Shown here in pieces: positions 1 to 64,000 of a DNA stretch of 64,000 nt. A program made the position numbers and the translations under genes. The stretch lies in the NCBI GenBank assembly GCA_965240325.2, contig OZ251253.1, positions 620,001-684,000 on the forward strand. The letters are read 5' to 3'. The notes beneath the pieces are model-generated. The model made no database searches. It was given only the letters and a program-made list of their open reading frames with translations, and was not told where the DNA came from. Numbering within the stretch: the first letter of the stretch is position 1; every line of letters starts with the position of its first letter. Source of the DNA: Rebecca billardiae RCC1528. Its lineage: Eukaryota; Protista; Haptophyta.

Positions 1-245
1 AGTCTCACGAACTAAGTCCTCATACACGAGCGCTGAACCCACCTGCATATTGATATATTGTTGATGCCTGCCCGTCCCTCGACGGTGAACCGGCGTCACG
101 CCACCGACCGCGGGCCGACACGCCTGCACCGCTCCCGGATCAACCGATTCCGCCGAGCCTACTGCCTAGTCCTCGCTCTCAGACCAGAGACCTCACGCCC
201 ACGCCCACGGGCCCGCGTCACGGGGGAGCCGAATCGGAGCCGGCC

Positions 246-1424
246 TTACGCGGCCGGATCGAGCCCGCAGGCCAGTCGCATGGCTGGCAGCACGGCCGTG
301 ACGTACTGGACCGCCATCCACGCGCGGTCCGTGAAGCTCACGCGCGGCTGCAGGCCGCCCTCGCTGCACGCGGCGCGCGCGGCCGCGAGCGTCTCCCGGC
401 CCTTCTCGGCGCGCAGCGGCGCCCCCATTGACGGCAGCATCAGCATCCAGCCGAAGATGTCCATGCTGTGGAGCAGCCCGTCGGCGCCCGGCGGCGCGCG
501 TCGGCGCACGTTGAACGCGAGGCCCGAGAGGTAGTCCGCGTACTTGTTCAGCCCCTCCGAGCTTGTGTGCGCGAACATGGACGGCATACCGAGCGCGTCC
601 GCCACCACGAGGCCATGCAGGGAGGATGTGACCAGCAGGTCGCAGTCGAGCAGCTCGTTCAGCACGCCCTTGGGCGGCTGGTCGACGGAGATCACGCGCA
701 GCTTGGAGAGCCAGCCGAGCACCTTGAGCCGCTTGTCCGTCATGTGCGGCATCAGGCAGATGCCGCCGCCGCCCACGTGCGCCAGCCCGCGGAGCCACGG
801 CAGCAGCTCGGGCACGAACAGCGCGGGGTCGCCAAAGACGGCGGGCACGTGCCGCACGCCGAGCGCGAGCAGGCGGTCGCGGCTGAGGCGGCCGCGGACG
901 GAGGTGACGCGCAGGTCCGCCCACGCGGGGTCGGGCTTGACGACGCCCGCCGGCGCGGCGTGGAACCCCGCGCCGGCGACGATGTCCCCGACCCGAGCGC
1001 CTTCGAGCGTCGAGCCGCCCAGCAGGAGCTTGCTGAAGTGGCGCTTGTCAGGGTCGGCGCCGCCGCTCAGCGCGCGGAAGAGCTCGACGCTGAGGTCCTC
1101 GCCAAAGTTGTACCCGTTCGGGCCGGGCCGCTGGAGCACCTTCATTCGGGGCGCGCACGGCTGACCACGCATCGTGCGGTTGACGAGCGCTCCGAGCGTC
1201 GCGCGCAGCTCGGCGCGCGCGGCGGGCGTGCCCTGAAAGCGCACGCGCTCGGCCTGCGAGAGCGGCTTGCACGCGGCGTTGGGCGCTGGCGCGGTGGGCG
1301 CCACGCCGTTTGCGGAGGCGAGGGGTGGCGTGGGGATGGGCGTGCCCACACCCCACGCGCCCCGCAGCCAAGCCGCCGCGACGAGCAGTGCCCACCGCGA
1401 TACCGCGGGCCACGCGAGCGGCAT
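246..1424 (-). CDS. Polysaccharide pyruvyl transferase family protein (ExoV-like), signal peptide, intronless
   Basis: Motifs YNFGEDLS, VTSVRGRLSR, FGDPALFVPEL, LMPH, VTSSLHGLVVADALGMPS and KYADY match the PS_pyruv_trans/ExoV pattern; hydrophobic N-terminus. Confidence 0.85.
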   Translation of the reverse strand: MPLAWPAVSRWALLVAAAWLRGAWGVGTPIPTPPLASANGVAPTAPAPNAACKPLSQAERVRFQGTPAARAELRATLGALVNRTMRGQPCAPRMKVLQRPGPNGYNFGEDLSVELFRALSGGADPDKRHFSKLLLGGSTLEGARVGDIVAGAGFHAAPAGVVKPDPAWADLRVTSVRGRLSRDRLLALGVRHVPAVFGDPALFVPELLPWLRGLAHVGGGGICLMPHMTDKRLKVLGWLSKLRVISVDQPPKGVLNELLDCDLLVTSSLHGLVVADALGMPSMFAHTSSEGLNKYADYLSGLAFNVRRRAPPGADGLLHSMDIFGWMLMLPSMGAPLRAEKGRETLAAARAACSEGGLQPRVSFTDRAWMAVQYVTAVLPAMRLACGLDPAA

Positions 1425-1559
1425 CGTCCGCGCAAGCTTGGTCCGCGATACCGTCGCCGACTTGATGCAGATCCCGCTGTCGAGATCTCCGATCCGCCGG
1501 GGAGGCCGGGTTACTGGCGGCTTTCATCCGCGCTACTTTTTAAAATGCGGTCCGGTCCG

Positions 1560-2648
1560 TCAGTGCTCGGTCGCGGGCGGTGGGCCGGGCGACTGCTTCG
1601 CCATATACAGCACATGCCTGATCAGGTGTTCCACCCACAGGCTCTCCCTCGCCTCCATCGTCGCGAGGTGGCCGTAGTCCTGGGTGGTGAGCGCCGGAAC
1701 CCTCGCTTCCCCCTTCAGGCGAAAATGCATCTGGATGCCGGCCCCGAGCAGCGGCACGCCCAGCACGGGCTCGAGCGCCATCAGCGACGGCGCCCACGCG
1801 TCGATGCACCCGACCCACGCGACGCGCGGGTGGTCGATCAGCCGCCCTGCCAGGGCGCTGGGCGAGAGGCGCGCGATGGCGCCACTGCGGCGCACGGTGT
1901 CCTGGCTACCCTGGTACCCCCAGAGCTTCTCGTAGTAGAGCAGTTGCGAGCTCAGCGCCTCCCGCTGGTACTCCTCCGACCGGATCCACGCGGAGAAGTT
2001 GGTCATCCGCTCGTCGGCGGCGCCGCCGCGGCCGGTCCGCTCGCCAGCGCCGCCGCGGCCGGCCATGAACATGGAGATGCGGAACGGGACGGTCCTGCGC
2101 ACCAGGATGAGCAGCTTCGCGTCGGGCAGGGAGAGGTGCCACCGCACTGACGCGTGCATGTAGATGACCGTGGCTGTCTGGCTACGTACGCTGGGCTCGT
2201 GCTCAGGAGCGACCTGATGGCTCTCGGCGAGGCCCAGCTTGTATCGGGGATCGCAGCTGCCGTCCGAGCGGCGCGCTTGCTTGTCACCCGAGGACTCGCG
2301 CGAGCCGCACTCGACGCACGCAGCCGTGTAGTATAGCAGCGCGGAGAGCGTCGTCCCGCCCGTCTTCGCCAGGTGCGGAAACGCGAAGAGCTGGCGACGC
2401 TCCCCTCGCTTCCTCGGCGGACAAAGCTGCGCCTCGGACAAGCTTCGGCGCGGAGCGCCCTCCGTCGGCGCGGAGCCATTCTTCTCGACCGGCGCCACGA
2501 GCGGTGCCGGGTGGCCATCGCCGGCCATGGGCATACTCGCAGCTGAGGTGAAGATCGCCAAGACCAGCGCCACGAGGGCGCGCCGAGCGGGCGGCGCCAC
2601 GAAGGCGCGCCGAGCGGGCGGCGCCGGCGCGCGGTTGAGCACCGTCAT
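1560..2648 (-). CDS. Sulfotransferase-like membrane/secreted protein
   Basis: 5'-PAPS-binding-like FPHLAKTGGTT; LILVRRTVPFRIS (3'-PB-like); WVG motif; N-terminal hydrophobic anchor ALVALVLAIF. Start ATG 2648 chosen within ORF 1560-2750. Confidence 0.7.
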   Translation of the reverse strand: MTVLNRAPAPPARRAFVAPPARRALVALVLAIFTSAASMPMAGDGHPAPLVAPVEKNGSAPTEGAPRRSLSEAQLCPPRKRGERRQLFAFPHLAKTGGTTLSALLYYTAACVECGSRESSGDKQARRSDGSCDPRYKLGLAESHQVAPEHEPSVRSQTATVIYMHASVRWHLSLPDAKLLILVRRTVPFRISMFMAGRGGAGERTGRGGAADERMTNFSAWIRSEEYQREALSSQLLYYEKLWGYQGSQDTVRRSGAIARLSPSALAGRLIDHPRVAWVGCIDAWAPSLMALEPVLGVPLLGAGIQMHFRLKGEARVPALTTQDYGHLATMEARESLWVEHLIRHVLYMAKQSPGPPPATEH

Positions 2649-3141
2649 CCATGAACGAGGCTCATATCTACGACGAGAATCGCTTATTCGCGATTCGACG
2701 ACGAAATCCCAATCCGCATCAGTATTATTGAGAGCGAGAGATGAATGCATCTAATCATATCATCACCGTCTGTCCGTCATCCGCATCATGTGATGCAGGA
2801 CTGTGCTCTGTAGACTGTGGTGTGATCGAACTCTCGCCACGCTGCATCCACAGCGGCATGGCAACGAGTCTCAGTGCCCGTGCTGCAGACGCAGCAGCGA
2901 TGGAGCTCGCGAGCACACCGCTCGGTGCGCGACACGCCCCCCCGGCCTGCATCCACGCTCCGCGCGCCACCGACGCACGCGGCACAGGGAGTCCATCAGA
3001 GCCGGCCGCACCCGGCAGCCCTCATGGGCGGCGCAGCGGCATTGGTGGCCACTGTGGGGCGCGACGCCGGCGAGCAGCCACGCGCCCGGCACGGCGCGGT
3101 GCGCAGCCTGCCCGCCCCTCGGCGACGCGCCCAGCCAGCGG

Positions 3142-5156
3142 CTACGCGTACGAGAGGCCGATGTCTGCGATCACCGCCAGCACAAAGCCCGCGCCCAGCC
3201 AGCGGCGCGTGCGCTTGGTCTCGTCCGCTGCCTCCACGCCGTCCGCGTGCCTGCGCCCGCGGCGGGGGGCGGGAGCAGAGCGGGGGAGGGCGGGGAGGGA
3301 GGGTGGGCGGCGAGCGAGGGCGTCGGGCGCGCGCGGCTCAGGCCTGCAGGGCGGCGCCACGCGGGACGCAGGGCTCGCGCGTGCGCACACTTGCAGAGCT
3401 CGCTGAGCGAGGCGCCGAGAGACGGGCCGAATGGCGCGGCGGGCGGCGGCGGGCGCTCGACGAGCGCGGCCGCGTCGACGCGCACGGCGCCCGGGCCCGC
3501 TAGGGCCGCCAGCTCCCGCGCGGCCTGGCGCTCGGCGGGCGGCGTGCGCCGGAGCGCGTTGGGCCACCAGGACCAGCGGCGCGCCGTGATTGGCTGCTCA
3601 GCTGCCTCCAGCCAGCGCGAGATTGCAATCTCGGTGCCGGGCAGGCACTCTGCGCGCTGCTCGAGCGCGGCCGCGACGTCGGCGGGCCGCAGGCCCGGCG
3701 CGCCGGCGGCCGGCGTCGCGGCGCCCGCACTGGCCGTGGCCACCGGGGCGGCGGCGGCGGCGGAGGGCGGCGGCGGCGAGGCGGCCGCGATCGGCGCGCC
3801 GCCCACGCTGTGCGCGCCGCCGCCGCCCGCGGCGGGCGTTGCCGGCGCCGCGGCCGCCGGGGCTGCCGGCGCCGCGCCGCCTTTCGGCGCCTCTGCCGCG
3901 GCGCCCGCACCCGTGGCGCCAGCGCCAGCCCCGGCGCCCCCGCCATCGCCCTTCTCCTCGGGCGCCGTCGTCGTCGGCGTCGTCGTCGGCGGCGGCGGCG
4001 GCGGCGGGTCCGTCACGGCCACGGGAAGGCAGCGGCCGAGCGCGGCCGCAGCGGGGCGCGTGGCGCGCGCGAGCTCGGCGAGGAGCGCGCGCGCCTCGGC
4101 GAGGGAGAGCGACTCGGCCGCGGTGTGGGCACTGGGCTCGACCGTCGCCGTCGCCGCCGCCGCCGCCGCGTCGGCTGCGGGCGCGTCGGCGCCCGCGCCG
4201 CCTAGGCCGCGCGCGCCCGCGCCGTGCGCGCCCGCGCGCCAGAGCCTGAGCCAAGCGCGCGCGCGCTCGTGCGCGCCGCCGTACGCGATGTGCGCGAGGC
4301 ACTCGCGCAGCGCGTCGCCGCCCTCGAGCAGCGCCACGCTCGCCGCCGCGTCGCCATCCGCCGTCGCCGGCGCGGCCGCTCCCGCCGCCGCGCCCGCCGC
4401 CTCCGCCCCCGCCGGTCCGCCGCCGCCGCGCGCGGCCGCCGTGGCCGCCGCGCCCAGCAAGCCAGCCGCCTGCCGCAGCGCGGTCTGCACGGCGAGCGCG
4501 CGCGCGAGCGGCGCGAGCGCCTCGCGCGCGTCCTCAAAGCGCAGCCTCGGCTCGTCCGCGCCGTCCGCGGGCGTGTAGTCCGCGTCGGGCAGCTCGCCCT
4601 CGCGCTGCGGCGGCATCGGCAGTTGGCTAAGCACGACGGCGCGCGCGGTCGGCTCGAGCGCCGAGCTGACGACGTCGTCGAGCGAGCGCGCGCCGGCCTC
4701 GAGCGCGACGGCGAGCACGCCGAGCCGCGCGCGCGCGAGCTCGCCGCTCTCCGCCGCGCCCGCGCCCGCGCCCTCGCTCCCGCCGCCGCCGCCGCCGCGC
4801 GCGCCGCCGAACGCGCCGGCCGCGCCCGCGGCGCTGAGCGCGCGAGCGAGCAGCGGCTCAGCGGCGGGCGCGACGCCCGGCGGGAGCAGCGAGGGCCCGT
4901 CCATCTCGCTGAGCACGTGCGAGATGCGCCCGCGCCGCACCTTGCGCAGGCGCACTGCGAGCGCGGGGCGCGGTGGGGGCGCCGCGCGTCACGCCGCGCC
5001 GCTGCGCCGCGCCGCGCGCCGCGCGCCGCGCGGCGCGCGCGAGCACGCACGGTTGAGGTCGCGCGCCATGTCGTCGAAGAAGGTACGCGCGGGTTGCCGG
5101 CACGCCAGCGCGCGCGGCGGGGGCCGCCTCGCGGCGCGCCTCGCGAGGGCGAGCAT
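3142..5156 (-). CDS. Hypothetical protein with probable mitochondrial presequence and C-terminal TM anchor; exons 5156-5051, 4954-3391, 3250-3142
   Basis: Arg/Ala-rich N-terminus MLALARRAARR..RTFFDDM; GT-AG introns 4955-5050 and 3251-3390 join the frames; ends WLGAGFVLAVIADIGLSYA*. Confidence 0.6.
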
Positions 5157-5309
5157 CGGCGGCGGCGCGCGGCTCGAGGCGGCAGCAGAGGGCAGGCGGC
5201 GCCGCGCGCCCACGCGCCTGCCAGTGGCCAGTCGCACAGCTTTCGCTTGATGAGGCCCGGACGCAGCGAGAGCTCGCACCAGCATGGTGGCTGAGGCTGG
5301 GCCGCGATC

Positions 5310-6980
5310 ATGAGCGCGCTCGATGACCTTCTCGCCGCGCTCGACCGGCTGCGCGCCGAGCTCGCGACGCGCGCGCTCGCCGCCGACGAGCACGCCGCGC
5401 TCCACGCCGTCGAGGCCGAGCTCCATGAGCTGCTTGCCGCGAGTACCCGGGACGCGCCGCCTCGCCCTGGCGAGGGCGGCGTGCGCGAGAGCCGATGCGA
5501 AGAGTCGCCGCCCGCCGCGACGCTCACTTCGCTGCCCACCGAGCTGATCGAGCGCATCGTGCACTTCTTGCTCACGGACGTGGGTGCCACCGTCTCGCTC
5601 AGCGCCACCTCGCGCCTCTTCCGCGGCACGCCTCCCGTGCGCTCGCCGATTGACAGCGCGCTGCTTTGGCACGCGCGGTGCTGGGGGCTGGAGCGCGCGG
5701 CCCTGTCGGCCATTCGCAACGAGCCGAGGCCGACGCGTGTCCTACTCGAGATGGAGCGCGTGAGGCGCGGCGCGAGTGCGCACGCGAGCGCCTTCGCCGC
5801 GAACGCGCGCGCGAGCGCGTTTGTCCTCGCGTGCGGCGGGCTGGTGACGTGTGGCGAGGAGAGAGCTCGGAATGCGCGCGGCCAGCTGGTGCGCACGTAC
5901 GCTCAGCCCGCCCTCGGGCATGGCGGCGACGCACGCGCGCCGCCCGAGACCACGCCTCGCCGTGTCGCCGCCCTCGCGGGCGTGCGCATCCAGGCCGTCG
6001 CCTTGGGCAGCAACCACCTGCTCGCGCTGAGCGAGGCCGGCGCCGTGTACGGCTGCGGCGACAATGTCCAAGGGCAGCTGGGGCTGGGGCACGCCGAGGC
6101 GGTGAGGGCGCCCGCGCGCATCGGCGCGCTCGCGGGCGAGCACGTCGTGTGCATCGCCGCGTGCGAATTCCGCAGCCTCGCGCTCACCGCCGCCGGGCGC
6201 GTGTACAGCTGGGGCTACGTCGGGCCCACGCGTGCGTGGCACGGCGTCGGTGAGCTCGGGCACGCGGACGCGGAGGACCGGCGGGCGCCCGCGCTGGTGG
6301 AGGGCCTGGCGCACACGCGCATCGCCGGCGTCGCCGCGGGCAAGGCGCACACCCTGGCGCTCTCGATCGCGGGCGCCGTGTACTCCTTCGGCCTCGGCCA
6401 TGGTGGGCAGCTCGGCCACGGCGACAGCGCGCACCAGCCTCTGCCCGTGCGCGTCGAGGCGCTCGCGGCCGTGCGCGCCGTGCACGTGAGCGCGGGCTGG
6501 TACCACAGCCTGGTGGTGGACGCTGAGGGTGGCGTGCACTCGTTCGGGCAGGGCGACACCGGGGCGCTCGGCCTCGGCGACTGGAAGGGCCAGCCCACGC
6601 CCACGCGCATCGCCGCGCTGGCGGGCGTGCGCGTCGTGCGCGCGTTCGCCGGCAACGGCACCAGTCTGTTTCTTGACGCGGCCGGCGGCGCGCACACGTG
6701 CGGCCGCGGCCTCAGCGGGGTGACGGGGCACGGCGACACGGCCAACAGGCGGGTGCCCGCGCGCGTGGCGGCGCTGGCGGGCGTGCGCGTCACCGGCGTC
6801 GCGCTGGGCGCGCTCCACGCCATCGCCGCGACGTCGGACGGGCGCGCCTACTCGTGGGGGCGCGCGTCCGCGGCGCTCGGGCTCGGCCACAGCGCGCGAG
6901 ATCGCGATCTCGTCGGGCCGGACGGTGAGCCGCAGTACGTGAGCGTGCCGCGGCGGATCGTGGGCCGCGATCGCGGCTGA
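5310..6980 (+). CDS. F-box-like motif plus RCC1-repeat (beta-propeller) protein
   Basis: LTSLPTELIERIVHFL (F-box-like); about 6-7 RCC1 repeats (GxxH.LAL...G.VYS.G....GQLG.G); intronless 556 aa. Confidence 0.9.
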   Translation: MSALDDLLAALDRLRAELATRALAADEHAALHAVEAELHELLAASTRDAPPRPGEGGVRESRCEESPPAATLTSLPTELIERIVHFLLTDVGATVSLSATSRLFRGTPPVRSPIDSALLWHARCWGLERAALSAIRNEPRPTRVLLEMERVRRGASAHASAFAANARASAFVLACGGLVTCGEERARNARGQLVRTYAQPALGHGGDARAPPETTPRRVAALAGVRIQAVALGSNHLLALSEAGAVYGCGDNVQGQLGLGHAEAVRAPARIGALAGEHVVCIAACEFRSLALTAAGRVYSWGYVGPTRAWHGVGELGHADAEDRRAPALVEGLAHTRIAGVAAGKAHTLALSIAGAVYSFGLGHGGQLGHGDSAHQPLPVRVEALAAVRAVHVSAGWYHSLVVDAEGGVHSFGQGDTGALGLGDWKGQPTPTRIAALAGVRVVRAFAGNGTSLFLDAAGGAHTCGRGLSGVTGHGDTANRRVPARVAALAGVRVTGVALGALHAIAATSDGRAYSWGRASAALGLGHSARDRDLVGPDGEPQYVSVPRRIVGRDRG

Positions 6981-8239
6981 TGGCGAGCGCGCGCCGTCGT
7001 CGCGCGCGCCAATATATGGCGCGCGGCGGCGGTAGATCGACGGTGACGACCGTCAGCGCGGATGTACCGCGTCGTGCTGCGTGGGCAGTGACTCTGACGC
7101 GGCGGGCGGCTGATCACGCACCATTGCACGGTCCGCGCGGCGCCGGACTTGAGGCGGATACGGTGAGGGGTGTCTACCGCGCCGGCCGGCGGCCGCCGCC
7201 GCCTGGATGGGGGCTGCGCGGATGATGAGCTGCGGGCCCCGGGCCGGCGGCGGCTGGCTGCGCTCGGACCGGCGGCCCGGCGCCGGCCTCCGGTCGTCCG
7301 ACTCAGTCCAGTGAGTCCGAGTAGTAGCTGTAGTTACTAGTTAGTCAGACGGCACTGACACGGTCAGATGAGTATTGAGTCCACCGCGCGTAGTTAAAGT
7401 GTCCGGAGCCGGCCGCGCCAGCGCCGGGCCTGCCCTGCGGCGGCGCCCGCGTCGGTCCGCGACACTGTGGCACGGCGGCGCTGATCGTGCCCGTGGCCCT
7501 CGGAAGTGCCATGACGACCGGGCATTCGCGGGCCGGTCCGCCCGCGCAGCCTGCGCCGCCTCAGTGGCACTGGCTAAGTGTCCGAGGCCCGCGCTGGCTG
7601 AGTAGCAGTAGTGACGGCGAGTCGTGCGCTGATGCGCTGACTCTAACGACGAGCGCAGCAGAGGGCGAGACGGTGCGGCGCGGAGCTCGCGCCGAGTGGA
7701 CGGCGCCGCCGCACCCGGCCGTAAGCCCGCGAACGGCTGTGAGAGTGCGATGGCGGCGGCGTCGCAGATCATCAGTCGTCATCGTCGTCGTCCGATCCGA
7801 TAATATATATCGTCTAGATCGTGCGTCATCATCCCCGGGACTAGCTGATATCGTCGTCGTCAGCATCAATTATTAATTATATATATATTATTTACGTCGC
7901 GTCATTCAATCATCATCATCGTCATCAGTATGTCATCGCGACGTCGAGTCATCATATCATCACTCCGGGATCACCGAGCCCGCATCAGCGGCCGGCCGGT
8001 CCGCCAGCGCGGGCATGCCGTGACTCGATCGCCGAGTCAGTGGCACGCGGCTGGCCAGCCGCCCGCGGAGCCGGTTACCGAGCGGCTGCGACGTACGGTA
8101 TCCGATATATGGCCGGCGCGTGGCGCCGTCGGTCCGCGGGTCACCGGGGCGGCGGCACTCCGACCTGCGGACAGCCGAGCCTCGGACTGGCGCGGCGCGG
8201 TGGCCGATGCGGACGCGCCAGCCTCACCGTCACGGTGCG

Positions 8240-11200
8240 CTACACAGCCTCAGCCGCCGCCCGCGCGCTGTCCGTGCCCGGTGCGCCACCGCCCGGCTCA
8301 GCACGCGCCACACCCGGGGACTCTGCACCGGACTCTGCACCGGACTGTGCACCGGACTCTGCACCGGACTCGGCGGCGTCGGCGCCCATCTCGCCGAGCG
8401 CGTGCGCGAACGCGTCGAGCACGCCACTCAGCGCCGGCATCGCCGCGTGCCCGCCCTCCAGCCCGTGCACCACCCAGCCCTCGCCCTCGCCGCCCGGCGC
8501 GGCGCGCTCGGCGGCGGCGGGCGCCGCGCCGCCGCCGTCCGCGCCGCCGACCGCCGGCGCTGTGCGCGCGGGCGCGGCAGCCGGGGGCGGCGACGCTGGC
8601 GGCGTGGCGGCGGTGGCGGCGGGCTTGCCGCACCTGCCGAAGCAGATGCGCTCGGCCTCGACCGACGCCGCTGCGCGCTCGGCGGCCTCGGCGTCCTCCT
8701 CCTCCGCCACCGCCTCCCCAGGCGCGTCGGCGCCCGCAGAGGCAGCGGCAGCGCCCGCGGCCGCAGGCGCGCCGTCGGCCGCGCAGGCGGCGGCGGCCGC
8801 GACGGGCGGTGGGGCGGCCCCGCCGCCGTGCGCGTCGCACTGCCCCGCACCGCGCCGCGCCCACGCGGGCTCCTCTGCGTCGGCGGCGGCGGCACACACC
8901 GCGCCGCCCTCGCCGCCACCGTCGGCGCCACCGTCCGCGCCGCCACCGCCGCCGCCGGCCGCTGGCGCCTCCCGCTGCCAGCCCGCGCCGCCCTCTGCGC
9001 CGAGCGCGGCGCGGAGGGCCTCGAGGAGGGCGCTGAGCTCGGCGGTGTGCGGCTCGGCGTGCGCGCCGCCGCGTGCCGCGCCGTCGGCGCCGTCGGCGTC
9101 ACCGCCGAGGGCCGCAACCGACGCGGCCTCCGCGCCGCCGCGGGGCGCGTCCGTGGCGCCGGCCTCTGCGGCGCGAGCGGCGGCGCCGGCGGCCGCGTCC
9201 GCGCCCGCGGCGGCGCGGGCCACGCTCTCACGGTCGGCTGCCGCCGCCTCCTCCTCCTCCTCGTCGTCGTCGTCGTCGGCCGCCGCGCCGCCCGCCGCCT
9301 CGGCCCGGGCGGCCCCGACCATCACCGCCGCCGCCAGCTCCGCGTCCGCGCCGCCCTCCAGCGGCCCTCCGGCGTACAGCCCGAGGGTCTGCGCCCAGCT
9401 CGGGGTGGCGCACACGCCGCGCGCGCGGGCGCGCGGCGCCGCGCGCGCCGCGCGTGCCTCGCCGCCGCCGCCGCCGGCGGCGGCCGAGGTTTCGACCGGC
9501 GGCGGGGCGTCTGGCTCGGCCGGCACGTCTGCTGCGTCCCTCGGCGGCAGCGGCGGCAGGTCGTACGGCAGCAGGTGCCCCTCGGTGGTGAAGACGTAAC
9601 GGCCGTGCCAGTACGCGCGCCCGCCCAGCCCGCCGCCGCGCGGCGCGGCCGCGCCGCCCGCGCCGCCGCCGCCGCCCGCCTTGGAGGCCTCCGCCTCGGC
9701 CTCGGCCGCGCCGCTGCCTCCGCCCTGCTGCGCCTCCCCGCCCTCCGCCCCGGCCCCGGCCCCCACCCCGCGCGCGCCCGCGCCCACCACCCCCTCCTCC
9801 GCCTCCTCCTCGTCGTCGAAGAGCAGGTACAGATACTTGGCCGTTTCGGCGAGGAAAAAGGACTCCATCGAATCTTGCAGCGCGCCGGTGCGCACGTCCG
9901 CGACCGCGGCGACGCCGCAGCGCGTGCGCAGCGAAAGCAAGGCGTGCAGCGCGTCGCGGCCGGCGAGGCGGTGCTCGGGGTGGCCGCCGCTCGCGTGGTG
10001 CAGGTACAGCAGGCTCTGCGCCGCCGCGGAGGGCGCAGCGCGGAGGGCGGCGCGGAGGGCGGCGCGGCTGAGTGGCGACGCGCGCGCGCGCCGTCTGCGC
10101 TGGCCCGGCGCGCGGCGCGCGCGCCGCGCGCCGCGGTCGCGCGCGGCCGCGGCGGCGTCGTCGGCGAGGGCCCGCGCCCGCTGCACACGCGCCGCGCCCA
10201 CGCGCACGCACGCCCGCAGCGCGCACACCTCGATCAGCTCGGGGCGCAGCGGGTACGCCGCCTGCCCCTCCTCCACCGCCATCTCGGTCAGGGAGAACCC
10301 TTCGGGAAGCCAGCCGTGTGCGCCTGCCACCGAGCGCTGCGCGCGCGCCGTGCCCACCGCGGCGTCCAGCTCGCCTGCGCGGCGTGCGGCGCGCGCGCCG
10401 TCGGGCGGGGGCGGGCGCGGGGCGGCCGCGCACCGAGTCACCACGGCTGGCGCACACGCCGCGCGCGCGCGCCTATTGATGGCTGCGGATGCCAATGCAG
10501 CCGCCGCAGCAGCCACCGACCCGTGGCTGTGTGCGCGCGCGCGTGCGCGCGCAAACGGTCGCGCGGCGCCGCACCTGCGAGCGCCTCCATGCCCGGCCAG
10601 AAGGCCATCAGCGAGTTGGTGAGCAGCCACACCACCGAGCCGGTCGACATGTGCACCTGGCGGCGCGCACACACACGCACGTGGGGGTGCGCGCGCGGCC
10701 CTGTCATGCACGCGCGGTCGGTCCGGCGGTGGCGTCCGGCCCCGAGCGTGGCGGCCAGCGCACAGCAGTGCGTGGGGGGCGAACGGCTCGCAGCGGGCCG
10801 ATGGCAGCGTGGCTGTGGGGCCAGCTACAACCCCGGGCACACACGCCACTCCAACTAAGGTTAGGGTTGGGGGTAGGGTTGGGGGTAGGGTTGGGGGTAG
10901 GGTTGGGGGTAGGGTTGGGCGCCACACCTCCAGGTAGCTGTGGCCCGCCTTGGTGTGCGCGCTGAACGCCGCGTGCGCGTCGCGGAAGGCGCGCAGCGAC
11001 CACTCGTCCCCGAATAGCAGCGCCGCCTTGAGCAAGTACTCGACGAAGCTGTCGATCCCGCGCCCCACGCCTGCGCGCACACCAGCGGCGGCGGCAGCGG
11101 CAGCGGCAGCGCGGCGGCAGCGGCAGCGCGGCGGCAGCGGCAGCGGCAGCGGCAGCGGCAGCGCGGCGGCAGCGGCAGCGGCAGCGGCAGCGAGGCGGCA

Positions 11201-12308
11201 GCGGCAGCGAGGCGGCGGCGCGGCGTGGAGCGCAACCGAGGGCACGGGCGCGTGAGCGGGCGTGGCGCGCGGGCGCGGGCGCGCGCCCCGGCGTCGCCCC
11301 GCCCCCCACTGCCCCCGCCACGCCGCGTGCCCCCGCGCGCCCACCGCACACACGCACGCGGCCGCGCCCTCCGCGCCGGTGGCGCGCCTCCGGCCCCGCC
11401 CCGCGCGGGCCGCCGCCGCGCGCCGCCGCCGCCGCCTGCAAGCCGCGTCGCGCGGCCCAGGGCCGCACGCACACGCCCCGCCCGCACGCGCCCACACCCC
11501 GCCCCCGCGCGCTGCGCGCACCCGCGTCCTGATGCGTCCAGCGCCCGGAGCGCACGTCGATGTGCGCGCCTACAAGACCTAGGCGGGAGCGGCGAGCCCA
11601 GAGCGCGCGCGCGGCGGCGGTGGCGGCGTCGTCGAAGCGGCGGTCGGCGGTGAGGCGCGCGAGCGCGCCAAACTCGAGCGTGAGCGAGCCCGCCGCCGCG
11701 GTGCACGCGATCGGCGACTCGCCCGGCGCGACGCCGTGCCGCAGGTTGACGGTGCCGACAGGGATGGCCGTCGGCGTGTCAAACGCGGGGAGGAGGCGCG
11801 CGCCGAGGTCGTGCGCGAGGGCGAGCAGGTCGCGGCCGCCGCCGGCGGGCGGGTACGTCCCCTCGCGCATCAGCCCGAGCGAGCCGTCGCTCGCCAGCGC
11901 GTGCGCGGACAGCAGCCCGCCGAGCGCGCGGATGGTCGTCTCGAACACCGACACGTTCGCGTCGACGTCAAAGCTGAGCGAGCCGCACGCCCAGAGGACG
12001 GCGGCCTCAAAGTCGTCGGCGGCGCCGACGACGGCGAGCGTGTCCAGCGCGTCGACCAGCGTGAGCGAGAGCCCGCCCCACTGCTCGCCGCCCGAGCCGC
12101 AGCTGAGCGGCGCGAGCGTGTCCGCCGGCCACGCCTCGTGCGCGTACGCGCGGTACGCGTGGAGGAAGAGCGCGCGGGTTTCGTCACGCAGCGCGCGCGC
12201 CTCGGCGCGGCTGACGGGGGTGAGCGGCGCCGGGCGCTCGGTGCCCGCGCCCAGCCCGAGCAGCAGCAGCAGCAGCGCGGCCCCACCGAGCCGCGGCGCG
12301 GGCGCCAT
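8240..12308 (-). CDS. Glycoside hydrolase family 47 (EDEM-like alpha-1,2-mannosidase); exons 12308-11522, 11070-10928, 10656-10575, 10374-10229, 10015-8240
   Basis: Signal peptide; motifs LTLVDALDTL, VSVFETTIRALGGLLSAH, LLPAFDTPT, GSLTLEFGAL, GIDSFVEYLLK, AFWPG, YPLRPELIES, MESFFLAETAKYLYLLF, FTTEGH; four GT-AG introns restore the frame. Confidence 0.93.
10859..10919 (+). repeat. Telomere-like 12-bp tandem repeat (TAGGGTTGGGGG) about 5 copies, in GH47 intron 2
   Basis: ttagggttgggggtagggttgggggtaggg... read directly. Confidence 0.85.
11085..11222 (+). repeat. Degenerate (GCGGCA)n microsatellite in GH47 intron 1
   Basis: Runs of gcggca read directly. Confidence 0.8.
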
Positions 12309-12478
12309 CCTTGCCGCCCGCGCAGCGAGGAGGTCGGCGGCGCCCATCCAAATTCCGGCCGAGTCGCCGATGCCACTGGCCGGCCGCGCGCGCGACAATG
12401 ACTTTCGGCGTGCCACGCGACTCTGAACTCCCAGAAAGCTCCAAAGCCTCGGGCCGTCCATCGCCATTCGCCGGCGGC

Positions 12479-13621
12479 ATGACGACGGCTCGAGCGGCGG
12501 CCCTCCTCGCGTGCGCCGCGGCGGCGTGCGCGCCGGCGCGCGCGATGGTCGCCCCCACCACGCGCCTCGGCTCGGGCGTCCGCGCGCGTATCCCCATCGA
12601 CGAGTCCTTCCCCGGACTGCGCCGCGTGCACGCCGACCCGGACGTGTACGTGATCGAGCGCTTCCTCGAAGCGGCGGACTGCGACGACATGGTCGCGCGC
12701 GCGGCGCCGACGCTGCAGGCGTCGCCCGTGGCGTACGCGGGGTGGACGGAGGACTTCGTCGAGCTGCTCAAGCTCGCCGCCTCCGGCCCGTGCCTCTGGC
12801 TCGCGCTCGTGGGCGCGTGGGCGCAGTCGCAGGGCCACCCCGACTTTTCCCGCGTCGATCTGGTCGTGCACACGGCGCAGAACTACGCGCTGACGCTCGG
12901 CGTGGCGGCGGCGGGGGTGGGCGCGTTCACCAAGTCGCGCGCCTCCGGCCTGCAGACGCTGCGCACCTCCACCTCCACCACGCTCGACGAGCTCGCCACC
13001 GCCGCCGAGCCGCGCGTGTGCGGCACCACCGCTTTTGTGAGAGCCGCCGCGCGCCTGCTGGGCGACGGCGGCGGTGGCGGCGGCGGGGAGGAGCGCGGCG
13101 GGCTCGCGGCGCAGGCGGCGCTCTTCGAGGCGCCCACGATCATCCGGTACGAGCCCGGCCAGGCGCTCGCGCCGCACTACGACGCCAACCGCGCCGCCGC
13201 CACCGAGGACGCAGAGCGCGGCGGGCAGACGCTGGCCACGCTGATCGTCTACCTGAACGACGTGCAGCGCGGCGGCCTCACGCGCTTCGGCAAGCTCAGC
13301 GCACCCGCCGAGGCGGGCGGCGACGGCGCGCAGCCCGCCGCCGCCGACGCGCCGCGCGGCTTTGGCGCCAAGCGGCCGCGCGCCGCCGCGCGCGCCGCCG
13401 CGGGCTCGGCTGACGGCTCGCTCACCGTGACGCCCCGCAAGGGCGACGCCCTGCTCTTCTTCCCGGCGGACGCGGCGGGCGGCTTTGATGAGCGCACGGA
13501 GCACGAGGGCTGCCCCGCCGTCGACGAGAAGTACATCGCGCGCATCTGGCGGCACGCGGGCCGCGTGCGCCCTCCGTACGGCCTCAGTGACGCGCAGCTG
13601 GCCAAGCTGCCGCCCGCCTGA
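12479..13621 (+). CDS. Prolyl-4-hydroxylase-like 2OG-Fe(II) oxygenase with signal/bipartite targeting peptide
   Basis: PDVYVIERFLEAADCD, RTS, IIRYEPGQALAPHYD, ATLIVYLNDVQRGGLTRF, PRKGDALLFF, HEGCPA..EKYIARIW give the HxD..H..K set; N-terminus MTTARAAALLACAAAA. Confidence 0.88.
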   Translation: MTTARAAALLACAAAACAPARAMVAPTTRLGSGVRARIPIDESFPGLRRVHADPDVYVIERFLEAADCDDMVARAAPTLQASPVAYAGWTEDFVELLKLAASGPCLWLALVGAWAQSQGHPDFSRVDLVVHTAQNYALTLGVAAAGVGAFTKSRASGLQTLRTSTSTTLDELATAAEPRVCGTTAFVRAAARLLGDGGGGGGGEERGGLAAQAALFEAPTIIRYEPGQALAPHYDANRAAATEDAERGGQTLATLIVYLNDVQRGGLTRFGKLSAPAEAGGDGAQPAAADAPRGFGAKRPRAAARAAAGSADGSLTVTPRKGDALLFFPADAAGGFDERTEHEGCPAVDEKYIARIWRHAGRVRPPYGLSDAQLAKLPPA

Positions 13622-14054
13622 GCGCGCAGCCGCTGCGGAGGCGCGGCGCCCGCTGCCTCTGCCTGGGGGCGGTCGACCCGTGGGCGGTGTGTGATGGTCG
13701 CCTCCTGCGGTTTTGCTCGCGGCCTTGCTCGGCGCGCCGCCGCCCACTCTGGCAGCGGCTCCGGAGAGCGGAATCCGAGGCGGATGATTGATGCTGTCGT
13801 AGTTTACGGATCAAAGCGACGATATGATGATGTTGGCGGCATGTATTGCATATGCTGTCTAGCAGCCTCGATGTCCTGATGATGAGCCGGGTAGCGCCGC
13901 GTGGCATGTTGCCATCGGGCGCGCCATCGACATCGTTGGCTTCGAGGCTCCACCCCAAGCTGCAGCCGGGCGCTCTCTGTGACTCTGTCTGGCTGCAAGG
14001 CGCGCGAGCTTCCGGATTCGGCCCTCGACCAACATCTACCGCCAGCGATCAAGC

Positions 14055-16055
14055 ATGGCCGACGACGACAGCGCGGAGGCGCCCATCCGCGCGGCGCTGC
14101 GCGCGCGCAAGCTGGACGACGCGTTCGCCGCGTTCCTCGAGCTGCTCGAGTCCGGCGCCACCCCGTCCGCCCGCCTCTGCAACGCGCTCGTCGCCACCTC
14201 CGCCTTCCCCAAGTACGCCGGCGCGGCGCACGCCGCGTTTGCGGCTGCCAAGGGCGCCGCGCACGCGCTCGAGGGCGCGGCGGCGAGCGCGCTCGTGCGC
14301 GCGCACGCGGGCGCGGGGGAGCTGGGGAAGGGGATCGAGGTCGCCGAGTACGCGCCGCGCGGCGCGCTCGCGCAGCCCGCCATCGACGCGCTCGCGCGCG
14401 CCGCGCTGAACGCGGCGCCGCGGCCGCAGCCTCTGCTCGCCGCGCGCGCGCTCGAGCTGTGCGCGCGCGGCGAGGGCGCGGAGGGCGTGCCGCGCGGGCT
14501 CGCGGCCGAGACGATCACCTCGCTCTGCGCCCACGCGCTCGCGCGCTCCAGCCCGCGCGCCGTCGACGACGCCTTCGCCCTCGCCGAGCGGGTGGCGGGC
14601 GCGAGCGCGGCCGACACACCGCCCGGCCCGGCCGCCGCGGCCGGCGGCGGCGGCGGCGGCGAGGTGTCGCCCGAGGCCGCGGCGGCCGCGCTGCCGGCGG
14701 CGCTGCACGCGCAGCTGCTCGCGGCTGCGCTGCGCGTGCGCCAGCCCGCGCGCGCCCTCTGGGCCTACCGGGCGCTGCTGTGCGCGCGCGAGGCGGGCGG
14801 CGGCGGCGGCGCGGCGGGCGGCGACGGCGGCGGCGCGGGCGGCGGCGGCGGCGGCGACGGGCAGGGCGCGGCGGCGGCGGGCGGCGGCGCGGTGAGCGCG
14901 GACACGGCGTCGCGGCTCGCGCTCGCGCTGCACGCCGCCTCGCCGCCGCCGCCGCCGCCGCCCCGCGCCGCCGCCGCCGCCCTGCTCGCCGACGCCGCCG
15001 GCGCTCCGCTCGCGGACGGCGCGGGCGATGCGCTCGTAGCCCTTGCGTGCGGCGCGGGGCTGGCGCGCGAGGCTGCGGCCGTGCTGGTGCGCATGGCGGG
15101 CGTGCGGCTGCGGCCGGCGGACGAGGTGGTCTCCGCGCTGGTCGCGCTCGCCGCGCAGGGCACCGCCGCCGCGCCCGCCGCCGACGGCACTGACGGCGGC
15201 GGCGGCGGCGGCGCGGCAGACGTGGCGCCCGCCGCGCGCCGCGCCGCGCTGCGCGCCGCGCTGCGCGCCTTCAAGGCGCTGAGCGCGGCGCACCCGAAGC
15301 TGCGCCCGCCCGCTGCGCTGTGGCTGCCGCTCGTCGGCGCGTGCGCGCACGCCGCGCGCGAGCTCGACCGCGAGGGCGCGATGGATGACGATGACGCCGA
15401 CGCCGGCGCGGACGCGGACGCCGACGCGGGCGGCGCGGGCGGCGCGGGCGGCGCGGGCGGCGCGGGCGGCGAGGGCGGCGGCGGCGGTGCGTGGGGCGGG
15501 TTCGAGCACCCGGCGGACGGCGGCTTCGCCGTGCACGCGCACGCGCACGCCGAGCGCCCCGGGCAGCACGCCCCGCCGCGCGCGCGCGCCGCGCTCGCGC
15601 GCGCGCTGCTCCGCGCAGGCGGGCGTGCGCGGCACGGCCTGGAGGTGCGCGCATCGCTGCCGGCCGCGCCGGTTGGCTCCGAGCTGGCGGCGGAGCTGGC
15701 GGTGGAGTTGGCGGAGGGCGCGCGGGGCGGCGGCGGGGGAGGGGCGGGGCGGGTCCCCGCGGCGGGGGCGGCGGGGGCGGCACCACCCGCCGCGGACGGC
15801 GGCGGCGGCGCGGACGCGGGCGCGGACGCGGGCGCGGACGCGGGCGCGGACGCGGACGCGCGCTTCGCGGCGCAGCTCGCGGCGGCGGAGGCGGCGGAGG
15901 CGGGCGGCGGGCGGCGCGCGCGCGTGGGGCAGCGCGCGGCCGCGCGGCGCGCGACCGAGGCGCTGAGCGCGCAGGCGGCCGCCGAGTCTGGCGCCGGCGG
16001 TGGCGCGGGCGGCGGCGCGGCGGCGGCGGCGGCCGACAGCGCGGCGGCGGCGGCG

Positions 16056-16112
<57 letters not shown>

Positions 16113-16723
16113 CTGCCGACGCTGGACGAGGAGACAGCGGACGCGTTCGAGCACGCGGTGCAGAGCAGGCTGGCCGCCTCCGACCCGGCGGGCGCGGCGC
16201 GCCAGCTCTGCGAGATGGCCGAGCGCGGCGGCGCCCCCGCCGAGGCGCTGTGCCGGCGCGTCGCGGCCGCGCTCGGCGGCGCGCGCGACGCGGCCGCGCT
16301 CGGCGCGACGCACGCCGCGCTCGCGGCCGCGACGGACGCACGCGCGGGCGCGCACGAGGCGGCGGTCGCGGCGGCGTGCGGCGGCGCGCGGCGCGGCGCG
16401 CGCAAGCGCCCGCGCCCGCCGCCGCCGCCGCGGCCCCTCCTGTCGCGCGCCGTGCGCGCGGAGGTGGCGGCTGCGCTCGCCGCATGCGCCGCGCCAGACG
16501 CGGCGCGCTCGGCACTTGCGGTGGTGGCGGACGCGGCGGCGGCGGACGAGGCGCGCGGCGGCGGCGAGCTGTCGGCGGGTGCGCTCGCCGCGGTGGTGCG
16601 CGCGGCCACCGCGCAGCAGCTCGTCGGCGAGGCCCTCGCCCTCGCGCGCACCTCGCGCCACGGCATCGGCCGAGGCGCGATGGCGGCGCTCCTGGCCAAG
16701 TGTGTGCGCACGCCGCTCGCGGC

Positions 16724-16759
<36 letters not shown>

Positions 16760-19700
16760 GGCGGGCGGCGGCGGCGGCGTGAGCGGCGGCGGCGCGGCCG
16801 GCGGTGGCGGCGCGGACTCGCTCGAGCACGCGGTCGAGCTCGCCGAGCGCATGTGCCTCGACGACACGCCGCCGCCGCCCGGGCTGAGCCGCGAACTGTT
16901 CGAGCGACTCGGCAGCGCGCGACGCGCCGCGCCCGCCGCGCGAGTCGTGCGCGCGCTCGCGGCCGCGGCCGAGCGCGCGGCGGAGCGGGCGGCGGCGCGC
17001 GCCGCGCGCGCCGCCGCGCGCGCCGCGGCCGCGGCCGCCGCGCCCGCCGCCGCCGACGCCGAGGGCGCGTCGTCGTCGGCGAGCGGCGGTCGCTCCGACT
17101 CTGACGACGACGACGTCGCCGACTCCGAAGCGACCACCGCCGACTCCGAGGCGGAGGAGGCGGAGGCGGAGGCGGAGGCGGAGGACGGCGTGTGCTCGGA
17201 CGATGACGAGGGACGACTGCTGCGCCGGCTGGCCAAGCGGCGGCGGCGCGGGCAGGCGGGCGGTGGCGCGGGCGGGCGCAGCGCCGCCGAGCGCGCGCGC
17301 CGCCGCGCGCGCCGCCTCGCCGCCGCCTCGCCGCCGCGCGCGGACGCGGCCGCGCCCGCCGCCGCGCCGCCGCCGCCGCCGCCGTGGCTCAGCAGCGGCC
17401 TTGTGCTGTTCGGCGCGCGCACCGCACTCACCGCCGCGCTGCGCTGCGCGGACGCGGCGGGCGCCGAGGCGCTGTACGCCGAGCTGCTCCGGCCCTTCCT
17501 GCGCGCGTGGGCGCGCGAGGGCGGCGAGGGCGAGGGCGGCGGCGGCGCGGCCGAGCCCGCGGGCCGCGGCGGCGGCGGCGGCGCGGCGGGCGGCGGCGGC
17601 GCGGCGGACGCGGCCGCGCGCGTCGCGGCGGCGCGCGCCGAGGCGGCGCCGGCGGTGTGGCGCCTGCTGCGCCTGCTCTGCGCGCGGATGCACGGCGCGC
17701 GCGCGTGGGGCGTCTACGCCGACGCGCGCGCCGCGCGGCTCCCCATGTCGGGCGGCGCGGCCGACGCCGCCGACCGCGGCTCCCTCTACGCCGCCCTCGC
17801 CGTCGCGTGCGCGCACGCCGCACGGCTGGACGAGGCGATGGCGGCGCTGCGCGACGCGCGCACCGCGCTGCGCGCGCCCGAGCCCGAGGCGGCCGCGGTG
17901 GTGGCGGCGGCGCTGTGCGCGGCGGGGCGCGGCGCGGACGGCGCCGCCACCCTGCAGCTGCTCGCCGCGCGCGACGGCGCCGCGCCGCCGCGCGTCCGCG
18001 TCACGCTGCCGCCGAGCACCGCCGTCGCCATCGCCGCGGCGTGCGCCGGCGCGCAGGGCGGCGGTGCCGGCGGCGGTGCCGGCGGCGGCGGCGGCGGCGC
18101 GGCGGGTGCGGCCGGCGCGCGAGGCGCGCGCGGCGGGCGCGGCGGCGGGCGCGGGCGCGGGCGCGGCGCGGCGGGCAGTAGCGGCGGCGCGGACGCGGAC
18201 GCGGACGCGGACGCCGCCGCGCGCATCCGCGCGGGCGGCATCCGCGCCGAGCTGCGCTGCGCCGCGCAGCTCGCGGCGGACGCGCTTGCGGACGCGGCGC
18301 CGCCCGCCGCCGCCGCCACCGCCACCGCCGCAGAGGCGGGCGCCGCGGCGGCGGCGGGCGCCGCCCCGGGCGCGCAAGTGCTCGAGGCGCTGGCCGCGTG
18401 CTCGCCCGCCGTCACGCCGCGCGCGCCGCCCGCCGGCGCCGCCGCCGAGCCGACGGGCGGCGGCGCCGCCGCGGGCGGTGCCGCGGGCCCCCTGTCGCCG
18501 AGCGGCGGCGCCGGCGCGCCCTCGCCGCGCGGCGGCGCGGACGCGGCCGGCACGTCCGTCGCCGAGCGCCGGCGGCGCGAGGGCCAGACGGAAGAGGCGG
18601 CGGCGCGCGAGCGGAGCGCGGCGGACGCGGAGCGCGCGGCGCGCTCGCTGCGGCTGCGCTGCACGCAGCTGCTGGCGCACTCGCAGCGGCAGGCGGAGAC
18701 GATCGTGGCGCTCAAGACGATCGCGGCGGAGGCGGGCGCGGCAGCCAAGGCGGACGCGGCGATCGCCGCGTCGGCGCACGCGGCGGAGGGCGCGGCGGAC
18801 GCGGGCGCCGCCGGCCTGGGCTCCGCCGGCCTCGGGCCCGCCGCGCTCGAAGGCTTGCACGCACAGCTGGAGGCGGAGCGGGCGCGCGCGCGCACGCTCG
18901 AGGCGGCGCTCGGCTCGCGCGACGAGTTGATTGGCGCGCTGCGCGCGCAGCTCGCCGCCGCGGCGCGCGGCGGCGGCGCCGCCGGTGCCGCCGCCGCCGC
19001 GCCGGCGGCGGCGCCGTCGGACTCGGCGGCGCTCGGTGCCGCCGCCGCCGGCCGCGCCGCCGCGCCGGACGACGACGGCGCCGCCGGCTCGGACGGCGGC
19101 TCTGCGCTCTTCACGCTGCGCTCGCGCGTGCCGCCCAACTGGCCCGCGGACGTGGCTTACACGGACCTGCAGCGCTGGGACCGCGTGCCGCTGCAGCTGC
19201 ACGGGCTGCGGTGCGCGCGCGGCAAGCGCCTGCACCGCGAGGCGCGAGGCGGCAGCACGCGCCGAGCGCGCCGCCACGCGCGCGTGCTGCCGCGCCCGCT
19301 GCCGCCCGCTGACGTCCCCGACCGACACAGCCGCGCGCCCCGACCGACACAGCCGCCCGCCGCGCTGCGCGCGCCGCGCTGCGCCCTCCCTCTTCCGCGC
19401 GCGCGCGCGCGCGCGCGCGCAGCCGCCGGCTCGTCGACGTGGACTCGGTGGTCCGGCCGTACAAGCTGCAGATCGTGAGCGTCACCGACCGCAAGCACCC
19501 GTGCTACGGCGAGCGCGCGCTGCACGCGGCGGAGGACATCCCGGCGGGCGCGGCGGTGTGCGACTACGCCGGGCACGTGCACGTGGAGGTGGCGCGGCGC
19601 GGCGCGGAGGAGGAGGACGGCTCCGACGCGGCGCGCCCCTTCAACCGCTCCTCCTTCCTCCTCTCGCTCTACGCCAACGAGGAGGAGGGCGTCTACATCG

Positions 19701-20114
19701 ACGTGGACGCGCAGCACGCGGGCAACGAGGCGCGGTTTGTCAACGACTACCACGGCACAGGCGCGCGCCACTTCGCGAGGCGGCGGCTGCTGCCGCCCCT
19801 GCGCGCGCTCGGCGCGCGCGCCGCGGCTCAACCCGCGGCCGCGCGCGCGCACCCCGGCGCCGCGCCGCGCCGCGACCGCGCGCGCAGGGCTCAAGCCGAA
19901 CGCCGCCTTCTGGCCGTACGCCGACCCCGCGACCGGCGAGAAGCGCATGTGCGTGCGCACGACGGCCGCCGTGCCCAAGGGCGCCGAGCTGCTCGTCGAC
20001 TACGGCGCCGCCTACTTTGAGCCCGAGCCGCGCGCGGACGCCGTGGACTCGGACTCGGCGTCGGACTACGAGCGCGAGCGCGCGCGCGCGCCGGCGCGCC
20101 GGCGCGCGCGCTGA
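14055..20114 (+). CDS. Large protein with degenerate PPR-like repeats, coiled coil and C-terminal SET domain; exons 14055-19210, 19423-19760, 19888-20114
   Basis: PPR-like units (DAFAAFLELLESGATPSARLCNALV; LYAALAVACAHAARLDEAMAALRD). SET motifs GERALHAAEDIPAG..CDYAG, IDVDAQHAGNEARFVNDY and VPKGAELLVDYGAAYF appear after splicing introns 19211-19422 (GT-AG) and 19761-19887 (GC-AG). Confidence 0.8.
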
Positions 20115-20321
20115 CGCGCGGCGGCAGCGCCGCTCCCCGCTTGGTTGGTCACTGTTGATCTGAGATCGGAGGCGGCTCATCACTGCGGCCAGGTCGGTAT
20201 TTGAGATACTGTGTCTCTACCAAGCCTCGTAGCGTGTAGCGTGGGCGGAGGGTGCAAAGGGGTGATGTCGCCACGAGGTCGCTGCGAGAATAAAAAGAAA
20301 TCAGTGTTGGAGTCTAAGCTT

Positions 20322-20780
20322 TCGTGGCGACCTCGTAGCGACCTCGCAGCCGTCGCCACGAGATCGTGGCGACTTCGCCACGATCTCGTGGCGACATCCG
20401 GATGTCGCCACGAGATCGCCACGATCTCGTGGCGACATCCGGATGTCGCCACGAGATCGTGGCGACACTGTCCGATGTCGCCACGACGTCGCCACGATCT
20501 CGTGGCGACATCCGGATGTCGCCACGACGTCGTGGCGATCTCGTGGCGACATCCGGATGTCGCCACGACGTCGTGGCGACGTCGTGGCGACATCCGGATG
20601 TCGCCACGACGTCGCCACGACGTCGTGGCGACATCCGGATGTCGCCACGAGATCGTGGCGACACTGTCCGATGTCGCCACGACGTCGCCACGATCTCGTG
20701 GCGACGTCCGAATGTCGCCACGAGATCGTGGCGACGTCGTGGCGACATCCGGATGTCGCCACGACGTCGTGGCGACCTCG
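20322..20780. repeat. Array of about 30 alternating GTCGCCACGA / TCGTGGCGAC units with palindromic linkers (ATCCGGAT, GA, TC, CG)
   Basis: Read directly from the sequence. Confidence 0.95.
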
Positions 20781-21980
20781 CCGGGCCGTTCACGGCCGGA
20801 AGGCCTCCGTGCAACGGACAGCTGTTCGTTCAGCTTGAATTCCGTGTCCTTCGACCGGACGAGAGCTCCGTCTGGTTCCGGAGCAAATGAATCCATAGTA
20901 GTAGTAGTACCGCCGTCATGATGGCGCCCGGCGCCGCCATCTATCGTCGAGCTTCATAATGGCGGCGATGAGGCTGCTCAAGCGGCGTCGCGCCTAGCCA
21001 CAAGCCTCTGTAATGAGCAGCTCTTTGCCACAACCAACGCCGTGCAGTCACGCACGACGCCTGCACCACGGCGCTGGCGTGGATAGAGATCGACGTCGAT
21101 GCACAGGCGGCAAGCGCCGGCGCGCGCCCTTGAATGAGATCTGTCTAGACCGATGCCTCGTTCGTGGCAGCACGCCGCACTGTCACGCGCTCGTGATGAC
21201 CAGACAGGCTTCGAGCGCTGCACGTATGCCGGCGCTGTCCTGCGGCGGCGCCACTTCGGCACTGAACGGTCGCGCACAGCGTGAGCCCGCAAGGCAGTGG
21301 CAACGTCCATGCCAGCCCCGCCCGCTGCCTGCGCGGCCGACTCACGGCGTGATGACCGCGTCAACCAGTGGCGTGCCGCCACTCAGGCCGGGCACGCTGC
21401 CGGCCTAAGTGCCTAACTGCCGTCGGAGCCGCCTGCAGGCGCCGCCACCGCCGGGCCCGAGCCAAACTTGCGATGGCTGACTGGCACGGCGCCCGGACAG
21501 GCGGGCCACAGCGGCCGCGCTGAAGCTGATGAGTGAGGTATGGCCCGGTGATGATGACGATGCTGACGATGATGAACCCTGAGCGCCGTCACACTCACAC
21601 TGAACAGACCGCGAGCTCGGACTGGCCCGTGACTGGCACTGATGATTGCTGATAATATGGCACTCGTATCGGCGGGCAGCGTGAGCAGAGTGGCAGTATG
21701 ACGACTGTCTGTGACTGGTCGTCGGAGTCGGAGACAGTGCAGTCTCATCTGCAGACTGTGCCCGAGCGACACCGCCTGGCGTCAGTGACGTCATCACCTC
21801 GTCGTATATATATACGCGTACTACAGCGCAGAGTCTGCGGCTGATACTTGATTATTCGTCCGCCAGCCCGCCAGGCGCTGATCGTCGGGCTGCGCATCCG
21901 CCACCTATATAAGCGGTATCTGAGCTTGCAGTCGGATCGATCGCGACGTGGATGGACTCATCAACGGTCACGTCACTCAC

Positions 21981-23934
21981 TAGGTGGGTCCCTCCCAACT
22001 GGGGCGATATTCTGGCGCACTCAGAATGACGTCCTAGATTTTGTCTCTCACCCAGAATCGACGCTATAAATGCGTCCCATCGGGGCGGAGCAAAAGTTTC
22101 GACCTCAAAACCTACTCCGCGTGCCGTCGCGCGGCCGAGCGCGCGCGCGCCGCGCCAGTAGTGTCACATAGAGATTTTGCGAAGCGTTACTTCATGGTTA
22201 TGGTGGCTAGATGGCGACATGCGATCGGAATTACTTATTGACAACCGTTGACACCCGACCGAACCATTTTATGAAGCAAAGAGTGGGGCTCTATGCTGTG
22301 CGCTGATACCTCCAACAAACTACAGCAAAATCGAGCATATTACCCACTTCATATATAGCCACTTACCCGTATATAGTATGAGTGTTACCCACTTTATATT
22401 GACCGTGGATGCGGTTCACTATATATTCAAATTCGTTCCGATATGTGGGTACGTTTGTTGGGTCATCGAATAGGCGCCGAGCGACGCGGACACGGGCAAC
22501 CCGGGCCGCAACCGGACTGCCTGCGAGTGGCGCAGTGTTTGTGGCGGGCTGCGTGCCGAGGCACACACCATCGCCCGCCACCGAGCATGCCACCGTCGTC
22601 ACACGGGAGCCCTCCGCCGTCGAGGCTGGACTATCAGCCAACGCCACCGCCGGAGCTTGCCGCGTTCGGCGGCTTCCGTGCTCGTACTCCGCGTGTCACC
22701 GGTCGTCGTATGCCCACCCGCGTGAGGCCGCCACCAGTCCATGACTACCGCAGCTGCAGCCCATGCCGCCGACGATGCCTCCTACCATCTTCTCGCCAGG
22801 CAGCAATACGATAGGTTCACCGACGCTGCTGCTAGGCTGAGAGCACTCAGCCAGTTGGCCGGCGAGACGTCAGATGGTTGAGCTGCTGGCCTAGCCATCA
22901 CGTTGCGGCTTCCGCTCGCTCAAGTACACCCAACGTGACGACGAGAATGTGCCGGGCAATCATCAGACATGCGTCTGAGGGGTCTACTACGCCTAGCCGT
23001 AGAGTTGCTGAGTACGAGTCTTCGCAGACCACAAGCGGAACGAGTGGGACCACCCAATGGCAGGAGCAACAGCGTGGGGTGGCACCCGCGCCTGTCAACG
23101 CGACCGCGTTCTGTCAAGAATGGACCCATATCCTGCGACCACCCTCGAGCACCGCATACTATGCCCACACTCGGCATAGGGAAGGATCGCTGAGCGCCTG
23201 CTGCCGCTGTCAAAGGCCCTGCTGATCTTCCTGGCGCTGGATCGTGCACACGGCTGGCAAGTCGGCGTGCTCGCCGCACATCGCGGCGGCTTCTCAGCAT
23301 CCCAAGTCCTCAGTGCACCCATCCTAGGCCTGCTGGTCGATGATTGGTACCAACCCCCACCAAACACGCCCTCTCGGAAGTCGCCAATCGCTTACATGGC
23401 TCCCCGAGAGCCCGGGGCTGGCTGTCGTGCGTTCTCACGAGCAGCTTGCGCACAGCCCAAATGTCACCTTCACGGTGCGTTGAGCTGCTCAAGATGGCGG
23501 GAGCGTCAAGAGCATGCCCGTGCACGACACTGACCCATGCCTCCCGTCGCCTGACCCGCATGTGGCAAAAACTGACCCTGCTCGAAGGCACGGGTCGAAC
23601 ACCCGCCGATCGATTCAAGTTGTCTGTACGCGTCTAGCCGGGCGAGAGTCAAACATGCGGGCACGTGCCAGGCGGGGGATGTGTGACCACGGATCCCATC
23701 CGTGAGCACGCGCAAAGCGCTGGAGCGCGCGATAGGTGTTGGCTGTGGTCTACCCGACACACGGCGGCTCGGTCGCGCTGGAGAGGCGCTCCGACATCGT
23801 CGGGAGCGTTCAGATCGGACCTCGGCCGGCGGCCCGGCGATTTTCCCGAACCGCGCCCCGCGCGAAAAGAAATCAGGCCAGAAAACCCGGTAAATGTTTT
23901 AAAGACCGCTGGAAAATCGCCAGGGACCCACCTA
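21981..23934. mobile_element. Nested about 1.95-kb degenerate TIR element (hAT-like TAGG...CCTA termini)
   Basis: Perfect 13-bp IR TAGGTGGGTCCCT (21981) / AGGGACCCACCTA (23922-23934); subterminal GGCGATWTTC motifs; broken ORFs inside; no clean 8-bp TSD. Confidence 0.65.
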
Positions 23935-24779
23935 CTGACTCACTACGTACGACGACAGGCGTCACACTGACACTATACACTCAACTACGATGCCATCTCG
24001 GCCCGACTCGGGAGCCACTCCGGTCCGTGTGCGTGACCCGCCCGGCGGTCCAGACTGAGACAGACGCCGACGGCAGGCGCGATGAACTCATGTCTCATGA
24101 ATGACGCCCCGCGCGACGCGCGGGCTTTGCTGAGACGACCGAACATATATATATCCTCATCGTCAGTATACGGCGCCACCTACAGCGGCGCCGCCGCGCC
24201 GCGCCGCGCCGCGCGATTCCACAGCCTCGGCCTGTGTGCCGCCGAGCATGGCATCAGGCGCGGCCGCTGGGCTGCGCATCCGAGCGCCCGCGCCCGCCAC
24301 GAGTGCTCAGCAGCAGCGCCGCACCGCGCCGCGCCGCCGCGCCGCGCCGCGCGATTCCACTCCTTAGCCTCGGCCGCCAATGTGCCGCGCCCACGCAGCA
24401 GACATCATGTCGGTGGCGTGAGCGCTAGACGAGTGGGACGCGCGGGCACGGCGTCGACGCTAAGCTCGCATGCACCGCCAACGCCGCCGAGCGCACATGT
24501 CAGCTCAATGCAGTGCGCCGCGGCCGAGCGCGCGTGCACAAGCGGCCGAGGCCGCGACTGCGCATGCGTGCGCACCGACGCCTCGGCAGAGGCAGCGGTG
24601 CGCGCGAGCACGCTCAGCCGGGGCCACCTCCACCATCGTCTCTACGCGTCAGTCTGCCACAGTCGACACGCGCCACCGCCACGCGCCGCGCCGCGCGCCT
24701 GCCGCCTTCGCCGAGGCCGCTGCGCGGCGGTGCGGCGGCGCGGCCGTGTTGGCCGCGCGCGGGGGCGGCCGCGCATGGG

Positions 24780-26640
24780 CGCATGGCCGCGGCATCGAGC
24801 TAACACGCGTGCTCGACGGCGGCGCGCGCGAGCGCACTCGGGCAAGGCAACCAACGACTGCCATCACCGCCGCGTGCCGCCGCCGCGCGCCGCGCGCCGC
24901 GCGCCCGCCGCCTCCGCCAAGCCGGAGGCGCGCAAACACGCGGTCGCGTTCGCTGCGCGCGGCCAGCGCGCGCTCGACCGCGGCGCGCGATATCGAGCTG
25001 ACATGCGTGCTCGATGACAGCAGCGGCGCGCGCGAGCGCACTCGGCCGATGCAATCTCCGCCATCGACTCCACGCGCGCGCGACTGCCGTCATCGCCGCG
25101 TGCCGCTGCCGCGCGCCGCGCGCCCGCCGCCCCCGGCGAGGCGGCGGCGCGGCGCGGCGCGGCGCCGCACGCGGCCGCGTCCGCGCGCCCAGCCGCGGCG
25201 CGCGACATCGAGCTGACACGCGTGCTCGGCGGCGGCGGCGGTGCACGCGAGCGCACTCGGCCGAGGCAGCCTCCGCCATCGACTCCATGCGCGCGCGGCT
25301 GCCGTTATCGCCGCGTGCCGCCGCCGCGCGCCGCGCGCCCGCCGCCCCCGGCGAGGCGGCGGCGCGGCGCCGCACGCGGCCGCGGCCGCGGCCGCGCGCC
25401 CGGCCGCGGCGCGCGGCATCGAGCCGACACGCGTGCTCGGCGGCGGCGGCGGTGCACGCGAGCGCACTCGGCCGATGCAGTCTCCGCCATCGACTCCACG
25501 CGCGCGCGACTGCCGTCATCGCCGCGCGCTGCCGCCGCGCGCCGCGCGCCCGCCACCCCCGGCGAGGCGGCGGCGCGGCGCGGCGCGGCGCCGCACGCGG
25601 CCGCGGCCGCGGCCGCGCGCCCGGCCGCGGCGCGCGGCATCGAGCTGACACGCGTGCTCGGCGGCGGCGGCGGTGCAAGCGAGCGCACTCGGCCGAGGCA
25701 GCCCCCGCCATCGACTCCACGCGCGCGCGACTGCCGTCATCGCCGCGTGCCGCCGCCACGCGCCGCGCGCCCGCCGCCCCCGGCGAGGCGGCGGCGCGGC
25801 GCGGCGCGGCGCCGCACGCGGCCGCGGCCGCGGCCGCGCGCCCGGCCGCGGCGCGCGGCATCGAGCCGACACGCGTGCTCGGCGGCGGCGGCGGTGCACG
25901 CGAGCGCACTCGGCCGATGCAGTCTCCGCCATCGACTCCACGCGCGCGCGACTGCCGTCATCGCCGCGCGCCGCCGCCGCGCGCCGCGCGCCCGCCGCTT
26001 CCGGCGAGGCGGCGGCGCGGCGCGGCGCGGCGCCGCACGCGGCCGCGGCCGCGGCCGCGCGCCCGGCCGCGGCGCGCGGCATCGAGCTGACACGCGTGCT
26101 CGGCGGCGGCGGCGGTGCAAGCGAGCGCACTCGGCCGAGGCAGCCTCCGCCATTGACTCCGTGCGCGCGCGACTGCCGTCATCGCCGAGTGCCGCCGCCG
26201 CGCGCCGCGCGCCCGCCGCCCCCGGCGAGGCGGCGCGGCGCGGCGCGGCCGCGCGGCCGCGTTGGCCGCACGCGGCCGCGGCCGCGGCCGCGCGCCCGGC
26301 CGCGGCGCGCGGCATCGAACTGACACGCGTGCTCGGCGGCGGCGGCGGTGCACGCGAGCGCACTCGGCCGAGGCAGCCTCCGCCATCGACTCCACGCGCG
26401 CGCGGCTGCCGTTATCGCCGCGTGCCGCCGCCGCGCGCCGCGCGCCCGCCGCTTCCGGCGCGGCGGCGGCGCGGCACGGCGCGGCGCCGCACGCGGCCGC
26501 GGCCGCGGCCGCGCGCCCGGCCGCGGCGCACGGCATCGAGCTGACACGCGTGCTCGGCGGCGGCGGCGGTGCACGCGAGCGCACTCGGCCGAGGCAGCCT
26601 CCGCCATCGTCTCCGCGCGCGCGCGACTGCCGTCAACGAC
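24780..26640. repeat. Tandem array of about 221-bp GC-rich units (about 8 copies, degenerate precursors from about 24180)
   Basis: Anchor ATCGAGCTGACACGCGTGCTCGGCGGCGG recurs; homologous ORF starts at 25256, 25467, 25688, 25909, 26130, 26363 and 26584 (spacing 211-233, mostly 221). Confidence 0.92.
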
Positions 26641-26699
26641 TGCCGTCAACGCCGTGCACCGCCGCCGTGTGCCGCGCGCCCACCGCCTCCACCAAGGCG

Positions 26700-27017
26700 G
26701 CTGCGCGGCTGCGCACGCTGAGCTACACGCCGCCAATCGAGTCCGCCTCGAGGTAGTGCGCCACGAGCTCCGGGTGGCTCGAGTCGAGGCTGAGGCAGGT
26801 GGCGCAGTCGTCGGGTGTCACCTTACCAAAGCAGCACGGCATAGCTCCTTGTCCGCGGCGTGGCAGTGCCCTTGTCCGCGGCCTCGACGAACGCGGCGTC
26901 ATCGTCGAGGCCGAGCTCCGCGCACGCCGTCCGGAGTTGCTCGGCCGCCGCGATCGGCGCCGTCCGTTCTGCCCTCGGCGGCGGCGAAGTGCTCGGCGTG
27001 CGTCCCCGCCCGACATG
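26700..27017 (-). pseudogene. Frameshifted BTB/POZ-BACK-like gene fragment inside the transposon
   Basis: Stitched across frames: AFVEAADK / DKELCRAALV / KVTPDDCATCLSLDSSHPELVAHYLEA, resembling LL.AADKY..LK.LC...L...N....L.LA..H....L...CL. Confidence 0.5.
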
Positions 27018-28595
27018 AAATGAATTCCGATTCGGAAACGGCGACCGTTCCGGCCAAATGAATGTCGCCTGCCGCCGGCGCCCGGCGGCAGCCAGAGCAA
27101 TCTGAAATCGGTCTGAAATCCGGCCGACGCGCGCGACTCGCCCGTCAAGTTCCGGCGGAGCTCGCGCGCGAGATGCACGCGCTGGTGCTACACCCGCTCA
27201 AGCGCTCGCCCGCGACGTCCGTCACGCGCGAGATCCCGGACAGATGCTCTCTCGACTTCAGCAGCACGGTGGCTACGCGATCCTGACCCTACCCACTGCG
27301 ACGCACGGCCTGCTGGCCGGCGCGGGTCGCGCGACGCGCCTCGGCCGCCGGAGCGACGCCGGCCAGCATTGGAAATGTCACTCAGGCGGCCGGGCGCGTG
27401 CGTGTCGACATCGAGGCGGCGAGGAGTGCGCCGCACGCGCAGTACAAGCGGCGATGGCGGGAGTACAAGCGGCGATGGCGGGGTGACGGCTGGAGCCCCG
27501 GGACGGACCAAGTCGTGGCGCCGGGGTACCTCCCGAGGACGCTCGTCGGCGCCTCTGCTCAGAGGACTTCGACGGATCCGTGCGCGGCGGGGATGCCGAT
27601 CGAGGCGCACGCCTCGCGTCTGCACGAGTGAGCTACAAGTACGTCCGTCCCGTTCCCTCTCGGGGTGGACACCGTGCGCGGCGCGGCGCGCCTCGCGCTG
27701 CGCGCGCGCGGCGGGCGGCGCGAGCCGCCGGCCACATGAGGCACCGAGCACTCTGCAGTTACTAGACGCTCAGTGACGCCCTCGGAAGCACAGCCGCAGG
27801 CACGAGGTCCGGAAGACAGGCGCGCCAGCCACGAGGGCTCCGCGGCGGCGCGACACGCGCGCCGTTCCGCCGCCGCACGGCGCACGCCGCCCTCCTGCCT
27901 GACGACTCAGACGGAGTAGTCGGACAGGTACGTCCGTTTGACGAGGCGTCGTCCGGAAGTGCGCGAATAAACGCGGCGGTTCAAGGCGAGGAAATCCGTC
28001 GAGCGGAGCTCTGGGAAATGGAGAGCGGAGCTCGGAAAATCGCGGCGGGTTTTCCGGCCTTTTTGGGCGGGCTTTCCGGTCGCCACGGGGCGTTCCGGAG
28101 TCCGCTCGCGTCGCAGCGACCTCGCAGCGGAAGGGCCTTCCGCCACGGGGCTTGGTAGAAACGGATAACGCCGGATGAGTATCAATATGGGTATTCAAGT
28201 CGGTCGCGCTTGATGAATATAGTTTAGCAGCTGACGAACCGCCGCTCGCGTAGTCGTCGAATTGTCGAACTGTCGCGTGTTTTTAACGGATCGTCTTGAA
28301 CTCATCAACGCCTCGGCCACCGTATTTGTCCTGTACTCGGTGAGTGGGTGGGTTGAGCCGTGCGGCGTGAGCGCCCTATCGCGAGCTCGCCGCTCGCGCA
28401 GTGCTTTACCCGTACCTACTGTAGCGGTAGCGGCAGACAGAGAAGAGAAGGGTCAAGGGAGGGCGCACCGGGGCGCCGCCCCCAGTAACAACGCGCGCCG
28501 CACCGAGCGCCGCTGCCCCGCCGCCCGAGGCGGGGCAGCCCGCGGAGCGACCCGCGCCGGGCTCCGAGCCGCTCCCAGCCGGCCCGCCCGCCGCG

Positions 28596-31500
28596 ATGCT
28601 CGCGCCCGCGCCGCCCGCCGCCCCGCGGCCCGAGCCGCCCGCGCGCGCGGCCAGCGAGGGCGTCGCGCGCGCCAAGCCGCTGCGCGCGCTCCAGCTCGAC
28701 GCGGCGCCGGTGATGGAGGTGACGCCGGCCGAGGCGGAGGAGGACGGCGTGGTGGAGCTCGACCCCGCCGGCGACGCCGCGCCCCACCCCGCCGCCGCCA
28801 AGCCGCGCCCCGCCGCCATGGAGCGGCGCAGCTCCGACCTGAACGACATCCAGGCGCGGCTCGGCGCCGTGCGGCGCGCGGGCCGCTCGCGGCGCTGGCT
28901 GATCCAGATCCCGTCGACGACGCTGGGCTCGGTGCTCGTGCTCAGCGGGATGGGCCTCGCCACCGCGGGCGCCGCGATCCCCGCGCCCATCCTCGAGCAG
29001 GCCGGCCTGATCGGCGTGCGGCTCGGCGCGTCCACGCTGCTCGCCGGCCTGCTGCCGACTTCGCGCCACTGGCTGCTCGGCGGCGGCGTGCTGACCGCGG
29101 CGGTGGTGGTGTGGTACGTGGGGCTCGCGCTGGACGCGGCGTCGCGCATGGCCGCGCAGCTCCCCTGCTCCGCCGCGTGCCCCAGCCACTGCACCGCCCC
29201 CGACATCGACAGCACAGGGCTGTGCGCATACGCACTCGTTCACGAGCTGATTTCTCTCGCGCGCGTCGCCGTGTGGGGCGCGGCGCTCGCGCGGCTGCTG
29301 CACGCGCTGTGCGCGGGGCTGACGGCGAACGACCTGGTCACGACGTACTGGCGCGTCGCGAGCGGCGGCCTCCTCGCCGAGGGCTGCACCCTCCTCGGCC
29401 TCAGCCTCGTCGCAGGCGGTGTGCTGCTCGCGGCGCCGCGCGCGAGCGCGCGCGCCGACGCGGCCGGCGGCGCGTTCGGCGCGCGGCTCGACGCGGCGCT
29501 CGAGGCGGTGCCGGGCGGCACGGCGCTGCTCGCGCTCTCGGCGGCGGGGATGGTGCAGGCGATCGCGCTCGGGCTGCTCCTCCAGCGCCCCGAGGTGCGC
29601 GTCACCCTGCACAAGTGGATCGCTTCCCACGGCACCGCCGTCACCACCGCCGCGGGCATAGCCTCCCTCCTCGGCGCGGAGGGCGAAGTCATCGAGCTGG
29701 CGCAGAAGACGTTCCGGATGGTCACGGCGGACCAGGTGCGGCTGGCCGACTTCCAGCCCGAGCGGGGCGGGCCGGGCGCCGCGGCGCGGCGGAGCAGCCT
29801 CACGCAGCGCTCGGTGCAGGCGCAGATCGGCGAGGTCGACGCCTTTGTCTCGCACTGTGCGCGCGCGCGCGGCCGCCCGCGCGCGAGATTGCAATCTCGC
29901 GCACCTGCGCGCGAGATCGCAGTCTCGGAGCCGCCACCTCGCGCGCGCGCGCGCGGGCGAGACCGCGCGGACCGAGCGCGGGCCGCGGGCGGCGGCGCGG
30001 GCCGCGACGCGTGGGGCACACGGCGGGGAGCCGCGCGCGACCCGCCGCGCGCTGCGTGTGCTGTGCACGCGGCATGATGTAGGCTACATGATGGCGGCGG
30101 GCGCGCGGCCAGGAGCCGGCCGCGCCGCCGCAGAGGCAGCGCCGCGGTCCACGACGGCTAACGCGCACGCCCCCCGCGCCGCGCCGCGCCGCGCCGTGCC
30201 CCGCAGCGTGGCACGACGACCCGATCGCCAAGTGGGACGCGCTGCAGGCGTGGAGGTCCGCGTTCAAGGCGCGACACAACGGGGCAGAGCCGCGGCTGTG
30301 GGTGCGCGCGGGGCGCAGGGCGCGCGCGCGCGGCGCGGCAACCGACGCGGCGCGGCGCGGCGCGGCAGCCAGCCGGAGGGGCGGCGCGCGCCGCGCGCGC
30401 GCCCGCGGCTGACTGGTCGCCGCGCCTCTGCCCGCGTGGTGCCCTCCGCCCTTGCCGCGGCCGCGCTCCCGCCGCCTCCCTCCACCCTCCCACGCCCTCC
30501 CCCCTGCGCTCCAACACACTCCGCCCTCACCACCCGCGTACCCATGTGTGCTTACTGACTGCACTGACTGCACTGACTGTACTGACTGTACTGACTGCAC
30601 TGACTGCACTGACTGCCATGGCGTCCTCGCCTGTGCGCACGCAGCTGGACAAGCTGTGCATCGACCAGAGCAACATCGAGGACACGCTCGCCTCGCTGCC
30701 CGTCTTCCTGGCGGGCTGCCAGACGCTGCTCGTCCTCGCGGGGGAGACCTACCTCGCACGCCTCTGGTGAGCGCGCACGCGCGCGCCGCGTGTGCGGTGG
30801 GGGGTGCGCGTGCGGTGCGGTGCGGTGTGGTTTGATGTGGCGTGCGCTGCCGGCTGTCCCGCCGGCTGCCCCGCGCATCCGCCGCGTGCGGCGGATGCGC
30901 GGAGGCGCGCGCGTGCGCGGCAGAGGCGCGCACGCGCGCACGCAGCCCGCGGCGCGCGCAGCCACGCCCGCCCGCGGCAGCGTCCGCGCTCACGCCCCGC
31001 GCGCCGCGCGCCCGCCCCCCCCCCCCCCCCCCCCCTCCTCCCTCGCCTCGCAGGTGCGTGATCGAGCTGTTCGTCTTCGTCGAGATGGGCGGCCAGCCGG
31101 AGCAGATCGTGCCGCTGCCCGTGGCGCCCGGCGTGACCGCGCCGCAGGGGCAGCTCAGCGCGCGCCCGTCCGCGGAGCGCGCGGGGAGCAGCCGACGCAG
31201 GCCGCGCAAGTCCGGGCTTCAGGGCTCCGTGTCCGCGGCGTTTGCCCTCGCCGCCGCGTCCGCGCGCACCGCCCCGGCCGGCGGCAGCGGCACGTGGCGC
31301 GGAGGCGGCGGGCCGGCGGGCTGCGGCGGCGAGTCGCCCTCGCCCAACTCGGCCGCCTCGGGCTCGCTCAGGCTCAGCCGGGGCTCTGCGGAGCGCGGCG
31401 GCGGCGGCGGTGGCGGCGGTGCGAACGGGGAGGGCGGCGGCAGCAGCAGCTGGGCAAAGGTGAAGCAAGCGGGCAGTCGGGCGTCCGGCGGCGGCGCGCG

Positions 31501-32692
31501 CACGCGGAGCGGCGGCGGCGGCGGCACCAGCGGCGGCGGCAGCAGCGGCGCGCGCTCAGCAAACCGGCCGCGTGCGCTCACCACGTCAGACGCGGGCGTG
31601 GCGGCGGAGGAGGCGGAGGGGCGGCGCGCGGCGCTGCAGGCGGCCGCGATGGAGAGACTGGGCATCGGCGCGCGCGCGGCCGCCGCGTCGAGCGGCCTGC
31701 TCGCGCTGCCCAGAACGGCCGACGAGGACTCGGACGAGGGTCCCGGGGAGGAGGGCCAGCAGGACTCTCAGCGGGCAGCGCTGGACGCCGAGGCCCACGA
31801 CCTCGTCTCGCCCTTCGGCTCCGAGCCGGGGAGTGCCACGGCGGGGAGCGCGAGCGGACACGCGCGCTCGTCCGGACAGCGGCGGGTGCGGCGCTCCTCG
31901 TCGCAGCCCGAGCTGCGGGCGCTCGAGCGCTCGCCCGACGGCGCGGCGGCGAACGCGCCGCCCGCGCGCCGCGTCGTCGCCTTCGGCGAGCTGCCCGCGG
32001 GCGGCGAGGTGGACGTGGCGCTCTCGATGCCCGCCTTCCTCGAGCGCGCGGCCGCGTTTGACGTGCGCGAGGCGTCGTGCACGCTCAGCCGCGACAGGGA
32101 CCGGCTGTTCGCCATCATCCAGGCGGGGTTCAAGAACCTCGACTCGTTCAACGAGATGGTGGGCACCGCGCTGCGCCGGGCGGTGGAGGTGGCGGCCGAG
32201 CGGCAGGTGGCGGCGAATCGCTTCTCGCCCGCGCGCGGCAAGGGCGGCGGCTTTGGCGGGCTCGCCGCCGTCGGCCTCCCCACTGTGCTGCCGCTGTCGC
32301 CCGCGCGCGCCGCAGCCGCGGCCGCCGCGACCGGCCAGCGATGGGGCTCGCCGCCGACCAACCCCTCGCCGGCGGCCGGCGGGCCGGGCACGCCGGGGGT
32401 GCGCGGCGCGCCCGCCGCCGCGGCCGCGCGCGGCGGGCAGCGCTCGCCCAAGCGCAGCGCGCTGCGCTCACCCGAGCGCGCAGCCGCCGCGCAGCGCTGG
32501 GCACCAAACGGCGGCGGCGGTGGCGGCGTGGCCGCCGACGCTGACGCCACGCCGGCGATGACCGTCGTGGCCGTCGACTACGAGCCCGGGGCCGAGGCCG
32601 GCGGCAGGCGCGAGCGCGTCGGCCCCGGCGGCGTCGACGACTCGCCTCACCAGCTGCGCGCCGGCGCCGGCGTCAGATGGGCGGACGACTAG
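28596..32692 (+). CDS. Multi-TM membrane protein with TIR-like domain; exons 28596-29856, 30207-30301, 30645-30766, 31054-32692
   Basis: 5-6 hydrophobic segments, then the spliced domain EVDAFVSHSWHDD..RLWLDKLCIDQ..LASLPVFLAGCQTLLVLAGETYLARLWCVIELFVF and distal FDVREASC..DRDRLFAIIQAGF..FN; three GT-AG introns in matching phase. Confidence 0.82.
30554..30616 (+). repeat. 9-bp tandem repeat (ACTGACTGY)x7 in intron 2 of the TIR-like gene
   Basis: Read directly; 63 bp. Confidence 0.95.
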
Positions 32693-34636
32693 CTGACTTG
32701 CTCGCGCGCCGCGGCACGCGCTCGCCTCCTCGCGCTGCGCCGCTGCGCCGGCGGGGGGCTCGCTGGCTCTGCCCTGCCCGCAGCCCAGCCGGCTGGTGGT
32801 GCGGTCAGGGCCAGCGCGCGAGGCCGAGCCGCCCGAGGGGTGGGGGCTGCGCAGATGCGCCTGCGACGCAGCCGCAGCGCGGACCCCGGCGCGGACCGCG
32901 TCGCAAACTCCGGGTGGCGGGCAGCCGAGTCACCGCGGCCGGGAGCTCGCCGCGGGCTGCTGCGATCAAAGGCATCGGCCGCCGTGCCTGTGCGTCGCCA
33001 CTGGCCTGTGCGAGAAGTCTACCGCTACGCAGACTCGCCGGTGTGCGCCTGTGTGGCATCAGCCCAGGCACGAGTCTCGAACTCCGTTAACTCGATCGCA
33101 TCACGCCGCTCTTCGCTTGTCGCCAGTTTCGCGGACGGCGCCGGGCCGCGGCATGGAGCCGTGGCCGGCAGCGGTCCGCTACGACTGGCTCCGCGCGGAA
33201 TCGGGCGCCAGCGGCAGCCAGCAGGTAACTACTAGCTGGTGCAGTAGCCGAGTGTGACGCGGAGGCGGGCTGCTCGTCAGGAACGGCTGGCGGGCGCCGC
33301 CGGCCGTCCGTAAGTAATCTGCCGCACTGGCGGGCACTAGGTTACTAGCAGCGCGCCGGACGACGAAGTCCGCCGCCGGTACTGATGACGAACTGCGCGC
33401 ATCCGACGGCGCGCCGCAGCATTACGCGGCAGTATCACAGTGTGTCGTCAGTTGACCGTCGGACCGCCGTCGTAGGCGTAGTGACTAGTGAGTGACGCCG
33501 GACTGATGAACTGACCGTGCTGCGCGAATATGATATGATCACGGCGGCGCGTGTAGTGACTACGACTCGGCGCAGCCGTGGGACCGTGTCGCCGGTCCGC
33601 GGTGAGCCGGGAGTCCTCATCACTCACTACGCTCGTGGAGCGCAGTCGCTGCCACGGACGCCCACGGTCGCGTAGTCCGACTCATTGGCGGGCGGCGCGG
33701 CCCGGGCGTCCGAACTCGCCGGACCGTGGCGCACTCCGATTGGCGGCTGACTCACTGAGCGCCCCGGTCACACTGTACGCGCGCACTCGTCAGCGCATTA
33801 ATATGCCCACTATAGCTAGCTATACTGATAATAGCAGGAAGCAGTTATATGGATGCGGCGCCTGCTGATGACGACGATGACGCCACCGACTGATACTACG
33901 ACTACCTACGACCGTATAACCCGTAAGTACGTATGTCATCATCTTAATGAGCCGCGCCTCGGGCCGCGCGGGCGCCGGTACGTCGTCGTCGTCGAGCAGT
34001 CGACTGCAGTCGTTACGTCGCCTAATATATATAATAAGGATTATCACTGGTAATAAGTAGTACATCATCGTCAATAATAAGTCCGCCCGGGCACTGTAGG
34101 CCTCGTCACAGCGCAAGTCCGCCGCCCGCGGGGCCGCCGGCCGGCGCCACGCCGGTCCGACGAGACCGGCGTGCCGCGGATACTTATTATTATTATTATT
34201 ATCAATCAAAAACGTACTCAGTGATGGCGCGGCAGCGCAGCAGCGCGACTTCTGATTTCTGCTCACTTCAGACTGCTCTCACGACTGACACTCACGGCTC
34301 ACCGCGCTACGCACTGCGACTCCGCGGGCGCCCGGGGGGCGGGCCGGCCCGGACTCACGGAGGCGGATCGGGATTCCGCGCCGCTAGCTCGGCTGATGCT
34401 GATGATGATATATGAATTATATATAATTGCGCGCTGCTGATGGCGGAGTCGGATATCATCCCTGCTGGACTCGTACTACTCAGCGACTCGTCCAGACGAC
34501 TAAGTCGATGCATCAGCGATGATGCTGAGTCGATCGAGCTGACGAATATCCGGCCGCCTGTTGCGCGGTTGAGAATGCGCATAGCAGATAACTTTGATGC
34601 CCACTGCCCAGGCGGCGCCGACGTGAGTTATAAGAG

Positions 34637-35368
34637 TCACTGCGCGGCCGTCGGCTGGAGGGGCTGCATGGCGGCCCCCATGCCGCTGTCGGCCAGCGCC
34701 CCCGCGACCAGCTCGTTCAGCGCCTCCGCGCGCTGCGCCTCTGCCTTGCCGCCCTGCGCCTCCGCCGCGAGCAGCGCGCCCCAGCTGAGCCCCTCGCTGC
34801 CCTTCTCCAGCGTCAGCACGAGCGCGCGGCGCGCGCCCGAGCCCTCGAGCGCCCACGAGCAGCCGTCGGTGCGCACGGGGTGGAGCAGCTCGCCCGAGAC
34901 GAGCGGCGCGTCCTCGGCGCCGACGAGGCACGCGTGCACGCGGCTCCGCCCGAACGTGACGCGCACGTCGGCGGGCTTGGTGGCGGGCGGCAGCGGCCGG
35001 ATGGTCAGGGTAATCTCGCTCGCGTCCTGCTCGAAGTGGAGGGCAGGCGGCGGCGTGGGCTCGGCCGCGGGGGCGACGGCCTCACTCACGGCCGCAATCG
35101 ATGCCGCGGCCTCCCGCGCAGCCTCGAGCTCGGCGAGGACGTGGCCGATCTTGGTGCGCTGCTCGGCAAAGAGGCCGACCGCATTGTCCGCCGGCGGCAG
35201 CTGCGCCAGCGCGGCCTGCAGCTGGTAGATCGCCTCGGCGCGCATGCCCGTCTTGATCGCGGCGATCGCACGGTCCACCGGCTTCGCGAGATCGCGCCAG
35301 AATTTGTCCTGCTTGAACTCCGCCGTGCACTCGACCAAGCGCGCCACCTGCGATTCTGCTGCCGCCAT
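34637..35368 (-). CDS. CS-domain (p23/NudC-like) co-chaperone protein
   Basis: FEQDASEITLTI.LPP.TKPADVRVTF...LVSGELLHPVRTDGCSWALE...LVLTLEK...WGALL. Confidence 0.85.
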   Translation of the reverse strand: MAAAESQVARLVECTAEFKQDKFWRDLAKPVDRAIAAIKTGMRAEAIYQLQAALAQLPPADNAVGLFAEQRTKIGHVLAELEAAREAAASIAAVSEAVAPAAEPTPPPALHFEQDASEITLTIRPLPPATKPADVRVTFGRSRVHACLVGAEDAPLVSGELLHPVRTDGCSWALEGSGARRALVLTLEKGSEGLSWGALLAAEAQGGKAEAQRAEALNELVAGALADSGMGAAMQPLQPTAAQ

Positions 35369-35502
35369 GGCGCTGCTGCAGCGGACGTTGCACGTTACCG
35401 CAAAGGGTTCACGTCCGCTTGAGGGCGCAGGGTCCAGACGCATCGGACGGGTGCGCACGCAGCTGGAGCTCCGCGCTGCTCCGCTGGCCGGGCCTCATTC
35501 AG

Positions 35503-36474
35503 TCATGCAGTCGGAGCACACATGAGGCGCACGCCCGTCTGCTCCTCGGCAGCTCTGACGTCGTCGAGAAAGCGCTGCAGCGCTACCGCGTACAGCCGGC
35601 TGTCCACTCGGGTGATCTGATCGACGACCCTCCACGTGCCCGCCGGAACGTCGCGCTCGTGCCGCTCCGGGAGGCCGTGCCGGATGCGATGGAGACGACC
35701 CTCAGGCTCAGCGGCGCTTTCTCGCGCGGCAGCAGGCGCAGTGCTGTTCGCGCGGCTGGCGCAGTCGCACCCGGCAGGGAGGCTCCCCGTCATCCGCAGG
35801 ACGACGAGGCACACCGTCTCGAAGTAGTGCTCTGTGACGCCGACGATCGGCACCTCGTGCAGCCCCGCCAGCACGTGAGGCCAGCTCGGCACGCAGTCGT
35901 CAGGCCCGAAGCAGCGGTGCGCGCGCGGGAAGCAATCGTACCCGCGAGGGCGGTGGCGCACCTTCAAGAACTGGCATTGCCGTCCCGCGGGGTCGACGTG
36001 GTCGAGCCCGCGGCACGTGAGGTAGCGCGACTGCATGTTGAGCGGGTTGTAGCACGCAAAGTCCTCGACCGCGCGGCGCTGCTGCAAGGCCAGGCGTCGC
36101 GTGTGGTTGGCAAAGTGCTCCACCCAGCGCGCAAAGCCCAGCGCGTCGTCCTCGGCCCGATCGAACGCCGGGTGCGAGTGCGCGTCGCGCTTGCCGCTGT
36201 GAAAGTACTTGCAGTGCATGAACTGCGACAGCACGTGCGCCCGCGGCCGCCGCACCACGACGACGAGCCTCGCATCGGGACTGGCGTCGCGCAGCGACGG
36301 TGCGCAGTGCTCGAGGCTCTGCGCGACGGGCAGCGAGTGCGTCTCCAGCAGGTCGTGCTTGAGCGACGTGCCCGCCGTCTTCGGGACGTGCACAAGCACG
36401 AGCTGCTCCCGGAGCGCGCATGCCGGCCCGAGGAGCAGGCAGAGCGCCGTCGCCGCGACGCTGCGGGTCGCCAT
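35503..36474 (-). CDS. Sulfotransferase-family (Golgi type) protein
   Basis: VHVPKTAGTS, VVVRRPRAHVLSQFMH, NMQSRYL, VGVTEHY..TVCL, D.RLY..A..RF; signal peptide. Confidence 0.82.
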   Translation of the reverse strand: MATRSVAATALCLLLGPACALREQLVLVHVPKTAGTSLKHDLLETHSLPVAQSLEHCAPSLRDASPDARLVVVVRRPRAHVLSQFMHCKYFHSGKRDAHSHPAFDRAEDDALGFARWVEHFANHTRRLALQQRRAVEDFACYNPLNMQSRYLTCRGLDHVDPAGRQCQFLKVRHRPRGYDCFPRAHRCFGPDDCVPSWPHVLAGLHEVPIVGVTEHYFETVCLVVLRMTGSLPAGCDCASRANSTAPAAARESAAEPEGRLHRIRHGLPERHERDVPAGTWRVVDQITRVDSRLYAVALQRFLDDVRAAEEQTGVRLMCAPTA

Positions 36475-36539
36475 GGAAAGAACGCGGAAAGTCGGCACCG
36501 AAAATATCCTCACGAAATGCATGGCTCTGGTGGGTCCGG

Positions 36540-38072
36540 ATGCAACATTCGTCCGTCCGAAATCCAGGCGCGACAAAGCCCGACAAAGGCCGACGAAATC
36601 ACGAAAATCACCGCGGAACTCAAACGACGGGCCGGAAGATTGAGCCGACGAATTCCCCGCCGTCCAGCCGCCTCCCAAGCTCGCTCATCGTCATCATCCG
36701 CGGCATCGCGCTCGCCTGGCTCGTCGCATCGGCGCCCACGCCGCTCTCCGCATCGGCCCGTCTCGCTGACGTGCGCGTGGAGCACCTCGCCGGCTCGCGC
36801 GCGGTGGAGCTCTTCCTCGGCGCGCTGAGCGCTCACGCGGCCTTCTTCCTCCTGGTGGCGTGGATGCCTGTCCACCTCCCGTCCAAGCCCTTCCTGCTGC
36901 GCAAGCTCGAGGCGCTCGGCCGCGCCGTGCACGCGCGCACAGTGCTTCTCGTCGGCGTCGCCCTCGGCTTCGCGCTCGCCGCGACGGAGGGCCTCCGCGA
37001 CGCGCCCGACGCGCAGCGGCAGCGCGCGCACGGCCTGTTTGCCCTGCTGCAGCTGGCCGTGCTGCTCGGCGTGCGCACGGCGGAGCGCGCGAGGGCGGAC
37101 GCGCTCATCGCGCTCGAGCGGCAGATGCAAGAGGCCTCGATGCTCGCGTGGTCCCCGCCCGTCTCCCGCCGCCCCGGCGTCGTCGCGCCGCACTTCCTCC
37201 GCGCGGCCTTTGCGCCCAAGTTTCTGAGCGCCGAGCGGCTGCCGACGCAGCGCACGCGCAAGCTGCTCTTCGTGATGAACCACCAGCTCGGCGGGCTCGA
37301 GATCCCGCTATTCGTCGAGTACATGCACGTGGAGCACGGGCTCTTCCCGCGCTCGCTCGCCGACCACGCCCACTTCTACCTGCCCGGCTGGGCGCAGCTG
37401 CTCAGCGCCGCGGGCGCGGTCGACGGCACGCGCGACAACTGCGCGGCGGTGATGCGGCTGGGCCAGCCGCTCCTCGTCTTCCCCGGTGGCGGGAACGAGA
37501 TCCTCAAGAGCAAGGCCGACCGCAAGTACGCGCTCAAGTGGCGCGAGCGCGTCGGCTTCGCGCGCATGGCGATGGCGCACGGGTACACGCTCGTGCCCGT
37601 CGCAGCGGCGGGGCTGGAGGACCAGCTGCACGTGCTCGCCGATATCCCGGTCGGACGCTGGCTGGGCGCGCTCGGGCTGGCATCGGGCGCGCGCGCGGAG
37701 CTCACGCTACCGCTGCTCGCGCCCGTGCCGGCCGAGCTCGGGCAGCGGCTCTACTTCAAGTTCCTCGAGCCCATCGACACGGCGGGGCTCGACGCGACCG
37801 ACCCGGCCGCCGTGCGCGGTGTGCGCGACCTTTGCCAGAGCCGGCTCGAGGCGGGGCTGGCCGAGCTGCTGCGCGAGCGCGAGGCGGACCCCGAGCGCTT
37901 TGTGCGCGGCGGCGGCGGCGGCGGCGCGGAGTGCGCCAGCGCGGGCCCGCGGGCGGCCGCGTGGTGGGGCCGCGCGCGCGGCGACTCTGGCTCCTCCTCC
38001 TCGTCGGCTTCCACGCCCACGCCACCCCCAGAGCGCGCCTCGCCACATGCAGGCAATGAGCGCACTGAATAA
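36540..38072 (+). CDS. Membrane-bound PlsC/DAGAT-type acyltransferase (TMEM68/phytyl-ester-synthase-like); start uncertain
   Basis: N-terminal TM helices; LLFVMNHQLGGLE, PRSLADHAHF, LLVFPGGGNE, YALKWRERVGFARMA..GYTLVPVAAAG. Confidence 0.83.
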   Translation: MQHSSVRNPGATKPDKGRRNHENHRGTQTTGRKIEPTNSPPSSRLPSSLIVIIRGIALAWLVASAPTPLSASARLADVRVEHLAGSRAVELFLGALSAHAAFFLLVAWMPVHLPSKPFLLRKLEALGRAVHARTVLLVGVALGFALAATEGLRDAPDAQRQRAHGLFALLQLAVLLGVRTAERARADALIALERQMQEASMLAWSPPVSRRPGVVAPHFLRAAFAPKFLSAERLPTQRTRKLLFVMNHQLGGLEIPLFVEYMHVEHGLFPRSLADHAHFYLPGWAQLLSAAGAVDGTRDNCAAVMRLGQPLLVFPGGGNEILKSKADRKYALKWRERVGFARMAMAHGYTLVPVAAAGLEDQLHVLADIPVGRWLGALGLASGARAELTLPLLAPVPAELGQRLYFKFLEPIDTAGLDATDPAAVRGVRDLCQSRLEAGLAELLREREADPERFVRGGGGGGAECASAGPRAAAWWGRARGDSGSSSSSASTPTPPPERASPHAGNERTE

Positions 38073-38529
38073 TAAGCGGCGGGGCTAAGTGAGCAACGTC
38101 GTGGACGTCGTCAACGCGCTGCTCGGCTGATGCGCGCGCGTTCGCGCTCGCGTCATCAGAATACGTCGCCCTCGTCGTCATCATCAGCGCGACCCGAGTC
38201 CCGATCGGCATCCGCCACCTCGCGGCGCTGCCAACATCAGCTATATATCATAACTTATCACTATCACGACTATCAGCAGGCAGCAATAAGCAGTTAGTTG
38301 ACGATCGTATCGAGTCATGATGACGCGATAGATAGATAGCAATATCTATATATATATATAATTAGAAAAAACTTATTATATAATATATATTATATATATA
38401 TATTAATATATATTAACGACGTGGCAGCATCCGACAAGCGTCAGGCTCAGAGTGCAACAGACACATAGAATGCGTCACCGCGCCTTCCGTCCAGGTCAGA
38501 CAGTGCGCCACCCGCAGCCCTGCCCCCCT

Positions 38530-38900
38530 ACGGGAGCGGGGCCGGGATGGAGCACCGCCTCGGCCTGGGGCACGCGGCGGCGACGGCAGATGCCGCCGCG
38601 GCCGAGCGCCTTCCGGAGCACTTGGATGAGGGTGAGGTCGTAGTCGATGTCGCCGCCCGCGCCGACCTAGCGGCGAGCAGCTCCGGCAAGCGGCAGCCGC
38701 GGCTGTCGCCCCCGTGCGCCCGTGTGGGCGCCTGGATGAGGATGAGGTCGTAGTACGCGTCGCCGCGCGCCGGCCAAGCGGCGCGCAGCTGCAGAAGAGG
38801 GGCTCGGAGAGTGAGCGCGCCGCCTAGCGCGCTCTGGGCGATGAAGCAGATGAGGTGGTAGTCGATGTCGCAGCCCGGCCCGCCGGCGGGCTGCTGCAGA
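38530..38900 (-). pseudogene. Degenerate coding-like fragment with a thrice-repeated DxxYDLxLIQ motif
   Basis: DIDYHLICFIA, DAYYDLILIQA and DIDYDLTLIQV spaced about 110 bp apart, with a frameshift. Confidence 0.3.
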
Positions 38901-40095
38901 TGCAGTGCTTGATGCTGGGGAACCTGGCCTCCGGGCGCGTCACACCCCGCACCCCCTGCCCCACCTAGGGTGGAGCGTGGGGCACGGAGGAGGCCAGCGC
39001 CAAGGGCCAGATGGGTGCAGCGGCGTCCACCTGCTGCATCGCCCCCCGAGGCGATGCAGCCGGCGGCCGGCTGGAGAAAGAGGGTGCCAGTGCCTATCCC
39101 GGACCCGCTGCGTGTGGTTGATCTCCGCGTGCACGTGCCAGCGCAGAGCAGTCGAATCGAACGTCGCGGGGTCAGCTGGCGACCCGCGCGCTCGGCCCGC
39201 CCGCCGCGAGACACTCCTGGCGGTGCCCCACCGAGTCCCCGGGAAGGGAATATATATATAATTAATTATAAATGACGATGTCATTGGACCGATTATTGAC
39301 GACCGGCGGCGCCGCGTCTGCGGACTCAGAGTGATGCGGTCGGGTGCGCTGGTGGCGGCGGTCTCGGACCACTGCCACTGGTCGTGGCCCGCGCGGCAGC
39401 GGCATGCGCATGTGCTGATGGCGGCCCGCCGCCGGCGTATAGTGCAGCCCTGAGCCCGGAGCGGGCGGAGCCGCCCGAGTCGGGCCGCTGGTCTGCACGA
39501 GGCGGTCAGGAAGTAGAGAGCAGTGATGATCGCATCAGCGCAAGTCGTGCTGATGATCACGTGCTGCATGCTCGGCTTGGTTCACAGCGGCGCTCATGGT
39601 AGATTCGATTGGTGTACGTCCCGGGGACCGCAGCCGTCGCAGTGACGGTCGGTCTCGAATGAGGTCGCGTAGCAGCGGATGGCAGTGGACAGGTAGTGCA
39701 CAGGCAGTGACGCTCGGGCACGGCACGTGGCGGACGGGCAGTAGAGTGGACAGGGCGCGACGCTCGGTCGCGGAGGAGTGGATGGATGGGTGAGCAGAGT
39801 GGACAGGGCGCGGCCGGCCCGAGCGGGCAGGCGGCGGTTGGAGAGAGAGGAGCTGAGCGTTCGGCACAGCGGTCGGTGGTGGGTGGACAGGAAGGACAGG
39901 CTGCGGCCGCCGAGCGAGCAGGCGGCGGCAGGCTGGTGGGGAGCTCTCGATCGGCCTAGTGGACAGAGACTGGTGGGCAGACTAGTGGACAGCACAGGGA
40001 GAAGACACAACGAGGGGGCGCCGAGGGCGCGTGGCGGCAGGCCACGGGGGCAGAGCCCACCGCAGCCGCGGCGGCGGCGGTGCAGGCGCGCGCGC

Positions 40096-43000
40096 TCACG
40101 CCGCCGGCTGCTGCTGCTGCTGCTGCTGCTCCGCCGGCGTTGTGGTGATGTACGCGACCTCGCCCTTGGAGCCCCACGGGGCGCCGCAGCGGTAGCGGAT
40201 GTTGCCCTGCCGGTACGCGTGCAGCTCGCCCGAGTCGCACTGCTTGATGAAGGAGCACGGGGGGCCGATCAGCCGCGCGAGCACCTCCGCCGTCGCGCCC
40301 TTGGCGGACGGGCGCACAGACCACTCGTGCTTGGACGCGGCGCGCACGCCCGTGAGCTTGATCGCGGCGCCGCCGCCGTGCTCGCCCGTCACCAGCCTGG
40401 CCAGGTGCTCCGCCGCGCGCGCGGGCGCGTCCTCGTACACGTGGTGCGACGCGCCGCGCACGCTCACGACGGCAAGCTCCTCGCCGTCGAACTCGTCCAG
40501 CCAGCCGCGCATCTCGGCGGCGGTGACGACGCGGTCGTCCGCGCCGCGCAGAATCACCGCGTTGCAGTGCAGCGGCTCCGTCTCCGCGCCGTCGGGGCGG
40601 ACGAACGCCTCGTACAGCGCGAGGTCGGCGCGCAGCGGCGCGAGCAGCTCAGCCAGCCCCGCGCCGCCGGCCGCCAGCCGCTCCGCCGGCACGCCGGACG
40701 AGCGGAGGAACTCGGCGAGCTGCTCGTCTGTCAGCGCGGAGCACGGCGTGTGCGGCGCATATGAGCCGAGCCCGCCGGTGTGGCCCTCCGCGATCGCGGG
40801 CGCCGCGTTGCCCGACGCGACGAACGCCGAGGGCTCGAAGCCGGTCGCCTTGCGCAGCGCGTGCGCGGTCGCGTACGCAGCGAGCGCGCCCCACGAGTCG
40901 CCCACGAACACACACGGGCCGCGCGGCGCGGTCTCGGCCGTGAGCAGCGGCTGGAGCTCGGCGGTGAGCGCGCCGATGTACGCGTCGAGCGACGACTCGG
41001 ACGGCTCGGCCGCGCGCTCGTCGCGGCCGGGCGGGCTGACGAAGAGGAAGCGCGCGCGCGGCTCGAGCTCCCTGAGCCGGAGGTACGTGTGCGCAAACTG
41101 CTTGGGCGAGCCTGCGGGCGGGCGGCCGACGCGGCACGGCGCGGGCGCGCGCGAGGGTCGCGGGGGAGAGCGCGGCTGAGCGCGGCGGCCGGTGCGCGCG
41201 CGCGCGCACACGCGCACAGCACGCACGCACGCGCACACGCGCACAGCGCACACGCGCGCAGCCCGCACGCGCAGCCCGCGCGCACCGCCGGCCATCGGGA
41301 AGAGCACGAAGGTGGGCAGCTGCGGCCGCTCCGCGTCCGAGACCGCGCGGAACACGCCTTCGTACGGCTGAGAGACGGTCACCCAGCGCGGGGCGTCGGC
41401 GGCGCCGCCCTTGGCCACGCCCGCCGACGCGGCGACGTCGTCGATGAAGCTGCCGAGCGTCTTGGTGAGCAGCGCGAACACGGGCGCCTTGAGGCCGAGC
41501 GTGTCGCGCAGCGCGGCCACGCACTCCATCGCGGAGAAGGAGTTGCCTCCTGCACGCGCACGCGCGCACGCGCGCGCGGTGAGGGGGGAGGGCAGCGGGG
41601 ACGGCGCGCGCGCGCGAGCGAGGGCGTGAGCGCCGGGCGGCGAGGCGCGCGGCGGCGCACGGCGCGGCGCACGGCACACCGCGCACCGCGGCGCGGGACG
41701 CGACGGCTCGGCTCGGCTCGGCCGCGCCGCGCGCGCACGCGCGCGCGCACCCGCGTCGGCAAACGAGCCGCTCTCTGCGAGCGCGGTGCCGCCGATCACG
41801 GCCTGGAGCACCGCGACCACGGCGTCGCGCTTGGCGCCCTCGGCCCACAGGGCGCGCGCCTCCTTGAGCCCGGTGGCCTTGCCTGCGCGGCGCGGCGCGG
41901 CGGCGTGCCGGGCGTGGGCGCGGCGGGCGGGCGGCGGGGCGCGCGCGCGCGCGAGTGAGCCGCGGCGGCCGCGGCGCGCGGCGCGCGCGGGGCGCGGCGC
42001 GCGTGGGGCGCGGCGGCGCGCGGCGGCGGCGCGGCGCGCGCGGGGCGCGGCGGCGGCGCGCACCGTCGTTGGTCTTGGTCTCGGCCTCGACGGCGAACGC
42101 GGCGCGGTTGGAGAAGCTCTCCAGGTCGAGCGCCGGCGCGCTGAGCAGCGCCTGCTCCGCCTCGCCCGCCATCGCGGCGCGCATCACCGCGCGCAGCCCG
42201 CCAATCATGTGCGCGCGCGGCAGCAGGTAGCAGTCAAGCTCGTCGAGCGCGTTGGCGCGCGACCAGGTGAGCACGGCGTGGTGGTCGGGGAGCGCGGCGG
42301 CGAGCGCGTCGCGCAGGTCGGCCGGGTCGATCCCGCCGCCCTCGCCCACGCCGTCCTGCACCGCCGGCGCCGCCGCGTCCGCCGCGCCGCTCACGAGCAG
42401 CACGTCCGCGGTGAGGCGCGCGTTGCGCACGCCAAAGCGCGCGACCACCGCAGGCGGCGCGCCCGCGCGCTCGGCCGCCGCCACCTCGTCGCGCAGCGCG
42501 GCGGCGATCGAGCCGGCGGTCTCGCCCTCGGCGGCGGCGGGCGGCGCCACCTCGCGCAGCGGCAGCGCCGCCTCCGCCGGCCCCGTGTGCAGCAGCACGT
42601 TGTACCGGTATCGCCCGAACTCCGTCATCAGCCGGTCGCGCTTGAGCTGCACCTCGACAGCGCTCACGCCCGGCAGCTCGCCGCGCAGCGCGAGCGCGTA
42701 GAAGAGCGCGGGGTCGAAGCAGCGGTCCTTGTCCTTGGCGAGCTCGGCGTCCTGGAACGCCCGGTCCACGCACTGCTCGTACGACGCGTACAGGTGGCGC
42801 GCGCGCCGCACGCAGAAGAGCCGCTGGTGCGCGAGCGAGCGCACGTCCCCGAAGTGAAAGCAGCCGCCGGGCGCGAGCTTGGGCAGCCCGTTCTTGAGCA
42901 CCTTGGCCGTGTACTCGACGGAGGGGAAGTACATCGAGACGCCGTTGCACACGATCGAGGACCACTCGCCGTCGTCGAAGCCGGAGAAGTTCGCCGCGTC

Positions 43001-43635
43001 GCGCACGTGCATCTTGAGCTTGCCGTGCCCCGCCGGGCCGAGCGCCGCGCGCCCAAAGTGCGAGCGCCAGGTGCGCTCCACGTACTCGACGGCGAGCCTC
43101 GCGATGTCGGTGCCGACCGCGCGCACGACGCGCGGCGAGGCGGCCCACTTGAAGAGGATCATGCCCTTGCCGCAGCCCATCTCGATCACCGCGTCGGGCT
43201 TGCGCTCCAGGATCTCGTCCGCCGTGTGCTGCACCCACTCCGCGATCGTGCGCCGCTCGTGCATCTTGCCGGTGAAGGAGTCGTAGTAAGACGCCCAGTC
43301 CATTGTCGGGTCCTCCTGCCCGTCCGAGACCTGCAGGTCCTCCGAGAAGTACATCTCGTTGTACACGGCGCCCCAGCGCGCGGCCTTGCGCTGGTCGTCG
43401 ATGTACGCCGCCACCGCGCGGTGGTCCACCTTCCCCGCGTTGTTGAGCGGCATCGCCTCGATGAAGAACCACTCGGCCGGGATGTACGCGGCGGGCAGCC
43501 GGCGCGCGAGCAGCACGGACAGCTCGCCCGCGGACGGCGTGGGGCGGCCGGGCGTGGTGGACGCGACGCCGACGAGCTGGCCGTCGACCTTCTCGACGGC
43601 GGCGGCGGAGAGCGCGGGCGCCACCTCGAGCACCA

Positions 43636-43671
<36 letters not shown>

Positions 43672-45199
43672 CCACCTTCACCTGCCGGTCGGCGCGGCCG
43701 TTGTACTCGATGATGCCGCTCGCGCCGTCGCGGATGCCGAGGTCGCCCGTGCGGTACATGAGGCCGGGCGCGCCGTGCGGGTTGCGGAGGAACTTCTCGG
43801 CGGTGAGCGCGTGGCGGCCGAGGTACCCGTACGCCACCTGCACGCCGCCGATGCAGATCTCGCCCTTCTCGCCGTCCGGCACCAGCGCTGTCGGGTCGGA
43901 CGGGTCGGTGATGTAGATGTGCACGCCCGGCATCGCGCCGCCGATCGCAAAGCCGTGCGCGGCCGCCGGCGCGCCGTCCGCGCTCGGCTCGGGGTCCTTG
44001 GCGTCGAAGCAGGTGACGACGATGCTCGCCTCCGTCGGGCCGTACATGTTGAGCAGCTGCACGCGCGAGCCGATCGCGCCGCTCAGCTTGGCGCGGTGCG
44101 TGCTGAGCAGCGCCTCACCGATCGTGATCACCTGCCGCAGCGCCGGGCACGCGCCCGGCCGCACCGAGTCGAGGAAGAGCGCGAGGAGCGAGGGGACGAA
44201 GTGGCAGCTGGTGACGCCGCCGCGCTCCATCGTCTCGGCGGTCTCGTCGAAGTCGAGCTGCGCGCCGTCGCGCAGCACCACCGAGCGCGCGCCCAGCAGC
44301 AGCGGCTGCCACATCTCGTGGATCGAGACGTCAAACGTGCACGTCGTCTTGAGGAGGAACACGTCGTCGCGCGTGGCCGCCTGCTGCTCGATGGCCCAGA
44401 GGAGCTCGTTGTGCACGCCCGCGGAGGGGACGATGCAGCCCTTGGGCTTGCCCGTCGAGCCCGACGTGAACATCACGTACATCGCCTCCGGCGCGCGCCA
44501 CGGCAGCGGCGGCGGCGGCGGCGGCGGCGCGCCGCCGCCGACGCCGCCGACGTCGCGCGAGCCAACCTTCGGGATCTTCGCGGCCTTGAAGAGCGCGGCG
44601 CGCGCGGCGGAGCGGTGCTGCTCGAAGGCGAGCGCGTCGGCGCGCGGCGCGCCGACGCGCACGACCTCCGCCGTCTCGCTCAGCTCGACGAGCACCACCT
44701 CGTCCGTGTCGAACTCGGCCGGCGTCGCGTCCGCGCCGTCGTCGCACACGAGCGCGCACACGCGCGTCTGCTCGAGGATGTCGGCGATGCGCGGCTCGGG
44801 CCAGCTTGGGTCGATGGGGACGAAGGTCATCCCCGCCTTGAACGCGGCGAGCTCCGAGATCGGCAGCGCCGCCGTCCGCCGCAGGAGCAGGCCGACGGTG
44901 CACGGCTCGTCGTCGGCCGCGTCCGCGCCAAACGCCTGCACGCACGCCGCGCGCAGCACGGCGGCGATCTCGGCGGCGCGCTCGTGCGCGGTCTTGTACG
45001 TGAGCGTGCGCTCGGTGTGCTCGTCCGGGTACCACGCGAACGCCACGCCGTCGGGGTGCACGCCCGGGCCCGGCGCGGCGCTCATGCCGATCGCGTCGCC
45101 AAAACGGTCCGCCGCCGCGCGCTTCCACTCGGCCGGCACGGCGTGGGGCGACCACTCGTTGTCAACGCGGTCATTCGCGGTCGAGGTCGGCGCCGGCAT
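40096..45199 (-). CDS. Mono-modular NRPS-like enzyme A - N-methyltransferase - PCP - thioesterase (about 1515 aa); exons 45199-42064, 41882-41751, 41549-41286, 41111-40096
   Basis: A cores YVMFTSGSTGKPKG, FDVS, NMYGPTE, GEICIGG.QVAYGY, YRTGDLG, GRADRQVKVGGVRIELGEVE, PLNNAGKVD. MT: W..VYNEMY..WASYYDSFTG..EW..VIEMGCGKGMILF..NGVSMYFPS..FGDVRS..RYRYNVLLH. PCP: FADAGGNSF. TE: LFPMAGGS, PPGRDER, VGDSWGA, LRADL, GADD, GASHH. Exons total 4548 nt. Confidence 0.92.
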
Positions 45200-47465
45200 C
45201 GCGACGGATGTACGGGGGCGGTCGAGGTGCGAGGAGGCGGGCGGGGGCGACGAGCGGCGAGTCCTTGCTCGGCGCGCGGATGAAGTCGAGGCGGCGATCG
45301 GTTGCCGGAGCCAGGTAGGTCGGTCGAGCGCAGCACGTGGTGAGCTTCGCGCCTCAGCGGCGGACGCTGGGCGAAAAGGGTCGCGCCGAGAAACACATCC
45401 CCCGCGGATGGCGTCACGGGCGATCACGGGCAGATGAGCCTACTCGCCGCTGACGACACTGGGTTCACCTCGCGAACCCACAGAAGGCCAGCGAAGGTGG
45501 CATCTCACATATGAGTGTGCAGATCCGATAGCTGAGAAGCCCGCGGATGGCTCGGCTGACAAACCACCATCTAACATACAGAAGCTTCGGTCCGTCCGCC
45601 GCCGCCTCCTCCGAAAAGCGAAATTGGCCAATCCCCGCCCAGGAAGGCGTTGACGTGGTGAGCCGAAACAAAAATCCGCCAATGAATTCGGGCGCCGGGA
45701 TTTGGGAAGTGTGGAACTGGCGGGAAAAAACAAATTCGCGTCATCAAGAGTTTCGACCCCCGTACGTTTGCCGGTTCAACTGGCGAGATATTGATCTGAC
45801 CTCTTTGGGCTTGTGGTGATGAAATCGAGATCGGAGATAGCGACCAGAGACTGAATCTGGAGATCATGACTCATGAACAAGTTTCATGAAGTAGCACCGG
45901 TACGTCGTACGCACGGCTGGGCTGCTACCCACCGCATGGAGAACCCATAAGTCGTCCGCGTTGCTGCCCCACCGTACAGGGGGGTCCAGATGGTGGCGGG
46001 TACTTCGATGGTGGCTGGCCAGGTAGTGCGGCACGTCCGTGCCTCTGGACGGGCATTGAGCCGTGGCGAGGTCGCCAAATCGCGCGGCGTGGTCCCAGAG
46101 AAGGCTGCTGCTATCACTGACCAGCTTGCTAGCCATGCCGGTCGTTGATCACCCCGCCGTTGACAGGCGCGCACACGCCACGCGTAATCGCATGGCAGCC
46201 GTGTCGGACGGCGGTCGCACGACTACCGCGTAGCCAACATTGATCGTCAGACTCACGACTTGTGGGGTCAGGCAGAACATTGATAGGTCTGCACCCTCGC
46301 CTGGCATGCCCCAGAGGTCAACACAGCCATCAGAAGGGTGATCCTGCCCACTACTTGCCCATCCTTCCCATGCGCAGTCTCGCGCGCGCCGGTCACACGA
46401 TGACGTGGACGTGGACGTGAGAGTGGTCGAAAAGTCGGAAGGGAAGCTGTCACTCACGCACGCGCGCTCGTACGGCGACGCCGACCGGCGAGTGCAACGC
46501 CCCCCTGTCCCGGACGTTGCACTCGCGCCTTGGATCGCGGTGGGACGGCCATTCACGCCCGCCATGGCTTCCCTTCAAAACTCCCCAACTTCATCTGGAC
46601 CCCCCTGTAACCAAATTTGCATGCACTTGTCCGGCCGGTCCGGGGCAATCAAGGTCCGCGGCCGCGGATGCGCGCGCACCCGAACGCCGCGAGCAGTGCA
46701 AGACCCGCCACGGCGCGCCAACGACGACCAGCAGCCCGACTGGCGTCGGCAGCTCGCACATGCACTGAGCCCTTCCGGCTCCGCCGTGCGTCGGCGGCGT
46801 GCGCGCTGCACGCGGACGCGACCACCCTTGCGGACGTGGAGTCGGGTTGTGGGCTGCAGCACTCCGAGCACGGCGACGCGCCCTGCCGGAACGGAGGCAG
46901 GCGAAGCGGGGCAGCTGCGGCAAGGGTGGTGCGCCACGTGGCCACGGCCGTCATGAATGTCGTGCGTGGGTCACGCGTAGCTGCACCGAGTGCTGAGCGC
47001 ACTCCACAAGGCGCGCGCGTCACAGCGCGAGCGTCACTGTTAGCGAGCGCGCACTCCACCAGCACCGGCCCAGCAGTACGCAGCGGCCAAGCTACCGTCG
47101 CCCTCCGCGCGCGATGCCATTGCGTGCGCCGCGGCCCGCGCCCGCCTCTCACTGCGCGTTGGGCTAGTGGCTCCGAGAAGCGGACTGGAGTCGGAAGGGT
47201 TGCTCCGCTGCGCATAGAATATAGATTGCGCCGTCTGATCGCGGGCACGGCGCGCAAGCTTTGTATCGATACCGTACCACTACGACGGCCTGAGCCACGG
47301 TGTGTTCTCGCAGCCTGCCTAAGCTGTGTGCGTCTCTTATTCTAAATTCTTAGTAAACCATCGTAGTAGTCAAACGTGCGTGCGCCTCATCAGTAACGCC
47401 TAAATACGTCTGTACGGTGGAGTATGCTGACAGTATGCCTGCGCGGTGCCGTCATCGTCAGTCTG

Positions 47466-48593
47466 CAAGGGCGTTCCCGGGATCCTGCCACACGCTCCGC
47501 GAGGGGTTTTGCCCCCCTGGGGGGGAAAACCCCTCCGGACTGGCGCTGCGCCAGTGGCGGCCGCCGACCCGGACTGCGGCGCACCAGCGCTTGGCGCGCG
47601 CGCGGCGCGGCGCGCTGCGGCCGTCGAGTTGCCGTGCGAAGGCGGCGCGGCGCTTGCGTGGCATCGGAACACGGCCGTGCTCCGCACTGCGCCTCGCAGC
47701 TCGCTCCTCGTCGACTTAACCGCGCCTACGATCAGCGCGCATGCGAGCGTCGCCTCAGAATGAGCAGCCCGCGCCGGCCTCCTCCGTGAGCGCCCGCCTG
47801 GCGCGCGATGCGATCAACTCGGGGCACGAGCTGCGGCTGCGCGAACAAGCATGTGCCTGCGCGCAAGCCGCGCCGCCTTGAGACACCGATCGTGAGCGTT
47901 GATGCAGCTTCAGACGGCTGTCGACGAATGCCGATCAGCCTGCACGAGCCTTGCATGCAGTGGAGATGAAACAACAGATCGTGAGCGCCCTGAAGCGATG
48001 AATAGGAGTCTTCGGGTTGCGTGTGCGCGCAGCGACTCGTGTACATCTGTATGCATCGCCTGCGCGTGGCTGCCGTCATGCCATGCTTGAGTAGTTGCTC
48101 TGATGAGGAGTCCTGTCAAGGGCACCGCGACATTCGCAAGGGCAAGAAGAATAGTTGCGTGCAAGGTGCATGCCCTGCTCACGATCGGTGTCTCAAGGCG
48201 GCGCGGCTTGCGCGCAGGCACATGCTTGTTCGCGCAGCCGCAGCTCGTGCCCCGAGTTGATCGCATCGCGCGCCAGGCGGGCGCTCACGGCTGAGGCCGG
48301 CGCGGGCTGCTCATTCCGAGGCGACGCTCGCATGCGCGCTGATCGTAGGCGCGGCTAAGTCGACGAGGAGCGAGCTGCGAGGCGCAGTGCGGAGCACGGC
48401 CGTGTTCCGATGCCACGCAAGCGCCGCGCCGCCTTCACACGGCAACTCGACGGCCGCAGCGCGCCGCGCCGCGCGCGCGCCAAGCGCCCATCGACGCCAG
48501 CGCGCCTTCGCGCCAAGCGCGTTTTCATTTTCCGCGCTTTGTTTTCGCGCGTGAGTTTTAATTGGCGCATGACCCGCGCGGGGAACGCCCCTG
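47466..48593. mobile_element. Non-autonomous hAT-like/foldback element with 13-bp TIRs and an internal about 311-bp near-perfect inverted repeat
   Basis: Termini CAAGGGCGTTCCC / GGGAACGCCCCTG (1 mismatch); arms 47587-47897 and 48177-48487 are reverse complements; hairpin GAGGGGTTTTGCCCCC..GGGGGGAAAACCCCTC at 47501-47536. Confidence 0.75.
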
Positions 48594-48643
48594 GTGTCGT
48601 CACTCAGTCTGAGTCAGTCCGTGCCAGACTGCCCCGCGCCGCT

Positions 48644-50407
48644 TCAGCTGCTCCCAGCCGGGCCTGTGTCTGGCAGGCGGCCGAGCACAAATGGCAGCTC
48701 GATGTGATGAGGACGGCGAGCGTACCGCCGTGAGCAGTTGCACCCCACAAGCAAGCCTGCTTTCAGAAAAGCTGCGCCAGGCCCTGCTGCCTCGTCCGCA
48801 GCAGGGCTCTGCTCGTTGTGTGTAGCTGTGCGCTCGGCAGCCACACCTTCATGTAGGGAACCTTCCATGTGAGGAGAGGCTGCCATGGTGGCAGCCGCCA
48901 GAGACGCACTTGGTTGTGGCGCCAGGAGCGTCGCCCATAGCCGCTCGACGAAATGGCTCTCTTCGATGTTGTCGCCACGCTCGAGCCGCCTGGTGAGCTC
49001 TGCCCACATTCGCCACTCCACGCGCAGCAGCTGCGACCCCCTGGCAGCGAACACTCCTCCATAGCAAACTGGCGTCACCAGTGCTGCAAGCCGCTTGCGC
49101 GTGCGCGACTGCCACCCCAGGCCCGCGCTCTCGGCTGTGGACCATGCCCATGCGCCGAGCGGCCCGACAGGGGCCGCGAATGGAGCCACCTGCTCCGTCT
49201 GGGTGGGACCTTCAGAGCTCCCACTGCCCTGCACATGGAGGGTGCCGTATGGCCAAGCGTCACCTCCATGCTGATGTGCCATCAGCCAGTCAGCAGAGCT
49301 GATGTTGTTGGCAGGCTGCGTGCCGTCTGTGTGGCAGCTGTTATCCCCGCACGGTTCGCGCCGCGTGCGCTGCGTCAGCGCCTTCGGCCGCCGCAGCTGC
49401 TCGTGGTACGGGTTGTACCTGGCGAGGTGGAACCGGTTGAGCACCGAGCTCACGTGCAGGTCAGAGTAGATATCCTGCAGTGGGCAGGCAGACCGCTCTT
49501 GCTCTCCTTGGAGCGTGGAGAAAGTGCCGTGAAGTGTTGGACGAAGCCTGCAGCCAAAGCCCCTATGCGCACCCACGCGCGCCATCTCGCCGAAGCTCAC
49601 GCGTGCTCTGCGCAGCTTCGGGTGCCCGCCCCCTTGTGCAGAGTCCTTGACGAACAGCACGACATCCACGTGCTGGAGGTGCACGTGGTAACGGTCACGG
49701 ATGTGAAGCGCGTACGTGTGGTCGCAGCGGCCGACGTTGGAGAGGTTCCGAACAGTCGCGCCGTCGGGCAGCCCAAGCGGAGCGTGCCCGCACTTGGAGT
49801 ACACAAACACCGAGGGGGGCGGCACGTGCACGCCGCATGCTCTCAGCTCGTCGATCGTGTCGCTCAAAAAGCCCAGCGACATTGAGCAGTGCGCGACGAC
49901 GAGCTCTGCGCGCAAGGGCGCGCCTCGCGCTCCCGCCGGCAGCCGCGCTTCGACGTCCTTCTCGCAGGCAAAGCGCGGCCATCGCATGACGTCGCCCGCG
50001 CCAGACGTGAGCGGGCGCCGCGTGGCCTCAATGCACGCAGCGCAGGTCTGGCAGCGCTTGGTGAATCTTGGCAGATCAGAGGCGCGCACCCTGGTCGATG
50101 CCTTCACGCCGTCGAGCGCCATCTCCACAATCGACCCGCACGTCTTGGCTACGTGGGCCATCCGCGATCGGCACTCGGCATCTGAGGTCGTCCACTTGCG
50201 CCCGTTCTGCGTGGCCCGAAACCAGTGCCCGCCGCCGCGGCCGTGTGCGCCTGGGCAAGGGCCGAGGACGCGGACCCAGCACACGCCTCGCGACGACGAG
50301 GGCACATGGGGCGTCTGCTCGACCGCTACCGCGGTTGTCTCCGTGCGTGGCCGGCCGGGAGCGGCCAGCAGCGACCAGAGCACGAGGGAGCACATGCATG
50401 CAGGCAT
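48644..50407 (-). CDS. DUF3431-like putative glycosyltransferase-related secreted protein, intronless
   Basis: LVVAHCS, VFVYSKCG, LSNVGRCDHTYALHIRDRY, VVLFVKDS, VCYGGVFAA, LERGDNIEESHFVERLWATLL; signal-like N-terminus; less GC-biased than neighbouring genes. Confidence 0.7.
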   Translation of the reverse strand: MPACMCSLVLWSLLAAPGRPRTETTAVAVEQTPHVPSSSRGVCWVRVLGPCPGAHGRGGGHWFRATQNGRKWTTSDAECRSRMAHVAKTCGSIVEMALDGVKASTRVRASDLPRFTKRCQTCAACIEATRRPLTSGAGDVMRWPRFACEKDVEARLPAGARGAPLRAELVVAHCSMSLGFLSDTIDELRACGVHVPPPSVFVYSKCGHAPLGLPDGATVRNLSNVGRCDHTYALHIRDRYHVHLQHVDVVLFVKDSAQGGGHPKLRRARVSFGEMARVGAHRGFGCRLRPTLHGTFSTLQGEQERSACPLQDIYSDLHVSSVLNRFHLARYNPYHEQLRRPKALTQRTRREPCGDNSCHTDGTQPANNISSADWLMAHQHGGDAWPYGTLHVQGSGSSEGPTQTEQVAPFAAPVGPLGAWAWSTAESAGLGWQSRTRKRLAALVTPVCYGGVFAARGSQLLRVEWRMWAELTRRLERGDNIEESHFVERLWATLLAPQPSASLAAATMAASPHMEGSLHEGVAAERTATHNEQSPAADEAAGPGAAFLKAGLLVGCNCSRRYARRPHHIELPFVLGRLPDTGPAGSS

Positions 50408-50530
50408 CGTGCGGCCCTCGCCCGCCACCGCCGCGCAATTTTGCATGCACATTTGACTGATGCTCGGTACAGTTTACTAAGAATAAGAGACGCACACAGC
50501 TCAGGCAGGCGAGATTGACGCCCGCCAACT

Positions 50531-50724
50531 GTCACCGCCCATGAAGCCGTCGCCGATGGTAGCGCCGCCGGAAAAAATCGTTCAGCCGTCCGCCTGCGAG
50601 GCCTGGACGAGGGCTGCGGCCGCCTCGCGGCGCGCCAGCGCCCGTCGTCCTCGCCCCACCGTCGTCCACAAAACGTCGTCGTCCGAACTCGCCGACCGGG
50701 CGCCGATGCAACAGCACGCCGACA
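50531..50724 (+). repeat. Dispersed direct repeat, copy A (copy A' at 52804-53054)
   Basis: GTCACCGCCCATGAAGCCGTCGCCGAT...CAGCCGTCCGCCTGCGAGGCCTGG...GGGCGCCGATGCAACAGC shared by both copies. Confidence 0.9.
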
Positions 50725-52179
50725 GGATGTAGTAGTATGGAACGTGGAGCCCCACTGTCGGTTGGGGAAGGCGTGTATCAAGCGGCATGACTGGGGTAGC
50801 TTATCAACACAGAAGGCCTGGCCCTCAGGTGATATGTGCCCCAGTGTGGCGTGTCGGCCTCAAAGCCGGCGGCAGGGTTCTGTTGCCCGGAGCAGGGTTT
50901 GCTGGCGCATCAGCTGCGTGGGCCGGGGCGTCCGGCTGCTTGCGTTTGCGGGCCGGGGCCGGCACTGATGCCACCCCGCCGCGCATGCTGGCCTGCATGT
51001 ACGGCTGTTGCCCAAGGTCAGCCCCGGCGGGCTTCTCCCGGGCAGGCTGTGTCGGCGCGCCGGGTGCGCGCGAAGCGTCGTTTTGCCGGTGTGGAGCTGC
51101 AGTCATGGCCGCGCCGCGCGTGCGGCGCTGGCACAGCCTGGCAGACTTGCGTAGGGGCGGGGCCTCAGGCACCGCCGGCGTCGGGGCTCTGGGCTGGTCA
51201 GGAGCGGGGGCGCCAGGCCAGAGAGGCTGCTGCAGGGTATCGGAATCCGGGCGGCTCCTTTTGGCCGGCGGGCCACGCCCCACCGCGGGGGGGTCGCCAC
51301 GCGGCGCGACGGGTGGTGCTTGAGCGCCGGCGCTGCTGCTGGCACCTCCCTCAGGGCTACACCCCGGGGGGTGTCCAAGCGGGGGGGCGAGTGTAGTAGC
51401 CTAGGTCTGCACCGCCACTGATGAACTCAAGGGTGAGAACACCGCGGACGCCCACTGGCAAAGCGACTCAGTCACCCCGTGTGACTGAGTCGCCTGCCAC
51501 GGCGGATGACTCGGTTGGGCAGCAGAGCAACGCCAACCGCGACCGACGACAGTTCCGCGACGCGGCCGAACGCGGGGAACTGATGACGCGACTACTGCTA
51601 TGCTATATGTTGCCACCCGCGCGGCTGCGCCGCGGCGGCGGCGCCGCGCCTGCGCGCCGCCCGCCGACGTCGTCCAACTATGGTGACACCATATCATGGC
51701 AGCCGGGTCAGTTGGGTCAGTACGCTCTGTCAGACGAGTATTCTGTCACTGATGCACTACGGGCTGATTTTACACGCTCATATACCCGCACGGACAAGCT
51801 CACAGCCATTGAGGGCGATGCACATGCAGTCAGCGAACGCCCGACAATTCGGTGGCGACGAGCCACCCGCCCGACCCGGTCTGGCTCGACGTCGTCAGCA
51901 CGACGGCGGTCGGCGGAGCCGCGGCCGCGGGCCGCCCGCTTCACAGCTGCTCAAATCACAGCTTCACTTTCAGCCGCCTCGCGGTCCGGTACCGTGGAGT
52001 TACTTAGCGGCCTATTACGGGCCGCGCCGAGTCACGCCCGCGCGACGCCCGCCGAGTCACGGCTCGGGGCCTCGGACTCAGTCACATACTGATGCTAGCG
52101 TAGACATGTACATGCGCATGCCATCGCGCCATCACAACTGTCTAAATCGACCCAGGGCGCACGCGGCCGTTACGCGGCA

Positions 52180-52485
52180 TCATCTCGCCCCTGAGGCGCC
52201 CTTGGCGGCGCTCGACTTTGCGCCGTCGATGGCCGTCGATGGCTCGGGTGAGCGCTGCGGCAGAAGGGAGCCCTTCTCCGCCTCGTCGTCCTCGTCTGTC
52301 TGCAGTCGGCCATGCAGCTCGACGCGCATGACGCGACTGCGCCCAGCGCCCCACGCGCAGAACGCGCAGAGAGTGACCAGCGAGAGCCCTGCCGCCACAG
52401 CGAGCACACTCTTGAGCGCAGCGCCTGCGACGAGCGCGGCCGCAATGCCCCCGAGTAACAGCGCGATCGACAGCGTGCCAGCCAT
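52180..52485 (-). CDS. Possible small two-TM membrane protein or gene fragment
   Basis: MAGTLSIALLLGGIAAALVAGAALKSVLAVAAGLSLVTLCAFCAWG followed by an acidic tail DEDDEAEKGSLLP. Confidence 0.35.
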   Translation of the reverse strand: MAGTLSIALLLGGIAAALVAGAALKSVLAVAAGLSLVTLCAFCAWGAGRSRVMRVELHGRLQTDEDDEAEKGSLLPQRSPEPSTAIDGAKSSAAKGASGAR

Positions 52486-52756
52486 GCGGAGCGTGTCAAG
52501 CGTGCCGATGATGGGCGGGAGACGATGCGAGTGCGGCAAGGGGCGCAGCGACGGCCGGTCCGTCGCGCTAACGCCCTGGGCTTCCGTGCTCGCGTTGTCC
52601 GCCGCCGCCAAGCGCCCGGTGGGCAACGCGTCCCACCGTTCGGAACGCAGGCCTCGCACGGTCCGGGCACCGCGCCGCCGCTTCAGTCTTCATTCATTCA
52701 GAGCTAGCTCAACCCGCAACGGTCAAGATGTACTGCGTCTGCGTACTGGCGATGAA

Positions 52757-53301
52757 GATGGCGCGGCAACCTGCCACCGTGAGCCTTACCACGAGACGCA
52801 CACGTCACCGCCCATGAAGCCGTCGCCGATTGCTGCGCCGCCATCGGCGAATTCGTCAGCCGTCCGCCTGCGAGGCCTGGTGAGGGCTGCGGCCGCCTCG
52901 CGGCGCGCCACGGCCGCGCCCGGTCAGTCTGAGTCTGACTCTCCGCCTCCGGGCGGCGGGCCCCGCACCGGCCGCACCGTCGTCCACATGAGGCACATGA
53001 ACGTCGTCGTCCGCGAACTCGCCGACTGGGCGCCGATGCAACAGCGCGCCGACATGGGATAAACAGTGCTGTGCGATCGGATCAGAAGGATGGCGCGGCA
53101 ACCTGCCACCGTGAGCCTTAAGCACCGGCGTTAAAACAAAAATCTGAAATAAACTGATCAGTAGCTTATTATGACATTACGGTTACATGACGGCAGCTAC
53201 CAGTCAGTTCCAGGTCTCTCTTCGGAGAGCGTGCGATGAAGGATGGCGCGGCAACCGCTGCCACCGTGAGCCTTACGCACGTTAAAACATCAAATAAACT
53301 G
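52757..53301 (+). repeat. Triplicated motif GATGGCGCGGCAACCTGCCACCGTGAGCCTTA (52757, 53089, 53242) around repeat A'
   Basis: Read directly; copies 2 and 3 continue into GTTAAAAC..AAATAAACTG. Confidence 0.88.
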
Positions 53302-53497
53302 TTACTCCTGTGTCCGGTTGAATTATAAATGGTTGAATGTCATATCAGTATTATAATATAATTATTAATAATATATATATATATATATAATGATGATATA
53401 TATTTATAATATATATATATATATCAATAATACTCCTGCTATGATAATAAGGTCGCCTTATTTATAATAATAACGTCGTTCTTATGGACACACAGCG

Positions 53498-56400
53498 TCA
53501 GTGCTGCGGCTGGTTGCTCTGGCTCACGGTCGGTGCGTCGGCTGCCACGCCTACGTGGCTCGTCGCCGCGCCGCCGCCGCCCGCCGCGCCCGCCGCCCTC
53601 GGCGGCGCGGGCGGCGCGCCGGCGTCGAGCTCGGCCGTCGTCCCGTCGCCGCCCGGCTCGCCGCCGCCCGGCCGGCCGCCGCCGCCGCCGCCGGTCCCCG
53701 CGGCCGCGGCGCCGGCGCCGGCCGCCGTCGGCGCGGCGCGGCTGCCCGCGCCGCCACTCGCGGCCCCGCCGGGCGCGTGCGGCGGCTGGCCGCCGCCGCC
53801 AGCGCCGCCGCCCGGCTCGTCGCCGTCGCCGTCGGCCGCGGCGGCGGGCGCGTCCGCCACGCTGCCGTGCTCCGCGCGGCGGCGCGCGTTGCGCCCGGCG
53901 TTCTTGCCCTGGTTGCGCGCGCGCTTGGCGGCGCGCGCGTCGAGCACCGCCGCCTCCGCCTCGCCCTCGCACGCGCCCTCGGGCTCGTCGCCCGCCGGCC
54001 GCTTCTGCGCGGCGGTGTGCGCCGTCTTGCGCGTGCCGGGGCCCCAGTCGGGCGCCGGGTTCTGCGGGAAGCGAGTCACGCCCTCTGCGCCGCCCGCCTT
54101 GCCAATGGCGCGCGCGGCGGCGGCGGACGCGCGGAGCTGCGCGTCGAGGCGCGGAGGCCTGGCGAGGATCGCGGTGGCGGGCGAGGTGGGCGAGCCGCCC
54201 TTCACCGGGTTCTGCCGCACCCAGCAGCGCAGCACGTCCCAAATCGCCTCGAACGGCGCGTCTGTCTTGAGGCCGGTGTGGGACGCGTGTGTGCGTGACA
54301 CGCGGTGGCCCGCCTCGAGCAGCGCCGTCACGAAGTGCGCGAGCGGCGGCGTCTGGCAGTGGAGCACGCCGCACAGCGCGGAGAGGTCCACGTACAGCGG
54401 CGCGTCGGGCAGCTCCTCCGACACCGTCGTGAGCAGCCCGAGCAGCTTGTGCTGCGCGGCATACGCATGCGCGCCCACAGGCTGCCCCGCGCGGCCGCGC
54501 CCCTCGCCCGCGCGCAGCTCGGCGAGCGCGGCCGCGACGGCGGTCGGCTCGTGCAGCGGGCCTGCCCAGAGCGGCCCGCCGATGTGGTGCCCGCGGCCGC
54601 AGTGCGCGCACGCGCGGTCGAGCGGCGGCGGCGCGCCGGGCACGAACTTGGGCGCGCGCCCCGCGCCGCGCTCCACGCTGCGGCCGAGGGGCGCTAGGGA
54701 GAACGCCTCGCAGCCGTGGCACTGGTACAGGTAGGCGCGCTTGGCGGCGGCGCGCTTCACCTCGGCGGCGGAGGTGAAGACGCGCACGAACACGCGCACG
54801 TAAAAGTCGATGGAGACGGCGAGCTGCGGCACGATGTACCGCTTGTACCGCGCCGCGTGCGAGTCGATGGAGGCCAGCAGGATGCGCAGCGCCATCTCGT
54901 GGCAGTGCTTGCCCCGCAGCGGGTAACTGCGCGTGCGGCGTGCGCGCGGCGGGGCGCGGCGGGGCGGCGGCGTGAGCGGCGGCGTGCGTGGCGGCGTGAG
55001 CGGCGGACCGCGCGGCGGAATACGCGCGCGCGGCGTCCAGCCCGCCCCCGCCCCCCTTCCACGCACCTGCCGTACTTGGCGAAGCACGCCTCGCCGTGGT
55101 TGCCGCTGAGCACCGCCATGTCTGTGCAGGTCACGGCCAGCAGCCCGCCCTCCGCCACCGCCTGGACCGCGCCGTCGAGGAAGGGCGCGGCGGTGCCGTA
55201 CGGGTCGAGGTCGATCAGGTGGAAGCGCCGGTGCGTCGGCAGCCGGTGCCGGTACAGCAGCTCCGCCGCGTCGCCGAGCGCGGGCTGCACGCGCGCGGCC
55301 ACACCCGGCCCATTGCGCTGCGCGTTGGAGCCGATCGCCGCGACGGCAGCGGCGGAGATGTCGTTGGCGAGAATGTACTCCGCGCCGGGCACCTCGTGCG
55401 CGTAGCGCAGCGCGCGCAGGCCTGCGCGCGCGCGCGCGAGCGGCGGGCGCGCGCGAGGGCGGGCGGGCGCACCCGCGCCTCAGCCCGCGCGCGCCGCCGG
55501 GCCAGCACTCGCGCCGGAGAGTGGCGCGGCGCGCAGCCGCGGCCGCGCGCCGCGCCGCGCGCGCGCGCCGCACCCGAGGCGGACAGGGCGTCGAGGATGC
55601 GGAGGCCCTGCGGCGGGGCGGCGTGGTGGTGGTGGTGCTGCGCCGCGGCGGCAGTCGCGCCGCCGCCGTCCACGCCGCCGCCGTCCGCGCCGCCGCCCGC
55701 GCCCGCCGTCGGCGCCGCCGCCGCGTCCGCGCCACCGCCGCCCGCTGCCGCCGTCGCTGTCGCGCCCGCGTCCGCAGCCGCGCCACCGCCACCGCTGCCG
55801 CCGCTCCCGCCCACGCCGTAGCTCGACACGACGTCAGCAGCGCGCTCGGCCGCGTGGTGCTGCGCGCCGGGGGGCGGCCCGCCCGTCTCCCCGTGCGCAT
55901 CGCCGTCCGCGTCCGCCGCGGCGGGCGCGCCCGCGCCGCCGCCGCGCCTGCGCGCGGCTGCGCGCCGCGGGGGGAGCGCGCGCGCGCGCGTGCGTGTGAG
56001 CCCCCACGCTGCTGCCGCGCTGCTGCCGCGCTGGTGCGGTGCGCCGAGTGCGCCGAGTGCCGAGTGCCGAGCGCAGAGCGCCGAGCGCCGCGTGCTGGGT
56101 GCCGCGTGCTGGGTGCATGCATTGAGATGTGCAGCCTCGCGCGCTCGGGCCCATCAGCCCCAGCAGCTCTCTCTCTCTCTAGCGCGCGCAGTGGCTCGGC
56201 GCGGACCGCTCCCCCCTCGCGCCCCCGCGGCCCCAGCCACTCCCCCCCGGCCAACCCGCGCGCACGCCCCCGCCGCGGCGTGCCGCGCCCCGCTGTGGCG
56301 GCGCCGCCCCGCCGCCGCACCTTTGGCCGCCGCCTCTTCGGCAAACTGCTTGGCAAACACCTTGGCCATGATCATCGAGAGGTCGCGGTTGGTGCACTGG

Positions 56401-56543
56401 ACGTGGTTGTAGAAGACGTCCTTGCGCGAGCTGAAGTACAGCGTCGCGCCGCCCTCCGACACCGTGATGCACTCCTCGCCGCCCGGGGGCGCGGCCGCCG
56501 TCGACGAGACGGCGTGCGCGCCGCCGCCGGCGGGCGACGCCAT
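53498..56543 (-). CDS. TRM1: tRNA (guanine26-N2,N2)-dimethyltransferase; exons 56543-56321, 55957-55574, 55421-55067, 54926-53498
   Basis: VFYNHVQCTNRDLS, LRILDALSASGLRALRY, ILAND, LIDLDPYGTAAPFLDGAVQ, GGLLAVTCTDMAVL, HEMALRILL, DFYVRVFVRV, CxxC..CxxC, GPLWAGPLH, VSRTH, KTDAP, NPAPDWGP. Confidence 0.96.
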
Positions 56544-56862
56544 CGGCGGTGGGTGGGCGCGCAGGAGGCGGGGGCGCGCGCGGCGGAGGAGCCGGGCGAG
56601 GGGCGTGGCGACACGCGCGCGTGCGCCGTGCGCTGTGCGCCCGCCGAGCCGGGGCCGCCGACGACGGCGGCGGGGCGGCAGCTCCGGCCACGGGCGCGCG
56701 ACGTGCGGGCTCGCGGGAGCTCGTGATGCCGCCGCTCGCGAGAGCTGCGCACCCGCGAGCCACGCCACGGCGGGCTGGCGGCCGGCCTGCAGTGCCAGAC
56801 TGGCCGCTGCATCAGCATGGCGGCGGCGGCCGGCTGCGTGATGGCGTAGGGAGGGAGAGAGG

Positions 56863-58205
56863 ATGGAGGAGGCGGAGCCCACCGAGACGTTCATCCACGA
56901 GCGCGACTTTGACGACTGCGACGCGCTCCTCGACCCGCGCATCGGCGAGGGCTGGCAGCCATTCTTCCACACCGCAGACATCCAGGTGGGTGCGCACACG
57001 CCACCCGGGGGGGGAGGGCAGCCGGCGCGCCGACCGAGTTGCGCGCGCGCGAGTGCGAGAGAGAGAGGGGGCCGGAGATCGCGGCGCGCGAGGCGCGCGA
57101 CGGCGGGTGGCGCGCGCGGGCCTTCCGCGCCACGCGCGCCCACACGCCGCCCTCTCCCCCCCACCCGCGCTCGCGGCGCGGCGCTCCGTCGCGCCCGGCC
57201 GCTCCGCCGCCGCGCCGCCGCGCCGCCGCGCCGCCGCGCAGGTGCGCCGGCGCGCGCTGGACGGCTCGTCGCTCTCCGAGTTCCGGCTGGACGGGACGTT
57301 CCCCACGCCCGCCGCCCTCTTCTTCGAGGTGCTCACCACAGCCGAGTACCGCGCCACCTACGACAAGTTCACCGCGCGGCTGCGCACGCTGCGCACACTC
57401 GAGGCACAGGGCACGGACATCGTGCACTGGCGGCTGCGGCTGCCGCTGCTCGCCGAGCGGGACTACGTGTACGCGCGCAAGGCGAAGCTCGACCTGGGCG
57501 CGCCCGGCGGCGCGGCGTACCGCCTCGTCTCCCTCGCCACGCCGCGCGGCGCCTTTGCCCCCACAGAGCCGGGGGTGGTGCGCGTCGAGCGGTACGTGAG
57601 CAAGTGCCTCATCCGCGCGCTCGGCCCCGAGCGGTGCGCGGTGCACCTGCACGCGTCGCAGGACCTCAAGGGTGCGTCGGGCGGCGCGCCGCGCGCCCGC
57701 CGACCCGCGCCCTCTGCTGCCGCCGCGGCTCACGCGCGCAGCCGCGACCGCGCGACCGCCGCCCGCCGCCCGCCGCCCGCCGCCGCGGCCGCTGCGGCCG
57801 CTGCGGCCGCTGCGCCGCGCCGCTGCCCTCTGCGCGCGCAGGCACCGTGCCGTCGATGGTGCTCGACTTCTTCGCCTCCACCGGCCTCGCCGCGCTCGTC
57901 GGCTCGCACCGCCGCGCGTGCGCAGCCTACCCCGCGTGGCGCGCCGCGCACCGCGGGCCGCTCACGCGCGTGACTGTGCTGCAGGAGAGCTCGGCGGCGG
58001 GCGGCGGCGGGGGCGGCGGCGGGGCGGCGGAGGCGCGCGCGGGGGCGGGGGAGGAGGGGCTCGGCGCGGGCGGGGAGACGCTGGCCACGCCGCGCACAGC
58101 GCCGCCGCGCGGCGCGGCCGACGGCGCCGGCCACCATCGCACCGGTAGCGACCCGACGGCGGCGCTGGGCGCGCGCGCCGCCGCGCCGGGCGGCGGCGCG
58201 GCCGA

Positions 58206-58237
<32 letters not shown>

Positions 58238-60293
58238 GCAGCGACTTTGGGCGGCTGCACGCTGGTGCGCGCGGCTGGGCGGCGTGGCGCGTGCCGTCGC
58301 GCCGCGGGCCGCGCCGCGGGCCGCGCCGCCGCGCCGCGCGCGGCGCACAGGCCGCCCCGTGCGCGCGCGCTCAGCCGCGGCCGTGGCCGCGCCCGCCAAC
58401 CACGCGCCCCGCGCCGCGCGCCGCGCGCAGGCGGCGGCCACGCGCGCGCTGGGAGCGGGCGCATGTCGTCGGCTCTGCTCGAGCGGCTCCGCACCTCCGT
58501 GGCGGTGGTGGCGTCGGCGGCGGCCGAGGGCGGCGCGGGCGTCGCCGCGGCCGCGTCGGGCGCGGCGCTGAGCGCAAGCCGCGCCGTCGCCGCGCCCAAG
58601 CTGCCGCCGGCGGGCGCGGAGGTGGGCGCACTCGCGCAAGCGAAGCCGGCGGCGGCGCGTGAGCCGTGCGCGCCGACGGCTCGGTGGGTGTCGCGGCCCA
58701 CGCGCGCACGCCTGACCCTCCCCACCCCGCCCCCCCGCGCACGGCCGCGCCCTCCGCCCGCCCTCGCCCCGCGCGCGCGATGTGTGTGCGGATGCGCCGC
58801 GCCGCCCGCAGGCGGCCGCGGGCGTGACATCGGATTACCTCGCGCTGCTCAGAGGGGAGCCTGTGAGACTTACGGAGGAGCGGCCGCCGCCCTCCTCGCC
58901 GCCGCAGCTGCCGCCGCCGCCGCCCGGGGGCGAGGGCGGCGGCCGCCCGGACGGCGCCGCCGCCGCCACCGCCTCCACCGCCACCAGCGGCGGCGCGCAG
59001 TGGTGGCACGCGCCCGCCCACGAGTGCACCTCCCTGTCGCAGCTGCGGCTCGGCGTGGCCTACCGCACGCAGCGCGGCTCGCTCGTGCGGCGCGTGGGGC
59101 TGCGCGCTGCCCTGCTGGACGGCCGGATCGAGATGGCGATCGCGGACGAGGCGGGGGCGGCGCGGCGGCGGCACAGCGGCCCCTCCGCGCAGGGCGGCGC
59201 CGCGTGCGCCGCACCCGCCGCCACCGCCGCCGCCGCCGGCGGCGCGGAGCCACAGCAGAGGGAGGGCGGCGCGGCGGCCGCGGCCGCACCGGCGGGCGCG
59301 GCGGCGGGCGGCGGCGCGGAGGCGGCGAGCGCGCGGCGCGCGTCCACGCCCGCCGGCGCGCTGGGCGCGGCGCCGCCCGCGCCGCCCGCGCCGCGCAGCC
59401 TCGCCGCCGCGCCGCCGCCCGCGCTCGAGAGCGCGAGCGCGCGCGCCGCGCCGGACGCCGCCGCCGCGTGCGCCGACGCGGCCGCGTGCGCGTGCACCGA
59501 CTCTGCTCCGCGCGCGTCGCCCCCGCTGCGCGCGCACCACTCCTGCCAGCGGTGCGGCGCGCTCGCCGGCGGCGGCGCCGACGCGGCACGTGGCGGCGGC
59601 GGCGGCGGCGACGCGGCGGCGACGCCCGCGCTCGCCGCGGCGGCGCGCGGCGTGCGGCTGGGCGGCGCGCGCCTCCTTCGCGCGGTCGAGGCCGGAGCGG
59701 CCTCGCTGCCTGAGAGCCGCGCCAAGCGCGCCGCCGCCGCCGCCGTGAGCGCGATCGCGGACGCGGCGGGCGGCGGGGCGCGCGGCGCGGCGGCGGGCGC
59801 GCGCGGCGGCGCGCACGGTGCGTTCCCGCACCCGCCCGCCGCGCCGGCCTCGCCGCGCGCCGCCGCCGACGCCGCGGCGCAGCTGGCCGTGGACACGTGC
59901 GAGGCGCGCGTCTCGCGCGCCGAGGCGGCGGTGCAGGCGGAGTTTGGCGCGCGGCGGCGCGCGGTCGCCGCGCACGAGCTGTGCGCGCGCCGGCTGGCCG
60001 CGCTCGAGGGGCGCGCGGCGGACGCAGAGCTCGAGACGCTCGCGGCGCGGCACGAGATGGGCGCGCTGGCCAAGCAGCTCGGCGCGCTCGAGGCCGAGGG
60101 GCCGCGCCGCCTCGCCGCGCGCCGCCGCGCGGCCGACGCGGCCGAGGCCGAGCGCCGCCGCCTCGACGCCCTCGCCGCGGCGCGCGCGCACGCCGCGCAC
60201 AACGCGCCGCCGCCGCGCGCGCCGCACGCGCGCGACGGGTACGACCTCAACCTCACGCTGCTCGAGCGCCTCTCGCAGCAGATGGGGATCTGA
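56863..60293 (+). CDS. START-domain (PCTP/StARD7-like) lipid-transfer protein with long C-terminal extension and coiled coil; exons 56863-56985, 57242-57671, 57842-58264, 58431-58621, 58812-60293
   Basis: GWQPFF, EYRATYDK, IVHWRLRLPLLAERDYVYAR, PGVVRVERY, DLKGTVPSMVLD; four GT-AG introns in matching phase (last two less certain). Confidence 0.8.
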
Positions 60294-60712
60294 CGCGCCG
60301 CGCCGCGGCGCCGACGGGCGCGGTACGCGCGACGACTGATCGATGCCACTACGGCGACGCGACGCGACGACGACTACCGGATGCTCAGACCGGCGGGTAG
60401 TGGACGCGGCAGACGCGTCCCTACCCGGCGACGCGTCCCGTCGACGAGTACTCATCATCAGGTCATAAGTGCGCTGAGCAGTATACTCGCGTCGTATAAC
60501 TGCGCCGCGGCATCGTCAATATACTCGCGCTACTACGGTAGCCAGTGCGCGCTCAATAATGCGCGCGCTATAGAGAGAGATAGAGAAAGAGAGCCAGCAG
60601 AGAGAGAGCGCGCATTTCGTCGTCGATCGTCTGAGTGCATCTGACGACGGCTGTGCCGCGCCGGCCCGCGGCCTCGGTCTCTCGAGCGCCCCCGCCCCTG
60701 CCGCGGCGCCCC

Positions 60713-60779
60713 CTACGCGCCGGGCGGCGGCGGCCTGGGCAGGCCGGCTGCGGCGAGCCGCGCGCTGAGCGGCAGGCCG

Positions 60780-60839
<60 letters not shown>

Positions 60840-61419
60840 GGGCCCTCCGAGTCCTCCGCCGCCGCGGCCGCGTCGTCGCGCTCGGCGCCGCCGGCGCCGG
60901 CATCGTCCGCCGCGGGCTGCTCCGCCTCCTGTGGCACACAGCGCGCCGCCACGCACGCGCCGCGCGCGCGGGCGCGTCTCAGCAGGGGCGTGCGCGCGGG
61001 CCGCCGGCTGGGCGTTGGGCTGCCCGGGGGGCGGGCGGGCCGCGGGGCGGAGGGAGGGGCAGGGGGGCGCACGGCGTGCGCACGCACGCGCCGCGCGCGC
61101 ACCTCGCCCTCCGGCGCTCCCTCCGCGTCGGCGGCTGAGGCGTGTGGCGCGCCCGCTGCCGCCATCGCGCCTGGCTCGGTCGGCAGCGGAGGCGCGCGGA
61201 CGGGGCTGTGGAGCGCGCGCGGCGCGGGGGGCGCCTTGGCGCTGGGCGGCGCGGCCGGGGGCTGCGCGCCGCCGCCCTCGTCCTGCGTGAGCGCAAGCGG
61301 CTGAGACCCGTCCGCTGCATCGGCCAGCTCTTGCGAGCGCGCGTCGGCGTCCGCGCCGTCCCCAGTCGCCTCCGCCGCCTCCGCCTCCTCCGCCTCCTCC
61401 GCCGCGTCTGACGCCTCCA

Positions 61420-61453
<34 letters not shown>

Positions 61454-62521
61454 CTCTGCCGCCTCCTCGGGCAGAGCGAGTGTGGCGGCCGCACCGCCAG
61501 AGGCGCCGCCAGAGGCACCGCCAGCGCCCGCGGCGCCGTCCGGCGCGGCCAGCGCGGCCAGCGCGCGCTCGGCTGAGGCTGAGGCTGGCATCGGCGGCGT
61601 CGGCGCGCGCTGCGGCGAGTGCGGCGCGCCGCCGACGCGCGGCGGCGGCTGGGCAACGGCGGCCGCGTCGGGCGGCGGTGGGCTCGGCTGCGCGCGGCTG
61701 CCGGCGCCAGCCTCGGCGCCCTTGCCGGCTGGCGGCGGCGGCGCGGCGGGCGCGCTCGGCGCGCCATCAGCGGCGTCCGCGCATGCCGCCGGCAAGGGCG
61801 GCGAGGCGGCGCGGAGCTCGTGTGACGGAGGCGGCTCCTGCGTCTCCGCCTCGCCGGGCTCGGCGGTGGCGGTTGGGAGCGCGGACTCCGCCTCCGCCTC
61901 CGCCTCGGCCTCGGCCTCCGCCTCCGCCTCGGCCTCCGCCTCCGCCTCCGCCTCCGCCTCCGCCTCCGCCTCCGCCTCCGCCTCCGCCTCCGCCTCCGCC
62001 TCCGCCTCCGCCTCCGCCTCCGCCTCCGCCGCCGCCGCCGCCTCCGCCGCCGCCGCCGCCGCCGCCGCCGCCTCCGCCTCCGCCTCCGCCTCCGCCTCCG
62101 CCTCCGCCTCCGCCTCCTCCGCCGCCGCCGCCGCCGCCGCCGCCCCCGCCTCCGCCGCCGCCGCCGCCGCCGCCTCCGCCTCCGCCTCCGCCTCCGCCTC
62201 CGCCTCCGCCGCCGCCTCCGCCTCCGCCTCCGCCTCCGCCTCCACCTCCGCCTCCGCCTCCGCCTCCGCCTCCGCCTCCGCCTCCGCCTCCGCCTCCGCC
62301 TCCGCCTCCGCCTCCGCCTCCGCCTCCGCCTCCGCCTCCGCCTCGATCGCCGCCGCCTCCGCCTCGCCGTAGCCCTCCGCCTCCTGCGCGTCCTCCGCGT
62401 CGTCAGGCAGCTCGTCAGCGTCTGCGTCCGCGTCAGTTGCCATCGTCGCCATCGCCTCGGAGGGCTCGTAGCCCTCGCCCTCCTCCTCCTCCTCCTCCTC
62501 CTCCTCCTCCTCCTCCTCCTC

Positions 62522-62564
<43 letters not shown>

Positions 62565-63107
62565 ATATCGTCGGCGGCGTCGCCATCGCCCGCCTCGCCG
62601 CCGCGCCGCGCAGCGTCAGCAGGCAGCAGCGCCGCCGCTGCGTGCGCGCTCGGCGGCTGTGCCGGGTGCGCGCCCGGGTGCGGCGGTGCGCATGCGTGCG
62701 CCCCCCCCGCCTCCTCCACAGCCTCGGGCATGGCGGCAGCGCACGCGGCGGCGGCGGCCGCCTTGTCTGCCTGCGAGCGCGCGGGCTGGGCCGAGGCGGC
62801 GGCGGCGGCGGCGGCGGCGCTCGGCCGCGGCTCCGCGCGGCCGCCGGCCGCCGTGCCGCCCTTGGCGCGGCCGCTGCCAGCTTGCCTGGGCGCGGCTGCA
62901 GCGCTGCCGGCCGCCGCGGCCGCCGCGTGCTGCTGCGCTGCCGCGTGCTGCGCCGCGTGCTGCGCTTGCACCGCCGACTTGAGCCGCTCGAGCGTGGCGC
63001 TGTCGGAGGTGTGCGGCTGCTGCTGCTGCTGCAGCAGCAGCTGCTGCTGCCACTGCTGCGGCTGCTGCTGCGCGGGCGGCTGCGACACCTGCGCCATCGC
63101 CAGCGTG

Positions 63108-63173
<66 letters not shown>

Positions 63174-63650
63174 GCACAGCAGGCGTGCTGAGGCGCGCCG
63201 CCGACCATCGCGCCGCTGGTGGGCTGCAGCTGCGGGCGCGCGCGCGCGCAGGGCCATGGGCAGGGGACGGGGGCGCGGAGCTGAGCGCGCGGCCGGGCGC
63301 CGCGCTCCGCTCCGCTTGCTCCGCGCGAGCGCGCGCGCCGCACGGCGCTGCGTGTGTGCGTGTGTGCGTCGCGTGCGCGCACGTGCTGCTGCTGCTGCTG
63401 CACGCCCTGCGCGCAGTGCGGCCCGATCGGGTGCGCGCAGTGCGCGGGCGGCGCGCCCATCGCGTGCGAGTGACCCGGCTGCCGCTGCTGCCCCTGCGCC
63501 ACCGCCGCCGCCGCCGCCGCCGCGGCCTCGTAGTCATACTCGTAGCCCAGCGCGGACACGCCCATCTGCTGCGCGTACGCGACGGGCGGCTGCTGCCGCG
63601 GCTGCTGCTGCTGCGCCCACGGCTGCTGCTGCTGCGCGTACTGGTAGCCG

Positions 63651-63695
<45 letters not shown>

Positions 63696-64000
63696 GGCTG
63701 CAGCTGCTGCTGCGGCTGCTGCTGCTGCTGCGCGGGCATGGCGTACACCGCTGCGCCCATCTGCTGCGCCTGCGCCCACGGCTGCGGCCCCTGGCCCCAC
63801 TGCGCCTGCGGCGGCCCCTGCTGCCCCCACTGCCCCTGCGCCTGCGCCGCCCCCTGCGCCCCGAACACCGAGCTCAGCGTGGTGAGCGCGTACCCGTGCG
63901 TCGCGTGTTGGATGTACATCATGCCGGGCGGCGGCGGCGGCAGGCCGGGCGGCACGGCGAGGGCGTGCGGCGGGAGCTGCGGCGCGGGCTGCGGCGCGTG
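60713..64000 (-). CDS. 3' part of a low-complexity protein (poly-Q, EA dipeptide repeat, D/E tracts); 5' end outside the window
   Basis: Open frame with Q/P/G-rich segment, (EA)n and poly-D/E; probable in-frame intron 60929-61102 and another near 63230-63380; no recognisable domain. Confidence 0.6.
61886..62345. repeat. (GCCTCC)n/(GCC)n coding microsatellite encoding Glu-Ala repeats
   Basis: Read directly. Confidence 0.95.

What the first reader, a model, noticed from the sequence alone, without database searches (positions are those of the whole stretch)
40096..45199. Stand-alone eukaryotic NRPS-like enzyme A-MT-PCP-TE: candidate tethered N-methyl-amino-acid/betaine synthetase
Seen in sequence: after removing 3 introns (one splits the PCP G|GNS motif, so the ORF track hides it), one 1515-aa protein contains a complete adenylation domain, an NRPS-type SAM N-methyltransferase, a carrier domain with its Ser and a thioesterase, but no condensation domain. 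Established: A activates an amino acid, PCP tethers it, nMT methylates the alpha-amine and TE releases it; without C no standard chain elongation occurs. Inference: the product is a mono- to tri-N-methylated amino acid (betaine-type osmolyte) or a TE-made dimer or ester. Marine algae accumulate such compounds, often by unassigned routes. Host-style introns show it is a resident nuclear gene.
Basis: partly seen in the sequence, partly recalled or inferred. Interest (0 to 1): 0.9.

Follow-up and report, generated by a model that had tools for sequence, protein, structure and literature searches.

The report
Algal one-module A-MT-carrier-thioesterase enzyme
This is a real four-exon algal gene for a single-module, condensation-free NRPS-like enzyme that probably loads a small amino acid on its own carrier, methylates it and hydrolyses it off; the family occurs in several groups of marine algae and I found no study of it, so the product (an N-methyl amino acid or betaine) is still a guess.

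Summary
On the minus strand, four exons (45199-42064, 41882-41751, 41549-41286, 41111-40096) joined across three GT-AG, phase-1 introns give a 1515-aa protein. Its order is adenylation domain, NRPS-type methyltransferase, carrier domain (GGNS serine), then a thioesterase. No condensation domain occurs anywhere in the 64-kb window.

All catalytic motifs are invariant in 15-19 homologues. These homologues have the same architecture and come from Emiliania huxleyi, Hemiselmis, Bathycoccus and marine metagenomes or metatranscriptomes.

- The thioesterase is type-II-like by sequence and fold, which suggests hydrolysis.
- The methyltransferase follows an uninterrupted A domain, whereas its nearest relatives sit between motifs A8 and A9.
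- The specificity code here (DVHSIIMIVK) is crowded and non-polar, which suggests a glycine- or alanine-sized substrate. Other clades carry a polar, serine-like code.
- A conserved C-terminal extension of about 95 aa has no known relative.

The betaine or osmolyte product remains untested. No RNA run was available, no characterised orthologue was found, and the only solved homologue of the methyltransferase does both N- and S-methylation. The verdict is a new variant of a known kind and a good biochemical target. The scan also noted this stretch before (s1-363444).

The parts
42064..45199 (-). Exon 1 (ATG at 45199; residues 1-1045 plus the first base of codon 1046). Encodes the A domain and the MT domain.
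   Evidence: GC1/2/3 is 0.72/0.50/0.98. The N-terminus aligns with that of P0001.
41883..42063 (-). Intron 1: 181 nt, GT..AG, phase 1, GC 0.96.
   Evidence: Removing it is needed to join the two reading frames.
41751..41882 (-). Exon 2 (132 nt): the N-terminal half of the carrier domain, up to FADAG.
41550..41750 (-). Intron 2: 201 nt, GT..AG, phase 1. It splits the first Gly codon of GGNS. It is in frame and stop-free, so it is hidden in ORF tracks.
41286..41549 (-). Exon 3 (264 nt): GNS(F) with the phosphopantetheine serine Ser1093 (codon 41541-41539), the rest of the carrier domain, a linker, and the first TE strand (FVLFPMAG).
41112..41285 (-). Intron 3: 174 nt, GT..AG, phase 1, in frame and stop-free. 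It splits the AGG|SPKQ motif of the TE.
40096..41111 (-). Exon 4: the TE core, the C-terminal extension, a poly-Gln tail and the stop codon TGA at 40098-40096.
43406..45058 (-). Adenylation domain (residues about 48-598). Motifs A3 FTSGSTGKPKG, A5 NMYGPTE, A7 YRTGD, A8 GRADRQVKVGGVRIELGEVE, A9 LPAAYIP and A10 AGKVDH are all present and uninterrupted. The specificity code is DVHSIIMIVK.
   Evidence: Pfam AMP-binding 3.8e-64. TIGR01733 2.9e-92. Alignment to the second A domain of LgrA. Code derivation. Invariant columns.
42110..43402 (-). NRPS-type SAM methyltransferase domain (residues about 600-1030), placed after A10. SAM motif I is VIEMGCGKG. CNGVSMYFPS and EFGRYRYNV are conserved. The C-terminal beta-rich subdomain is modelled at pLDDT of about 90.
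   Evidence: Match to TioS 5WMM at 8e-21 with alignment. Fold match at 5e-54. AF2 model with pLDDT 81. Motif order and blastp.
41443..41882 (-). Carrier (PCP/T) domain, residues about 1047-1125, interrupted by intron 2.
   Evidence: Colinear with, and 43% identical to, the P0001 carrier region, which scores PF00550 at E 9.4e-9. The GGNSF motif is conserved in 17 of the 18 homologues aligned.
40384..41325 (-). Thioesterase domain (residues about 1165-1420), interrupted by intron 3. The triad is Ser1250 (GDSWG, codon 40896-40894), Asp1370 and His1400.
   Evidence: PF00975 2.3e-9. The triad columns are invariant in 15 sequences. The best sequence and fold matches are type II thioesterases BorB, RifR, RedJ, ClbQ and YbtT. 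The model core has pLDDT above 85.
40099..40383 (-). Conserved C-terminal extension (residues 1421-1515) with the motif LGPPCxF[IV]..D...L..[FY]R.GN..YR.G...GS[KR]GE, followed by a lineage-specific poly-Gln tail.
   Evidence: Conserved in P0001-4, P0006-9, P0012, P0013 and P0121, and absent in the Hemiselmis and Bathycoccus clades. No Pfam hit, no atlas neighbour, pLDDT below 50.

Best explanation
The gene encodes an active, cytosolic, single-module NRPS-like enzyme that works on one tethered substrate and does not build a peptide.

Shown from sequence: an intact, uninterrupted amino-acid adenylation domain with the alpha-amine-binding Asp and the A10 Lys; an NRPS-lineage SAM methyltransferase; a carrier domain with its serine; and a thioesterase with a Ser-Asp-His triad that is type-II-like in sequence and fold. 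There is no condensation domain.

Inferred mechanism:
1. The A domain adenylates a small neutral alpha-amino acid. In this clade the pocket is crowded and non-polar, so the substrate is probably glycine- or alanine-sized.
2. The A domain transfers the amino acid to the phosphopantetheine arm on Ser1093.
3. The MT methylates the aminoacyl thioester, most likely on the alpha-nitrogen, one or more times.
4. The TE hydrolyses the thioester and releases a free N-methylated amino acid.

Whether the end product is a mono-, di- or trimethyl (betaine) compound is not known.
For: - The gene model and domain order are established.
- All catalytic residues are invariant across homologues.
- The A domain is closest to amino-acid A domains for small residues. 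Its best match is the second A domain of LgrA (the Gly module, from my own knowledge) at 291-324 bits. The next matches are an uncharacterised 'Peptide synthetase' chain (8xjz_C), then FscH (solved with Ser-AMP), Txo2 and EntF.
- The code DVHSIIMIVK places Ile, Ile, Met, Ile and Val at the five deep-pocket code positions (PheA 299/301/322/330/331).
- The MT is homologous to the TioS A-MT domain and to MT domains of multimodular NRPSs (the two looked up are fungal and actinobacterial). SAM motif I and the NGV..YFP segment are conserved, and the whole domain of about 430 aa is modelled with confidence.
- The top 16 fold matches of the TE are all free-standing hydrolytic type II thioesterases, which rank above cyclising type I TEs.
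- There is no C domain in the window or in the homologues.
- Homologues occur as MMETSP transcriptome records of E. huxleyi and Hemiselmis, so the family is expressed.
Against: - No RNA evidence exists for this gene.
- The specificity code matches no code I know, so the substrate is a size and polarity guess.
- Other clades of the same family have quite different, polar codes, so a single family function is not assured.
- The one solved MT homologue performs both N- and S-methylation (PMC10510592), so the methylated atom cannot be read from homology.
- Hydrolysis is inferred only from resemblance to type II thioesterases.
- Gene neighbours are not conserved and give no pathway hint.
- The conserved C-terminal extension is unexplained.
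Confidence: 0.5

Rival explanations
1. The enzyme is a loading or supply module. It makes an N-methyl-aminoacyl-S-carrier that is passed in trans to another synthase (a PKS or NRPS) or to an alcohol, amine or lipid acceptor. The TE would act as a transferase or only as an editing hydrolase.
For: Type II thioesterases are typically editing or off-loading enzymes that work alongside other synthases (one search lists RifR, YbtT and ClbQ). The Bathycoccus-like contigs carry a second large AMP-binding/FSH1 gene and an MFS transporter next to the homologue. The conserved C-terminal extension could be a docking element. Other notes of this scan report further NRPS-like and megasynthase genes in this genome (untested).
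Against: No partner gene is conserved next to the family in the three contexts examined. The TE is fused in cis and its triad is invariant. Members of the Hemiselmis and Bathycoccus clades lack the extension.
Confidence: 0.2
2. The MT methylates a side-chain atom (O or S) of the tethered amino acid and not the alpha-nitrogen. Examples would be O-methyl-serine or an S-methyl product.
For: The TioS module-4 MT, the only solved homologue, does both N- and S-methylation (PMC10510592). Most family clades have a Ser-like polar half-code, S/T301-L322-I330-E331.
Against: The window's own clade has a non-polar pocket (I, I, M, I, V) that leaves little room for a side chain carrying a heteroatom. The nearest non-family relatives are the a8-a9-inserted MT domains of multimodular NRPSs, the class that Ansari et al. 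describe as N-MT.
Confidence: 0.13
3. The TE joins two tethered units into a diketopiperazine, a cyclic ester or a dimer, as the TE domains of fungal A-T-TE enzymes do, so the product is a small N-methylated dimer.
For: Condensation-free A-T-TE enzymes that dimerise their substrate are known in fungi (PMC9047271 abstract). O'Neill 2020 compared algal A-T-TE genes with those enzymes (PMC7073580).
Against: The TE resembles hydrolytic type II thioesterases more than product-forming type I TEs. The A domain keeps the alpha-amine-binding Asp and is not of the keto-acid type.
Confidence: 0.08
4. The locus is not expressed, or it is a decaying copy, and the intact reading frame is coincidental.
For: No RNA run could be found. 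No identical protein is in the 5.8-billion-protein collection; the best hit is 57% identical.
Against: The spliced frame is open for 1515 codons with GC3 of 0.98 in every exon. All catalytic residues are intact. The splice sites are precise GT-AG.
Confidence: 0.03

Closest known systems
TioS module 4 interrupted adenylation domain (A4a-M4-A4b, PDB 5WMM), thiocoraline NRPS
   Same: It is the only solved structure homologous to the MT (E 8e-21) and the best fold match of the whole A-MT exon (5e-54). Both have a Rossmann SAM fold plus a beta-rich C-terminal extension, and both act on a carrier-bound aminoacyl thioester.
   Different: In TioS the MT is inserted between motifs A8 and A9 of a C-A-T elongation module. 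Here it follows A10 in a C-less, stand-alone enzyme. TioS M4 does N- and S-methylation of Cys. The substrate here is different and unknown.
N-methyltransferase domains of multimodular fungal and bacterial NRPSs (for example the 7290-aa Stachybotrys protein P0202 and the Saccharothrix protein P0205)
   Same: These are the nearest MT relatives outside the family by profile search (E 1e-106 to 1e-88). They share motif I and the ..YRY.. motif.
   Different: They lie in C-A(MT)-T modules of peptide assembly lines with the order A8-MT-A9-A10. This family has the order A8-A9-A10-MT-T-TE and makes no peptide.
Fungal non-reducing NRPS-like A-T-TE enzymes (quinone and furanone synthetases), and the algal 'Other(A)' class of O'Neill 2020
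   Same: They are single-module, condensation-free A-T-TE enzymes. O'Neill noted that such genes are widespread in algae (PMC7073580).
   Different: Those enzymes activate aromatic alpha-keto acids and their TE dimerises the substrate (PMC9047271). This enzyme keeps the amino-acid Asp, carries an MT domain and has a type-II-like TE.
NRPS-like A-T-R-R enzymes: fungal ATRR glycine betaine reductase, and diatom PtNRPS1
   Same: They are stand-alone eukaryotic NRPS-like enzymes that process one small nitrogenous metabolite on a carrier. ATRR links NRPS-like chemistry to betaine metabolism (cited in PMC9321204). PtNRPS1 is an algal precedent (PMC13194791).
   Different: They release by reduction with two R domains and have no MT or TE.
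Bacterial single-module A(MT)-T and A(MT)-T-R proteins (P0178, and Calothrix P0182 and P0187)
   Same: They are C-less enzymes with an A domain, an NRPS-type MT and a carrier domain, and they are the closest bacterial proteins of similar length.
   Different: Their MT is interrupted-type, between A8 and A9. They have no TE, or a reductase in its place. MT identity is only about 30%. No closer bacterial or viral relative was found.
Type II thioesterases (RifR, RedJ, ClbQ, YbtT, BorB)
   Same: They are the best sequence and fold matches of the TE domain. They share the alpha/beta-hydrolase fold and the Ser-Asp-His triad.
   Different: Those proteins are free-standing. Here the domain is fused in cis after the carrier, has GDSWG where those have GHSMG (from my own knowledge), and carries an extra conserved tail of about 95 aa.

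Membership tests
NRPS amino-acid adenylation domain (ANL superfamily) | Core motifs A3-A10 are present and in order. | tested here: met
   Pfam AMP-binding 3.8e-64. TIGR01733 309.6 bits against a cut-off of 317.4, so just under it. Alignment to LgrA through A10. Invariant columns.
NRPS amino-acid adenylation domain (ANL superfamily) | Asp235 (alpha-amine) and Lys517 (carboxylate) equivalents are present. | tested here: met
   FDVS Asp290 and AGKVDH Lys590 are conserved in all 19 sequences.
NRPS amino-acid adenylation domain (ANL superfamily) | The specificity code matches a characterised substrate. | tested here: inconclusive
   DVHSIIMIVK matches no code I know. From, the second A domain of LgrA reads DIASLCIIYK at the same positions, with 4 of 10 identical. 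No prediction tool was available.
Interrupted adenylation domain (A-M-A) of NRPSs | The MT is homologous to NRPS N-MT domains. | tested here: met
   5WMM at E 8e-21. 1984 proteins at E<1e-30 with the family MT profile; the listed top hits are mostly multimodular NRPSs. Two of them were identified.
Interrupted adenylation domain (A-M-A) of NRPSs | The MT is inserted inside the A domain, between A8 and A9 (or A2 and A3). | tested here: not met
   The order here is A8-A9-A10-M1-M2-T. Residues 560-608 of the window protein align to the post-MT A9-A10 segment of P0207, P0182 and P0202. Ansari 2008 states that insertion between A8 and A9 is the rule.
Carrier (PCP/T) domain | A phosphopantetheine-attachment serine in a GGxS motif, with a PP-binding profile match. 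| tested here: met
   GGNSF is present after splicing. The spliced sequence could not be handed to Pfam. Homologous segments score PF00550 at E 9e-9 to 1e-4 and are colinear and 37-48% identical.
Thioesterase, type II-like (PF00975) | Alpha/beta-hydrolase fold with a Ser-Asp-His triad. | tested here: met
   PF00975 2.3e-9. S72, D192 and H222 are invariant. The fold matches RifR, RedJ and ClbQ at E about 1e-12.
Canonical NRPS (peptide-forming) | At least one condensation domain. | tested here: not met
   There is no tblastn hit to C domains in the 64-kb window, and no PF00668 in homologues P0001-P0022.
Fungal keto-acid A-T-TE NRPS-like enzymes | The A domain is specific for aryl alpha-keto acids (no alpha-amine Asp) and the TE dimerises. 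| tested here: not met
   The Asp is retained. The TE is nearest to hydrolytic type II enzymes. An extra MT domain is present.
   This needs an enzyme assay or metabolite data. No characterised orthologue was found in the literature searches.

The most novel reading that the evidence does not exclude
This family could be an unrecognised ATP-driven, carrier-tethered route to amino-acid betaines in marine algae. In that reading, one polypeptide loads glycine, alanine or serine-type substrates, methylates them exhaustively while they are tethered, and hydrolyses off the betaine. Clade-specific pockets would give different betaines in haptophytes, cryptophytes and prasinophytes. This would assign genes to osmolytes whose algal synthesis is unassigned.
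Probability: 0.2. Interest if true: 0.85.

Novelty: new variant of a known kind. Interest (0 to 1): 0.6.

Why it matters
Methylated zwitterions such as betaines and related compounds are major carbon, nitrogen and sulfur currencies of the surface ocean, and many of their algal biosynthetic genes are unassigned. Here a conserved and evidently active enzyme family is shared by ecologically important algae (Emiliania, Bathycoccus, Hemiselmis and this GC-rich alga). Its domain logic of activate, tether, methylate and hydrolyse points to a free methylated amino acid.

That gives a direct and cheap biochemical test. It also gives a gene marker that could be followed in ocean metatranscriptomes if the product is identified.

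For NRPS enzymology, the family is a natural example of an N-MT-lineage domain moved out of the A domain to a position after A10. That is of interest for domain engineering.

Tried and rejected
- RNA evidence. Two run searches and one read-laying run gave no usable RNA. The single run held three short contig pieces, one of them a 170-nt exact match.
- Upstream C-domain exon. Rejected: tblastn was negative across the window, GC falls to 0.55 upstream of 45450, and the P0001 homologue starts at the same N-terminus.
- Bacterial or viral origin, or informative bacterial gene clusters. Pattern scans of GTDB genomes and of IMG/VR with the MT alignment found no relative.
- Conserved gene neighbourhood. 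None was found. The window has an acyltransferase, a CS-domain protein and TRM1. One metagenome lineage has an SDR upstream. The Bathycoccus-like contigs have an MFS transporter and another AMP-binding gene.
- C-terminal extension. There was no Pfam hit, no atlas neighbour and no confident fold.
- Literature. Nine searches found no paper on this family; one of them, on PDB code 8XJZ, returned only unrelated papers. The McParland osmolyte-gene survey and the TioS structure paper are not held.
- FscH. I first recalled it as a Gly domain. The PDB title says Ser-AMP, and I corrected this.
- Spliced protein. The full spliced protein could not be passed to Pfam or AlphaFold by reference, so the exons were analysed separately.

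Full report
**Gene model.** The region lies in very GC-rich DNA (0.70-0.84), flanked by GC dips at 38000-38500 and 45500-46000. On the minus strand a long ORF (45427-40649) carries real protein sequence from the first ATG at 45199 down to 42064. A second frame (42063-40096) then carries islands of protein-like sequence separated by Arg/Ala/Pro-rich low-complexity stretches.

Reading the DNA gives three GT..AG introns: 42063-41883, 41750-41550 and 41285-41112, of 181, 201 and 174 nt. All are phase 1 and all begin GTGCGCGC.

Introns 2 and 3 are stop-free multiples of three, so an ORF finder runs through them. All four exons have GC1/GC2/GC3 of about 0.73/0.52/0.98, whereas the introns are flat at 0.83-0.98 in every frame. 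The spliced junctions restore three family motifs in register with 18 homologues:
- junction 1: ..TKTNDG|KATGLKEA..
- junction 2: FADAG|GNSF, the carrier serine motif
- junction 3: FPMAG|GSPKQFA, the first TE motif

RNA confirmation was not possible. No RNA run was listed, and the one run found held only three short pieces.

**Domains.** Exon 1 scores AMP-binding at 3.8e-64 and gives several class-I methyltransferase hits. It reaches TIGR01733, the amino-acid adenylation domain model, at 2.9e-92.

The A domain aligns to the second A domain of LgrA through A9 (LPAAYIP) and A10 (AGKVDH), so it is complete and uninterrupted.

The following ~445 residues (about 430 of them modelled as the domain) have one significant solved homologue, the MT of the TioS interrupted A domain (5WMM, E 8e-21). 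The alignment covers SAM motif I and the NxV..YFP segment. An AlphaFold model of exon 1 (pLDDT 81) shows the MT region, including a beta-rich C-terminal subdomain, at pLDDT of about 85-95. Its best PDB fold match is 5WMM over 1038 columns (5e-54).

The carrier region could not be submitted as a spliced sequence. Homologous segments score PP-binding at E 9e-9 to 1e-4 and are colinear with it.

Exon 4 scores Thioesterase at 2.3e-9. Its GDSWG serine, Asp and His are invariant in 15 sequences.

No condensation domain exists in the window or in any of the 22 same-architecture homologues. The N-terminus of P0001 matches the start at 45199.

**The family.** Proteins with the same A-MT-T-TE architecture, 37-62% identical, come from MMETSP transcriptomes, Tara-type metagenomes and NCBI. 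Named members are Emiliania huxleyi, Hemiselmis tepida and H. andersenii, and Bathycoccus prasinos.

A maximum-likelihood tree gives three well-supported clades: Hemiselmis; Bathycoccus-like; and a clade of 11 that holds the E. huxleyi cluster. In that third clade the window protein groups with P0001 and P0002 (SH-aLRT 99).

Other follow-up notes of this scan call the organism a haptophyte. I did not test that. The tree placement is compatible with it.

No relative of the MT region was found in GTDB bacterial and archaeal genomes or in IMG/VR. The closest bacterial proteins of similar size are only about 30% identical in the MT.

1. *Methyltransferase position.* A profile of the family MT, searched against 1.84 billion representatives, finds 1984 proteins at E<1e-30. 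Right after the family members come MT domains of giant multimodular NRPSs. Examples are a Stachybotrys (fungal) protein and a Saccharothrix protein. In those proteins, and in bacterial A-MT-T(-R) proteins, the motif order is A8-M1-M2-A9-A10-T. In this family it is A8-A9-A10-M1-M2-T. The A9-A10 segment of the window protein aligns to the post-MT segment of the canonical modules. Ansari et al. describe insertion between A8 and A9 as the rule for N-MT domains. The family is therefore a permuted variant with an uninterrupted A domain, which agrees with the scan's separate note s1-363444.

2. *Thioesterase type.* By sequence (BorB, RifR, YbtT, RedJ, human TE2) and by fold (the top 16 matches are all type II thioesterases), the TE resembles free-standing hydrolytic type II enzymes more than cyclising type I TEs. 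This favours simple hydrolysis.

3. *Specificity codes.* I mapped the ten specificity positions through the conserved motifs and the LgrA alignment.
   - The window protein reads DVHSIIMIVK, and its two or three nearest relatives read DVHSVIMVVK.
   - Ile, Ile, Met, Ile and Val at the five deep-pocket code positions (PheA 299/301/322/330/331) leave little room. The second A domain of LgrA, which I take to be the Gly module, reads DIASLCIIYK at the same positions.
   - The other clades read DC[PA]SSTLIEK (the E. huxleyi group), DVGSQSLIEK (Bathycoccus) and DVPSHIFVDK (Hemiselmis). The deep halves of these codes resemble serine codes as I remember them.
   - The best characterised A-domain relatives are the second A domain of LgrA, FscH (solved with Ser-AMP), Txo2 and EntF.
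   - I read this as a family built around small amino acids, with at least two substrate classes. This is an inference, not a prediction from a validated tool.

4. *C-terminal extension.* A tail of about 95 aa with a strongly conserved motif is present in the haptophyte-containing clade only. It has no Pfam hit, no atlas neighbour and no confident fold.

**Mechanism.** The domain logic gives the most likely cycle:
1. Adenylation of a small alpha-amino acid.
2. Thioesterification to Ser1093.
3. SAM-dependent methylation of the tethered aminoacyl group.
4. Hydrolysis by the TE, releasing a free methylated amino acid.

The parts and their catalytic residues are shown from sequence. The substrate, the atom methylated, the number of methyl groups and the mode of release are inferred.

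The review PMC10510592 states that the TioS module-4 MT performs both N- and S-methylation, so the regiochemistry is not settled by homology.

Gene neighbourhoods give no help. The window has an acyltransferase/DAGAT-like gene (36363-38069), a CS-domain gene and TRM1. Other lineages have different neighbours.

**Literature.** Nine searches found no characterised member of this family, although one of them (a PDB code) returned nothing relevant. O'Neill 2020 noted that algal genomes carry a surprisingly wide distribution of A-T-TE 'Other(A)' genes, and likened them to fungal benzoquinone synthetases. That paper does not mention a methyltransferase. The diatom PtNRPS1 (A-T-R1-R2) paper states that the functions of algal NRPS-like enzymes are largely uninvestigated.

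**Verdict.** I class the finding as a new variant of a known kind. It is a conserved, uncharacterised algal NRPS-like family with an unusual domain order, and it offers a clear and inexpensive biochemical test.

Noticed in passing
window 40099-40383 (-): A conserved tail of about 95 aa follows the thioesterase (motif LGPPCxF[IV]..D...L..[FY]R.GN..YR.G...GS[KR]GE). It is shared by the haptophyte-containing clade only. It has no known family and no confident fold, and here it ends in a poly-Gln run.
   Followed up: partly
window 41550-41750 and 41112-41285 (-): Introns 2 and 3 are stop-free multiples of three (201 and 174 nt). Intron retention would therefore keep the frame and insert 67 or 58 Arg/Ala/Pro-rich residues into the carrier motif or the first TE motif. 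ORF-based annotation will mis-call this gene.
   Followed up: partly
P0003 (MMETSP transcript), residues 1-270: The closest named-source homologue begins with an acetyl-CoA-synthetase-like N-terminus (PF16177) that merges into the family at the shared TSGSTGKPKG motif. This is probably a chimeric transcript assembly and not a real fusion.
   Followed up: no
L003-L005 (Bathycoccus-like marine contigs), genes around 10001-14131: The homologue sits beside an MFS_1 transporter (14621-16102) and, about 9 kb upstream, a 1557-aa protein with FSH1 serine-hydrolase and AMP-binding domains. This could be a small metabolic neighbourhood in prasinophytes.
   Followed up: no
L001 and L002 (marine metagenome contigs): In this lineage the first ~160 aa of the A domain are called as a separate gene just upstream of the 1357-aa ORF. 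The likely cause is an intron. A short-chain dehydrogenase gene lies divergently upstream in all three contigs.
   Followed up: no
window 36363-38069 (+): The neighbouring gene is an acyltransferase/DAGAT-like protein (PF01553 1.8e-8, PF03982 1e-6), convergent with the NRPS-like gene. A DAGAT gene also lies about 7 kb from the homologue in L002. This is probably coincidence.
   Followed up: no
window 53498-56356 (-): An ORF with a TRM1-type N2,N2-dimethylguanosine tRNA methyltransferase domain (PF02005 4e-54) carries a long N-terminal extension of about 470 aa.
   Followed up: no
P0182 and P0187 (Calothrix), P0178 and P0179: These bacterial C-less single-module proteins have the architecture A(MT)-T-R or A(MT)-T. 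They are the nearest bacterial analogues and are annotated only as generic 'amino acid adenylation domain' proteins.
   Followed up: partly
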